Origin: Dipteris shenzhenensis
Lineage: Eukaryota
Strand: one strand, 5' to 3'
NCBI GenBank assembly: GCA_047967505.1
Contig: CM106538.1
Length of the DNA: 64,000 nt
The notes beneath the pieces were generated by a model. That model saw nothing but the letters and a program-made list of their open reading frames with translations. It was not told the DNA's origin and searched no databases. How positions within the stretch are numbered: the stretch's first letter is position 1; each line of letters starts with the position of its first letter. The translations under genes and the position numbers were made by a program. Below are positions 1-64,000 of this stretch, in pieces.

Positions 1-794
1 TTTTTCGAGCGCTTATCTCGTGTATTGGATCTGGCATCATCACTGCTAGTGTCTGAATCTGTCATGCCATCTTCGATGTCAATGGCTGCCGCATGAGCAG
101 CACTGAATGTTTCATAGCTACTTATCTTTTTCATCTCCTTGCGGATTTTCTTTCTGAGGCCTGCTATGAACCATGCCGTGAGGTGCTTTGCATCTGGGCG
201 TGGGTCACATTTGGCGATCAATCTCTTCATCTTTCCCAGGTATGTGCGTACATCTTCCCTCCGGCCTTGTTCGATCTTGCTGAGTTGGAGAGCGGGGTCA
301 TCTTGTAGCCTCTCCGTTTGAAAGCGACGTTTGAATTCGGTTTGAAGTAGGTCCCATGTGGCACGTTCTTCCACAAGAAGGTCGAGGTACCATTCTGACG
401 CCTCATCAGTTAAGGCCATTGGAAACCAAGCCACCTTAGTTTCATGGGATTGATCACCACCTGCTCGACATGCGGCATCAAAATGTTGGAGGAAGCGAGC
501 AGGGTCTCCCCTACCATTATATTTGGGAAGTTCCAGTTTTCCCAAAGGGCGTCGGCTGTGATTGTTGTGATTTCGTCGATTGAAGAAGTTGTCAGCCTCG
601 GCATCGAGCTCGATGTCCCCATCATGCTCAGGACGGCGTCCAGCCATGTTGGGGCGTGGAGGAGTTAAAGGGAGTTGTTGAATCTCAGGGGGGAATTCGG
701 GGTAGAGGATTGGCGGGGGCGGTTGTTGCAGTGGAGTTAGTTGCGGATTGGGCGAGCGTTGAAGTCGAAGTCGTTGGCCGGAACGTAACTGCAT
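1..794 (-). CDS. gag: Gag of Athila-like Ty3/gypsy element (N-terminal part, open off the left edge)
   Basis: Hand translation of the minus strand from ATG 794: MQLRSGQRLR...KLELPKYNGRGDPARFLQHFDAACRAGG...KVAWFPMALTDEASEWYLDL...TWDLLQTEFKRRF...LSKIEQGRREDVRTYLGKMKRL...AWFIAGLRKKIR, with no stop to position 1. This is a typical retrotransposon capsid pattern. It is missing from the ORF track because the stop lies outside the window. Confidence 0.9.
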   Translation of the reverse strand, partial: MQLRSGQRLRLQRSPNPQLTPLQQPPPPILYPEFPPEIQQLPLTPPRPNMAGRRPEHDGDIELDAEADNFFNRRNHNNHSRRPLGKLELPKYNGRGDPARFLQHFDAACRAGGDQSHETKVAWFPMALTDEASEWYLDLLVEERATWDLLQTEFKRRFQTERLQDDPALQLSKIEQGRREDVRTYLGKMKRLIAKCDPRPDAKHLTAWFIAGLRKKIRKEMKKISSYETFSAAHAAAIDIEDGMTDSDTSSDDARSNTRDKRSK

Positions 795-1249
795 GCAGAT
801 GGTGCGTGATTTGCCGAGGGTATCGCTACCCCAAGTGTGGGTGTGGAGGTAGTGCTGTTAGGAGAGTTAGAGTGGTGTTAGTTTGTGTAGGGACCGTCGT
901 GTTAATAATGTGCCTAGGATTGTCCTACGTGTGTAGGGAAATGTGCCGGTGCAGACGGATCGTTAATCGGAGGTTGCGGCGTGAAAATACGAGTGAATTA
1001 ATGCAAAATAAGGCCCACACGGGGGCGCGAATGAACGTGTGCGAGGGATGCCGAAATGGTGTGCAATGGGCTGGAAAAATACCCCGTAACGTGGTGTTTC
1101 CGTGTGTGAAATCTGGGTTCAAACGGGGTTTAATTTGGGTCCCAAACGGATGAGTTTCGAGGAGTTAAAGGAGGGGTAAATTTGGCGTTTGGGGGGTCCT
1201 AATGGTGGTGTGAATGGACTTTAAGTCCAACCGAGGGGTTGAAACCAAG

Positions 1250-1535
1250 TGACTCTAGTTAGAGTAACTAACCTAGATCCTCCCAGTTACGGTAACTGGG
1301 AGGTTTAACTAACTGTAGTTAGATACTAACTGTAGTTAGTCTAACCTAACTGAGGGCTAACTAAACTAACCTAACCTCAAGTACTACTAACCTAACCTAC
1401 GTAGCTAATCTAACTGAGGTTAACTAGCTAACCTAGGGTTAACTAACCTAACCTAACTGTAGTTAGTACTAACCTAACTGTGGTTAAACTAACCGTAGAG
1501 TTAATGTTAGGTTAGGGTTAGTTTGGTTAGGTTTA
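1250..1535. repeat. Degenerate CTAAC/GTTAG pentamer array with short palindromes
   Basis: Repeated ctaacctaac and ctaactgtagttag units that switch to gttaggttagg near 1505. Perfect 12-bp hairpin CCTCCCAGTTAC-G-GTAACTGGGAGG at 1279-1303. Confidence 0.75.
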
Positions 1536-1559
1536 GTTTTTTTTTTTTTTAAATTTTTA

Positions 1560-2810
1560 TGTGGGGGGGGGGGGCTGCCCGACGGCGGCGCCCGGAGAGA
1601 GGGGGGGGGGGGGGGGGGGGGTTTGACGCGACGGGGGGAACGGGGGAGGGCGAGGGGGGTGCGAGGGGGGTTGCGAAGGGGAGGGCGAGGGGGGTGCAAG
1701 GGGGGGTGCGAGGGGGTTTGCGCGGGCGGGGGGCGGGGGTGGCGGGCGGGGGGAGCGCGGGGCGGGGTGGGTTGGGGGCGGGCGGGGTGCGCGGGGCGGC
1801 GGCGCTGCGTGCGCCGCCGCGGGGCGGGGGGTGGGAGAGGGACGGTGACGTGGGGCGCCGCCGTGGGGCGGCGGGCGGGGGCGGCGGTGTGCGCCGCCGC
1901 GGGGCGGGGTAGGCGGGGGCGTGGGGCGCTGGGCGGGGGTGGCGTGGGGTCGCCGCCGCGGGGCGGTGGCGGGGGTGGCGAGGGTTGGAGGGGCGCGGAG
2001 GCGGCCAGGGATGGCCGCGGGGGCGGAGCGGGCGGGCGGCGCCGCTGGCGGCGCCGCTGTTGGCGGGCGGACGTCGGCGGCCCGGGCGGGGTGGGCGGAG
2101 GCGGCGGCGGCGTCTCTGCGGAGCGCCGCCGCGGGAGCGAGGGGGTCGGTGGGGTGGGGTGGGTGGGATGGGGGGGTTGAGCGGGGTAAGGGGGAGGGGG
2201 AGAGAGGGGGATGGGGGAGGGAACGAGGGGGAGAGAGGAGGGAGTGAGAGAGAGAGGGGGTGGGAGAGAGAACGAGGGGGGGAAAGTGGGAGAGAGGAGA
2301 GAGAAAAGAGAGAGAGGGGGAGGGGGAGGGGGAGGGGGAGGGGGAGATGATGGTAGAGAGAGAAGGGGAGGGGGGAGAGAGAATGAGGGGGAGAGAGGGG
2401 GATGGGGGAGGGGGAGAGGGGGAGGTGAGGGGGAGGTGGTAGTGGAGGGGGAGGGGGAGAGGGTAAGGGGGAGGTGAGGGGGAGGGGGAGAGGGGGAGGT
2501 GAGGGGGAGGTGGTAGTGGAGGGGGAGGGGGAGAGGGTAAGGGGGAGGTGAGGGGGAGGTGGTAGTGGAGGGGGAGGGGGAGAGGGGGAGGTGGTAGTGG
2601 AGGGGAAGTGGGAGAGGGGGAGGGGGGAGGTGGTGGTGGAGGGGGAGTGGGAGAGGGGGAGGGGGGAGGTGGTGGTGGAGGGGGGAGGTGGTGGTGGAGA
2701 GGGAGAGGGGGAGAGGGGGAGGGGGAAGATGAAGGGGGAGGGGGAGAGGGGAGGTGGTGGAGAGGGGGAGGTGGTGGTGGAGAGGGAGGTGGTGGTGGAG
2801 GGGGAGGGGT
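1560..2810. repeat. G-rich low-complexity tract (GGC/GCG-rich, then almost pure purine GGGGGA / GAGGTGGTRGTG repeats)
   Basis: Directly visible composition. The many G/R/P-rich ORFs called here are by-products of that composition. Confidence 0.9.
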
Positions 2811-3466
2811 AAAAGAGCAACAAAAAAACTGAAAGACGGAAATTGAAAAGCAAGGCGAAGTGGTTACCTGACGCTTTCCAAGTCTTTCTCGATGGAACGG
2901 GATTGTCGCGGAACAATGGACGGTGGGTGGAAGGCTAGGTCATTGCTGCGAGAAGGGCTCGATGTCACTTACATGGCGAGGATAGGAGTAAGGGGGCGGT
3001 CGATGGAGAGGGAGGAGTGTCTTGCGTGGGGCTCGGAAGGAGGAAGAGAATGGAGGCAAAAGTGAAAGATGAAGAATGAGGGGGGGTGGAGTAGGTTTTT
3101 ATAGGTTTGGATTTTAGGTTTAGGGTTTAGGTTTAGGGTTTAACCCTAAACTCTTCCCGAGCCATAACTTTTTATGGAGAGCTCGGTTTGCCTTTCTGTA
3201 AAAAGGTAAAATGATCGTAATTGAAAGCTCTACGCAACCGTATCCACTACCTAGCCTAATTGTACATCATGTGGCTTTTATTTAAGAAATTAAGAAAATC
3301 TCTTAAGGTAGTAACCCAAAGTGGATGTTTGGGGTTGATATGTTTGGCTAGATTTGGAAAATTTTTTACTCTCCTTGCCCTTGAGTGGTATGTGCGTGAA
3401 AGTTTTAAGTAGTGACTTGTTTTACACCTACCTACGCATGTTTACTCGCTACTTGAGACGCTAGTC

Positions 3467-3484
3467 TCCCCGGCAACAGCGCCA
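3467..3484 (-). promoter_or_regulatory. Primer binding site complementary to tRNA-Asp 3' end
   Basis: Minus strand reads TGGCGCTGTTGCCGGGGA, one change from the TGGCGCCGTTGCCGGGGA PBS typical of Athila elements, 2 nt after the LTR-terminal CA. Confidence 0.9.
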
Positions 3485-3486
3485 AA

Positions 3487-3721
3487 TGTTGGCTCTTTCC
3501 TACTGCTCTCGTAGGAAGAGCTGGGTAATCTATGTTGCAGGGTTCCGAGGCTTTTTGTCACCTACAGATATATTGGGATTGTCGTTGTAGTATATATGTA
3601 GCTTAGGACCTCGTGTTCCGGTGAGAGACGTAGGCTTAAGTGCGGTGAGTAAACATAATGCAAGCATGTGTAAAAGGCACGTAAACCATTGTTGTTGGGG
3701 TAATGAAGGCTTTCGCCTTCA
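3487..3721 (-). repeat. Probable 5' LTR (~235 bp)
   Basis: TG...CA termini, with the inner end fixed by the PBS. The outer end (TGAAGGCGAAAGCCTTCA on minus) is inferred because the partner LTR is outside the window. Confidence 0.55.
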
Positions 3722-3734
3722 TTGGGGGTTGTAG

Positions 3735-4150
3735 GGTTTAGGAGGAGTTTAAGGGTTCAGAAGGAGGTTCCAGGGTTTAGGAAGAGTTCAAGGGTTCAGA
3801 AGGAGGTTCCAGGGTTTAGAAAGAGTTCAGAGTTAGGAGGAGGATCCAAGGTTCAGAGTATAGTACATGGTGGAGAACTCGTCTCCCTCGTAGATCATTG
3901 AGTTTAAGGGTTTAGGAAAGCATAGGAGTGGGAGAGGAAGAAGGTGTAAGAGCATGGGTGAAGTAAGAGAGAGAGGAGGAAGGAGGAGGAGGGAAGAGGA
4001 GGTGGGAGAGGGAGGAGAGAGGAGGAGGAGGAGGAGGAAGGAGGAGGAGGAGGAGGAGGAGGGAGGAGGAGGGAGGAGGAGGAGGAGGAGGAGGAGGGAG
4101 AAGGGAGGAGGAGAGGGAGAGGATGGGTTGCAGGGTTGGAGGAGAGGGGA
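3735..4150. repeat. ~39-bp tandem repeat (2-3 copies, 3735-3860) followed by a (GGA)n-rich microsatellite (3965-4150)
   Basis: agggtttaggaagagttcaagggttcagaaggaggttcc repeated, then a long GGA run. Confidence 0.85.
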
Positions 4151-4320
4151 GATGGGTTGCAAGGTTAGGACATGCTTTTGGACGTGCAGTGCAAGGAAGC
4201 ATGGACACTTGAGACAAATGCTTGGAATACCAATGTAGACTCAACACAATGCCCCAAGAGTGTGGGCTTCATTCCATTATGGGGTATTTATACAAGTTGG
4301 AGAGCCTCCTTCTCTGCATG

Positions 4321-4625
4321 TAACACAAAGTCGTATCACAAAGTTGTAACACAAAGTTGTGTCACAAAGTCGTAACACATTCTCTCTCTTCATGTAGAAG
4401 TTGTAACACAAAGTTGTTACACAAAGTTGTAACACAAAGTTGTAACACAAAGTTGTAACACAAAGTTGTGTCACAAAGTTATATCACAAAGTCGTAACAC
4501 ATTCTCTCTCTTCATGTAGACAAACTCGTAACACAAAGTTGTTACATAAAGTCGTAACATAAAGTTGTGTCTAGAAGTTGTAACACAAAGTTGTAACACA
4601 AAGTTGTATCACAAAGTTGTATCAC
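4321..4625. repeat. 13-bp minisatellite ACACAAAGTTGTA with a ~120-bp higher-order period
   Basis: Well over a dozen copies, interrupted about every 120 bp by ttctctctcttcat (~4380, ~4502, degenerate ~4627). Confidence 0.9.
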
Positions 4626-4989
4626 CTTCTCTTTCTTCATAAGTTCATGTTGGCACAGAGTCAACACTTTGCCATCCCCTTGTCAACTTTGCATGCAATC
4701 TTGTCTACAACATAGTACATCTAAGGTCTCATTCTAAAATGGGGGAGGTGGAAGAGGGGCATGAGAATATGTGGTTGTTGGTGACATCTTTTGGAATTCA
4801 GTGGAAGTATGCTCAAACTTAAGTTCATTCCCTACTTCAAGTATGCTAGAGTGGAAGCAATCGAGCATCAAATTGGAATTTTTTGATATCAAGGACTCAC
4901 AAGCCGTCCTGAGATGATGAATTCTATAGCCACTATCAGACGATGAACATAGCTAAGGGTTTTTTATCATTGTTTTCGTTTTGTAGATG

Positions 4990-6780
4990 CCATGGCTAAA
5001 AATAAACAAGATCTGTCCATTGCTATGGAGGATTCAAAGCTAGAGAAGACAAAATATAAGCCGCTTCATTGTCATGACTAAAGAAGTAGTCTTGCTAGAT
5101 TCTTGTGAAGAAAATATGTAACACATTTATTGGTTCATAAAAACATATGATTTCTTGGGAGTGTACAAAGGGGATGTGCACCTCCATGTCTCCATAAAGG
5201 AAAAAACATACAAAGATATGGGAATCATTTGGAGTGTCTTTGAAGAACAAGTAAGCCATGCTACTCCTTGACTTGGAGTGGTTGTTGAAGCTACAAATAA
5301 TTCAAATGACATGCAATAAAATCTTCCACTCCAAGGATACAAATTTGGTTACATGCATGCAAGCAAGAATGACATGGATAAATCAATGAAGAACCTTGGA
5401 TGGGGTTTTCTAGGCTTTGATAACCTTAAGGAAGTAGGAATTGGAGACATGCAAGACATTATAAATGGCTTTGGCAATGTAAGGAATATTTTGCATCTAC
5501 TTACTCTACTAAGGATGGTCCTAGAGATGGAGTGAACAAGAGAAAAAGGGGGGATGAATATTGTTCTCACATCAATTGATAACATAAAGAACAACACTAC
5601 ATTAGAGTTGACTGTGGTGGGAAACACATAAGCAAAAACATACAAAAAGAATCTACTTGCAATGCTTGATGCAACCTTGGATGGTGGAAAGCATGTTGGA
5701 TCAGATGAAGGGATCCAACTATTTGAAAAATGGAGTCCTTACTGCCCAATTGGCATGCACACCACTTTTGAAATTGATGTCACAAGGTGCATTTAATCAC
5801 CAAAACACAGGGTGTACTAGGGAGTGATGGTTTCTCATGTCATGGATCTCCTAAGGGACTACTTGAGTCACCTATAGATCAATCTAGTGAGGCATATGTA
5901 ATATCTTTTGACCCCAAGACAAATCTCCCTTTGTAGGCTTTGAGCTCAGAATTAAAAAAGGTGGATATCCATTTTCAAATTGATGTGCACCATTTTTAAA
6001 GAGGAATGAATCCTCCTTAGCAAGTGAAAGTGATTTGGTAGCTCTTCAAAATCAATGAAAAACACATATGGATTTGCAGTTAGAAGGGATAATATATCCA
6101 GTAGATCCACAAACTTGTCAAACTCATCAATTCCATGGATTGACTAGCTTAATAAAGTTTTTGTGTAAGGGTGAGAATAATTTGTTAGGATATTGTCAAA
6201 GGTTCATTGCTCATGGAGAAAGCAGCCTTCATAGCCACCAATATTAATCTTTGCTTAGTGAAAGAGACAAAAGGATTGCAATGTTGGAGGATTGGAATCA
6301 ACATTTGGTATCATCTATGCAAGCTACAAGTGTTCAAATGTCTGCATATGATGGCATAGAGAAGAAAAATAAGGAATTACAGGTAAAGGTTCAAACATTA
6401 GATGCTCAATTGGGAGAGAGCACTATAAATGCAATTCACTTGCACATGCAAAACATAGCTTTGAAGCATGAGATCAAAAACTTAGAAAAAACATTATCAT
6501 TGATAAAGGACACTCCAATGGGTCCAAGACTATGTAAGAGGAAATTGCATCCAATCGATGAAATATCCAAGAAAAGTGGTCACTGCTAGAAGCATTGAGT
6601 GAGAGCTTGTAGGAGTGTTTCAGAACTAATGTCTATTCATGATGAACACTCTGGTGCTATGGGGGTGAAGTGTTTATGAAAAAAATGTTGGAGTCTATTA
6701 TACAACATCCAAAATTCAAAAGTCTAAAATCAAAGATAACATCTAAGTCAATGAACAAAGTTGTGGAGCATCACAATGCA
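4990..6780 (+). pseudogene. Decayed coding region of unknown identity ending in a coiled-coil-like segment
   Basis: Long plus frames broken by scattered stops (5083-5535, 6251-6589). The latter has heptad-like K/E/L/Q composition. No motif recognised. Confidence 0.35.
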
Positions 6781-6869
6781 ACTAGTGGCTTAGATTGATA
6801 AGGCAAGCTAAAAGGACATTTCAAGAGCACACTCCATACAAAACCCAAAAATCCAGGATTCTATTAAAT

Positions 6870-9800
6870 TGTCCTATTAAGGATAGCACGCTAATATCAA
6901 AGGATGCCAATCTGATGGTCACAAAGGTCATGCAAAATAATCCCTTCATTGAGAAGCTATGAGCTATTGCTCCAGAATATAGTGTTCTTCAACGTTTTGT
7001 CATTCTATTGCATATTTGTATATTCTGTTCTCATAGATATTACATGTATCGTTTGTCTATTGTTTCCCGTAGCATTTATGTGTATTTATGATGCTACACA
7101 TTGGCAATCACGATGCGCATTCTTACCATCATGCAAGGAATTCACGATCAGGCAATTGAGCCTCATGTCATCTGCCCCTTGCTGTCATTGCAGAGGCACT
7201 TCACATGGAGGTTTGCATGTAGCTGCACTCAGTCCAGAGGAGATTCGAGAGGAGATTGTTGTGGTAAGGAGGCACATCCGTGGATTACAAGATGAACTCG
7301 ATCAGATGCCCCCCAACACCCTACTTACGGTCGAGCGAGTGTAGAAATTCTAGAACCTCATCCGGTGGTCATGGCAGTGCATTTTGGAGTTGTTATCTTC
7401 CCAGTAAGCATGCATGCACACACACTCACAAGGACCTCCTGATCCCTTGACACTGATGATGTGGCTGCGGCAGCGCAACATTGATCTTGAGCATCGAGAC
7501 AGTAAATTGCAAGAAGCTCCGAGAGGGGTTTGGCATTAGAGTCCACTTGCTCAATCGGTATCACCACCAAGGCTGTAGGTACAAGTCTCGATTCATGCAC
7601 ATCGGGTGCTGAGTGCATCTTTGTCTCCGACTGTGGTTTTGGTGGCTTCTCACAATCTCTTCAGTCAAGGAAAACCATCTAGAGGGGCACCAAACATTGG
7701 AGGTGCTGTAATGGCTATGGCATCTCCTGCGGTTGCGGTGGGTAATGTCAAGTATGCCAAGTTTTTGAGAAAAAAGTTGGATGACCCCGATGTACATGTC
7801 CGGATGTTTGAAAAGGTGTATGGGATCAACAATCCAGGAGCTGTGGTACCACTCCAATAAGAGGAAATTTTTTAGTCAACTTTATTGGGTAAGGTAGCAC
7901 AATGGTTGGTAGAGTATGCAGTGAACCATTTCCCCACATATGATGCAGCCCGCGATAAATTCTTGAGGTAGTTTCGTCAAGAAAAAATGATTCCACGGAC
8001 TCTGGAGAGATTGTATAGCTTGGAGTAAGGCGATCAAGATGTGGAAGGTTATGCATCCAAATTTAATTTACTCTTGCAACGTGTGCATGTGGCTCAAAGC
8101 CCTGCTCAGGAGGTACTCAATGACTACTTCATTTTAAGGCTATCATGGAATCTACAGGTGGCATTGGCCACAGTGTTGAGAGATATGGTGCCATGAGCAC
8201 ATAGATTAAAGGGCTAAGGTATGGTATAGGATGTTCAAAGGATTCTGACTTAAAAGTAGATACAAAGACTTGGAGAGCCTCTAAATGGGGTAAGGGCGCA
8301 CCAGTGGCTTTCGGAGAAGGGTCCATACCTAAAGACTTGAAGGGTATATGGTGCACCCACTACCGCAATCCTGGTCACTCCGCAATCGAGTGTGATCTTT
8401 ATGTGAATTGGTGTGCGATTTGCTTGACTAATACACACAACACATTGGGATGCCACTACAATGGGTGTGGCCAAAGAGCGGTTGGTCAGTAGAGTAAGAT
8501 GCGGCTATGTCTTTTGTGCAAGAAGAGCCATAGTAGCAAGCGTTCTAGTCTGAGCAACAGATGCTCCAACAAGGCGATGGAAGCAATGGCCAAACACGGA
8601 CGTTGAGGCCAGGGTTGTGGTCAAAATCGACTGAAAACATGTATGTTTTGCTTGGGCGAAGGCCATTGGCAGAACGAATGATTGGAAGCTCAGGAATGGG
8701 ATCGGCAACATGCGGAGCGGTAAAAGATCTCCGAGAAAATTCTCAGCACTTCGATGCTACACATTGTTGATGATGATCCGTTGGTGTGTCCAGAGATTAG
8801 CATTGTCACCCATGCTAGTATCAAGCTATGAGGACTGACTCCCATAAATGGTGATAAGCTACTGGATTGGTCAGCTCAAGAACACATTCGATGCCAAGTC
8901 TACAAGTTGGTAACGAAGGAGCCACCATTGATGTCTCTACCAGAGCTTGCAACAACGCCGAGTGAGGCACGTAAGGTGCAATTTGTAGAATTGTGCAATT
9001 AGAGGCGGAGACTCAAGCCAAGTTCAAGTTACACTTACCAGGAAATGGTCCGAAGGCAATTGAAGCAACTCTGTTGTTGGTCGCTAACCAAGCCAAGAGG
9101 CGGGCAAACTCTCTACAAAGGGAGCCAGGGTTGGAATGCATTTTGGAGGCTCTTATCCAAATTTCATTAGGCAGATTGCTTAATCTGGTTTCAGGATTCC
9201 ATCGACAATTCTTGCATTCCCTGCACACGAAGTCGAAACCAGAAGAGGTGGAGTTATGTCAAGTTGATTCATGCCCAATGCCAGTAGTTCCTTTGATTGA
9301 CATGAGAATTCTAGTGATTTCCGCAAAGGCACAAGGTCGGACTTTTGCTCAGGTGCTGGTAGATGGCGGTTCGAGGATCAATATTGTCACTTTAAAGACC
9401 TGCCAAGGAATGGGATGGATGTCCTAGAAGCTGGCGCCATTCTTAGTCCGCATGGTTGATCAACGTCGGGTTCAACCACTCAAAATCTTGTTGGCCGTTG
9501 TTCTGGAGGTGGTGGGCATATCATTCTTGGTGTCCTTTGTGGTGCTCAACATGGAAGCTGCAACGCTAGAGTATAGCATCCTTTTGGGTAGGCCTTCGTT
9601 GCGGTAAGCAAAAGTCAAGCAAAATTGGGAGCAGAACATCATTTCAGTGCGGAGAGGAAAGAAGAAAGTGCAGGTCACAATGAGAGTGGTGGCACCATTG
9701 GCAGATGCAGTCCAACTTGTGTTGGTCGAGATGATGAACATGGTGGACGGATTGGAGGATGATGAGGAGGAAGCCTTTCTCAAGGCATATCTGGAGTTGG

Positions 9801-10765
9801 TTCCTATCTTCACGATCGATGTGGAAGGCATTATGGACATTTACATGCATCAAAGTTTTCTGACAGACACGGCTAGCCCTATTTTGGAGGAGGAGTTTGA
9901 GCCCCAACAAGTAGCAACAAAATTGGATATATGGGATCTCCTACAGCAAGGGAGGGAATTCGAAGAACGGATGAGTAGAGTCATGCGAGTTCAAAAAGAT
10001 GCTCTAGATACGACACATCTAAACTAGTCAAAGTTAGCAATTTGTTGATAACTGAATTCCACCGTGAATTGATTGCCCTCTTGTGGGAATTTTCCAATGT
10101 GTTCACTTGGGACTATGCAGATATGAAGGGTATGGATCCAAAATTTTACCAACACCGGGTCAACCTCAAACCAGATGTGACTTTGACAAAGATACATAGG
10201 TATCATATGAATCCGCACATGGCCAAGCAAGTGCGTGAAGAACTGGAGTGCTTGTTGTGGGTGGGATTCATTGCACTAATTGAAAATCTAGAGTGGATTT
10301 CCCCAATTGTCATTGTGCCAAAGAAAAATAAGAAATTACGAATTTGTGTCAACTACCTCAAGCTGAATGTGGCCACAGTACCCGATCCATTTCCCTTGTG
10401 CTATATGGATTCTATGCTCGATGAAGTGGTGGGGCATGAGGTGTACTCCTTCTTGGATGGATATAGCAGATAGAACCAAATCCGAATGGGTCTAGAAGAC
10501 CAGCAAAATACAACATTCATCACATCATGGGAGGTCTATGTTTGTACAGTCATGTGGTTTAGATTGAGGAATGCTCCCTCAACTTTTTAACATAGGCAAT
10601 GCAAGATATCTTTGGATCCTATTTGATAGATTTCATGAGAATTTTCTTGGATGACCTCAATGTGTTTGGCACATTCGATGAGCACCTGGAGGACTTGCAG
10701 AAATGCTTCCAACGATGCATAGAAGTCTCCTTCAATCTAAATTCGATGAAATGCGCATTCGTAAC
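6870..10765 (+). mobile_element. Old degenerate Ty3/gypsy element related to the one at 27819, truncated in RT
   Basis: Colinear remnants: gag VKYAKF..DDPDVHVRMFE, knuckles WCTHYRNPGHSAIEC and WCAICLTNTHNTLGC, protease LVDGGSRINI, RT WISPIVIVPKKNKKLRIC...FLDDL. A degenerate PBS TGGCAATCACG follows CA at 7100. The left boundary is approximate. Confidence 0.85.
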
Positions 10766-10769
10766 AGCA

Positions 10770-13318
10770 AGAAATTGGATGCAAAAGTCACGCAAATGCA
10801 TCATGGTTGGGTACATTGAAGAAAGCAAAGCATACAAGTTGTAAGATCCCATCAAGCACAAGGTCATTATCTCCAGAGATGTAGTCTTTGATGAGGTATT
10901 GGAATGGAAAATCTCAAATACATAGGAGATAGACACACCGATTACTCAATCATCTACAATTTGATTGATGAAGAAGAGCAAGAATTGCTAGAAACACCCC
11001 GAGATGAACCACAATAGCTTAGATAGTCTACTAGGGAAAGTAGACCTCCAGCCAGATTGACATATGCTCAGAAAGGCAAAGCAATTCAGGTTGAAACCAC
11101 CAACTATGCTCTTATGACTACCATCATGGATACAAAAAAGCCAGTGCACTTTGAAGATGTAGTTGACAAGCCAAAATGGAAAACTACTATGAATGAAGAA
11201 ATGGATGCTTTGTACAAGAATAATACTTGGGAATTATGCGACCTTCCACCAAGAAAGAAGGCCATAGCAAACAAATGGGTATACAAAGTGAAGTACAATC
11301 CAAATGGAAGCATTCAAAGATACAAAGCCAGATTAGTTGCAAAAGGATTTGCATAGCAATATGGTCAGGATTATAATGAGACTTATGCTCCAGTAGCAAA
11401 GATGGATTCCATATGGTTCTTAATATCACTAGCGACACTCAGAAGATGGAATGTGCACCAGCTCAATGTCAAGAATGCATTTCTCAATGGTTACCTAGAC
11501 AACAAATTCTACATGCAACAACCAGTAGGCTATGTTAAACCAGGAAAGGAGAATAAGGTTTTCCATCTTAAGAAAGGTCTCTATGGCTTGAAGCAAGCAC
11601 CCAAAATTTGGTACAATAGAATCGACAAGTATTTTGCTGATATGGGATACATGAAGTCCAATGTAGATCATACTCTCTACTACAAAGTTCAAGGGGAAGA
11701 CATTACTATTGCACTTTTGTACATAGATGATCTGATTGTGATAGGAAGCAAGGATAGATTCATCAGAAAGCTAAAACAAGACTGATTTGTAGAATTTGAC
11801 ATGAAAGATCTTGGAATTGAGTTTTGGAAAGATCTTCGACTTATGGACTATTGTCTTGGAATTGAGTTTTGGAGAGATTCAGACAACACCTTTATGAGTT
11901 AGCTCAAATATGTCGATAGTCTCCTGAAGAAATTTCATATGGTAGATTGTAAGATTGCAGCCACTCCCATGGAACAGAGTTTGAAACTTACTAAAGATTC
12001 AAAAAAGCCTACAGTCAATGATAGGTACTACAGGCAACTCATCGAATCTCTTATATATTTGACTATCACAAAGAGTCTTGAGATACATAAGAAGTACAAG
12101 ACAGTTTGGGATAGAATACAAAGGAAGTCATCCACGGTCACATGGATACTGTGACAGTGACTATGTCGGAGATCATGAGACCAAGAGATCCACACAACGA
12201 TATGCATTTTTCCTTGGTCAAGGTGCCATATCATGGTTGTCAAACAAATGGCCAACTATTTCTTTGTCTTTGACTGAAGTAGAATATGTTGAGATATCGA
12301 GCTCCACTCATGATATGCCAGGGTGACCGTTGTGCATTTATGTCACTGACTTGTTAGCTGTAGATGCAGTTGGTACACCGCCCATGAATAATAGCTGGAT
12401 GACAGCTATCTTTATGTACTCTAGTTAGTGGCTTAGTTAGTATGCCACCTTAGTTAGCCGAGTTTGGTTTGAGACCCACATATAGGGTTCACCTATTCTT
12501 TTGTACTAAGAGAGAGTTCTTTTGGCTTTCACAACTAAGAATAGGAAAACTATTTTCAGCCTCCACCTTTGTGTGTATTTCCCCATTGTGTATGTGAGAA
12601 AGCCGCAAGTGAGACTCCTTCCTTCTCTCCCACTCTCTTTACAGAATATAGGGCACTCATTACAGGTGCATGTGAGGCTATATGGCTCAAAAGACTATTG
12701 TCAAAAATAGATTACTATGATGAATCAAAGCCAACAACAATATATTGTGATCACCAATTGGCTCAAGCATTGGCCAAGAATCTAGTATATCACTCTAGGA
12801 CAAAGCACATTGATGTCAAAAAGCACTTCATCAGAGAAAGAATGTTACTTGGTGACATCACACTGTAGCATTGTGATAGCAAAGAGAATGTTGCAGACAT
12901 CTTTACCAAACCACTTGGTAAAGAGCTTTTCGAGAAACACCGACAAGCTCTTGGTTTAACACAGAGGAAGGGCATTCCCATTAAAGGGGTGTGATGGAAT
13001 GTAAGGCTCAATCCTTCCTCTATTCCCTAGAATCACCATCTTGAGGGAAGGCCTACTTTATGATGTTGACCTTGAGGGAAGGTTTTGAGAGATCACGCTC
13101 AACATCATGTGATCATATGTGCACAACACTGACCCAATAGAGTACTATAAAGGAAAGGGTTGGATGCCCTAACCCTAACCCTAACCCTAAATGGGTTTGT
13201 ATATATTCTACATTTTCCACTAAATCTAGTGTATAGTTAGTCATTTGTGGTATGCTCTCTAGCTGTGCCCTCTCTCCTCATCTCCACTCTTCTCCTCTCC
13301 CCTCTTCATATTTTGTCA
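10770..13318 (+). mobile_element. 3' half of an old Ty1/copia family A copy (end of INT, RT, RNase H, double PPT, 3' LTR 13083-13318)
   Basis: Colinear with the younger minus-strand copy at 47502-55151 (TYAQKGKAIQVETTNYALMTTIM, RYKARLVAKGF, LYIDDL, YHSRTKHIDV). The LTR matches that copy. Many stops. Confidence 0.93.
12287..12643 (+). mobile_element. Solo LTR of copia family B with 5-bp TSD GAATA
   Basis: TGTTGAGA...TTTACA, with GAATA at 12282-12286 and 12644-12648. It matches the reverse complement of LTR 40399-40749 and splits the host RNase H motif TEVEY/RAL. Confidence 0.95.
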
Positions 13319-13499
13319 AGTTTGTGGGGTGCTATAGAGTACGATCTTGTATTATCTCTTAGTGAACTATTCTTTCTTTGTATTAATTCCCATTATCAAT
13401 TTAATTTTTTATTTTTAAAAAAGAACATTATGATGAGAAAAAACCTTAACACAAGTTCTAGATGGACCAAAGCACAACTCATATACATTTTTCATGGAA

Positions 13500-15700
13500 A
13501 GTGATCCATATGTCTAAATTTCACTAAATGCAAATATAAATTTGTTTGAACAATATATTATTTCATTGGTAAGAATGTCTTATAAAAATTCCTCTTCCAT
13601 TTTTTTGGCAAAGAAGACATTGACAACAAACCATAATTCCAGAGATAGTAGATCCTTGTCTCCAGGCTTCCAAATGGTTGTAAATATATATTGACTGCAT
13701 GCCCAATTGTGTCTGGTCTATTATAACCAAGTTCTATTGATTTAAGTATAGCTTCCATGCCACTCATCTGCTACTGTAGAGGTCTCATTTCTCTGAAGAT
13801 TCTAATTTGCACTTCTATTAATTGTATTGGTGGGTTGAGTTTTTGATTACTTTCTTGCTCTATTATGGGTACTTCAGTGCTCTTGTTTGACTTCTTTTGT
13901 ACAATGCTATTGGCTCTTGGGATCTTTGACATGCTCCATGTTGTAGCTATTTTTGGCATTGTCTTGGAGTTTTTGGAATGTTCTATGTGTTTGAGTGTCC
14001 AGAGTTTGCTTTTGAGAAGCTTTCACTACTTGTGCTATCTGGCTACATTGTTCAAAGTATTTATAAATTGGATGACTTGGTTATCATAGGTTGTGGTCCT
14101 GGTCCATATCTTATCGATTTGATGACCAGCCTAGCATCATGAAATTGTTTCAATTCCAATAGATAGGTCAAAGTCTTGTCATGAGCTCATCATCTATGGC
14201 AGCACCTATGAATGGATTTGGAAACAAGTAATATCTATACAAAATTTTAAGTAGTATGCACATTCTTGAGATAGGGTCTTAAAGTGTGCTTCCATAGAAC
14301 GATTGTCCCATAAAAAACATGTATGAAATCCTTTACACAATCTTCTTGTCCCAAGTCATGAAGAAACAAAATTTTCTTCTTGCTACATGCTCCAAAATCT
14401 TGGATCCTTGGTAGAACTTTCATCTTCAAATAACATGACCACACTCCAACAATAAAATATTTACAAGTCAAGAGTCCATCATGATCTAGAATAAGTGAAA
14501 GTCATGCTTTTCTTGATCTTCTTAGAGAATTTGCTAAACATGTCATCAATGTCCTCATGTGTATGACCCACCATAAGAAATCCCAGTTGTATAACCTTGA
14601 ATGTCCCTCGTGCCACTAAAAAGCGATAAAAGTGAAAACAAGGAGCGATTTTTATACTCTAATCCACAATTGCCAAGTTGTCATTGTAAGTTCTTAGGAA
14701 ATAATTTGAACTCCATTTGAGCATCCGATGCTATCATATTATCCACACACATGTTTTGATTGATATTATCTTCGTGATGATCCATTGTCTTTTGTGAATT
14801 TAGTGCACGTAGAGGTGCATTGCTTGATCTCAACATACCATCCTTTGCTAGATTGCCCTTCTCATGTCTCTCCAACCTCTCTAAGTTTTGTAAACACATG
14901 GTTAATGATGAAATAGTGAAGTTTGGGTCAAGAGGCCATAGTCTCAAAGCAAAGTGACCATATTTCCCTTCCGCATGACCATGTGTAATAACTCCTATTA
15001 GTGAAACTAAAAATTGAGGGCATTTGTCCATCTCTTTTGATCACACCCTCAATATTGGTATTGCTTTATTTTGTTGATCCATCTTGTCATGTATGATACA
15101 AAAGTTATTTTTGAATTCAATTCCGATGCCAAGTGCCATGCACAATAGTGGTTTCTACTTGTTGCTATAGCATGTGACATCGATGTCACCTCAAGAGTTT
15201 TAAATCACATTTTTGTATACATTTTGTTTCCCCCAGCTATTCTTTGATCTCTAAACAGGTGCTTCACTTGGATAACTCACCCATCTTTAAAATACTTACA
15301 TGCTTGAAATCTGTGGTCCATATTCGATTGAATGTGGACATAGACATATCCTTATACCCCAGTTGTCCCAATGTGCTATTAACTTCGTTGAATATGTCTA
15401 CTTGCTTATACTCATCTCCAACTATCATGTATACTAATTCAATCATAATCCTCAAGCATCTCCTGACATTGAATTAGTGTCCCACCACCAGCTCCTCCAT
15501 TCTCAAGGTCCAAAGCATTGTGTTGTGTTATGTCCTCACCTTCATTACATTTTTACTAGTACACTTGACAAAACTACCAACATCATCACAAACTTTGCAT
15601 GCATCATCAGTTGGAAATGGCAAAAGTGCATGACTATTGAGACTTTTCTCTATTGTCTCAACAAGATTTGGAAATGTTTTGACCTTATGGCTAAAATCTA
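13500..15700 (-). pseudogene. Decayed Sola-like / DUF7869-type DDE transposase
   Basis: Minus-strand translation gives CIIHDKMDQQNKAIP (~15060-15100), PKNLQ*QLGNCGLEYKNR (~14645-14700) and LVARGTFKVIQLGFLMVGHTHEDIDDMFSKFSK (14521-14620). These fit the DxMDQ / LQLDNCxxENKN / GHTHEDID pattern. Outer limits are approximate. Confidence 0.75.
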
Positions 15701-16600
15701 ATGACCCAAATCTATATGGAGAATGAGAAAAAATTTTAAGTGCTGCCTCATAAAAAAGATATGGAAAAGTTTTGACCTTGCGGCCAAATCCTTTTTAGTG
15801 TCTGCATATGTGTAAATCTATGTGTGTGTGTGTGTGTGTGGGAAAGTTTGACCTTATAGACAAATCTTATGAATAAGATGAGGAAAAGCTTTGACCTTGT
15901 GGCAAAATTATCATGGGTCAAAAGTTTTTCTTGTGAGATACTCTTCATGTTGACCTTGTTTCCCTTGAAAGTTTTGGCCAGAAGGTCTAAACTTTCACAC
16001 ATCTGGTTCAAGATGTCATCCCTGAGGGACGGTTTGGAAGGCCTCACAAAGTTTTCTCCTTGTGGCCAAATCTTATTCTAGAGTGGTGCTCTTAACAAGA
16101 TTTGGAAATGTTTTGACCTTGTGGCCAAATATACTAAGCAAAGTCTCAAAGGAGAGTGAGAAAAATTATTAAGTTTTGCCTCATAAATAGGCTACGAATT
16201 TTTTTAAACCTTTTGACCAAATCTTTTCAAGTGTCTACATATGTATGTGTGTGTTTGAGGGAATGTTTTGACCTTATGGCCAAATATTATGAACAAGATG
16301 AGGAAAATCTTGTGAGATGCTCTTCATGATCTTGTTTCCCTTTATAAGATTGGACCACAAGGTCTAAACTTTCACACATCTGGTTCAAGATGTCATCCCC
16401 CATGGATAGTTTGGAAATCCTCACAAAGTTTTTACCTTGTGGCCAAATCTTATTATAGAGTGGTGTTCTCAATAAGATTTGGAAACATTCTAACCTTGTG
16501 GTAAAATCTAATGACCCAATTCTCTATGGAGAATGAGGAAAATTTTCAAATGCTACCTCATTAATAAGTCATGGAAACGTAAATTTGTGGCCAAATGTTC
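15660..16600. repeat. ~380-430-bp tandem duplication (~2.3 units) built on a dispersed GACCTTGTGGCCAAAT motif
   Basis: aacaagatttggaaatgttttgacctt at ~15660, ~16093 and ~16471 (degenerate). ggtctaaactttcacacatctggttcaagatgtcatccc at ~15984 and ~16362. About ten copies of the short motif. Confidence 0.85.
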
Positions 16601-17051
16601 TTCTTATATGCTCTTATATGCATTTATTTTTATTAATAGCTATAGCACTGTTTGGGGCTCTAGCCCACTCCACATATCTCTTACTCGGGGTTTATGTTCT
16701 ATTGTCCCTTAGGTAATCTCCACCCATAATCTCCACCCATAATTCGATAATCCATATCAATAGTGGGACCGAGCTTCAGTATTTGCACCAGCATAGTACC
16801 CTCGGATGTATTTGGCTCAATTGGGAGGTCACAATCTATCAATATGACTAGCAGACATCCCATCTTAAGATGGTCCTACTCGGGGCTACCAATACCCTAC
16901 CCACAATTGTATTAAAGTAGTATTAGTGAGCCCCTGACTCTTATGTTATTTCAATATTATGACATAGTGTCCTTTCTATTGGCAAGTTCGATCTCCTCTT
17001 ATTTAGAGGCATTAAACTGTGACCACCCCTCAAAATCCTGCCAGGGGGGGA

Positions 17052-17127
17052 AGTGTGTGTGTGTGTGTGTGCATATGTGCATGCATGCATGCATTCATGC
17101 ATGTGTGTGTTCATGCGTGCGTGTGTG

Positions 17128-17194
<67 letters not shown>
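17052..17194. repeat. (GT)n microsatellite with GCAT interruptions
   Basis: Directly visible. Confidence 0.97.
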
Positions 17195-17197
<3 letters not shown>

Positions 17198-18182
17198 CAT
17201 ATATATTTAGTTATAAAATGGTAGACATATCAAGCATAGGTATATAGTAGAATACGTGTATTAAGCATCAATGTGGAGAAGCACACACAAGACGTGGAGC
17301 TATGTGGTGCCAAAATCCACATGATATTGAAGGACTAGGAGCTTAGGCCCCATCAATGAAGGGTTTCAGAAGGAGGGATACAGAGAACCTGAAGTAATAT
17401 CAAGTGCCTTGGGAGGGGATCTAGAATTGATTGTGAGTAGTAGGAACTAGAGTCCAGTAGTGACTACAATGGTAGCATGTGCAACTGGAATACTCCAAAT
17501 GGCAGACCAAATAGCATCATGAAGAGAGCCCTAACAAAGAGCCAAGTCTAAGGATGGGGAGATAAATGAGGAGGACTGGAACCACTTAGAATAAATGGAG
17601 GAGAACCAGGTATGGGGATAACATTATCTGGCCACCCCAGCTTCAAGCGCTTCTCATTTCTAGTAGAGAATTGGGCGGGGTAATGGACTGCAAACTTGGA
17701 GCATCGGGAACCACTGGTTTATTAGATAGTATGCACGAGCCAACTTTGTAGTGGTACTCAGAGCACCGTGCCTTTGTGCTAGAAGAGCAGCTCAGACTAG
17801 CCCATACTCCCTTAGAAACTCAGGATGCCGCCTTGACAATAAGTAGGTGGTGGTCTTGTGGTAGCACCTTGGAGTCGAGAGCCATGAAGGCTTGCCTCAT
17901 GGTAGTTGTGTAAATACATCGATTAATATGGAAATTCATGTAAGTTTTATTGTTTGCATGACGATTATTATCCGCTATTTGGCCAATGTTTAAGAAAGAG
18001 TTGCCTTCTTATGTGTTGAACGGCTTATGTTCTTAGTGGCATACTAGCCTCTACACCAGCTACGACCTCCCATAGAGTAAATATGGAGGGAAAAAATTTC
18101 ATCGTGGCATCACGACCTGAGAGGGTTGGGCTATACAGAGCCTCTCCCAGCCTCATCCCTTGGGTGTTAAGTAGTTTTAACT

Positions 18183-19900
18183 ATGTTCAGCAAATCTGCG
18201 AATGACACTATCATTGAGTTGGATTCTCATGAACTTAAGGAGAACCTAGATTCCATGAAGCTACTACTCTTACAACTATCCTTTAATGATTGGTGCCGCA
18301 TCCTAGTACTTGGGAAAGGAAATGTTGATAAAGCGCTCTCATTAATCAAGCAACTAGCAGATAATTTGGAGCAACTTATGGAAGAGGACAACAGTGCACT
18401 ACTGGCTTTCGCTGAGAAGACTCCAGATACCGTGCAAAATTTGTTCTTACACTCTAATTTACCACCCCCAATAGGCCCAATATCCCTAGAATGCTTGGGC
18501 TTGAAATGCTTCTCCCTACCAAACCTCATCTAGCATTCCACAACACAACTTTTGTGACATGGAGGGATTATCTAAAGAGGATAAAAAAGCAATATGCTCT
18601 GGCCAGTTAATGACCAATACAGTCACCCCAAAGAAGATCTCCACAAGGATGTGTACAAATCCCTTCTTCGCCCCGTGGGTACTAGAAGCTGAGTTAAGTG
18701 CATATGATAATAAAACATGGGAACTCCATGATATGAATCTACTAGCCCCCTTTGCACTAGACACATGGCTATTTTTTGCAGATTTGATCAGCCTAGAGAA
18801 GAATATAAAGGATGAGGCTAAAAGAGCAACATACAATTTCCACATTAGCATTGTCCACAATTATCCAGTTGCCTCAATCTTCTTGATGTCTGCATTTGCC
18901 TCAGGGAGATGCACTTCGCCACCAGTAGGAGTGTTGGAAGATGCAAAAGTAGAATTTCAAAAACTGAGAAGAGGACCCCAAAGTACTTTAATGATATATT
19001 CAATGTGGGGCATCCATATGTAAAGTGCAGATGTGTGGAAGAGAGCATAGATTATAGGGCATAGCCGCTCTGGTATGACCATGCAATATGGCTCATTGCC
19101 CATAATCTACCTTCCTTTTTTCCAAATCAACCATTAAAAGCAACATTCACCTCTTTCCTCCTATTTATGAAAACAAATGACATGGTTATGTTTTGCAAAT
19201 TCTCTCAATTTCTACTACATGAGGGAGCTAGTCCTTATAGTAGTGAAGAACTTAGAGAAAAATCCACAAGCTCCACTTTTACCACAAACCTCTCCCAGTG
19301 TTGTTTCATATGGGGAATTGATGCTCAGATTACCAGAAGCCTAGCCTTTGAGGGCATATGGCCCAAATAGAAAAGCAAGGTTTGTGGGACAAACGTGCAT
19401 GACGACAAGACACAACCGCAATACCCCTTATCCCCACAAAGAGGCCAATCAGTAGGCAGTAGACTCATAGATCGGCAACCTACCATAGAGTGTTCAGTCC
19501 ATTTGGATAGCTTGGAGTCATACGTATGAACTACAAAAGCTCTGAGAGGTACCAAAATAATCTCTTACATGAGTACGCATGGACATAATTTTCCAGTTTG
19601 ACATTTGCTATATGATGAGAAGGAATAGATACTAATAAGTATGTGTCTATTTACAGAGATTTCTCTCTTTGATGCTGCCTCATGGAAAATTGACATTGAC
19701 ATGTAATTGGGATACTCCTAATACTTTTATTCATGTCATCTTTGAGGCCCTTATGGGGAAAATCCTAGAGTCCTATGACAAGGAAGACTACAACATCACA
19801 ATCCGAGATGTATATCTATAGACCTATTGGGAGAGATCTTCTAGATGAAGATTTCAGTAGCACATGTGCCATTGGATGATAGTAAATGCTACATGAATAT
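18183..19900 (+). pseudogene. Decayed coding region, unidentified
   Basis: Consecutive plus-strand ORFs of protein-like composition (18183-18533, 18559-19023, 19167-19370) separated by short breaks. No recognisable motif. Confidence 0.35.
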
Positions 19901-20402
19901 TTTGACACAGTTAATGACTCCTCCTTATAGGGATATCTGATAAAAAAGACACTATCTAAAGGTCTTTGAGTGGTTTGAGATTTTTGTTAGAATTTATTGG
20001 CCTCAAGAAAAGTGTGGGTTATGTGCTCTGACCATACATTACATGGATTGCCATAGCCTTGGAGGATAGCCTGGAGGTATACTTGCTCTCCACTTTTGAC
20101 AAAGCCTTCCAAAAGCAGCTTAAGGGTGTGAGGGGCTAGGTACATTTTAAACTCAGCCCTCATTTGTTTAAGCTTTATTATCAGCTCACATTTGGACAAG
20201 TGCAGTGTGGTTGAACCATTCTGGCAATTGGTGGTGGAGTAGGGCCATTCGGTGCCAACAATACCAAGAAGAGGAGTGGCACAAGGTTGGAAAACAAAGG
20301 TAGTGACAAGGTCCTTGAGGATCACATTTAGCAAGTGTAAGATAAAGCCCCGAGTGGCAACAATCTAGTTTGACTAAATTACCTAAGTTACTTCACAGAG
20401 TG

Positions 20403-20640
20403 CTATCTGGATACTACATGCAAGTATTTATGGCTCTTTATAAAACTAACTATAGTGTTCGCATCTTGTAGCATTGGTTGCATAAATGGAAATTGTCCAA
20501 TATCTTTCAATAATAAGTTGAGAGTATGAGCACCACATTGCACCCATGTCTGAGTGGGATACTTTGCCATGATCATCTCACCCGCGGTCTTATAATTTGA
20601 TACATTATCTGTTACTAACACAGTAAGTTGTAACATTTTC
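20403..20640 (-). pseudogene. hAT-like transposase fragment (DUF659 region)
   Basis: VTDNVSNYKTAGEMIMAKYPTQTWVQCGAHTLNLLLKDIG matches the plant hAT pattern VTDNAxNxxxAG...WxxCxAHxLNLLLKDI. Confidence 0.9.
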
Positions 20641-20717
20641 ACTGCCACCAACTTTATGAATTTCTCTTCTCTCATATCACGATCATCATCACGTCCATGG
20701 CCATGATCATCCTCCTT

Positions 20718-20974
20718 CTCGGGGGGTTCACCTTAAAAGTTTAGTGTACCACATGCATTCAAAAGGAGGGGTATCTTAATCCATCTTTTTGGAAAAATTT
20801 CATAGAATTACAATAACAGGAGGGGTTTTTATATTCAAATTTTGAAAAAAAAATCACTTAGCTCATAAGTAAAGAGGTGTGTTTTAATTGTGGGATAAAT
20901 TTTAGTTGAGGGTTCTTTTAATAACCTTTGAATGCATGTGATACATAGGGTTTCTTACTAGTGCACCCCTCGAG
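20718..20974 (+). mobile_element. MITE (copy 1), 257 bp, imperfect TIRs, 8-bp TSD
   Basis: Ends CTCGGGGGGTTCAC / GTGCACCCCTCGAG, flanked by TCCTCCTT and TCCTCCAT. Homologous to 63471-63723. Confidence 0.85.
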
Positions 20975-21246
20975 TCCTCCATACACTCCATATTAGTAAA
21001 TATACTATACATCACTTTGGAACGTGGCTTAATAGGTATGATTTGCCACCACCTATTATTATCCACCATTGGTTTGATAGACAACATATTCAAACACAAA
21101 TACAAACATGTTATTTTCCTTGCATTGAAGGTATCAAATATAAATTAGTGAGCATTTTCATATATGTGTATAGTACCTATTCACATTGTTGTGGTAGTAC
21201 TAGTGTGTCCTTCTTGCTTTGCCAAAACTTTGTGGAGTCAATCGTT

Positions 21247-24200
21247 ACAGGAAATGTAGGCATTTAAAGGATGTCATGAGAGAGCTAGAAAAGTTATGTA
21301 CTGGTTGTCTATCAGTATTTCGGACTCTATGATTGTGCATATTCAGGATGCAAGTACGCCAAAGGAGGCATGGGATACTTTGGCAAAAATGTACAGCACA
21401 AATAAGCAAGACAGGAAAATGTAGCTCAAACAGGAGTTGCACAATGTGCAGAGAGAAAATTTGAGCATAAATGACTACCACATGAAGGTGAAGAAAATTG
21501 CAGATGCACTTGCTTCCATTGGGTTGCCAGTGGAAGATGATGATCTAGTTTTTGTGACCTTGAATGGTCTAGGAAAGGATTATGCACAGTTCTGGACATC
21601 CATTGCCGTCCGTGAAAAATTTCTTGATTTTGAAGAGTTGTTTGCTCTTCTAATTTCTGAAGAGCAGAGAAATGGGGGTGCATCTTCTTCAGGAGGAACT
21701 TCAAAAGAAACTATCTTCTAATCAAATGCTGGAAGAGGTAGAGGTAGAGGTAGAGGAGGCCGATCTGCAGGCCATGGTAGAAATCAGAATATGCAGCAAA
21801 CTCAAGAAAACCAGTCCTATGGAGGAGGACGTGGTAACTCTAGAGGCAGGGGGAACCAAAGAGGCCGTGGTGGATGGCAGAGAGGCCAAAATGCAAACAG
21901 CAATGTTGAATGCTACTACTATGGTAAAATGGGTCATATGGCTAAGGATTGCTACAAAAAGCAGAATGACATTATGAATGGAAAATTGCAGCAAGGCAAT
22001 TATGCATCTTCCAGTAGACAGGGTGATGACAGAAATGAGCATCTATTTATGGTGCAGCATATGACCAATTCTGTGACAAGTGCAGAAGAATGAAATGATG
22101 TGTGGTATGTTGACTCAGGTGTTTCAAACCACATGACAGGTCATGGAGAATGGATGCAGGATGCAAGGAAAATGGAAAAACCAGGATTTGTGGAGACTGG
22201 TGATGATACTGCACATCCTATTGTGCAGATTGGTAAAATTCCTTTGTCTATGCAGGATGGGAAAAGAAAATACTTGTCCGATGTATTTCATGTCCCGAAC
22301 ATCACCAAGAACCTGGTTTCCGTTGGTCAAATGGTTGAGTAGGGCTTGCAAGTCAGATTTAATCCTCATGGATGCTTTGTTGAGGATATGAAAAATAACG
22401 GTCGCTTGATAGCAAAAGGAAAGAAGAAGGGCAGGATGTTTACGTTGGATGTGGACATGCCTGAATTGAGTGCAGCAATGTTTGCACATGAGACTGGTGT
22501 AGTTGCAGATATTGATATTTGGCATAAATGCATTGGTTATGTTAATATACAACGACTTAAATCAATGCAAGCCCAAAATATTGTTGCAGGATTGCCTAAA
22601 TTCAAGGTTGTAGAAATGCATAAGGTTTGTGAAGCCTGTCAATTTGGAAAACAGGCAAGGAAACCATTTCCTAGGCATGTTCAAGAGAGTAAAAAGCCAT
22701 CGGAATTAATCCACTCTAATGTGTGGACTACTAAAGCTGCATCTATTGAGGCTGTCACTATTTTGTCACATTTATTGATGACTTCAGCAAAAAACTTTGG
22801 GTGTATTTTATGAAAAAGATAAGTGAAGTGTTTGGGCACTTCAAAGCTTTTAAAGCTATGGTTGAAAAAGAAACAGGCCTGAAAATAAAATGCCTAAGGT
22901 CAGATGAAGGGGGAGAGTACCTCTCAAATGAGTTTGCAAGGTTCCTGCAGGAGCATGGCATAAAGCAGCAATATTCATGCAGTCATACCCCACAGCAAAA
23001 TGGACTTGCAAAATGGAAAAACAGGCATATTGGAGAGGTATCTCGGGCCATGCTAAATGAAAAAGATCTACTAGATTATTATTGGGCTGAAGCAGTTGCT
23101 ATAGCAGTTTACATAATGAACAGGACTCCCACTGCAGCAATACATGGCATGATGCCAGAGGAGATGTATACTGGTAGAAAACCAGACATTTCTCATTTGA
23201 AAATTTTTGGTTGCATTGCCTATGTCCATGTGCCAGATGAGTTGAGGTCTAAGTTGGATCCAAAAGCTGAGAAGTGCATCTTTATTGGTTATTCTCTGCA
23301 GCAAAAAGGGTATAGATGCTATAACCCTTCTACTTGTAAGTTTACAGTGAGCAGAGATGTTGTTTTTGATGAGATGAGCAGCTGGTATAAACTAGTAAAT
23401 GTGATGATTGATGTAGATGCACAAAATGGTAATGCTGCACAAAATTCACAGCAGCAATCACAAAATATCAGTGGACCTGCAGTGTCCTCTAGTAGTGTTC
23501 ACATACTTTGTCATGGACAGGTAGATTGAGATAAGAAGAATCTCCTCAAAGCAATGCAGATAGTGGTACGCAGGTATCACGAAAAGGAAAAGAGAAGGTA
23601 GATCAACCCGTGTTTGATGTGAATGCAAGTCACTCTTATGTGGATGGTGAATCTAGTGGCTCAGAACAGAGCATTGATGATGAGTTAGGTATTCCTTCTG
23701 TTGTTACACCTGGAGTAAGGAAGACCAGGGATGTTTTGAGAGCACCTGGAAGTGAGCCTATTTTGCGTAGGTCTACTAGGGTTAGGTATCCTATGGATAG
23801 GCTGAAATATGATGGATTTACAGCCATTCACTATGCCTATATGGTCAAAGTGATACAGGAACTAGAACCCACTTCTTTTGAGCAAGCCATGGGAAATGAA
23901 AAATGGGAGAAAGCCATGGATGCCTTGGAAGAAAATGCTACATGGGAATTGGTGCCTTTGCCTAAAGACAAGAATGCAATTGGCTGTAAGTGGGTTTATA
24001 GATACAAGGCAAGATTAGTTGTCAAGGGGTATGCACAGACATATGGCATTGATTATGAAGAAACTTTCAATCCGGTTGCAAGGATGGCAACCGTAAGAGC
24101 AGCCATTGCTATGGCCGCATCAAAGGAATGGTCTTTACATTAGATGGATGTAAAGAATGCCTTCTTGCATGGTGATTTGCAAGAAGAGGTCTTTATGGAG

Positions 24201-25213
24201 CAGCCACCAGTTTATGTTCATGCTCTTCATCCTGAGTTTGTTTGCAGGTTGAAGAAAGCCTTGTATGGCTTGAAGCAAGCACCTAGAGCATGGTCTGACA
24301 AGATAGGATAGTATCTTGTCACTATTGGCTTTCAGATTTCCAAGGCAGATTTCTCACTCTATGTGAGAAATTCTCACTCTATGTGAGAAAAACAGAGAAA
24401 GGTATTATGCTGCTTGCCATTTATGTTGATGATTTGATCATCACAGGTGATAGTGATGAAGATATCCTTCATGTGAAAATGCTATTGAGGCAGAAGTTTG
24501 AGATGAAGGATTTGGGAGAGCTGCGTTATTTCTTGGGCATTGAGGTGATTAGATCACCAAGGTGGGATATAGCTCTTGCAGAGGCAGTATGGATTGGACA
24601 TGCTGTCCAAATATGGGATGACAGGCTGTAAGCCTATTTCACTTCCTTTGGAGCAGAATGTGAAGCTGAGCACAGATGCAGGTGAGCTTTTGGAAGACCC
24701 TACTATGTACAGACGCATAGTAGGAAGTTTGATTTATATGACTATTACCAGGCCAGATCTAAGCTATGCTATTGGATTGGTAAGTCAGTTTATGCAGGCT
24801 CCAAGGAAACCGCATTTGGATGTGGCTAGACACATACTCGGGTATGTGAACTCCACATTGCAGTATGGACTATTTTATGAGGCAGGGGTTGAGATACAGC
24901 TGCATGGATACACTGATGCTGATTGGGCTGGTAGTATTTTTGATAGACGATCTACCAGTGGATATGTGTTCTCTTTTGGGAGTGCTGCAGTCAATTGGAG
25001 CAGCAAGAAATAGCCTACAATTGCCTTGTCAAGCACAGAGGCTGAGTACAGGGGTATAGCAATGGCTGCATGTGAGGTAGCTTGGTTGCATAAGCTACTT
25101 TATGATATGCATCAGTCTACTGATGGGCCTATTGTCATTTATTGTGACAACATGAGCAGTATACACTTGGCAAATAACCCAGTCTTTCATGCTAGAACAA
25201 AGCAGATTGAGGT
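21247..25213 (+). mobile_element. LTR-less internal region of Ty1/copia family B (gag-PR-INT-RT-RH pseudogene)
   Basis: WYVDSGVSNHM protease, CLRSDEGGEY integrase, YVDDL RT, GYTDADWAG...STEAEY...NPVFHARTKQIEV RNase H. Many stops, both ends truncated. Confidence 0.95.
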
Positions 25214-26400
25214 AACATGTCCTTTCTTAATTGCCATAGAGAGTGGAAGATTATAATTCACCAATATCACTAGCCATACACTATAAGAGGTGCATTTGAG
25301 ACCAAATGGGTTCACACCATTCATACCTGATCCAAGTCTCAAGTTCCTAGGTTCTTCCTTGAAGCTTGACCATGTGTTTTCAATATTCTTCCATGCAGGA
25401 GTGTCTATGGGAGATCACTTGTCATCGGTTGATCGATGAGAGGAATGCCATGAGATGATCTCTGCAATGGATTTGCACTTGAACATATGTTGGATGCAAG
25501 GGATTATGGGAAAATGTCGTAGAACCTTTCAAAGCACATACAAAGTTTTGAGATCTACTCTATATCTTGGCTTGCCACAAGTAGGACACTCGCAAGCCTC
25601 CTTATGTGCTCCACAAAACAGAATGCAATCATTGACGCATGCATGGATGTACTTGTAATCCAATCCTCCAAGAGATGTCACATAGCGCCTTGCCATATCT
25701 CTTGAGGTCGGTAATTTATTCTCCCTTGGAAGTATTTTAGATAATAGCATACACGTGAAGACCATAAATGAGAAAAATTATTCCAGTTGATCCATTAGCA
25801 TAATTCACCATGTTTGCAAAATAGAACACTTACTTGGGTAATGCATTAAAACTTGCATTGCTCCATCCATAAATGGTCTGCAAGTTTAGTAGGCACATAG
25901 AACAGAGAATGTGCACCCCTCAAATACTTGTGTCGATGCTGTAGTAAAAAGATTGTCCTGCTCCATGCTATCATCCCTACTTGAGGACTGATGGGCAAAT
26001 AAATCTCGCACCATATCATCGAACACCTCTTTCCTCTAGGGCCTCATGAGGTAATGGTGGAGGGATACTATCACCATCACTCCATGCATCCATAATGGTC
26101 CCTCTTGAAGATCCCGCCTCATAGTGCCGATGCTTCACCTCCTCACGAGGAGCATAGGGCAACATATGCGGGTGTGGCACTGCATCCTATATCAAACACT
26201 TGAACATCCATAGGTATCTCAATCAACCTCAATGCTTAAACACTTAGCATGGATATGGTCGCATTTCACTATATGTACTTTGAGATGTGATTGAGTGTAA
26301 TTCTATGTGCACAATACATGTTCCCTCCACATCGATCACACATACAATTGATTTTTTTGCTCCAACCACATTTCTCGATGGTGGAGATGGAGGGATTCAT
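25214..26400 (-). pseudogene. CACTA/En-Spm Tnp2 (TnpD)-family transposase, N-terminal half
   Basis: CMCDRC N-terminal motif, then IHACVNDCILF...CPTCGKPRY, VLRHFPIIP, PAWKNIE...EPRNLRLG...GVNPFG...SVWLVILVNYNLP. Confidence 0.92.
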
Positions 26401-27114
26401 CCTCACTGGAGGTGCTTGTTGAAGATGAAGAAATCCTAAAAATAATAACTCAAAATGAAAGTCCAAAATGTTAGTGAAGCAACAATTTGAAAAATTTACC
26501 CCAAAACTATGTAACATGTCTATCAGCACATCTGTACTGGGAAATACATCCATAGGTGTGTATAATATACAGTATAGATGCACCAATAGACACATTTTTA
26601 GGCATGCTTTAATTGGTTTTTAAACCTACATGAACTTTATTTCCTTACTCTGCCTTGCATTCCTTTCAACTTGTATACCCATCTCCAACAGGAACTCATC
26701 TCCAAGCAGCTTACACCTCATCTCCAAGCATACAAATTCATCTCTAAGAATATAAGAGAAGAGGGTGAAGAAGGAAGCCACAAGAGAAGAAGGAGAAGAA
26801 GCTTTCAAGAGGAAGGAGAAGAAGCTTTTCATACCTCTATCCAATGTAACTCTCTTGTCATCAGCTGCTCCTCTCTCTCAATCTATGATGCTTCTTGTAC
26901 TTGTGGAAAGTTGTTTTCTTCAAATTCGTCCTTTGTCGCATGCAAGAAAGAATTTTTTTGGGATCTTTCATTCTAAGTGGGGGTCGGTCGGTCTGTCATC
27001 ATTATCCATTTTATTCGAGATTTTGTGACAGAGTGCATCTAATAGCGCACCAAACTATTTTTTGAACTGTGTACCCGCACCTATAGACATGCTGTTAGCC
27101 CCATGTATAGATAA

Positions 27115-27345
27115 ATTTTCCTTCTTTATCCCTTCTCCTTTTCCTTCTCCTTCCCATCTCCCTTCTCCTTCTCCTTCCATTCTCCCTTCTCCTTCTCCTT
27201 CTCCTTCTCCTTCCCATTCCATTTTCCCTTCTCCTTTTTCCCATTTTCTTTCTTCTTCTCCTTCTCCTTCTCCTTCCCTTTTCCTTTTCCTTCTTCCCAT
27301 ACTCATTCCTTCCTCTTCTCCTTCTCTTTCTCGATCCTTTCTTTC
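27115..27345. repeat. Pyrimidine-rich (CCTTCT)n-like tract
   Basis: Directly visible. Confidence 0.9.
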
Positions 27346-27350
27346 TTGAG

Positions 27351-27818
27351 GAGAAGCCATGTGTGAGCCCAAGACATTGGATGTTGCATGTCAGATGAGG
27401 TCTATCAATGAGATTGTTGATGGTAGAAAGGTGATTGTTTGGGAGCCCCTTATTCTTGCTGGGGCCTGGGGGCCAACAGCCCCCTTGGTGGGAGTTCGAG
27501 GGCGCGGAAGCCCCCGAGGCAATGGTATAGGGAATATTCTTTGAATATTCCATGGATGACTAGTCGGTTGCACCGACTAGGTTGACTAGTCGGTTCCACC
27601 GACTACGTTGATCCGACTACCACCCTCATACCTATAAAGAGGCAACCTCCCCAGTCCATTGTATCAGATCAGTTTGGATCAGATCAGATCTTTCAGTAGC
27701 TAGTAGCTCTTCACCTAGTATTTGTCTAGATCACCATCTAAGCTCCACTATGGGAGCACACAAGTGGATGGAGCCATCATCTATACTACATCAGTATTGA
27801 AGGAAAATTTTATTCCTC
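27351..27818 (+). repeat. Truncated family D LTR, interrupted by the gypsy insertion (continues 37514-37529)
   Basis: Alignable by eye with 61527-61984. The uninterrupted copy reads ttcctctccagtttgctatgta across the insertion site. Confidence 0.9.
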
Positions 27819-28285
27819 TGTTAAGGGCAAAAGCAGCAACAGCAAAGAGGAACTAGGGGGGGAGTCCTTAGATTATTATCATTAATACGTTGTATCTAGT
27901 TTATAGTGAGATATGAAAAGACGGAAGTTCTAGGACCAGGCGGAGAACTGACGAGGCACGGCAACCGTGAAGGAGTTATGTGTGCCGGTTAGATAAAAGA
28001 GAAGAGAGCGATCATTCAGGGGGCTCATTAATGAGGATCGGAGCAAGGATCAGTGTGATCAGAAGAGGAACATTGTTATGTATCAGAGAGTACGGTGTTG
28101 TACTGCTCGGAGAAGTGTAATACAGATATTCTATTGCATCTATCTTATTGTTTTATCATGAATGATTCTGTCGATCACTGTTCTACTCTATGAATTTTCA
28201 TACGCAGTTCTGAAGTTCGATTACGCATGTAAATCTGTCGCAGTAGTGCGTTTCGAGTTAGTCTTCAGAGTAGAGAGGGCTAACA
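27819..28285 (+). repeat. 5' LTR (467 bp)
   Basis: Differs from the 3' LTR by three substitutions that I could see and one 12-bp duplication. Confidence 0.97.
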
Positions 28286-28288
28286 CTT

Positions 28289-28300
28289 TGGCGACCACGG
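28289..28300 (+). promoter_or_regulatory. Primer binding site, probably tRNA-Arg
   Basis: TGGCGACCACGG lies 3 nt after the LTR. TGGCGACCAC fits my recollection of the plant tRNA-Arg(UCG) 3' end, so the tRNA identity needs checking. Confidence 0.7.
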
Positions 28301-28391
28301 AAGATTTCCATGTTCGTCACGGTGGATACCCCGGAGAGGTTGGATGCTCCCCATCTGTAATACTCTGATTCCTCGGTGCGTGGACTAGCGC

Positions 28392-31300
28392 ATGAATGAC
28401 GCTGGGAGTGAGCCAGGGGGAACATCGCGCTCTCCGGCACGGCCTCGGGAGCCTGCAACTCCAGTATCGGCACGTACAACCCGCGAGGAACGGCATGACA
28501 GATATGTGGCTCAACGTGATCTTCTCTTCGGCTTCTTCACGGATAGTGAGAGTAGTAGCCGCTCTGACACACCTCCGCTGATCCCAGGAGAGGAAGGTCC
28601 AGTCGTTTCCGGTGTTCAGGAGGAAGGCGAATCCTCCGGACGCAGTAGCCCGTTCGATTTAACAAGTACTCCTCCGGAAGACGAAGCGTCACCGTTGCGG
28701 AATTCCCCACCACCGAGTCCCAGGAGACGGAGGGGTGGTGTGCCTGCAGGAAGCAGAGCCCCAGGTCCGTCACCAGATCCCGGTAGGGGAGGTGGAGGCG
28801 GTGGAGGCGGAGGCGGGGGTGGAGTTCCGGCGGTAAGTAGTGCGGCTATTCCACCACTGGTACCCAGGATGACGGTGAAGTACCCCAAGTTTTCGGGACG
28901 GGATAAGGAGGATGCGGATGCACATATACTGTCATTTGAGATGGCATGGATGGTGAATACGGCTCCACCAGTGCAGGCGACAGATCTTATGAAGATGGCG
29001 ACTTTCATCCCGACACTGCAGAAGCAGGCGGCAGTATGGATCGCGCAATATGGAGCTACCCATTTCGCCACGTTTGATCTACTGCGGGATGCTTTTTTGC
29101 TCCGGTTTCGGGAGGACAAGACCCGTGTTCATGTCCTGGACAAACTGGGGAAACTGGAACAGAAGAACCAAGAAGTGGAGGCGTATGCGGCCAGGTTTCG
29201 GTCGTTGATCCACTGCCTCGATGCAGCAACTACCCCGGCAGTCCCCATCCAAAATGCTTACTTCATGGAGGGGCTGAATAAAGGATTGAAAAGGTCCCTG
29301 GCATCGTTGGATCTGGAAGCTCTTTCATTGGAAGAAGTCGTCCAAGCAGCGGTGAGGGCGGAACAAGTTCTGTTTACTTCCAAGGGAAGGAAAGGAAAAG
29401 TGAAGTATGAGGAGGCTGAGGGAGACTCCGATACCGATAATGAGGAGGAGTCGGATCAGTCGGATGAGGAGGAGGACAAACGTTCCATGAGGCGGAAGGC
29501 TGGAAAAACGGCAGGGAAGTCATTTCCGGAAGGATCTGCTGCCGGAGCCAAAAGCCGGGATAGTGGAATAGGGTCCTCTTCAAAAGTTCGCAAGGATACT
29601 TGGTGTAATCGGTGCCGGAATGCAGGACACTTAGCAGAGGAATGCGGTTTGAATGAGCGGTGGTGTGCGATTTGCCAAACAGCGACGCATACCACGGAGA
29701 TCTGCCGCTATAACGCACGAATAGCCCCGACACCAGCGGTGGCGGCGGTAGTTGCGGCACCAGCCGCAGCACCAGCCGCGGTACCAGCCGCACTGGCGAA
29801 AAGACCTTGGCGGCCGAGAACGGCTGGAACAGGTGCAGATGAACTAGCAGGGGAACGGACGTTCCTATGTTTTTATTGCAATCAACCCGGACATCGAAAG
29901 GTAGATTGCGAATTATTCAAGCGCCACAAGGCGGAAAAGGAAGCAATCCGGGGATCCGGAGAAGGCAAGTCCACACCAGCAGTGAATGCGGTTCTGATTA
30001 TCGAATGCGATGATGCCAGTCAGCAACAGGATAGCAAGGAGCCTAGTCCGACGTCCGAAGAAGTACCGGAAGTACCGGCGGGTGTCCCTGTTGAAGGCAA
30101 AGTGGGAGGAAGTGCGAGCGGAGATGTGCTCGTGGTCACAAGATCCCAGGAAAAGGTGCGGGAATACAAGGCCCCGCAAGAGAAGGGGAGACCTACGGCG
30201 TTGGACTGGCAGGCACAACAAAAGGTGCGGTCGACGGTCGGTGAATGGGTCCAGAAAACCCCAACGGTGTTACCTAGGCCGAGCGCGGACAAGGCAGTCT
30301 CGGTGACGGAGAATGGTGCGAAGGTGGCAAGGCGCCTGCAAGGAGAGCAGCCAGAAGCGACTTGTCTACCTACCAGTCAGAAGGACAGCCTGATGACCGG
30401 CGAGGAGGGTGTTGAACCATATGATTTATGGCAGGATTTGCGGAAACAGCAAATACACATGACAATGGAGCAATTGTTAGCATTGGTACCCAATTTCCGG
30501 AGTTCTCTCATCAAACAATTGACGGAACCAGTCAGGGCGATGGAGTCGGAGATGGAAGCGGTAACAATGGAGGTGTCGTCAGACGGATCTGCAAAGCCTG
30601 AAGCGGAAGTACAGCCTCCTGTTTTTGACGAAGCGGTCCCGGTAATTTCCGTAACACTGGAGAACAGCCGTGTGGGAGGGGTGTTGCTGGACGGAGGGTC
30701 TGGGGTCAACATCCTGTCCGAACAAATGCTGGTGCCATTGGGTATCACAAAATGGGAATCAGCACCCTTCGCCGTTCGGATGGCAGACCAACGGAGAGTG
30801 CAGCCGTTAGGATTGCTCCGTGGATTGAAAATGGAGGTTTGCGGCGTGAAGTTCGAAATCGCTGCGGTGATTCTCCGGATGGAGGATATTAGCGGGTCAT
30901 ACCCGTTATTGCTCGGAAGACCGTGGTTGCGGCAGGCCCGTGTGAAACAAGACTGGCAATCAGACCGCATCACCATTCGGAAAGGAAAAAAGAAGCTGAA
31001 GCTCTCGGTACATACCAAACAAGGGCTGAGGACACCATTCCGACCGACGATGGCGGAAGGTATCCATATGATGGACGGGATGGGGGTCGAAGAGGAGGAT
31101 GATTGCTTCAGTAGGAATACGGAGCTGGTAAGCTTGTTCGAGGTCGATGTGGTTGCCGTTTTAAAGCAATATCAGCATCAGATTCCCTCGGCTACGCAGG
31201 AGTCATCCAGTTCCACGAAAGAACCAGTCGAAGGGAGTCTACCGGAAGGCACAGGAGACATGCCGGACGAAGCAGGAGTGGCGGAGGCGGAAAGAGTTTT

Positions 31301-31646
31301 CGAGCAGGAACTCCGTCGCTCGCGGAGGGTCAAAGAAGACGAGCTGCTGGATCTTAACCTCGGGACGGAGGAGGAGCCAAAGAACGTCCGTGTCAGTGCG
31401 AAGCTCGATAAAGGATTTCGGGGAAAATTGGAGACATTGCTGAAATCCTTCAAAGACGTGTTCGCCTGGGACTACACAGATTTGCTCGGCATCGATCCCA
31501 AATTCTATCAGCACAGGATCAATCTGCAGAAGGATGCGATACCGGTTCGGCAACAACGGTATAGAATGAACCCGAACTATGCCCAGAGAGAGGGTGAAGG
31601 AGGAGCTGGACAGGCTGCTAAAGGTCGGGTTTATCTATCCGGTTGA
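28392..31646 (+). CDS. gag-pol: Gag-protease-RT start (polyprotein part 1)
   Basis: Capsid VKYPKFSG..DADAHI, three CX2CX4HX4C knuckles, aspartic protease LLDGGSGVNIL, pre-RT FKDVFAWDY. Frameshifts at ~31585. Confidence 0.93.
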   Translation: MNDAGSEPGGTSRSPARPREPATPVSARTTREERHDRYVAQRDLLFGFFTDSESSSRSDTPPLIPGEEGPVVSGVQEEGESSGRSSPFDLTSTPPEDEASPLRNSPPPSPRRRRGGVPAGSRAPGPSPDPGRGGGGGGGGGGGGVPAVSSAAIPPLVPRMTVKYPKFSGRDKEDADAHILSFEMAWMVNTAPPVQATDLMKMATFIPTLQKQAAVWIAQYGATHFATFDLLRDAFLLRFREDKTRVHVLDKLGKLEQKNQEVEAYAARFRSLIHCLDAATTPAVPIQNAYFMEGLNKGLKRSLASLDLEALSLEEVVQAAVRAEQVLFTSKGRKGKVKYEEAEGDSDTDNEEESDQSDEEEDKRSMRRKAGKTAGKSFPEGSAAGAKSRDSGIGSSSKVRKDTWCNRCRNAGHLAEECGLNERWCAICQTATHTTEICRYNARIAPTPAVAAVVAAPAAAPAAVPAALAKRPWRPRTAGTGADELAGERTFLCFYCNQPGHRKVDCELFKRHKAEKEAIRGSGEGKSTPAVNAVLIIECDDASQQQDSKEPSPTSEEVPEVPAGVPVEGKVGGSASGDVLVVTRSQEKVREYKAPQEKGRPTALDWQAQQKVRSTVGEWVQKTPTVLPRPSADKAVSVTENGAKVARRLQGEQPEATCLPTSQKDSLMTGEEGVEPYDLWQDLRKQQIHMTMEQLLALVPNFRSSLIKQLTEPVRAMESEMEAVTMEVSSDGSAKPEAEVQPPVFDEAVPVISVTLENSRVGGVLLDGGSGVNILSEQMLVPLGITKWESAPFAVRMADQRRVQPLGLLRGLKMEVCGVKFEIAAVILRMEDISGSYPLLLGRPWLRQARVKQDWQSDRITIRKGKKKLKLSVHTKQGLRTPFRPTMAEGIHMMDGMGVEEEDDCFSRNTELVSLFEVDVVAVLKQYQHQIPSATQESSSSTKEPVEGSLPEGTGDMPDEAGVAEAERVFEQELRRSRRVKEDELLDLNLGTEEEPKNVRVSAKLDKGFRGKLETLLKSFKDVFAWDYTDLLGIDPKFYQHRINLQKDAIPVRQQRYRMNPNYAQREGEGGAGQAAKGRVYLSG

Positions 31647-34600
31647 CCCTGCAACGTGGCTTTCGCCAATAGTGATTGTTCCGAAAAAGAATTTGAAGTT
31701 GCGGGTCTGTGTTGACTACAGAAAGCTTAACGCAGCGACAATCACGGATCCGTTTCCCTTGCCGTTTAATGATACTATGCTGGATACAGTGGCAGGTCAC
31801 GAGATGTATTCTTTTCTGGATGGCTTCAGTGGGTATAACCAGGTGCAGATGGCACCAGAAGATCGAGAGAAAACAGCCTTCATCACGGAGTGGGGAGCAT
31901 TTGCTTTCCTGGTGATGGCATTTGGGCTAAAGAATGCTCCGGCAACATTTCAATGCATGGTCCAAGAAATATTTGATGATTATTTACTAATCTTTATGCA
32001 GGTATTTCTGGACGATTTCAGTGTTTTCGGGAGTCGCGAGCAGCACCTTGAGCATCTGAAGAAATGCTTAACCCGGTGTAGGGAGGCACGGTTGTGTCTG
32101 AACCCTATGAAATGTGCATTCGCCGTGGGCAGCGGTATGCTGCTGGGTTGCATTATCTCGACGGAAGGCATTGCGGTAGATCCGGCGAAGGTCGAAGCGA
32201 TTCGGCAGGCCAAGGTTCCTGGCAACGGTAAGCAGCTCGGGAGATTCCTAGGGCAGGTTAAATGGCACAGCCGAATGCTGCGGTATCTGGCGGATGTGGC
32301 GACACCACTGTATGACCAACTCAACAAAGTACCGGTCGTCTGGTCTCCTGCTTGTGACTTAGCTTTTCGACGGCTCAAACTGATGTTGGCGACAGCACCG
32401 GTGGTTCAGCCGCCAGATTGGACGAAGATGTTTCATGTCTTCGTGGATGCCTCGGACGTGGCTATTGGTAGTGTCCTCATGCAGGAAGCGACAAGCAAGT
32501 GGTTCCGACCGGTGTATTATGCAAGTCGCAGGTTGTCAAAAGCCGAACGGAATTACTCTACGACGGAGCGGGAAGCATTGGGGATGATTTATTCCATAAC
32601 AAAGTTTCGTCACTACCTGTTGGGGAATCGGTTCACGTTTCATGTGGATCATTCCGCCTTGTTGTATTTGGTACACAAGCCCGAGCTCACTGGAAAGTTG
32701 GCCCGGTGGATGATGCTTTTACAGGAGTTCGACTTCACGGTGGTCCATCGACCAGGAAGTACACATGCCGTAGCGGATTACCTTTCGCGGTTGGAATCTG
32801 GCGAAGACCCGATGGGTGTGAAAGACGATTTTCCGGATGCCCAGCTGTTCGAACTGGAGGCGGTGGTACCGGCAGCTCCAAAGACGTGGTACGATGACAT
32901 GTTTCACTTTGTCGACACGGGCCAGATGCGCGACGGAATGTCGCGAGACCAGCGGAAACGGCTCGCGCTCAAGAGCAGAGACTTCCGGATCATTGCTGAC
33001 CAATTGTATAAGCAGGGGCTAGATGGTGTGTTGCGACGGTGTGTGTACCCACATGAGCAGGAGGTCATCCTGGAAGAGGCTCACCAAGGAATCAGCGGTG
33101 GACACTTCGCAGGAGAAGTAACCGGACGGAAGGTACTCCAAGGAGGTCTGTGGTGGCCAACATTAATGGGGGATGCGCATAGGTTCGTCAAAAGATGCGA
33201 TGTGTGCCAGAGGTTGGGCCAGCCATCAGGTCGGGACCGGATGCCACATAATCCCATACTGGCCCTCGAACCGTTCATGAAGTGGGGGCTGGACTTTGTA
33301 GGTCCGTTTTCGCCGCCGGCGAGGAGGACAGGTAACCGGTATATCCTGGTGGCGACGGATTACTGTACCAAATGGGTGGAGGCCAGAGCACTGAAGGATA
33401 ATTCGGCAAAGGCTGTGGCCAGATTCCTTTATGAAGCCATTATGACACGGTACGAATGTCCGGTTGAGCTCGTCACGGATCAAGGTGGGCATTTCATTAA
33501 TGCGGTGTTACGGGAACTGGTTACCCGGCACCTAATCATTCATAAGAAGTCCACAGTGTATTACCCTCAGGCAAACGGACAGGCGGAGTCCTCGAATAAG
33601 GTGTTGCTAGTCATTCTGAAAAAGCTGGTCAATGAAAATCGGACAGATTGGGATGAAAAACTTTACTCCGCATTATGGGCGTTCCGGACTTCCTATAAGG
33701 TTGCGACGGGGTTCACGCCATTCAAGTTGGTTTACGGAGTTGAAGCAGTGGTCCCCATGGAATTCCTAGTACCGAGTCTACGGATTGCAGCGGCAGAGAA
33801 ATTGGGCTGGGACGAGTCCGTAGACCGGAGGATTGAACAGCTGGATCGGCTGGGTGAGGAGCGGTTCAACAGTGCGTATCTTGCACAGGTAGTCCAGGAC
33901 AGACGGAAGGTCTGGGTGGACCGTCATTCAAAGAAGAAGACCTTCAAACGGAGAGATGCCGTGATATTGTTTAACACTCGGATGGGTCCGCATCCGGGTA
34001 AGCTGAAGTTACGGTGGGGAGGTCCGTATTGGGTGGTGGAGCGTTATGGTGACGGCACGTTCCGATTAGGAACACTACAGGGGGAGCTGTTGCAGAAGCC
34101 GGTAAATGGATTTCGTCTCCGACCATATACAGGGCCCATGCCACCTTACCCATTTCCGGAGATACCACCTGTGAAGATCATTTCAAATGCATTTGTAGCC
34201 ATTTCGGTGGAGAAACCGATGATGGGGGCTATTAGTACGCACGTGTGGTATCACTCACTTTATTCCGAGAAACGGTGGGAGCAAAGCTTCGTGTCGCGGA
34301 GCGAGGACGCCGCCATGCAATCTACTGAATCTTCGAAGTGGGGCTTTTATCAGGATGATGGGACACTTGATCGTTGCATGCAAACAAGGAGTTCACTAGG
34401 GCATCCAAAAGGCAATTTGGAAGCAAAAGGGGGCTTATTTCCGACTCTTTGTTTTCCAGAACTCTTCTCCCTCGCATCCCAGCTTCTCGCTGCTATGGTG
34501 GTCTTCCATCTGATCAATCCGTTACCTGTTGGGGATGAGGCTGTGCAGTCTTGGCTGACACGAGCTCGTCTGGTGGAGTTCGCGGGTTTGCCATGGGCTA

Positions 34601-36633
34601 CGACACCAGTTCATCCATTGGCGCAAGATATCTTGGCGCAGCTTGCACGCGGGCGCAAGGTCGTGGTGTATGGAAAGACTTTCACCTTGTGCAAGGAGCT
34701 GGTAGCGGCCCGGTTGCACTTGCCGGTGGATGGTCCATGCAAAGTCACGAAGCTTACCAGCAGTGCCATGGAGGCAGCTCTCGGCGCAGGTTGCAAGGGG
34801 GAGTACAACATGAAGAAGCTGGATGCTTCACAGAAGACATGCTACAAGTTTATTGCGGAGGCACTCTGGCAGAAGGTGAAAGCAGAGCTACTGGGACAGG
34901 CCCAGTTTACCTATTTCCAGAGGGCGGAGCAAGGGAAACCGGTTCCCTGGGCGAAGCTGATGGCGGACAGAATTCTGGAGGTGGCCAAGAAGCTCTTGAA
35001 GCCAACGGCAACATCCCGGATGGGGCAAGTCTTATTTCTTTTGTTCGGACCAGATGCGGAACCGGTAGTCCCAGGGTCGTATGTGGAGGTGGAGGAGTCC
35101 ACAGACGATGCTTCGGACAAGGAGTCCAAGGAGGTGGAACCAGCAAGATCAACAACGGAGGGAGCTCTGATGCCAAGGAACCAGGTGACTCCGGTAGTAC
35201 CTGCGGTGGAGGTTACGGCGATAGTACCTGCGGTGGTGGTTCCGGCAGAAGTTCCACAGGGCAGCCAGAGGAGTAGGCCCGCGGTCTCAGCAACATCGAG
35301 CCGCATGGCCAGTTTATTGAAAAGAAAGTTGGCTCTTGTGCCAGAAGGAGCAATGTTGAAGAAAACCCGCCCGGACGCTGAGGCCTTGCAAGGGGAAAGC
35401 TCAGTCCACACTCGGGAGGACAGTTCGGGGAGACAGGCATGTCAAGAGGAAACCCGTGTAGTCCCAAGGGGGAGTGGTGAGCTGCAGCTATCTCTGCCGG
35501 TGGAGACATATGATCTGGTCACGGCACGACGGTTGGTGGAGCGCTTGCTCCAATGTTTTCAGAAGGGGCAGCTAGAGGAGAATGAGGCGAGGTTGCGCCA
35601 GGAAAATGCCAGGCTGCTCGAACGCAATCAACAGCTGCAGGAGCAGTTGTTACAATTCCAACAGATGGATGCACGACGACAGCAGGATATGGAGGAAGCA
35701 AGGACGGCGATTGTCGCCCAAACTCAAGAACACCTGCGGCTGACGGAACAATTGACGGAGAAGGCTACAACTGCGACCGCCAGGGTGCAGTTGTTGGAAG
35801 CGGAAGTGATGGGGTATCGGCAACCCTCTAGCTCTACACGCATGCTGGACGAGGCACTTTTGTTGGATTTATCGGAAGCCTTCGTCGCAGAGATGCAGGG
35901 TATTTTTCTTGATCATCAATGTCAATTGCGAGTAGAGCTGGAGCGGGCTTGCAGGCCTCTCGATCGACGGTTGGCCCGGAGGGATGAGGATGATCCGGCG
36001 GGAGGGGGCGCAGGAACAACATTTTTACCACCAGTACCGGTGACAAAAACTGCGGCACAACCGGAGGGTGGAAGTTCTACATCGGCAAATACTCTCGGGA
36101 AGCAGACAGCGGCGAGACCGGTGGATTCTTCCGAAGGCTATGTCAAACGGATCGCCGAACTGGAAGAAGCCCTCCGAAGAGCGAAGGCCAGAGGAAAAAG
36201 ACCCGAGATCGCACAGGTTCCCGCAATGAAGCCACGACCCCAAGCGGACGCAGCAGCCGCTTTTGTGGCAGCTTTTCCGGAGCCAGCGGACGGGGAATCC
36301 TTTGACGCAAGGCACTTTTTGCAGCTGAAAGAACACGTCGCGGTGGTGCAACAGCAGTGTGACGATGCCAGATCTCAGCTGTTGGCACTCAAGCTCGCCC
36401 GGAAAGAAGAGCACCATCAACATGAAGTTGAGGTGAAGAGCCTCATGGCAGATCTGCTGAAGATCAGAGCTACTACGGCAGAACAATCAATAGGTGCCCA
36501 AACCAAGGAATTGGGGCGGGTAATGAAACGACTGGATGGTGTGGCGAAGAAAGCAGATCGCAGTATGCGGGTAACCGATCTCGAACTCGCTCTATCTGCG
36601 AAGACCCGACTGCATGAAGAGGAGCTACAATAG
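31579..36633 (+). CDS. pol: RT-RNase H-integrase continuing in frame into an extra ORF
   Basis: RT (FLDGFSGYNQ, FGLKNAPATFQ, FLDDF), RNase H (VDASD, NYSTTEREAL, VDH), integrase (H..H..CDVC, GLDFVGP, TDQG, QANGQAE, GPY). About 800 further codons follow without a stop. Confidence 0.95.
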   Translation: MPRERVKEELDRLLKVGFIYPVDPATWLSPIVIVPKKNLKLRVCVDYRKLNAATITDPFPLPFNDTMLDTVAGHEMYSFLDGFSGYNQVQMAPEDREKTAFITEWGAFAFLVMAFGLKNAPATFQCMVQEIFDDYLLIFMQVFLDDFSVFGSREQHLEHLKKCLTRCREARLCLNPMKCAFAVGSGMLLGCIISTEGIAVDPAKVEAIRQAKVPGNGKQLGRFLGQVKWHSRMLRYLADVATPLYDQLNKVPVVWSPACDLAFRRLKLMLATAPVVQPPDWTKMFHVFVDASDVAIGSVLMQEATSKWFRPVYYASRRLSKAERNYSTTEREALGMIYSITKFRHYLLGNRFTFHVDHSALLYLVHKPELTGKLARWMMLLQEFDFTVVHRPGSTHAVADYLSRLESGEDPMGVKDDFPDAQLFELEAVVPAAPKTWYDDMFHFVDTGQMRDGMSRDQRKRLALKSRDFRIIADQLYKQGLDGVLRRCVYPHEQEVILEEAHQGISGGHFAGEVTGRKVLQGGLWWPTLMGDAHRFVKRCDVCQRLGQPSGRDRMPHNPILALEPFMKWGLDFVGPFSPPARRTGNRYILVATDYCTKWVEARALKDNSAKAVARFLYEAIMTRYECPVELVTDQGGHFINAVLRELVTRHLIIHKKSTVYYPQANGQAESSNKVLLVILKKLVNENRTDWDEKLYSALWAFRTSYKVATGFTPFKLVYGVEAVVPMEFLVPSLRIAAAEKLGWDESVDRRIEQLDRLGEERFNSAYLAQVVQDRRKVWVDRHSKKKTFKRRDAVILFNTRMGPHPGKLKLRWGGPYWVVERYGDGTFRLGTLQGELLQKPVNGFRLRPYTGPMPPYPFPEIPPVKIISNAFVAISVEKPMMGAISTHVWYHSLYSEKRWEQSFVSRSEDAAMQSTESSKWGFYQDDGTLDRCMQTRSSLGHPKGNLEAKGGLFPTLCFPELFSLASQLLAAMVVFHLINPLPVGDEAVQSWLTRARLVEFAGLPWATTPVHPLAQDILAQLARGRKVVVYGKTFTLCKELVAARLHLPVDGPCKVTKLTSSAMEAALGAGCKGEYNMKKLDASQKTCYKFIAEALWQKVKAELLGQAQFTYFQRAEQGKPVPWAKLMADRILEVAKKLLKPTATSRMGQVLFLLFGPDAEPVVPGSYVEVEESTDDASDKESKEVEPARSTTEGALMPRNQVTPVVPAVEVTAIVPAVVVPAEVPQGSQRSRPAVSATSSRMASLLKRKLALVPEGAMLKKTRPDAEALQGESSVHTREDSSGRQACQEETRVVPRGSGELQLSLPVETYDLVTARRLVERLLQCFQKGQLEENEARLRQENARLLERNQQLQEQLLQFQQMDARRQQDMEEARTAIVAQTQEHLRLTEQLTEKATTATARVQLLEAEVMGYRQPSSSTRMLDEALLLDLSEAFVAEMQGIFLDHQCQLRVELERACRPLDRRLARRDEDDPAGGGAGTTFLPPVPVTKTAAQPEGGSSTSANTLGKQTAARPVDSSEGYVKRIAELEEALRRAKARGKRPEIAQVPAMKPRPQADAAAAFVAAFPEPADGESFDARHFLQLKEHVAVVQQQCDDARSQLLALKLARKEEHHQHEVEVKSLMADLLKIRATTAEQSIGAQTKELGRVMKRLDGVAKKADRSMRVTDLELALSAKTRLHEEELQ

Positions 36634-36972
36634 CTGCGGAGAACGAGTCATGTTGAGAGAGCAGCTATGTTGGTCGACCTGCGGACAGCATGCCGCTATA
36701 TTCATCGGATGGCGGCAGTAGCTCAGCAGGCGGGGGCGGCGGCACCACCTTTCTATGGACAGCTCCAAATTTTTGTGGATGCCCATGCTCTCAACCCGCA
36801 ACAGCTACCTTTACTTCGACCGGCGCAAGCGGCTCCGGCAGTACAAGTACCGGCGCCGGCAGCTCCAGTAGTTCCGGCGGCAGCAGCGGCAGCGGCAGCA
36901 GTTCCGGCGGCGGCAGCGACAACAGCGGCGGTGGCGGACGATGACGGTGGCGACGTCGAGGATGAACCATAG
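36634..36972 (+). CDS. In-frame Ala/Pro-rich, acidic-tailed continuation of the extra ORF after a single TAG
   Basis: ORF 36667-36972 is in the same frame as 31579-36633 and the 11 intervening codons are open. Confidence 0.7.
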   Translation: MRRTSHVERAAMLVDLRTACRYIHRMAAVAQQAGAAAPPFYGQLQIFVDAHALNPQQLPLLRPAQAAPAVQVPAPAAPVVPAAAAAAAAVPAAAATTAAVADDDGGDVEDEP

Positions 36973-37029
36973 CGGAGAACCGATGGGTTCGGATGCGGAT
37001 CCGAAATCCGATTCACCGGGAGTGCCAAG

Positions 37030-37508
37030 TGTTAAGGGCAAAAGCAGCAACAGCAAAGAGGAACTAGGGGGGGAGTCCTTAGATTATTATCATTAATACG
37101 TTGTATCTAGTTTATAGTGAGATATGAAAAGACGGAAGTTCTAGGACCAGGCGGAGAACTGACGAGGCACGGCAACCGTCACGGCAACCGTGAAGGAGTT
37201 ATGTGTGCCGGTTAGATAAAAGAGAAGAGATCGATCATTCAGGGGGCTCATTGATGAGGATCGGAGCAAGGATCAGTGTGATCAGAAGAGGAACATTGTT
37301 ATGTATCAGAGAGTACGGTGTTGTACTGCTCGGAGAAGTGTAATACAGATATTCTATTGCATCTATCTTATTGTTTTATCATGAATGATTCTGTCGATCA
37401 CTGTTCTACTCTATGAATTTTCATACGCAGTTCTGAAGTTCGATTACGCATGTAAATCTGTCGCAGTAGTGCATTTCGAGTTAGTCTTCAGAGTAGAGAG
37501 GGCTAACA
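37030..37508 (+). repeat. 3' LTR (479 bp)
   Basis: Direct repeat of 27819-28285 with a tandem duplication of CACGGCAACCGT (~37168-37191). Confidence 0.97.
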
Positions 37509-37554
37509 TCCTCTCCAGTTTGCTATGTAGAAAGCAAATGAAAAGAATGGTACC

Positions 37555-40500
37555 TTGAAGCATTGTTTTGAGGAGATTCTCCTGATCTCAATCTGTGTAT
37601 CCATGGCAAAGTATGTGAACCACTACTAGAGGACACTACAGGTCCACTAATATTTTGTGATTGCTACTGTGAGTTCTATGTAGCATTACCATTTTGTGCA
37701 TCTACATCATCAATGACATTTACTGGTTTATACTAGTTGCTCATCTCATAAAAAACAATGTCTCTGCTCACTGTAAACCTACAAGTAGAAGGGTTATAGC
37801 ATCTATACCCTTTCTACTGTAGAGAATAACCAATAAAGATGCACTTCTCAACTTTTGGATCTAACTTGGATCTCAACTCATCTGGCACATAAACTTAGGC
37901 AATGCAACCAAAAACTTTCAAATGAGAAGTATACCTCTCTTGTGGCATTATGCCATGTATTGCTGCAGTGGGAGTCTTGTTCATTATGTAGACTACTATA
38001 GCAACTATTTCAGCCCAATAATAATCTAGCAGGCTTTTTTCATTGAGCATGGCACGAGATACCTCTCCAATATGCCTGTTTTTCCTTTCTACAAGTCCAT
38101 TTTGCTGTGGGGTATGACTATATGAATATTGCTGCTTTATGCCATGCTTTTGTAGGAATCTTGCAAACTCATTTGAGAGGTACTCTCCCCCTCCATATGA
38201 CCTTAGGCATTTTATTTGTAGGCCTATTTCTTTTTCAACCATAGCTTTAAAAGCTTTGAAATGCCCAAACACTTCACTTTTCTTTTTCATAAAATACACC
38301 CAAACCTTTCTGCTGTAGTCATCAATAAAAGTGACAAAATAATGATAGCTTCCAATAGATGCAGCTTTACTAGTCCACACATCAGAGTGGATTAATTCCA
38401 ATGGCCTCTTAGTCTCTTGAACATGTCTAAGAAATGGTTTCCTTGCCTGTTTTCCAAATTGACAGGCTTCACATACCTTATGCATTTCTGCAACCTTGAA
38501 CTTAGGCAATCCTACAACAATATTTTGGGCTTGCATTAATTAAAGTCACTGTACATTAACATGACCAATGGGTTTATGCCATATATCAATATCTACAACC
38601 ACTCCGGTCCCATGTGCAAACATTGCTGCACTCAATTCAGGCATGTTTGCATCCAATGTAAACATCCTGCCCTTCTTCTTCCCCTGTGCTCTCAAGTGAC
38701 CTTTATTTTTCATATCCTCAAAAAAGCATCCATGAGGATTAAATCTTACCTGCAAGCCCTGCTCAACCATTTGACCAACAGAAACCAGGATCTTGGTGAT
38801 ATTCGGGACATAAAATACATCAGACTTGTATTTCTTTTTCCCATCCCGCATAGATAAAGGAATTTTACCAATCTGCACAATAGGATGTGCAGTATCATCA
38901 CCAGTCTCCACAAATCCTGGTCTTTCCATTTTCCTTGCATCTTGCATCTATTTTGCGTGACCTGTCATGTGGTTTGATGCACCTGAGTTAACATTTCACA
39001 CATCATTGCTTTCTTTTGCACTTGTCACAGAATTGGTCATATGGTGCACCATAAACAAAATGCTCATTTCTATCATCACCTTGTCTACTAGAGGATGCAT
39101 AATTGCCTTGTTGCAATTTTCCATTCATGATGTCGTTCTGCTTTTTATAGTAGTCTTTAGCTATATGACCCATTTTACCATAGTAGTAGCATTCAACATT
39201 GCTGTTTGCATTTTGGCATCTCTGCCATCCACCATGACCTCTTTGGCTCCCCTTGCCTCTAAAGTTACCATGTCCTCCTCCATAGGACTAGTTTTCTTGA
39301 ATTTGCTGCATATTTTGATTTCTACCACGGCCTCTAGATCGACCTACTCTACCTCTGTGTCTACCTCTTCCAGCATTTGAGTAGAAGACAACTTCTTTTG
39401 AAGTTTCTCTTGAAGAAGATGCACCACCATTTCTCTGCTCTTCAGATATTAGAAGAGCAATCAACTCCTTAAAATCAGGAAAATTCTCACGGACGGCAAT
39501 GGATGTTCGGAACTGTGCATAATCCTTTCGTAGACCATTTAAGGTCACAGAAACTAAATCATCATCTTCCACTAGTGACCCAATGGAGGCAAGTGCATTT
39601 GAAATCTTCTTCACCTTCATGTGGTAGTCATTGATGCTCATATTTTCTCTCTGCACACTATGCAACTCCTACTTGAGCTACATTTTCTTGGCTTGCATAT
39701 TTGTGCTATACATTTTTGTCAAAGTATCCCATGCCTCCTTCGGCATGCTTGCATCCTGAATATGCACAATCATAGAATCTAAAGTATTGATAGACAGCCA
39801 GTACGTAACTTTTTTGGCTCTCTCATGCCATCCTTTAAATGCCTACAACTCCTGTTGATTGGGAACATTAGGAATAATTGGTTCTGGTTCAGCTTCAATA
39901 ATGAACTCCCAATAGCCTTTTCCCTTAAGAAAATTCATCATTCTAAACTTCCATGCTGGAAAGTTGTTCTTGTCAAGCTTTTCAGTGACTATCTGTGAAA
40001 GAGGATCAGACACCATTACAGAACAGTGCAAAAATATTCTATCATTGCAAAGGACAACTTCTGCCTCACAAGGGCAAATTTGCAAAACTGACGAAAGTGG
40101 TATTTGAGAACATGGTCACTTCCTAGGGATGATTTTGCATCAACATGCAATAAGAATATTTTTGTCACTCCCAATATCTCTATTCATAGGCGTACGATGC
40201 AATTTCTATGGCAACTTTTCACCAACCTGTAGAATAGTGGTCGGAAAACAAAAAACAATGCACTCTTGCACTTTTTGATTGTGCTACTTGCAGAGATTTG
40301 CTCCCGAAATTGAAAAAGGAAAGCAACATTGATCCTCTTACCAAGACACTGCAAACTTGGTTTTCTTTCTTGATCTCCTTACCCAAGCTGTGATACCATG
40401 TGAAGAGAGTGGGAGAGAAGTAAGGAGTCTCACTTGTAGCTGTCTCACATACACAATGGGGGAATACACACAAAGGTGGAGGCTGAAAAAAATTTTCATC

Positions 40501-40749
40501 TTCTTAGTTGTGAAAGCCAAAAGAACTCTGTCTCAGTACAAAAGGAATAGGTGAACCCTATATGTGGGTCTCAAACCAAACTCAGCTAACTAAGGTGGCA
40601 TACTAACTAAGCCACTAACTAGAGTATATAAAGATAACTGTCATCCAGCTATTATTCATGGGTGGTGTACCAACCGTATCTGTAGCTGACAAGGTGTTGA
40701 CAGAAATGCACAACGGTCACCCTGGCATATGGAGCTCGATATCTCAACA
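37555..40749 (-). mobile_element. 5' half of a Ty1/copia family B element (LTR 40399-40749, PBS 40387-40398, gag ATG ~40016, PR, INT), truncated after integrase
   Basis: PBS TGGTATCACAGC (tRNA-iMet, 1 mismatch) and EKLDKNNFPAWKFRM gag start. Colinear with 21247-23560. The LTR matches solo LTR 12287-12643. Confidence 0.95.
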
Positions 40750-42391
40750 GCCTACATAGCCCTTGGGGGGATCTGCCTATTTTTTATTGATTGTTGACGA
40801 CTATAGTAGGAAGATGTGAGTGTACTTTCTTCGCAAAAAGGCTCAAGCTTTTGGTAAATTGAAAGAATGGCTACAGCTTGTTGAAAATGAAACAGGGAGA
40901 AAAGTGAAGAAAATCAGATTGGATGGTGGTGGTGAGTTTGTTTCTACAGAGTTTGGAGTTTTTTGCAAGAGAAAATGGATCAAGCGACAAACGATGACAC
41001 CACACACACCTTAGCAAAATTTAGTTGTTGAATGCCGAATGCGGACCACCGTGGAGATGGGGAGGTGTATGTTGAAAGGTGTTGGACTGCCAAACCACTT
41101 TTGGACTGAGGCTATCAATACTATGGTTTACAGCCTTAATCACAACTATATAAAGGCACTCAAAGGTAAAACACCACATGAGGCTTATAACAGTAAGAAG
41201 CCATCTGTCTCCCATTTTAGAATGTTTTGGCATGAATGCTATGCACATGTACCAGACAAAGAGAGAAACAAGCTACAACCAAAAAGCACCAAATGTATCT
41301 TTTTAGGCTATTGTGATGAGAAGAAAGCCTATAAGTTGTATGACCAAGAGGCAAAGAAGATCATAGCAAGCCACGATGTGGTGTTCAAGGAGTAGCCACA
41401 TGTAGTGGAGGTAGAGAAGAGCTCTTCCAATTTATCATCAAGTGAAGAGGTAAATCACTATGGACCTGTCCCAAGAGCTATAAAGGAGGAGGAAATATCA
41501 GATGATCAAGGTATAAGTCACCAACCTATTGTTACACCATCGGAAAAGCCATTTCCACGATGGGTAGGCAACTCTATGACCATGATAACCAGATGCCTAT
41601 GTCTGTTGAGTAGCATGCAAATGGACCAAGGTGGTCTCAGAGAATCGAGGAGCAAAGGAGGGCTTCTGCTCACATAGTCAATATGGCCTTGATGGCTGAG
41701 ATTATTGGAGAAGTAAAGGAGCTTGTGAGTTTGGAGGAAGCACTTGTAGACTGAGATTGGAAAAATGGTATGCAAGTAGAATATGATAGCATCATGAAGA
41801 ATGAAACTTGGGAGCTGGTAGATTGACCACCTAACAAAAAGGTTATTGGCACCAAGTTGGTTTGGAAGGTAAAGTACAAGGCCAATGGGACTTTGGAAAA
41901 GTACAAAGCCAGATTGGTTGCGCAAGGATTTTTGCAGATTGAAGGATTTGATTTTCAGGAATCTTTCACTCCGACTTCCAGTATGACCACTATTTGCACA
42001 GTACTATTACTAGCTGCTGATAAAAAGTGGCCCGTTTATTAAATGGATGTTAAATTAGCATTCTTGAATGGTGACCACAAGGAGGAGGTGTACATGGCTC
42101 AGCCACCTGGGTTTGAGGCCCCCCATTCTGAGAACAAGGTATATAAGCTCAAGAAGGCTTTGTACAGGCTGAAATAGGCCCCAAGAGCATGGTACCAATG
42201 GATATATAAATTTTTTCATAAATTAAATTTCAAAAGATGTGCCTCAGATGCTAACTTGTATGTGTACAAGAAAGGTGGAAAATCTACTATTATTGTTCTA
42301 TATGTGGATGATCTCCTTATTACAGGTGACTATGAAGACATGATCCAGTAGTCAACAAAGGCATTGACAAATGAGTTTAAGATGACAGACT

Positions 42392-45300
42392 TGTGGGGTT
42401 AAAGGTCACTGTGCCTTAACCCCAGTTATGTACAATACTCAAACACATATATAAATGAATGAAAAAGAAGATTAGGGTGGTTCTGCACCCACCAAACTTG
42501 TGTGGCTCTCTGTCTCTCTCTCTCCTTCTTCCTTTCTTGCTTCCGTTGAGAGCACTCTCAACTGGTATCAGAGCCCGGGTGATCTAGCTGAGCGTGCGTG
42601 AATGCTTGAAGCTCAGCAGCTCTGTGGGAGGAAGGAGAAGCTCTGTGGGAAGCTTTGTGGGTGACTTTACTTGCATCCGAGTGTGCAGAGACCTTGGAGG
42701 AACCTTTGGAAAAGTCACTTTGGCTTTGCGAAGTGGTTTTGAGAGCCTGTTAAGAGCTTTCAAAGAAAAAGTCGTTTTTTGAGGATTTCCCTGTTCCGTT
42801 CGATGACAGAGACTCCGTATTGACTTGTAGAGGCAACTATTGCTTGCTTTTGGTGTCCACATTACTTCAGGAGCTTGGAAACACCTTCATTCTTGAATCT
42901 GGGATCATTTCAGTGGATTTCTGACTCACTGTATCAGTTCCTGCGTTTTTTGCCCGGGTGTTGGAACTCAAGTTTGGAGCAACCATTTGCAGATCTGTCA
43001 GTTCCGGTGGACTCAGGAGGTCCTAAAACTTCTATGTTGCTCATCATTCGCACTCTGGTGGAGTTTACAGATAGATCTGTTTCCAAAAACGTTTTTCAGT
43101 CCGTGTGTTGGACCCAGTGATTGAGACCAGGGTTTCCAAAACCGTCTGTCCCATTGCGTTCCGGACACCCAAAAACCCCTACCTATCAGTTCTTGCGTGA
43201 TTCGGTGGAGGATTTTCAGAGTTATAAATCTCTGTGTATTCGATTTCGTCTCTCTGTTATGCATTTTTCATGCTAAGGTTTTGAAACCTTAGATTTATGC
43301 CACATGGCAGTGGATAAGTGTTGACTCCCATTTCTCATTCATCGGTTGGGATTTTGGAGTTTTGGCAGAAGAGAGATATTTGCAGATTTTCTTGCTGAGT
43401 CCGATTATGCAATGGCGCCCATGTTTTGAAGCATCTCAGGTTCTATTTTCAGTAGCGCTCATTACCGTGGGACTATGATTTCTTGAGTATACCTTATGCA
43501 GATCACTCTGGTTGCAGTTTGAGCAGTGTGCGCTCATTCGTGGTATGCATTGGGTTGCAGTGGATGATTTATAGGCCATTTGGATGCATTGCGGTCCTTG
43601 TTGGATGCGCTGATAGGCCCAAATTGCCTTGTGGGATGCTATTTATATGGACGCTTTGCACATGGATGCTATTTTATGCTGAGGGACAGCTTTGACACAT
43701 TGCAGGTGATGCACTGATAGTGCTATGCTCTCTTGGATGAGACATTATTGATGCATATGCCAGTGGACAGTTTTATGCTTGAGTCATTTGGCACTTATTG
43801 GCATTTTCTTTTGGGCCAGATTTGCTCATATGGATGCATAGTATATGCACATGAGTCAGATGCTTTGAGTTTTGAGTTTTGGTGATATTTCACTCTATTG
43901 TGGCATACACATTTGGGTGCACCTAGTATTTGGTGTGATTCTCTCTTGCAGGCACTAGCATTTGGGATTTTGCTTTATTTGCATCATGGCATCCTCTTCC
44001 ATGCCTGAAAAGGAGTTTTTCAGCATTAAAAAGTTTGATGGGACAAACTTTTCTTTGTGGAAAGAACAGATAAGGGATGTGCTTATTCAAAAGAAGCAGA
44101 TTAAACCCTTGGCAGGGATTGAAGCTAAGCCTGCAAATATGTCTGAGGATGATTGGAATGAGTTGGATGCATTAGCAAAGTTTACTATTAGACTTCATCT
44201 TGCAGAGTCAGTTTATTTCACAGTAGTAAATGAGCAAACTACGGAAGATTTATGGAAGAAACTGTGTGCCACTTATGAGAAGGAAACTGCCTCTAATAAA
44301 GTTTACCTCATGAAGAGGTTGTTTGAGCTGCAGATGAAGGAAGGGGTCTCCATTGCTTCTCACTTGAATGAATTCAATATTATTTTCAGCCAGCTTCAGG
44401 CTCAGAAAATGAATTTTGATGCAGAGACTAAGGCAATATTTCTCTTATGTTCATTGCCATCCTCATGGGATACCTTCCGTACAGCTGTCAGTAACTCTGC
44501 ACCTGGTGGAGTACTGAAATTTGATGATGTTGTGGGTAGCTTGTTGGCCGAGGAGATTAGACGGAAGTCTATGGATGGCAACAAGCAGGATGCAGCCTTA
44601 AATGTGCAAAGGGACAGATCACAGTTCAGGGGGAAGTCCCAAGAAAGAGGGAAGTCTCGTAGCAAATCCAAGGCACGGAACATTGAGTGTTACCATTGTG
44701 GCAAGAAGGGCCATATGAAAAAGGATTGCTACAAGCTGAAAAGAGAGCAAAAGGATAAGAAAAAGAATGCAAATTGGGGTGCAAATCAAAAGGAAGAGAG
44801 TCCAAGGGAGGACAAAGGAAAAGTGAAGATCGAGGAGATCAATGCAGTCACACGTGATAGTGACAATGATGTTCTCTTCATGTCTAGTTTATCTGCAGAG
44901 TTGCTTACCACTTCAGATGATGCATATTCCTAGAATTGGATTTTGGATTCTGGTGCTTCATTCCATGTTACTCCCCATAGGGAATGGTTCTCCACTTATG
45001 ACAGTGGAAAGACAGGTTGTGTGCATCTTGGAAATGACTATGCATGTGACATAGTGGGAGCAGGTGACATAAAGTTTTCTTTTGCAAATGGGTCTGCATT
45101 TGTTTTAAAACATGTGAGACATGTGCCTAAGCTGACCAAGAGTCTTATTTCAGTGGGTCAGCTAGATGATGCTGGTTTTCACACCACTTTTGGCTTTCAA
45201 AGTTGGAAAATTCAAAAGGGCTCTATGCTTTTGGCCAGGGGTGCCAAGTGTGGGACTTTGTATCCCTTACATGTATCAGGGGTATTTGATCATGTTGTTG

Positions 45301-47035
45301 CAATAACCGAGCAGCCAAGCACTTCTTTGTGGCATTGCAGGTTGGGGCACATGAGCCAGAATGGAATGAAACTCTTATGCCGTTTGGGTTATGTACCGCA
45401 CTTGAGTTTCTCTGATTTTGAATTTTGTGAGCATTGACTAAATCAGCCCATAAAAGAAGGGGAAAGAAAGAGTTTGAAATGCTTGATTTGGTGCATTCAG
45501 ACGTATGTGGTCCCATGCCTACACGGTCATTAGGCGGGGCTGAATACTATGTGACATTCATTGATGATGCAACTAGGAAAGTGTGGGCTTATGCTATAGC
45601 TCGGAAGAGTGATGTGTTCCAGGTATTTCAGAAATGGCTGGCCTTGGTTGAGAATCAGTCAGGTAGAATGCTTAAATGCCTACGGACTGACAATGGTGGA
45701 GAGTATCTCTCTCATGACTTTCAGCATTTCTGTGATACTCGTGGGATTAAGAGGGAGCTTACATCCCCTCGTACTCCAGAGCAAAATCCAGTTGCAGAAA
45801 AGATGAACCGTACCATTCAAGAAAGTTTGCAATGCATGCTTTCCAATGCAAGTATTTCTGGTGGTTTTTGGGCTGAGGCAATGAAGACTGCAGTGCATGT
45901 GATCAATAGATCACCTAGTAATAGTTTGGATGGTGGTATTCTTGAAGAGGCATGGAGTGGCAAGAAGCCCTCTTACTCTCATTTGCATATATTTGGGTGT
46001 GAGGCATATGCACATGTGCCAAAAGAGCTTCGAAAGAAGCTAGATCCTAAGTCTAGGAAATGCATCTTTCTGGGTTATGGTGAAAGTGGAGAGATGGGCT
46101 ATCGTCTCTGGGATCCAGAAGCAAAGAAGATCATATGCAGCCATGATGTGGTCTTTAATGAGAAGAAGATGCATAAGGCACCCATGAGGGATGTGGAAAT
46201 GAGGAGAATCACTTTCCAGGATGTGAATCCACCTACATATGTTGATAGACAGCAAGCTGTCCATGCACCAAATGTGCAAGAAATGGTACCACCAAGTACT
46301 CCCACAGGTATACAATCAAGGGTAGATAATGGATCATCTATTGGTGGAAATGATGAGCCAAATATGGCTGATATGCAAATGGGACAGCAAGCTGAAATGC
46401 CCTTGAGAAGATCATCTAGAGTGTCTAGACCACCTGATAGGTTTGTTCTAGGGGTAGACTATGTGATGCTTACTGATTGCAGGGAGCCTTCTTGCTACAG
46501 AGAGGCTATGATGCGTGAGGATCAACGCAAGTGGGAGTATGCTATGCAATCAGAGATGAGTTCACTTATGAAGAATAAGATTTGGGACTTGGTTTCTTTG
46601 CCACATGGAAAGAAAGCATTGCCATTTCAGCTAGCACGGAATCCGGTCTTTCATGCAAAGACCAAACACATTGAGGTCAGGTACCATTTCATCAGGGAGG
46701 TACTTGAGGACAAGCGCATAGAGCTTGTCAAGGTTCATACAGATGATAACCCTGCAGATATGCTGACGAAGAGTCTACCTAGTCAGCGGTTTGAGTATTG
46801 TCGTGTATTGATGGGCATTGGATAGTATGCTCACTAGTTGTTCTCCCTTAAAGGCACATTGTCCTTTAAGTGGGAGGTTGTGGGGTTAAAGGTCACTGTG
46901 CCTTAACCCCAGTTATGTACAATACTCAAACACATATATAAATGAATGAAAAAGAAGATTAGGGTGGTTCTGCACCCACCAAACTTGTGTGGCTCTCTCC
47001 GTCTTCCTTTCTTGCTTCCGTTGAGAGCACTCTCA
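42392..47035 (+). mobile_element. Copia family E copy 1, internally deleted (no RT), TSD AGACT
   Basis: LTRs 42392-42560 and 46879-47035, PBS TGGTATCAGAGC at 42563-42574, AGACT at 42387-42391 and 47036-47040. Confidence 0.97.
43987..46825 (+). pseudogene. Disrupted gag-PR-INT-(RH tail) polyprotein of E copy 1
   Basis: Near-identical to the 56908 ORF, but with TAG at 44931, a 16-bp deletion near 45436 and a ~1.2-kb deletion at ~46625. Confidence 0.93.
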
Positions 47036-47846
47036 AGACTTAGGCTTGATGCACTATTGTTTAGGGATTGAAGTCTAGCAAGAGCCAGATGAGATATTCA
47101 TCTCTCAGTAGAAATATGCAAGGGAGATCTTGAAGGCATTTTGTATGTCCCAGTGCAAGGAGATAGCTACACCGATGGAGGTAAATATGAGGTTGTCTAT
47201 GGAGGATGCCTCACCACCAGTAGAAATCGGGAGGTATAGGAAGTTGGTCGGCAATCTCATCTATTTGTCCAACACCAGACCGGACATCTTGCTGTTGGCG
47301 TTTTGAGCAGGTTCTCCAATAAGCCCCGAGAGAATCATTGGAATGCACGGATGCAGGTGCTCACGTGTGTGAAGGGAACTCTTGATTATGGCATCACTTA
47401 TGGTACAGGCACTTCCTTGGCTGGTCATTGTGACTTGGATTGTGGGTTGGAGATGTTGATTCCTGGAAATCAGTTTCTAGATATTGTTTCTCTTTAGGTT
47501 CTGACAAAATATGAAGAGGGGAGAGGAGAAGAGTGGAGATGAGGAGAGAGGGCACAGCTAGAGAGCACACCACAAATGACTAACTGTACACTAGAATTAG
47601 TTGAAAAAATAGAATATATACAAACCCTTTTAGGGTTAGGGTTAGGGGATCTAACCCTTTCCTTTATAGCACTCTATAAGGTTAGTGCTATGCACATATG
47701 ATCACGTGATGGTGCTATGCACACATGATCACATGATGTTGAGCGTGAACTCTCAACACCTTCCCTCAAGATCAACATCATGAAGTAGGCCTTCCCTCAA
47801 GATGATGATTCTGGGGAATCGAAGAAGGACTGAGCATTACATTCCA

Positions 47847-50800
47847 TCACACCCCTTTAATGGGAATGTCCTTCCTCTGCATCAAACCAAGAGCTAGTCG
47901 GTGTTTCTCGAATAGCTCTTTCGAGTGGTTTGGTAAAGATGTCTGCAACATTTTCTTTGCTATCACAATGTTGCAGTGTGATGTCACCAAGTAACACTCT
48001 TTCTCTGATGAAGTGCTCTCTGACATCAATGTGCTTTGTTCTGGAGTGATATACTGGATTTTTGGCCAATGCTTGAGCCGATTGATTATCACATTATATT
48101 GTTGTTGGCTTTGACTCATCAAAGTAATCTGTTTCTGACAATAGTCTTCTGAGCCATATAGCCTCACATGCACCTGTAGTGAGTGCTCTATATTCTGCTT
48201 CAGTCGAAGACAAAGAAACAGTTGGCTGTTTGTTTGACAACCATGATATAGCACCTTGAGCAAGGAAAAATGCATATCCCTGTGTCGATCTCCTGGTCTC
48301 ATGATCTCCAGCATAGTCATTGTCACAGTATCCATGCAACCGTGGATGACTTCCTCTGTATTCTATCCCAAACTGTCTTGTACCTCTGATGTATCTCAAG
48401 ACTCTTTTGGCTGCATTCCAGTGAGACTGTTTTGGATTTGCCATAAACTGTGCTAGTGAGCTTACTGCATAACAAATATCTGGTCGTGTGATTGTCAGAT
48501 ATATAAGAGATCCAATGAGTTGCCTGTAGTATCTGTCATTGACTGTAGGCTTTTCTGAATCTTTAGTAAGTTTCAAACTCTGTTCCATGGGAGTGGCTGC
48601 AATCTTGCAATCGGCCATATGAAACTTCTTCAGGAGACTGTCAACATACTTGAGCTGACTCATGAATGTGCTATCTGAATCTCTCCAGAACTCAATTCCA
48701 AGACAATAGTGCATAAGTCCAAGATCTTTCATGTCGAACTCTGCAGATAAGTCTTGTTTTAGTTTTCTGATGAAGCTATCCTTGCTTCGTGTCACAATCA
48801 GATCATCTACGTACAAAAGTGCAATAGTAATATCTTCCCCTTGAACTTTGTAGTAGAGAGTATGATCTGCATTGGACTTCAGGTATCCCAGATCAGTAAA
48901 ATACTGGTCAATTCTACTGTACCAACTTCTGGGGGCTTGCTTTAAGCCGTAGAGACTTTTCTTGAGATGGCAAACCTTGTTCTCTTTTCCTGGTTCAACA
49001 TAACCGGCTGGTTGTTGCATGTAGACTTCCTCGTCTAGATAACCATTGAGAAATGCATTCTTGACATCGAGCTGATACACATTCCATTTACTGAGTGTCG
49101 CTAGTGATATCAAGAACCGTATGGAATCCATCTTTGCTACTGGAGCATAAGTCTCATCATAATCTTGGCCATATTGTTGTGCAAATCCTTTTGCAACTAA
49201 TCTGGCTTTGTATCTCTGAATACTGCCATCTGGATTGTACTTCACTTTGTATACCCATTTGTTGGCTATGGCCTTCTTTCCTGGTGGAAGGTCGCATAAT
49301 TCCCAAGTGTTATTTTTATACAAAGCATCCATTTCTTCATTCATAGCAGTTTGCCATTCTGGCTTCTCTACTGCGTCTTCGAAGTACACTAGCTCTTCTG
49401 TAGCCATGATGGTAGTCATAAGAGCATAGTTGGTGGTTTCCACCTGAATTGCTTTGCCTTTCTGAGCATATGTCAATCTGGCTGGTGGTCTGCTTTCCCT
49501 AGTAGACCGTCTGAGCTGCTGTGGCACTGCTTGGGGTGTTGCTGGCAATTCTTGCTCTTCTTCATCAACCTGTTCTATAGATGACTGTGAAGTCGATGCT
49601 TCTATCTCCTGTGTAGGTGAGGTTTTCCATTCTGATTCCTCATCGAAGATTACATCTCTGGAGATAATGACTTTGTGGTTGATGGGATCATACAATTTGT
49701 ATGCTTTACTTTCTTCACTGTAGCCTACCATGATGCATTTGCGTGACTTCGCATCCAATTTCCTACGATGATCATCATGTATGTGGGCATATGCTATGCA
49801 ACCAAATATGCGGAGATGCCCAATGCGTGGCTTGTGTCCAGTGAATGCTTCATAAGGAGTCATACCTTGTATCGGTTCGGTAGGAAGCCGATTAAGCAAG
49901 TAGTTAGTTGTAGCTATTGCTTCTGCCCAATACTGATTTGGAAGATGCTTTTCACTAAGCATTGCTCTAGCACTGTCTGCTAAAGTCCCATTCTTCCTTT
50001 CAGCTATTGCATTTTGCTGAGGAGTATTTGCACATGTGAATTGTCTTCGAATACCGTGAGTTTTGCAAAAGTTCATGAATGCTGAAGACATGTATTCACC
50101 TCCTCTGTCTGATCTCATGACCTTGATCTTTCTGCCTGTTTGGTTTTCTACCATGGCTTTGAATTCTTGAAATTTGGTAAACACTTCAGATTTCTCTTTC
50201 AGAAAGTAGACCCAACAATATCTGCTATAGTCGTCGATGAAGGTCAAGTAATAAAGTGAACCATTGATGCTGCGGGTCTGGGCATAACCCCATACATCTG
50301 TATGAATTAAATCAAGAATACCTCGTGCACGAGAGGTACTTCTGACAAAGTTGGTTCGCTTTTGTTTGCCGAAGCAGCATGCTTCACAAACCTTTCCAAG
50401 AAACTGTAGCTTCGGAATCCCAATTGCCATATTTTGATTCCTTAGATCTAACAAGTACTTGAAGTTGACATGACCATATCTCTTGTGCCATTTTGCAGAT
50501 AGTGGCATCTGTTGCATTTGAGCTGACATGGCATGCTTATCTGGTACTGTAGCTAGCATCTTGTATAAGCGTCCTTCCTTGACACCTTTTGCTACTAGCT
50601 GACCTCTTTTGGATTTGTCTCTGATAGTGCATTCATCACCGTCGAAGATGACTTTGTAGTTGTGTTCCGTCATTTGACCTACTGACAAAAGGTTCTTGCT
50701 GAGCTTCGGAACATAGAGCACATCTTTGACTAATCCTTTTGTACCAGTGAAATTGTTCATAGGGATAACACCTGTCCCTTGAACCGGATTCGGTGTATTG

Positions 50801-52115
50801 TCTGCTGTGTAGATGACATTCTTTTGACCTTCTAATGGCTTCATTTCTGTGAACCATTCCTAATGATTTGTCATATGAGATGATGCACCGCTGTCGATGT
50901 ACCAAGGATCCTGTTCCACTTGGTCGACTTGATAACTGAAATCCTCTTTGGGATTGAAATCAGTGTGTCTAGGTGCATTGTATCAGTCTGATGCAATTCC
51001 TCACTTGCAAGAAACATATTTCCATGTTCATTTGCAAAATGACTGTGACTAGAATGTCCACCACGATGATTTCCTCTTCCTCGGGAATTCCCTTGATTAC
51101 TGCTGGATTGACCGCCTTGGTCATACTGCTTCTTGCGGCAATCTCTTTCATAGTGTCCAAACTTGTGACAATAGTTGCATTGAATGTTTGACACATTGGT
51201 GGATGCATTCCCTCGTCCTTGGAATCTTCCTCGGTTGGAATGATTTCCTCTTTGCTGATTTTGATGTTGCTGAGGATGCTGCTGATGCTGATGCTGATTC
51301 TGACTTTGATTTTGTTGATGATGATGACCACTTTTCTGATATGATCTACCTCTGTTTCTGCCTTTGCCTCTGCTTCTGTCTGAAGCGGTGAATGCTTGAT
51401 CATTAGAATGACCTTTACGTGCTTGAATGGCCTGAGTCCTGATTTCTTCACCAAGTAGAACTGACTGAAGTTCTTCAAGTGTTGGAATTTGCCGTTGGAT
51501 GGCAATACTCTGGACTAGATTCTCATATCCTTCTCCTAGTCCATTTAGGATTACTTGAACCATTTCTGCGGGATTCATAGTTTCTCCTGCTGCTGCAAGT
51601 TGATTGTTGTAGTCTTTGATGCGGAGTACATAAGCATGACCGGTTTCATTGCTATTGCGGAAACTCTGGTTGATCTGGTTTCTCAGGGTGAGAATCCTGG
51701 ATGTGTTCTTGGACTCGTAGAGAGCTGCGAACATATCCCATGCTTCTTTTGATGTCTTGACTGTGTTGAGCTGTCCTAGCATGACATCTTGCACATTTTG
51801 CTTGATCAGGTGATAGGCATACTTATCTTTCTTATCCCATTCTGCTTGAGCTCGGGCAATGGCAGGATCTGCTACTCGTGTGGAAACTGTTTGTGTAGAT
51901 GTAGATCCCGATGTAGATCCCGTTGCTGGTGCTGTGACAACAGATGGAGTAGAGCTACTGGTGGCTGGATCGGCCAATGGTCTAGGTATGGATCCATTGA
52001 CATACTCCCATTTGTCCTGAAGCACAAGAATGGTCTCCATTCGGTATTTCCATGTACCGTAATTGGAGTTGTCTAACTTAGCAGATGCCTCCAGATTGAG
52101 GTTGCTAGTCGACAT
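47847..52115 (-). pseudogene. gag-pol: Copia A gag-pol with four lesions
   Basis: Gag 52115-50871 (KLDNSNYGTWK, CNYCHKFGHYERDC). Frameshift ~50970 before WYIDSGASSHM, TAG ~50861, ORF 50844-48094 (INT, RT YVDDL, RH), TAA 48094, frameshift ~47922. Confidence 0.93.
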
Positions 52116-52879
52116 GGTGCAAACAATGTACTCAAAAGTGTCCTGAAAAACTCTGTATGAATCAACTGCAAATACACTGAAGATGCCAAGTGAAATCTCT
52201 GTACCGTCGGTGAAGATAGAACTGCTGTATATAAGATCTGATCTGTGTTACAAGGCTTGTGGCAATGATGCCGGGAATAGCCAAGAGGCTTTACAAGGCT
52301 GAAAAAAATGATGTGCACGATGCCGTGAGATAGCCAAATACAATGGTGGCATGTGTGTGTGAAATCAAGTGCTATCTGCCCACTGAATCAATCTGCAATG
52401 CCTCTGAACTCTGAAGTCTGCTCACTGAACTGATGAACGTAAGGTTTCCGGTAATGTAATGATGTGAAATCGGATGTGAGCATATGGACTGACTCCGAGT
52501 AGGTACTAGTCGGGAATTTCGGGCATGGCTTAGATTGGCAACTTGGGGAATTCAAAGCGTCCCCTCTATGGCGATCTAGTCTACTCTGATCTAGATCTAA
52601 ACCAACCGTCGATCGATGAAAGAGCAGCGAATAACTCCTTTTCCTTTGTTCTTTTTAAGTGCTGGGTCAGATGCGTCGATGTAGAGGCAAATGTGCGTGA
52701 AGGAAGTGGTTTTGCCGGCGAGGCTCAAATGTGAGTGTAACTTGCGCCGAAATGTGCACATGATGTAATGAGCGCGTAGAGCACAAAAAATCGAGCGACT
52801 TTCCTTTTTGGAGCACCCTCAAATTCTTCCTGGATCAAGAGATATGACTTGATCTAGGTGGAGGGGCAAAAGGAGTGCA

Positions 52880-53500
52880 AATGGTGCTCAATGATGATGT
52901 GTCACTGTGAGTCACATGCAGTGATGATGTGGCACTGTGCTTAGCAGGAGGTGTGCCAGTGAAGCTCTGTGCTGAGGTGGCAGGAGTGTGCACATGCAGT
53001 GTGTGCACAGTGTGCCTGGCAAGGGACTGTGCCTGCAGAGGGTCAGTGCTGACTGGACTGCTGAGGTGGCAGTGCTGAGGTGGCACTGATGATGTCAGCA
53101 GGGTGACGTGGCAATGTTGACGTGGCACTGATGACATGGCATAGGTAACGTGGCACTGGTGACATGGCACTGATGACATGGCACTGATGATGTGGCACTG
53201 ATGACGTGGCACGGGTGATGTGGCATAGGTGACGTGGCACTGATGACGCGGCACTGATGACGTGGCACTAATGACGTGGCACTGATGACGTGGCACAAGT
53301 GATGTGGCACTGATGATGTGGCAACTGACGTGGCAGATGATGTGGCAGTGCTGACGTGTCCTGCTTACGTGGCATTGATGACGTGGCAGGATGAGCTGGC
53401 AGGGGTGACGTGTCAATTTGAGATAAGGTGATGACGTGTCTCGTGGATAAGGACTCCACGTGTCAATAACGGATGTATGCCTTATCCTCCACGTGTCAGA
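52880..53500. repeat. ~14-bp tandem array TGATGACGTGGCAC (ABRE/G-box-like cores) in the copia A leader
   Basis: About 20 or more units. Roughly 11 have ACGTGGC, about 5 have ACGTGTC, and the rest are ATGTGG/ACATGG variants. Confidence 0.92.
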
Positions 53501-55306
53501 GCGCGGGCAGCTAGAATCTTTGGAGATGCTCCGGAATCTTTAAAGATTCCGTCGATGGAGTCGTTGGTCTGCGGGCGTACCTCTCCAGTCGTCTTTTCGC
53601 AGCGTGGAACGACAGCAATGTGGTGACTTGTGTGTCGCAGGCTACTCCCACTAGGCTCGAACAGAAGCTGTTGACGTGAAGGAGCTTGCTGTTGGTTATC
53701 GGTTGGAATTACAGCACCGCTTCTCTACCAGCCTGCCTCAACCTTTGCCTATCCAACTGCTCTTGTGCTGCCGTCTTCTACCAGCACAACACTTCAGTCT
53801 GCCTTCATGTGTCCAGGGTGATGAGCCTCCTCAATATGAGCGATGCAAATTACTCCTCTTCTTCAGAATGGCGCCCATCATCGCGTGAAAATGCATGGGA
53901 AGGGGTTCTCTTCCTAGCGTAGCGGCGGTAGGTAGCTCCAGAGATGCAAAATATCAGAAGACAGGGAAGAAGCAATTTCTGGCGGAAGTGGCCACGATAG
54001 GGAGAGTGGATCACGTCCACATAGTCCGCTTGTTCGGCTTTTGCTTGGAGGGAGCTTGATGTTGTAGAAGGCCGCGTTGAGTGCGCATGAGCTGAGTCAC
54101 TTGCTATGCAGAAGGGCTTGGAACGAGCCGGTGAAGAGGCTTGGAGCTCTGATCATCGAAGAGCCTTCGGAGGCTCAAGGCGTAGCGCTATGAGAGCTAA
54201 TGGCAGCCGTCAGTGGGCTGCGCTGGCCTTCGATGGAGAGGTTGCGTAGAAGTCTTCTGCAAGTCCGCGCAGGTTGAGGCCGTGCCTTGAGGCCTTGGAC
54301 TGTGGTGGCTGTATAAGCCTTAGAGCTGCTGGCTAACCGTGAGCCGTAGGTCAAGCTGCTGAATGCTTTGTTGAAGAACCACGGGTTGAGGAGCTGCTGT
54401 AGATGGCTTATGCGAGAGCCTTTAGAAGAGGCTGTTGATGCAGTTGTCCATCCTTGTTGTGATGCTAGCAACAAGTCGAGCTGCCGGGCACTAAGGCTAG
54501 ATGGTTGAGAGCCTTAGAGTTGTAGAAGGTCCTGTAGAGAACCTTTGATCGACCACTAATGTAGAGAACATAGAGGAACAACTCTCTCTCTCTCCCTATA
54601 TTCCTCTCAAGCATTACACTCCCTATATTTCTCTCAAAGCATTACTCACAATCTCTCGGAATCACTCATAAGATCTCAGTGGAATGAAGAGAAATCCTCA
54701 CATGGAACCCAAGAAATGAACGGAAATCTCTTAAGCAATGACGGAAATTTTCTCTCAAATGGACGGAATTTTCTCTCAACGGAAGTGAAGGGAAGAATCT
54801 CACAATCACTCAAGAGAACTCTCAATCTCACAATCTCTCTCGCACTCTCAAGAATCTCAATGTCTCAGCGGAAGACAAGGAAGCTCTGATACCATGACAA
54901 AATATGAAGAGGGGAGAGGAGAAGAGTGGAGATGAGGAGAGAGGGCACAGCTAGAGAGCACACCGCAAATGACTAACTGTACACTAGAATTAGTTGAAAA
55001 AATAGAATATATACAAACCCTTTTAGGGTTAGGGTTAGGGGATCTAACCCTTTCCTTTATAGCACTCTATAAGGTTAGTGATATGCACATATGATCACGT
55101 GATGGTGCTATGCACACATGATCACATGATGTTGAGCGTGAACTCTCAACAGGTTCAGGTATCTTCTCTTGGATCAATAAGAAACAACCAATATTGGCAT
55201 TGTCTTCTATCGAGGCTAAGTACAAGGCAACATGTTTTACTACTTGTGAAGTAGTGTGGCTAAGGAGGATCTTATGGCACATGGGAGTACAAGAGGATGA
55301 GGCAAC

Positions 55307-58300
55307 TGTGGGGGTTAAAGGTCACTGTGCCTTAACCCCAGTTATGTACAATACTCAAACACATATATAAATGAATGAAAAAGAAGATTAGGGTGGTTCT
55401 GCACCCACCAAAACTTGTGTGGCTCTCTCTCTCTCTCTCTCCTTCTTCCGTTCTTGCTTCCGTTGTGAGCACTCTCAACTGGTATCAGAGCCCGAGTGAT
55501 CTAGCTGAGCGTGCGTGAATGCTTGGAAGCTCAGCAGCTCTGTGGGAGGAAGGAGAAGCTCTGTGGGAAGCTTTGTGGGTGACTTTACTTGCATCCGAGT
55601 GTGCAGAGACCTTGGAGGAACATTTGGAAAAGTCACTTTGGCTTTGCGAAGTGGTTTTGAGAGCCTGTTAAGAGCTTTCAAAGAAAAAGTCGTTTTTTGA
55701 GCTTTTCCCTGTTCCGTTCGATGACAGAGACTCCGTATTGACTTGTAGAGGCAACTATTGCTTGCTTTTGGTGTCCACATTACTTCAAGAGCCTGGAAAC
55801 ACCTTTATTCTTGAATCCGGGATCATTTCATTGGATTTCTGACTCACTGTGTCAGTTTCTGCGTTTTTTGCCCGGGTGTTGGAACTCAAGTTTGGAGCAA
55901 CCATTTGCAGATCTGTCAGTTCCGGTGGACTCAGGAGGTGCTAAAACTTCTATGTTGCTCATCATTCGCACTCCGGTGGAGTTTACAGATAGCTCTGTTT
56001 CCAAAAACGTTTTTCAGTCCGTGTGTTGGACCGAGTGATTGAGACCACGGTTTCCAAAACCGTCTGTCCCATTGCGTTCCGGATGCCCAAAAACCCCTAC
56101 CTATCAGTTCTTGCGTGATTCGGTGGAGGATTTTCAGAGTTATAAATCTCTGTGTATTCGATTTCGTCTCTCTGTTATGCATTTTTCATACTAAGGTTTT
56201 GAAACCTTAGATTTATGCCACATGGCAGTGGATAAGTGTTGACTCCCATTTCTCACTCATCCGGTTGGGATTTTGGAGTTCTGGCAGAAGAGAGATATTT
56301 GCAGATTTTCTTGCTGAGTCCGATTATGCAATGGCGCCCATGTTTTGAAGCATCTCAGGTTCTATTTTCAGTAGCGCTCATTACCGTGGGACTATGATTT
56401 CTTGAGCATACCTTATGCAGATCACTCTGGTTGCAGTTTGAGCAGTGTGCGCTCATTCGTGGTATGCATTGGGTTGCAGTGGATGATTTATAGGCCATTT
56501 GGATGCATTGCGGTCCTTGTTGGATGCGCTGATAGGCCCAAATTGCCTTGTGGGATGCTATTTTTTTATGGACGCTTTGCACATGGATGCTATTTTATGC
56601 TGAGGGACAGCTTTGACACATTGCAGGTGACGCACTGATAGTGCTATGCTCTCTTGGATGAGACATTATTGATGCATATGCCAGTGGACAGTGTTTATGC
56701 TTGAGTCATTTGGCACTTATTGGCATTTTCTTTTGGGCCAGATTTGCTCATATGGATGCATAGTATATGCACATGAGTCAGATGCTTTGAGTTTTGAGTT
56801 TTGGTGATATTTCACTCTATTGTGGCATACACATTTGGGTGCACTTGGTATTTGGTGTGATTCTCTCTTGCAGGCACTAGCATTTGGGATTTTGCTTTAT
56901 TTGCATCATGGCATCCTCTTCCATGTCTGAAAAGGAGTTTTTCAGCATTAAAAAGTTTGATGGGACAAACTTTTCTTTGTGGAAAGAACAAATAAGGGAT
57001 GTGCTTATTCAAAAGAAGCAGATTAAACCCTTGGCAGGGATTGAAGCTAAGCCTGCAAATATGTCTGAGGATGATTGGAATGAGTTGGATGCATTAGCAA
57101 AGTCTACTATTAGACTTCATCTTGCAGAGTCAGTTTATTTCACAGTAGTAAATGAGCAGACTACGGAAGATTTGTGGAAGAAATTGTGTGCCACTTATGA
57201 GAAGGAAACTGCCTCTAATAAAGTTTACCTCATGAAGAGGTTGTTTGAGCTGCAGATGAAGGAAGGGGTCTCCATTGCTTCTCACTTGAATGAATTCAAT
57301 ATTATTTTCAGCCAGCTTCAGGCTCAGAAGATGAATTTTGATGCGGAGACTAAGGCAATATTTCTCTTATGTTCATTGCCATCCTCATGGGATACCTTCC
57401 GTACAGATGTCAGTAACTCTGCACCTGGTGGAGTACTGAAATTTGATGATGTTGTGGGTAGCTTGTTGGCCGAGGAGATTAGACGGAAGTCTATGGATGG
57501 CAACAAGCAGGATGCAGCCTTAAATGTGCAAAGGGGTAGATCACAGTTCAGGGGGAAGTCCCAAGAAAGAGGGAAGTCTCGTAGCAAATCCAGGGCACGG
57601 AACATTGAGTGTTACCATTGTGGCAAGAAGGGCCATATGAAAAAGGATTGCTACAAGCTGAAAAGAGAGCAAAAGGATAAGAAAAAGAATGCAAATTGGG
57701 GTGCAAATCAAAAGGAAGAGAGTCCAAGGGAGGACAAAGGAAAAGTGAAGATCGAGGAGATCAATGCAGTCACACGTGATAGTGACAATGATGTTCTCTT
57801 CATGTCTAGTTTATCTGCAGAGTTGCTTACCACTTCAGATGATGCATATTCCCAGGATTGGATTTTGGATTCTGGTGCTTCATTCCATGTTACTCCCCAT
57901 AGGGAATGGTTCTCCACTTATGATAGTGGAAAGACAGGTTGTGTGCATCTTGGAAATGACTATGCATGTGACATAGTGGGAGCAGGTGACATAAAGTTTT
58001 CTTTTGCAAATGGGTCTGCATTTGTTTTGAAACATGTGAGACATGTGCCTAAGCTGACCAAGAGTCTTATTTCAGTGGGTCAGCTAGATGATGCTGGTTT
58101 TCATACCACTTTTGGCTTTCAGAGCTGGAAAATGCAGAAGGGCTCTATGCTTTTGGCCAGGGGTGCCAAGTGTGGGACTTTGTATCCCTTACATGTATCA
58201 GGGGTATTTGATCATGTTGTTGCAATAACCGAGCAGCCAAGCACTTCTTTGTGGCATTGCAGGTTGGGGCACATGAGCCAGAATGGAATGAAACTCTTAT

Positions 58301-61196
58301 GTCGTTTGGGTTATGTACCGCATTTGAGTTTCTCTGATTTTGAATTTTGTGAGCACTGTCTCTATGGGAAGCAGACTAAATCAGCCCATAAAAGAAGGGG
58401 AAAGAAAGAGTTTGAAATGCTTGATTTGGTGCATTCAGACGTATGTGGTCCCATGCCTACACGGTCATTAGGCGGGGCTGAATACTATGTGACATTCATT
58501 GATGATGCAACTAGGAAAGTGTGGGCTTATGCTATAGCTCGGAAGAGTGATGTGTTCCAGGTATTTCAGAAATGGCTGGCCTTGGTTGAGAATCAGTCAG
58601 GTAGAATGCTTAAATGCCTACGGACTGACAATGGTGGAGAGTATCTCTCTCATGACTTTCAGCATTTCTGTGATACACGTGGGATTAAGAGGGAGCTCAC
58701 ATCCCCTCGTACTCCAGAGCAAAATCCAGTTGCAGAAAAGATGAACCGTACCATTCAAGAAAGGTTGCAATGTATGCTTTCCAATGCAAGTCTTTCTGGT
58801 GGTTTTTGGGCTGAGGCAATGAAGACTGCAGTGCATGTGATCAATAGATCACCTAGTAAGAGTTTGTATGGTGGTATTCCTGAAGAGGCATGGAGTGGAA
58901 ATAAGCCCTCTTACTCTCATTTGCGTATATTTGGGTGTGAGGCATATGCACATGTGCCAAAAGAGCTTCGAAAGAAGCTAGATCCTAAGTCTAGGAAATG
59001 CATCTTTCTGGGTTATGGTGAAAGTGGAGAGATGGGCTATCGTCTCTGGGATCTAGAAGCAAAGAAGATCATACGCAGCCATGATGTGGTCTTCAATGAG
59101 AAGAAGATGCATAAGGCACCCATGAGGGATGTGGAAATGAGGAGAATCACTTTCCAGGATGTGAATCCACCTACATATGTTGATAGACAACAAGCTGTCC
59201 ATGCACCAAATGTGCAAGAAATGGTACAACCAAGTACTCCCACAGGTATACAATCAAGGGTAGATGATGGATCATCTATTGGTGGAAATGATGAGCCAAA
59301 TGTGGCTGATATGCAAGTGGGACAGCAAGCTGAAATGCCCTTGAGAAGATCATCTAGAGTGTCTAGACCGCCTGATAGGTTTGTTCCAGGGGTAGACTAT
59401 GTGATGCTTACTGATTGCGGGGAGCCTTCTTGCTACAAAGAGGCTATGATGCGTGAGGATCAACGCAAGTGGGAGTATGCTATGCAATCAGAGATGAGTT
59501 CACTTATGAAGAATAAGACTTGGGACTTGGTTTCTTTGCCACATGGAAAGAAAGCATTGCCATGTAAATGGGTCTACAAAATGAAGGTCACAGGTGATGA
59601 TGTGCCTAGGTACAAGGCTCGCTTGGTTGCTAAAGGGTTCAAGCAAGAGAAGGGTGTGGACTTTGATGAGATATTCTCTCCGGTTGTGAAGATGACCACA
59701 CTTAGATGCATGCTTGGACTAGTGGCAGTAGAGGATATGGAGCTTATGCAAATGGATGTCAAGACAGCTTTCTTGCATGGGGATTTGCATGAGGAAATTT
59801 ACATGGTGCAGCCGGAAGGCTTTGAAGAAAAGGGCAAAGAGCATTTAGTTTGCAAGCTGAAGAAGAGTCTCTATGGTCTTAAGCAAGCGCCTAGAGAATG
59901 GTATCAGAAGTTTGATGCTTTCATTCGGTCCCAGGGTTTCAGAAGGAGTGAAATTGATCACTGCCTCTACACTAAAAGGGCTAAGGATAATAGCCTGATA
60001 ATCTTGGCACTATATGTGGATGATATGCTATTGGCTAGCAAGAATACTTATGAGCTAGATGCTTTAAACGCCAAGTCGCATGAGGCCTTTGATATGAAGG
60101 ATTTGGGACTTGCAGGTCATATTCTTGGTATGCGCATCACGCGTGATCGGAATAGGAAACTCCTTTGGCTTTCACAAAAAGAGTATGTTACAAAAGTATT
60201 ACAGCGTTTCAATATGGAGGGGGGGAAGGCAGTGAGTACTCCATTGCTTCCATATGTGAAACTGAGTCATACAGATAGTCCCAAATCAGATGAGGAAAAG
60301 GCCATGATGGCCAAGGTTCCTTATGCATCAGCAGTTGGGAGTCTTATGTATGCTATGATAGCTACTAGACCAGACATTGCATTTGCAGTGGGAGTTGTTA
60401 GCCGGTATATGGCTAATCCAGGAAAGAGGCATTGGGAGGTAGTTAAGTGCATCATGAGGTACATGAAGGGTACCAAGGAGATGTGCATTTGCTTTGGTAA
60501 AGGAGACATGCGTGTACTTGGGTACACAGATTCAGACTATGCAGGGCATGTGGATAGTAGGAGATCCACTTCCGGTTATGTGTTCACCTTTGCAGGTGGT
60601 GCAGTGTCGTGGATGTCTCGTGCATAGAAGTGCATTGCTTTGTCTACCACAGAGGCTGAGTATGTTGCAGCCACAGAGGGTTGCAAGGAGGCTATATGGC
60701 TTGATCGGCTAGTGGGAGATTTGGGGATTCATACAGGTGTACCGACATTGCATAGTGATTCCATGAGTGCTATTTAGCTAGCGCGGAGTCTGGTCTTTCA
60801 TGCAAAGACCAAACACATTGAGGTCAGGTACCATTTCATCAGGGAGGTACTTGAGGACAAGCGCATAGAGCTTGTCAAGGTTCATACAGATGATAACCCT
60901 GCAGATATGCTGACGAAGAGTCTACCTAGTCAGCGGTTTGAGTGTTGTCGTGTATTGATGGGCATTGGATAGTATGCTCACTGGTTGTTCTCCCTTAAAG
61001 GCACATTGTCCTTTAAGTGGGAGGTTGTGGGGGTTAAAGGTCACTGTGCCTTAACCCCAGTTATGTACAATACTCAAACACATATATAAATGAATGAAAA
61101 AGAAGATTAGGGTGGTTCTGCACCCACCAAAACTTGTGTGGCTCTCTCTCTCTCTCTCTCCTTCTTCCGTTCTTGCTTCCGTTGTGAGCACTCTCA
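55307..61196 (+). mobile_element. Full-length copia family E copy 2, TSD GCAAC/ACAAC
   Basis: 171-bp LTRs 55307-55477 and 61026-61196 that read identical, PBS at 55480-55491, PPT AAGTGGGAGG. Confidence 0.98.
56908..60972 (+). CDS. gag-pol: Copia E gag-PR-INT-RT-RH polyprotein with two premature TAGs in RNase H (60625, 60775)
   Basis: KFDGTNFSLWK, CYHCGKKGHMKKDC, WILDSGASFH, LRTDNGGEY, YVDDM, GYTDSDYAG. The frame continues to TAG 60970-60972. Confidence 0.95.
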
Positions 61197-61464
61197 ACAA
61201 CTGTGCTGAGGTGTGACAAAGTTGCATGGCCATTGCTAAAAATCCAGTGTTTCATGCACACACAAAACATATAGAGATTCAGTATCACTATGTGCATGAT
61301 TTTATCAAGGACGAGATAGTGGAATTTGTCTACTGTCCAATAGAGCAAAATGGAGTAGATATCTTAACCAAGGCACTCAGGAAGGATCAGCTTCAAGATC
61401 ATCTTTAGAGACTCAACATTAGGCCAAGAAGGTAGTTCACCTATGGGTGGACATTGAGGGGGGG

Positions 61465-62033
61465 TGTTAGATATGCTCAATGCCCCACCCTCCTGGTAAC
61501 CACCAGTGGTCCAAGGTGCTCAAGTTGAGAAGCCATGTGTGTGAGCCCGAGACATTGGATGGATCTTGACTTGCATGTTAGAGATGCGGTCTATTAATGA
61601 GACCATTGATTGTAGAAAGGTGATTGTGTGAGAGCCCCTTATTCTTACTGGGGCCTGGGTATAGGGAATATTCCTTGAATATTCCATGGACAACTAGTCG
61701 GTTCCACTGACTAGGTTGACTAGTTGGCTCCACCGACTAAGTTGACTAGTCGGTTCCACCGACTATGTTGATCTGACTACCGCCCTCATAGCTATAAAGA
61801 GGCAACCTTCCCAGTCCATTATATCAGATCACAGATCAGATCTTCTAGCTAGTAACTCTTCACCTAGTATCTGTCTAGATCACCATCTAAGCTCCACTAT
61901 GGGAGTGCACGGGTGGATGGAGCCATCATCTGTACTACATCAGTATTGAAGGAAAATGTTTTTCCTCTCCAGTTTGCTATGTACTCTCTATTCTTTGTTC
62001 AATTTCTATTCCGCTGCAAGGTGTAATTTAGCA
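61465..62033 (+). repeat. 3' LTR of copia family D
   Basis: Starts TGTTAG directly after the PPT, has TATAAA at ~61793 and is homologous to 27351-27818. The right end (TTAGCA) is inferred. Confidence 0.8.
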
Positions 62034-62581
62034 CCTCCCACTCCACATGAGTTATATACATAAATGAAGAGCACTCAAAACACCCCTCATGAGTCAAGAG
62101 TACAAACTCCAAACCACCCCGTACCCACACCACCTTAGATTACTCTTAGCCCAACAGGTGGTAGAGCTACCAACCTTCCCCCCTTCAGTAGTTAGGAGTC
62201 CCTTCTAAATCACAAAGCCGCAAGCCTCCCCCTATGTAGTCAGGTGGCTTCTAGATCACAGACTTGCCAGCCTACTCTTGTGCAGTCAGAAGCCTCTTCT
62301 CCAAAGGCGAGTGCCCATCACGGTAGCTCATCATGACATGGTAGGAGGCATAGTAGCAGGGAGAGCTCTTATGCATGGCACATGCTTTGGGGGTGGGGAT
62401 GATTCAAATGCAAACATGCCAGAGGGTGATGGTTAATCTACTATGTATCATTGAGATAGGCAGCATCTTGCATGATGCACAAGGGAAGGATGTCATGTCC
62501 TTCATGTGCTCTGCAGTTCATAACTGTTAGCTATCAATGCTCCACTCTCGTGTAACTACATGGGAACTAGCTAACTCTACT

Positions 62582-63251
62582 TGTAAGCCCCCCATATGAG
62601 GAGAAGGCATTTGAGTAGCTCGATTATCCAATAGGTCTTGGTTTGGACACCAAATGGGAGCCATGTGTGGCATGATGGCTGGATGGCTTTAGATAGAGTT
62701 GGCACACTGCCAACTAGGCTACATGCAAGTACCGGAAGGCATCCCTTGACTAACCGCACTGAGGGTAGATGGAGCATTTCTTGGGGCAGCCCACTCTTGA
62801 GTTGCGGGGCTCGTTTGGAGCCCCAGATGATCTCGGATGGTCAAACAGTGATCGTAGGATAGTTGCTCTATTTTGCACCACGGTTCTGACACATGGTCGG
62901 TGGCCTATTTTAGGACTGACCTCCAGTTAGCCGCTTTGGGTCGACTGGGTCGGTCTCCCAATTGGGTCTAACTGACTATGACTGGTGGCTATATAAGAGC
63001 AAGCCCATGAAGCCCATCATCATCATTGGGTATAGCAACCCTGATTCCTTAGCATCCAGCCTCCGTCCTCTATTGTTTCCAATATGCCATCGAAGCTTCT
63101 CACACAGGAGCACACGGCTGGGAGGCAGCGCCATCTATTGTATCAATTTTACAGTAATCAAAATTTTTGATTCTCCATACCATCTGCTTTTCTCTCTTGC
63201 ATACGAGATCTTATTATCTATTGAGCACAGACGTTGTATTATTTTCTTACA
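62582..63251 (+). mobile_element. Probable isolated LTR of another family
   Basis: Perfect inverted termini TGTAAG...CTTACA, TATATAAG at ~62990 and a T-rich 3' part. No TSD, PBS or PPT visible. Confidence 0.5.
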
Positions 63252-63470
63252 ATGACAACTACAAAGATTGCTTTATTCCATTCAAAGAGTAGAAAAAAAG
63301 TTTGGCTGATGATACCATCAAGACTATACGTAGGAGGTATCCCAATCTAGAACATGTTGAGTTCACTGACAAATGGGCAAAGACAAGGATTACCACTATC
63401 CTTGCCACCAATAAGAGGTCTTTGCTTAAGATGCAGGTAGTAGTTGAGATTGCTAGTAGAGAGGGAGGAC

Positions 63471-63723
63471 CTAGGGGGGTTCACCTCAAAAAAATTTAGT
63501 GTACCACATACATTCAAAAGGAGGGGTATTTGAATTCCACTTTAAAAAATTGATAGGTTTACGATAACAGGAGGGGTTTATTAATTCAACTCTAGAAAAA
63601 ATCCGTTATCTTATAAGTAAAGAGAGGTGGTTTTATTAGGTAGGAAATTTTAGCTGAGGGGTTTTTTAAATACCCCTTGAACGCACGTGATACATAGGGT
63701 TTCTTAGTAGTGCAACCCCCGAG
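63471..63723 (+). mobile_element. MITE (copy 2), 253 bp, 8-bp TSD
   Basis: Ends CTAGGGGGGTTCAC / GTGCAACCCCCGAG, flanked by GGGAGGAC and GAGAGGAC. Homologous to 20718-20974. Confidence 0.85.
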
Positions 63724-63889
63724 GAGAGGACAACCACCAAGGGGCTAGCCACACATTGCTCATAAGAATGAGTGGAAGAAAGCCATGAAGGAAGCAACAA
63801 AAGAGGACCCCAATCTGTAGCACGTGGAGGAATGATAGATCCAAATGGAGCGATGTGGAAATGTGCATTTTGGAGTAGCGGATATTGCA

Positions 63890-64000
63890 TGATTGAGATG
63901 ACAGACTTAGGCTTGATGCACTACTATTTGGGGATTGAAGTCTGGCAAGGCCATGCAAGATCTTCATCTCTTAGCAAAAATATGCAAGGGAGATCTTGAA
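63890..64000 (+). pseudogene. Copia family D-like RT fragment
   Basis: EMTDLGLMHYYLGIEVWQ matches 42381-42391 joined to 47041-47133 and so shows the empty site of the E1 insertion. Confidence 0.85.

Follow-up and report, generated by a model that had tools for sequence, protein, structure and literature searches.

A conserved C-terminal Gag-Pol extension, with a candidate PMD-like domain, behind the integrase of a Ty3/gypsy retrotransposon family

The window, i.e., the whole 64-kb stretch of Dipteris shenzhenensis DNA that was analysed, carries a Ty3/gypsy LTR retrotransposon at positions 27819 to 37508 on the plus strand; all features discussed below lie on that strand. The 5′ LTR (27819–28285, 467 bp) and the 3′ LTR (37030–37508, 479 bp) are bounded by TG...CA and were located through direct repeats (families D1/D2), a blastn self-match, and inspection of the sequence. 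The two are almost identical, with approximately three mismatches and one 12-bp indel in the blastn self-match, and the 3′ LTR has a 12-bp duplication at 37168–37191. The same five bases, TCCTC, flank the element on the left (27814–27818) and on the right (37509–37513) as a target-site duplication. Three nucleotides past the 5′ LTR there is a candidate primer-binding site starting with TGG (28289–28303), which we take not to be of the initiator-Met type; no tRNA genes with which to compare it were found in the 64-kb window. At the other end, a weakly purine-rich, non-coding spacer of 57 nt (36973–37029) occupies the place of the polypurine tract. The non-coding internal DNA of the element amounts to 106 + 57 nt, and an Rfam search of 27000–38500 gave no match.

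The first frame (28392–31646) encodes Gag and the protease, as judged from Pfam matches. It includes Retrotrans_gag (29013–29279), a zinc knuckle (29868–29909), and a weak protease match (30648–30935; E 0.054 and 0.23, under the Pfam cut-offs). Pfam and landmark positions identify the second frame (31570–34188), with the RT (RVT_1, 31678–32151), the RNase H (RT_RNaseH, 32341–32730), the integrase zinc domain (Integrase_H2C2, 33052–33213), the integrase core (rve, 33268–33567), and, from 34018, the GPY/F module with the motif GGPYWVV. The element is placed in Ty3/gypsy by its TG...CA LTRs, its target duplication of 5 bp, and its domain order, gag-PR-RT-RNase H-integrase, in which the protease has weak matches and its position as sole support. 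In the pol frame, Pfam detected neither a chromodomain nor a second RNase H at E <= 0.1.

Two lesions interrupt the coding region of this copy. Four extra bases in an AG run (31585–31592; the bases fall at ~31586–31591) put the RT out of frame with gag-PR, and in sequencing run X3, nine contigs, which account for 4439 of 9213 of the depth, lack the four bases at 31585. Further downstream, a premature TAG is present at 36631–36633, where the sister fragments P0042 and P0022 have Gln and continue. A first-pass annotation of this DNA had described the element as young, and the near identity of the LTRs agrees with this; with its frameshift near 31586 and its premature stop at 36631, the window copy is therefore young but defective. 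For the same reason, this particular copy is unable to yield the fusion discussed below as a normal polyprotein.

At the level of the family, the pol frame stays open past the GPY/F module for ~927 codons, up to 57 nt before the 3′ LTR; in the window copy, the TAG interrupts it. The first-pass annotation had reported a frame that runs from the GPY module via a linker of ~100 codons into a segment starting at Met 34495 and ending at 36972. The linker (34189–34494) has 102 codons, the motifs quoted for the segment are present, and the stop is at 36970–36972 as described, although the frame as read in this copy already ends at the TAG. Moreover, the word linker undersells the region: its length was given correctly, while an alignment (A8) reveals a conserved motif block, and a conserved Met lies at 34315. 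Since close relatives have this motif block in common, the linker is not a mere spacer.

The linker is followed by a globular domain of ~185 aa (34495–35049), which indirect evidence (phmmer, hhalign, and the Atlas neighbours of its homologues) marks as possibly PMD/DUF1985/Transposase_32-like. Next come an acidic, Pro/Val-rich stretch of low complexity (35050–35304) and a basic stretch (35314–35373) with the sequence LLKRKL...LKKTRP. The latter fits a bipartite pattern (RK, 10 residues, KKTRP), is conserved in P0012 and, almost completely, in P0002, and is a putative nuclear-localisation signal. A first heptad-compatible helical region of ~105 aa, 81 of them free of Pro and Gly, lies at 35506–35823 and forms a strongly conserved block in alignment A4. 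The second group of such helices (36298–36606, with segments at 36298–36408 and 36517–36606) is covered by fragments P0004, P0009, P0015, P0021, and P0022. The remaining family tail (36634–36972) consists of a helix, a hydrophobic Ala/Pro/Val-rich stretch, and an acidic end, and P0042 terminates with the same ...GGDVEDEP. Tandem repeats detected by TRF within the tail are confined to 35195–35246 (27 nt, 1.9 copies, in the acidic stretch) and 36830–36937. Thus, the acidic region, the basic stretch, the coiled coils, and the Ala-rich acidic tail that had been noted earlier were all located, by composition and by a heptad heuristic of our own making, on which every coiled-coil call in this work depends. 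Heptad-compatible helices are also seen in P0041 and P0044.

The tail has the properties of coding sequence. Its frame contains two stops in 928 codons, compared with 22–34 in the other five frames. In the RT-INT, domain, and remaining-tail segments, the second codon position has the lowest GC content; it is the lowest in the linker as well, but by only ~0.03. With the 814-aa tail as query, phmmer found 42 matches at E <= 1e-3 among 1.84 billion representatives (26 at <= 1e-10 and nine at <= 1e-30), and together these tile the entire tail at 25–85% identity. Tiling is likewise seen with 55 of the 57 stored relatives, at 20–87% identity. In the sequencing run of organism B, the family is present at very high depth over the full element, tail included (15114 pieces). 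Hence the tail is coding and conserved across divergent copies. A whole-pol homologue search scored on residues 874–1687 returned nothing among the 8000 candidates scored, and no locus was confirmed among metagenome contigs (tail and P0044 as queries) or viral contigs (tail and A6 as queries).

Four database fragments, which as called ORFs are open by construction, extend in a single frame from the GPY/F end of the integrase across the junction and into the globular domain: P0057 (pol residues 798–1023, 71% identity), P0020 (836–987, 56%), P0052 (818–1101, 22%), and P0044 (827–1397, 21%). The collinear series of integrase end, linker, domain, disordered stretch, and coiled coil also recurs, in one frame, in a clade that is ~21% identical. 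The first-pass annotation had named a chance fusion to integrase, with a stop behind it in most sister copies, among the observations that would overturn its reading. The fusion is not a chance event of the window copy, since the junction is crossed in one frame by all four fragments, of which two belong to a distant clade. Some relatives depart from this arrangement. P0045, P0003, and P0007 all begin at Met 34315 inside the linker, which could mean that these copies have a stop further upstream or that the Met is a start of its own. The ends of P0020, P0028, and P0003 are scrambled, and these are therefore decayed copies. Collectively, 34189–36972 is a conserved C-terminal extension of Gag-Pol in a Ty3/gypsy family, and not a gene of its own, be it of the envelope or another type.

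We also considered differences between the window copy and run X3 as a test of selection. Among the best-supported 40 of 1134 differences, the 38 that fall in coding frames were classified as synonymous or non-synonymous, with respective counts of 6 and 11 for the tail, 6 and 13 for gag-PR, and 0 and 2 for pol. This test was rejected, as the differences are most likely private to the window copy and arose after insertion.

What kind of domain does the extension carry? Its relatives are readily connected: phmmer matched the window domain to P0034 (1.8e-08) and P0041 (8.3e-05), BLASTP matched it to P0047 (2e-13), and hhalign joined the window clade both to the P0047/P0044 clade (98.8%, E 8e-17, 185 columns) and to the clade of P0041 (96.9%, E 1.7e-10). 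P0041, from the fern Adiantum, is the sole named relative and is annotated as an ordinary hypothetical protein. None of 20 Pfam queries (the window tail, the window domain, and 18 relatives) matched PF10536, PF04195, PF20167, PF09331, or PF03078 at E <= 10, in a search where HMMER filters drop most matches above E ~0.1 and very weak ones could be hidden. A precomputed Pfam tag is absent from all 17+3 database relatives. Against PDB sequences, the whole tail had no match, and the profile had a single one at chance level (RbsD, E 1.1).

The leads on the fold come from the ESM Atlas, through models of the homologues P0041 and P0047 rather than of the window domain. On the feature scale, where shuffled proteins reach 0.9 in 4–10 of 100 cases, P0041 lies close to PMD clusters (0.89, with 171/256 shared, and 0.83), and P0047 lies close to DUF1985 (0.91, 10 hits) and PMD (0.91), its top three hits being unnamed clusters. 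Structural comparison of P0041, a poor model (pTM 0.39), gave Transposase_32 (target-side TM 0.66; 156 aligned), a PMD cluster (0.62, 179 aligned), and a DUF1985 cluster (0.52). For P0047 (pTM 0.69), the corresponding matches are Transposase_32 (0.56/0.72, 164 aligned), a PMD cluster (0.57/0.65, 177 aligned), and PMD-phosphatase (query-side TM 0.61; 205 aligned). Overall, the TM values are 0.52–0.73 on the target side and, for P0047, 0.51–0.64 on the query side, and all rows fall below the bar for naming a family. In addition, a transposon-encoded domain followed by a coiled coil, here identified with the heptad heuristic, is the pattern of PMD-CC, Tr28-CC, and VANC proteins. The earlier suggestion of a PMD or Transposase_32 relative therefore stands in part: the sole leads, from the Atlas and two homologues, point there, while no Pfam match backs it. 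These models suggest that the ~185-aa domain most likely has the fold common to PMD, the DUF1985 of VANC, and Transposase_32.

The same data can be read differently. The extension might be a conserved part of Pol whose domain has a fold unrelated to PMD/DUF1985 and which plays a structural part in the particle or in the intasome, e.g., coiled-coil integrase multimerisation or nuclear import, with no role in DNA binding or anti-silencing. The empty Pfam result for all 20 queries, the failure of profile and whole tail to match any PDB sequence, and the position of every Atlas row under the naming bar are what an unrelated fold would give, and the first helical region, which is among the most conserved blocks, would suit a structural role. 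Yet two independent homologues fall near the same plant transposon-linked families by features as well as by structure, and P0047 has TM values above 0.5 on both sides. Moreover, the order of domain and coiled coil is that described for PMD-CC extra ORFs (PMC4408406). We therefore regard an unrelated fold with a purely structural role as unlikely, although it deserves to be kept in mind.

A sense position between pol and the 3′ LTR is typical of env-like ORFs, as described in PMC7264820, and the tail could in principle be a decayed or divergent relative of Athila/Bagy2-type sense ORFs, an env-like or membrane-associated protein anchored near its C-terminus. Coiled coils are present, and 19-residue Kyte-Doolittle windows reach 2.0, 1.74, and 1.64. 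Since three windows exceed 1.6 and one of them lies near the C-terminus, where P0042 also has the Ala/Val-rich stretch followed by an acidic end, some association with membranes is conceivable. These windows, however, are Pro-rich or consist of Ala runs, and distant relatives do not retain two of them. An N-terminal signal sequence is absent, as the region is in frame with integrase; the basic stretch of nuclear type is conserved; and neither the Athila ORF-1 model nor another env-type Pfam model matches. By hydropathy, the tail thus has no retroviral env features, i.e., no signal peptide and only Pro/Ala-rich hydrophobic windows. The view of the first-pass annotation that this does not look like an envelope protein is supported, there being no signal peptide, no clean membrane helix, and no env-like match in Pfam, and we consider an env-like origin very unlikely.

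Less probable still is a fragment of a host gene transduced in one lineage, or a chance read-through into non-coding DNA, of no function to the element: the premature stop in the window copy, a ratio of private differences in the tail no better than in gag (6:11 versus 6:13 among the best-supported 40 of 1134), and the annotation of the Adiantum protein as ordinary would fit such an origin, but those differences, being most likely post-insertion, are uninformative on the family, and the tail occurs at high depth in a high-copy family, is tiled by nearly all stored relatives, is collinear and integrase-fused in the ~21%-identical clade, and has a frame far too long for chance openness.

On the preferred reading, the conserved extension is probably a nuclear, oligomeric module that binds DNA or chromatin. 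By analogy, we infer that it is the pol-fused counterpart of the PMD-CC and Transposase_28-CC extra-ORF proteins of Tat elements and of the VANC protein of VANDAL. Since it is the last part of the polyprotein, the tail would be made one-to-one with integrase. The globular domain would bind DNA or chromatin, the coiled coils would give oligomers, and the tail would act in the nucleus. From here, two routes can be envisaged. The tail may stay on integrase and bias the choice of insertion sites, as chromodomains do. Alternatively, the protease may free the tail, which would then protect copies, whether new or old, against silencing in the manner of VANC. The first-pass annotation had likewise proposed a nuclear protein with a chromatin or anti-silencing role, made both alone and as an integrase fusion that could steer insertion; all of these proposals are conjectural. 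A chromatin-binding accessory role, with the tail either free or tethered, has in our estimation a somewhat better than even chance of being correct.

A wider evolutionary scenario can be attached to this model. Here, the tail would represent an old branch of the PMD/DUF1985 fold group, as yet without a name, whose members are covalently attached to integrase in the Ty3/gypsy elements of ferns and related plants, and thereby an early link between PMD and retrotransposons. From this early state, the PMD-CC/Tr28-CC ORFs of Tat elements in seed plants would have emerged, and perhaps also the genic silencing factors with a PMD; the tethered domain would pick insertion sites or shield the family from silencing. 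In its entirety, this scenario is rather doubtful.

Extra proteins are common in plant LTR retrotransposons. A PMD-like domain in frame with integrase was not found described in the literature searched, which is no proof that the arrangement is unpublished. According to Ikeda et al. (PMC5418596), who trace the relation to the angiosperm ancestor at the earliest, it "remains fully open" how Gypsy-encoded PMD and the genic PMD silencing factors are related by ancestry. The earliest PMD extra ORF has been placed in gymnosperm Tat elements (Ustyantsev et al. 2015, PMC4408406). A PMD-like domain with a coiled coil in the polyprotein, with its sole named relative from Adiantum, would move the association further back. 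Ferns are absent from the main survey of plant retrotransposons (Neumann et al. 2019, PMC6317226), which also set aside any ORF that belongs to the polyprotein in part of the copies; for this reason, fused forms may have been overlooked. A module tied to integrase would also make target choice and anti-silencing directly testable. Should the lead on the fold fail, there would still be a conserved orphan extension of Pol of ~930 aa, of moderate interest and to transposon specialists only.

How does the extension compare with known systems? The first-pass annotation had called the element Athila-like. The window element and Athila both lack a chromodomain and a second RNase H, and both have sense coding capacity between integrase and the 3′ LTR. 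Athila elements, however, are described with long LTRs, extensive non-coding regions, and an ORF apart from pol; 16% of elements have an Athila ORF-1 match (PMC6317226). In contrast, the window element has short LTRs (467/479 bp), an internal region that is almost all coding, one continuous frame in place of a separate ORF, and no match to PF03078 (Athila ORF-1), so that the label Athila-like is not supported.

The chromodomain of chromoviruses, like other targeting modules at the integrase C-terminus, resembles the tail in being an extra module directly behind the integrase GPY/F. In other Ty3/gypsy elements, the region behind GPY/F sets target choice. A role of the tail in targeting insertions is only an analogy. 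The chromodomain has ~50 aa compared with ~930 aa in the tail, and the window element has no chromodomain match.

Among host proteins, MAIN, MAIL1, and MAIL2 possibly have the same fold as the tail domain and are described as chromatin-linked and nuclear. They differ in being angiosperm host genes that work with the PP7L phosphatase (for both points, PMC5418596, PMC7156037, bioRxiv 10.1101/2024.09.27.615353). The PMD of MAIN/MAIL proteins is given as ~350 aa; at ~185 aa, the tail domain is nearer to the Transposase_32/DUF1985 type in size.

VANC of VANDAL (MuDR) elements (PMC5735166) is, like the tail, transposon-encoded and combines, as the tail may do, a domain of PMD-like fold with a coiled coil, which in VANC serves dimerisation. 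The DUF domain of VANC is reported to be structurally like MAIN/MAIL1, and VANC21 to dimerise through its coiled coil (bioRxiv 10.1101/2024.04.02.587720). PMD-C proteins have been tied to promoter motifs and VANC described as a DNA-binding anti-silencing factor (bioRxiv 10.1101/2024.09.27.615353). As discussed above, DUF1985 clusters are among the nearest Atlas neighbours of P0047. VANC differs in being a free protein of a Brassicaceae DNA transposon, for which sequence-specific DNA binding and loss of methylation from its own family have been described. The tail has no sequence-level match to VANC.

A close parallel is with Tat. The Ogre/Retand elements of this group, with their PMD-CC or Transposase_28-CC proteins, are described as Ty3/gypsy elements without a chromodomain, like the window element, and their extra ORFs, like the tail, code for an alpha domain linked to transposons, with a coiled coil behind it, and are conserved within lineages (PMC4408406, PMC6317226); PMD, PMD-CC, and Tr28-CC extra ORFs all occur in Tat lineages (PMC4408406). 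The second, archaeal-type RNase H of Tat is absent here, with only the RT-linked RNase H found (pol residues 258–387, E <= 0.1). As "zero-structure" basal Tat branches that lack it have been described (PMC13468544), a basal Tat position is conceivable all the same. The Tat modules are reported to match the Pfam models for PMD or Transposase_28, whereas the tail matches no Pfam model. In the accounts of seed-plant Tat elements, the module is a separate ORF, either in sense upstream of gag or in antisense behind pol, whereas the tail lies in frame behind integrase. On the preferred reading, the in-frame tail thus shows, in a new arrangement, an accessory module that other plant retrotransposons are already known to carry.

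The plus-strand Ty3/gypsy element at 27819-37508 is bounded by direct repeats found by self-match, each with a TG start and a CA end (5′ LTR, 27819-28285; 3′ LTR, 37030-37508), and a target duplication, TCCTC, can be read on both sides of the LTR pair. Between the LTRs there are about three substitutions and a 12-bp tandem duplication at 37168-37191, present in the 3′ LTR and absent from the 5′ LTR, which is their sole difference in length (96.87% identity over 479 self-match columns; a repeat search gives two 99% blocks). Given so few differences, the insertion is recent. A candidate primer-binding site starting with TGG follows the 5′ LTR by 3 nt (plus strand). The region between the LTRs consists of two long plus-strand frames. 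The gag-PR frame (28389-31646) carries Retrotrans_gag and a zinc knuckle in Pfam, together with a weak protease match (30648-30935) that falls below threshold, and the pol frame (31570-36633) carries RVT_1, the RT-linked RNase H, the integrase zinc domain, and the integrase core. Neither a chromodomain nor a second RNase H was detected in the element by Pfam at E <= 0.1.

The element was described in the first-pass annotation as young. This holds for the insertion, but the window copy is not intact. Four extra bases within an AG run at 31585-31592 (about 31586-31591) put gag-PR and RT in different frames. Without them both frames are continuous and form a single polyprotein ORF of about 2860 codons. 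Nine contigs of sequencing run X3, accounting for about half of the local depth, lack the four bases, which suggests that either form is common in that genome. One contig of run X1 also appears to lack them, as inferred from its letters (the difference table for X1 lists none). An X1 contig departs from the element at 31588 and returns at 35844; it may represent an internally deleted derivative without RT, integrase, and globular domain, or an alignment artefact. The second lesion is a TAG at 36631-36633, which breaks the frame downstream of integrase. Sister fragments P0022 and P0042 have Gln at this position, and P0042 continues past it to an identical ...GGDVEDEP end. This comparison indicates that the family ORF ends at 36972 and that the TAG is a nonsense change private to the window copy. 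The proposed ORF end, with a stop at 36970-36972, 57 nt upstream of the 3′ LTR, is therefore that of the family and not of this copy.

As originally noted, the pol frame stays open past the GPY/F module (34018) for 102 codons to Met 34495. Beyond this Met follow, in order, a globular segment (about 185 aa, 34495-35049), an acidic Pro-rich stretch, a basic stretch at 35314-35373, helices, and an Ala-rich acidic end. Over the 928 codons of this extension ("the tail", 34189-36972) there are 2 stops in frame versus 22-34 in the other five frames. As in RT-integrase, codon position 2 has the lowest G+C in the domain and the remaining tail; in the linker (the 102 codons ahead of Met 34495) it is lowest by a narrow margin. 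Tandem repeats account for only 35195-35246 and 36830-36937. On these grounds, the tail ORF is real. Its basic stretch matches the bipartite pattern RK-10-KKTRP, in agreement with the suggested NLS-like character; the pattern is retained in P0012 and weaker in P0002, with two basic residues in the second cluster. The helical stretches are long and free of Pro and Gly, and appear coiled-coil-like by a simple heptad count devised for this analysis; in the alignment, few parts of the tail are as well conserved as the first helical region.

A membrane-anchored protein was considered less fitting from the outset, and hydropathy windows revealed no clean membrane helix in any tail segment. Three windows exceed 1.6: one in the Pro-rich repeat, one where the globular domain starts, and one in the Ala run. 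The first two are absent from distant relatives. The Ala run has a counterpart in P0042, so a C-terminal membrane anchor is, as judged from the sequence, unlikely rather than dismissed.

A word-index protein search with the tail found no relatives among the 8000 candidates scored. Using phmmer against 1.84 billion representatives, 42 proteins were recovered at E <= 1e-3 (26 at <= 1e-10 and nine at <= 1e-30), and profile searches brought a further 3 and 17 proteins. In a local BLAST comparison of the 57 proteins collected, 55 align to the integrase end and the tail, tiling it completely at 20-87% identity; the other two (P0055 and P0058) both belong to the Adiantum-like clade. Four fragments run in one frame from the GPY/F region via the linker into the domain, two from the close family (P0057, 71%; P0020, 56%) and two from a distant clade (P0052, 22%; P0044, 21%), where it should be kept in mind that the relatives are gene calls on short contigs and hence open by construction. 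P0044 aligns to pol residues 827-1397 and is collinear onward through a disordered stretch into a coiled coil. P0023 falls inside the linker, which in close relatives holds a conserved block of its own. The Met equivalent to 34315, conserved in the linker 60 codons upstream of Met 34495, is the start of P0045, P0003, and P0007; these starts may be an effect of gene calling, follow from a stop further upstream in the three copies, or mark a genuine internal start of the tail. Scrambled ends in P0020, P0028, and P0003 are as expected of decayed copies. Run X3 contains the family, including the tail, at very high depth (15114 pieces), so the tail is not the private acquisition of a single copy. 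Protein divergence of 20-50%, with long unbroken frames and the parts arranged alike in both deep clades, is the outcome expected of divergence along active lineages and not of neutral decay, and points indirectly to constraint on the tail.

The domain family comprises at least three clades. With hhalign, the window clade matches the P0047/P0048/P0034/P0044/P0052 clade with 98.8% probability (E 8e-17, 185 columns) and the P0041 clade with 96.9% (E 1.7e-10). The motifs LPW, L-x-LP-x-(D/E)G, and AE-x-G-x-x-(V/I)-x-WA are common to the clades. P0041, a 499-aa hypothetical protein of the fern Adiantum capillus-veneris, is the sole named relative. It is annotated as free-standing, starting about 12 residues ahead of the domain, and could be either a domesticated host gene or part of a retrotransposon. 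Pfam gave no match with the window domain and one chance-level match with the window tail (Chalcone_N, E 0.027); none of 18 relatives matches plant mobile domain (PMD), Transposase_28/32, DUF1985, or Athila ORF-1 profiles at E <= 10. A PDB sequence search yielded no match for the domain profile or the tail.

In the ESM Atlas, where chance feature matches reach 0.9, the top feature neighbour of P0041 is a PMD cluster (0.89, 171/256 features), 39% of whose members carry PF10536, and a second PMD cluster ranks third (0.83). For P0047, unnamed plant clusters (0.93-0.92) are followed by DUF1985 (0.91, 10 matches) and PMD (0.91). Structure neighbours of P0041, whose model is poor (pTM 0.39), include Transposase_32 (target-side TM 0.66, 156 aligned), PMD (0.62, 179 aligned), and DUF1985 (0.52). 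Those of P0047, with a better model (pTM 0.69), are Transposase_32 (TM 0.56/0.72, 164 aligned), a PMD cluster (0.57/0.65, 177 aligned), and a PMD-phosphatase (0.61 query-side, 205 aligned). All rows for both proteins lie below the naming bar; the neighbours constitute a consistent lead from two homologues, not an assignment to a family. Based on these models, the domain probably has the PMD/DUF1985/Transposase_32 fold.

The assignment as Athila-like finds no support in the structure of the element: the LTRs are short (467 and 479 bp), the interior is nearly all coding, no separate ORF is present, and Athila ORF-1 is not matched. Its layout is closer to that of the compact clades outside the chromoviruses that are reported from non-seed plants and whose polyprotein coding sequence fills almost the entire internal part (PMC6317226). 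In addition, basal Tat branches without the additional RNase H are described (PMC13468544).

No tail-like sequence occurs elsewhere in the 64-kb window. A fragment of another Ty3/gypsy RT (10225-10760) has 56-57% protein identity to the RT start of the element. With 53% G+C versus about 40% in the surrounding TE-rich DNA, the element lies in a region packed with nested Ty1/copia elements and remnants (56881-60627, 43959-46825, 21881-25007, 40751-42324, and 10958-12242; on the minus strand, 48094-52247 and 37745-39061). The copy at 56881-60627 has an intact 1248-aa ORF, and that at 43959-46825 is in pieces with 96-98% protein identity to it. Tandem repeats occupy 1643-2809, 3967-4123, and 4319-4625: G-rich arrays of (GAGGGG)n and related units, in which the GC skew reaches 0.6, a run of (GAG)n, and an array of a 13-bp repeat. 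Owing to low complexity, none of the three minus-strand frames has a stop over 1484-2939.

The tail is a conserved coding extension fused to integrase, in which domain, disordered stretch, basic patch, and helices follow one another. Its amount would match that of integrase, and it would enter the nucleus; its helices would drive oligomerization, and the globular domain would bind DNA or chromatin. The tail might remain on integrase and bias insertion, as does the chromodomain of chromoviruses at the equivalent position behind integrase. Alternatively, the protease might free the tail, which would then act like the anti-silencing factor VANC.

The DUF domain of VANC is reported to resemble MAIN/MAIL1 structurally, and VANC21 is predicted to be dimeric via a coiled coil (bioRxiv 10.1101/2024.04.02.587720). 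VANC is described as a known DNA-binding factor, and PMD-C proteins are placed at promoter motifs, countering Polycomb silencing (bioRxiv 10.1101/2024.09.27.615353). In the literature searched, which covered main-text passages, no account was found of a PMD-like domain that shares a reading frame with integrase. The text of Neumann et al. (PMC6317226) indicates that no ferns were sampled ("fern" occurs 0 times) and that ORFs belonging to the polyprotein in some elements were discarded. The tail would be an accessory module of a known type that sits in a new position, within a divergent, unnamed sequence family. By analogy, we infer that it is the pol-fused counterpart of the Tat extra-ORF and VANC/PMD modules. 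The extra ORFs of Tat-lineage Ty3/gypsy elements are reported to encode PMD, PMD with a coiled coil, or Transposase_28 with a coiled coil; they lie either upstream in the sense orientation or downstream in the antisense orientation (PMC4408406). In Tat elements, domain and coiled coil are separate from pol, whereas here the domain and helices lie in frame behind integrase.
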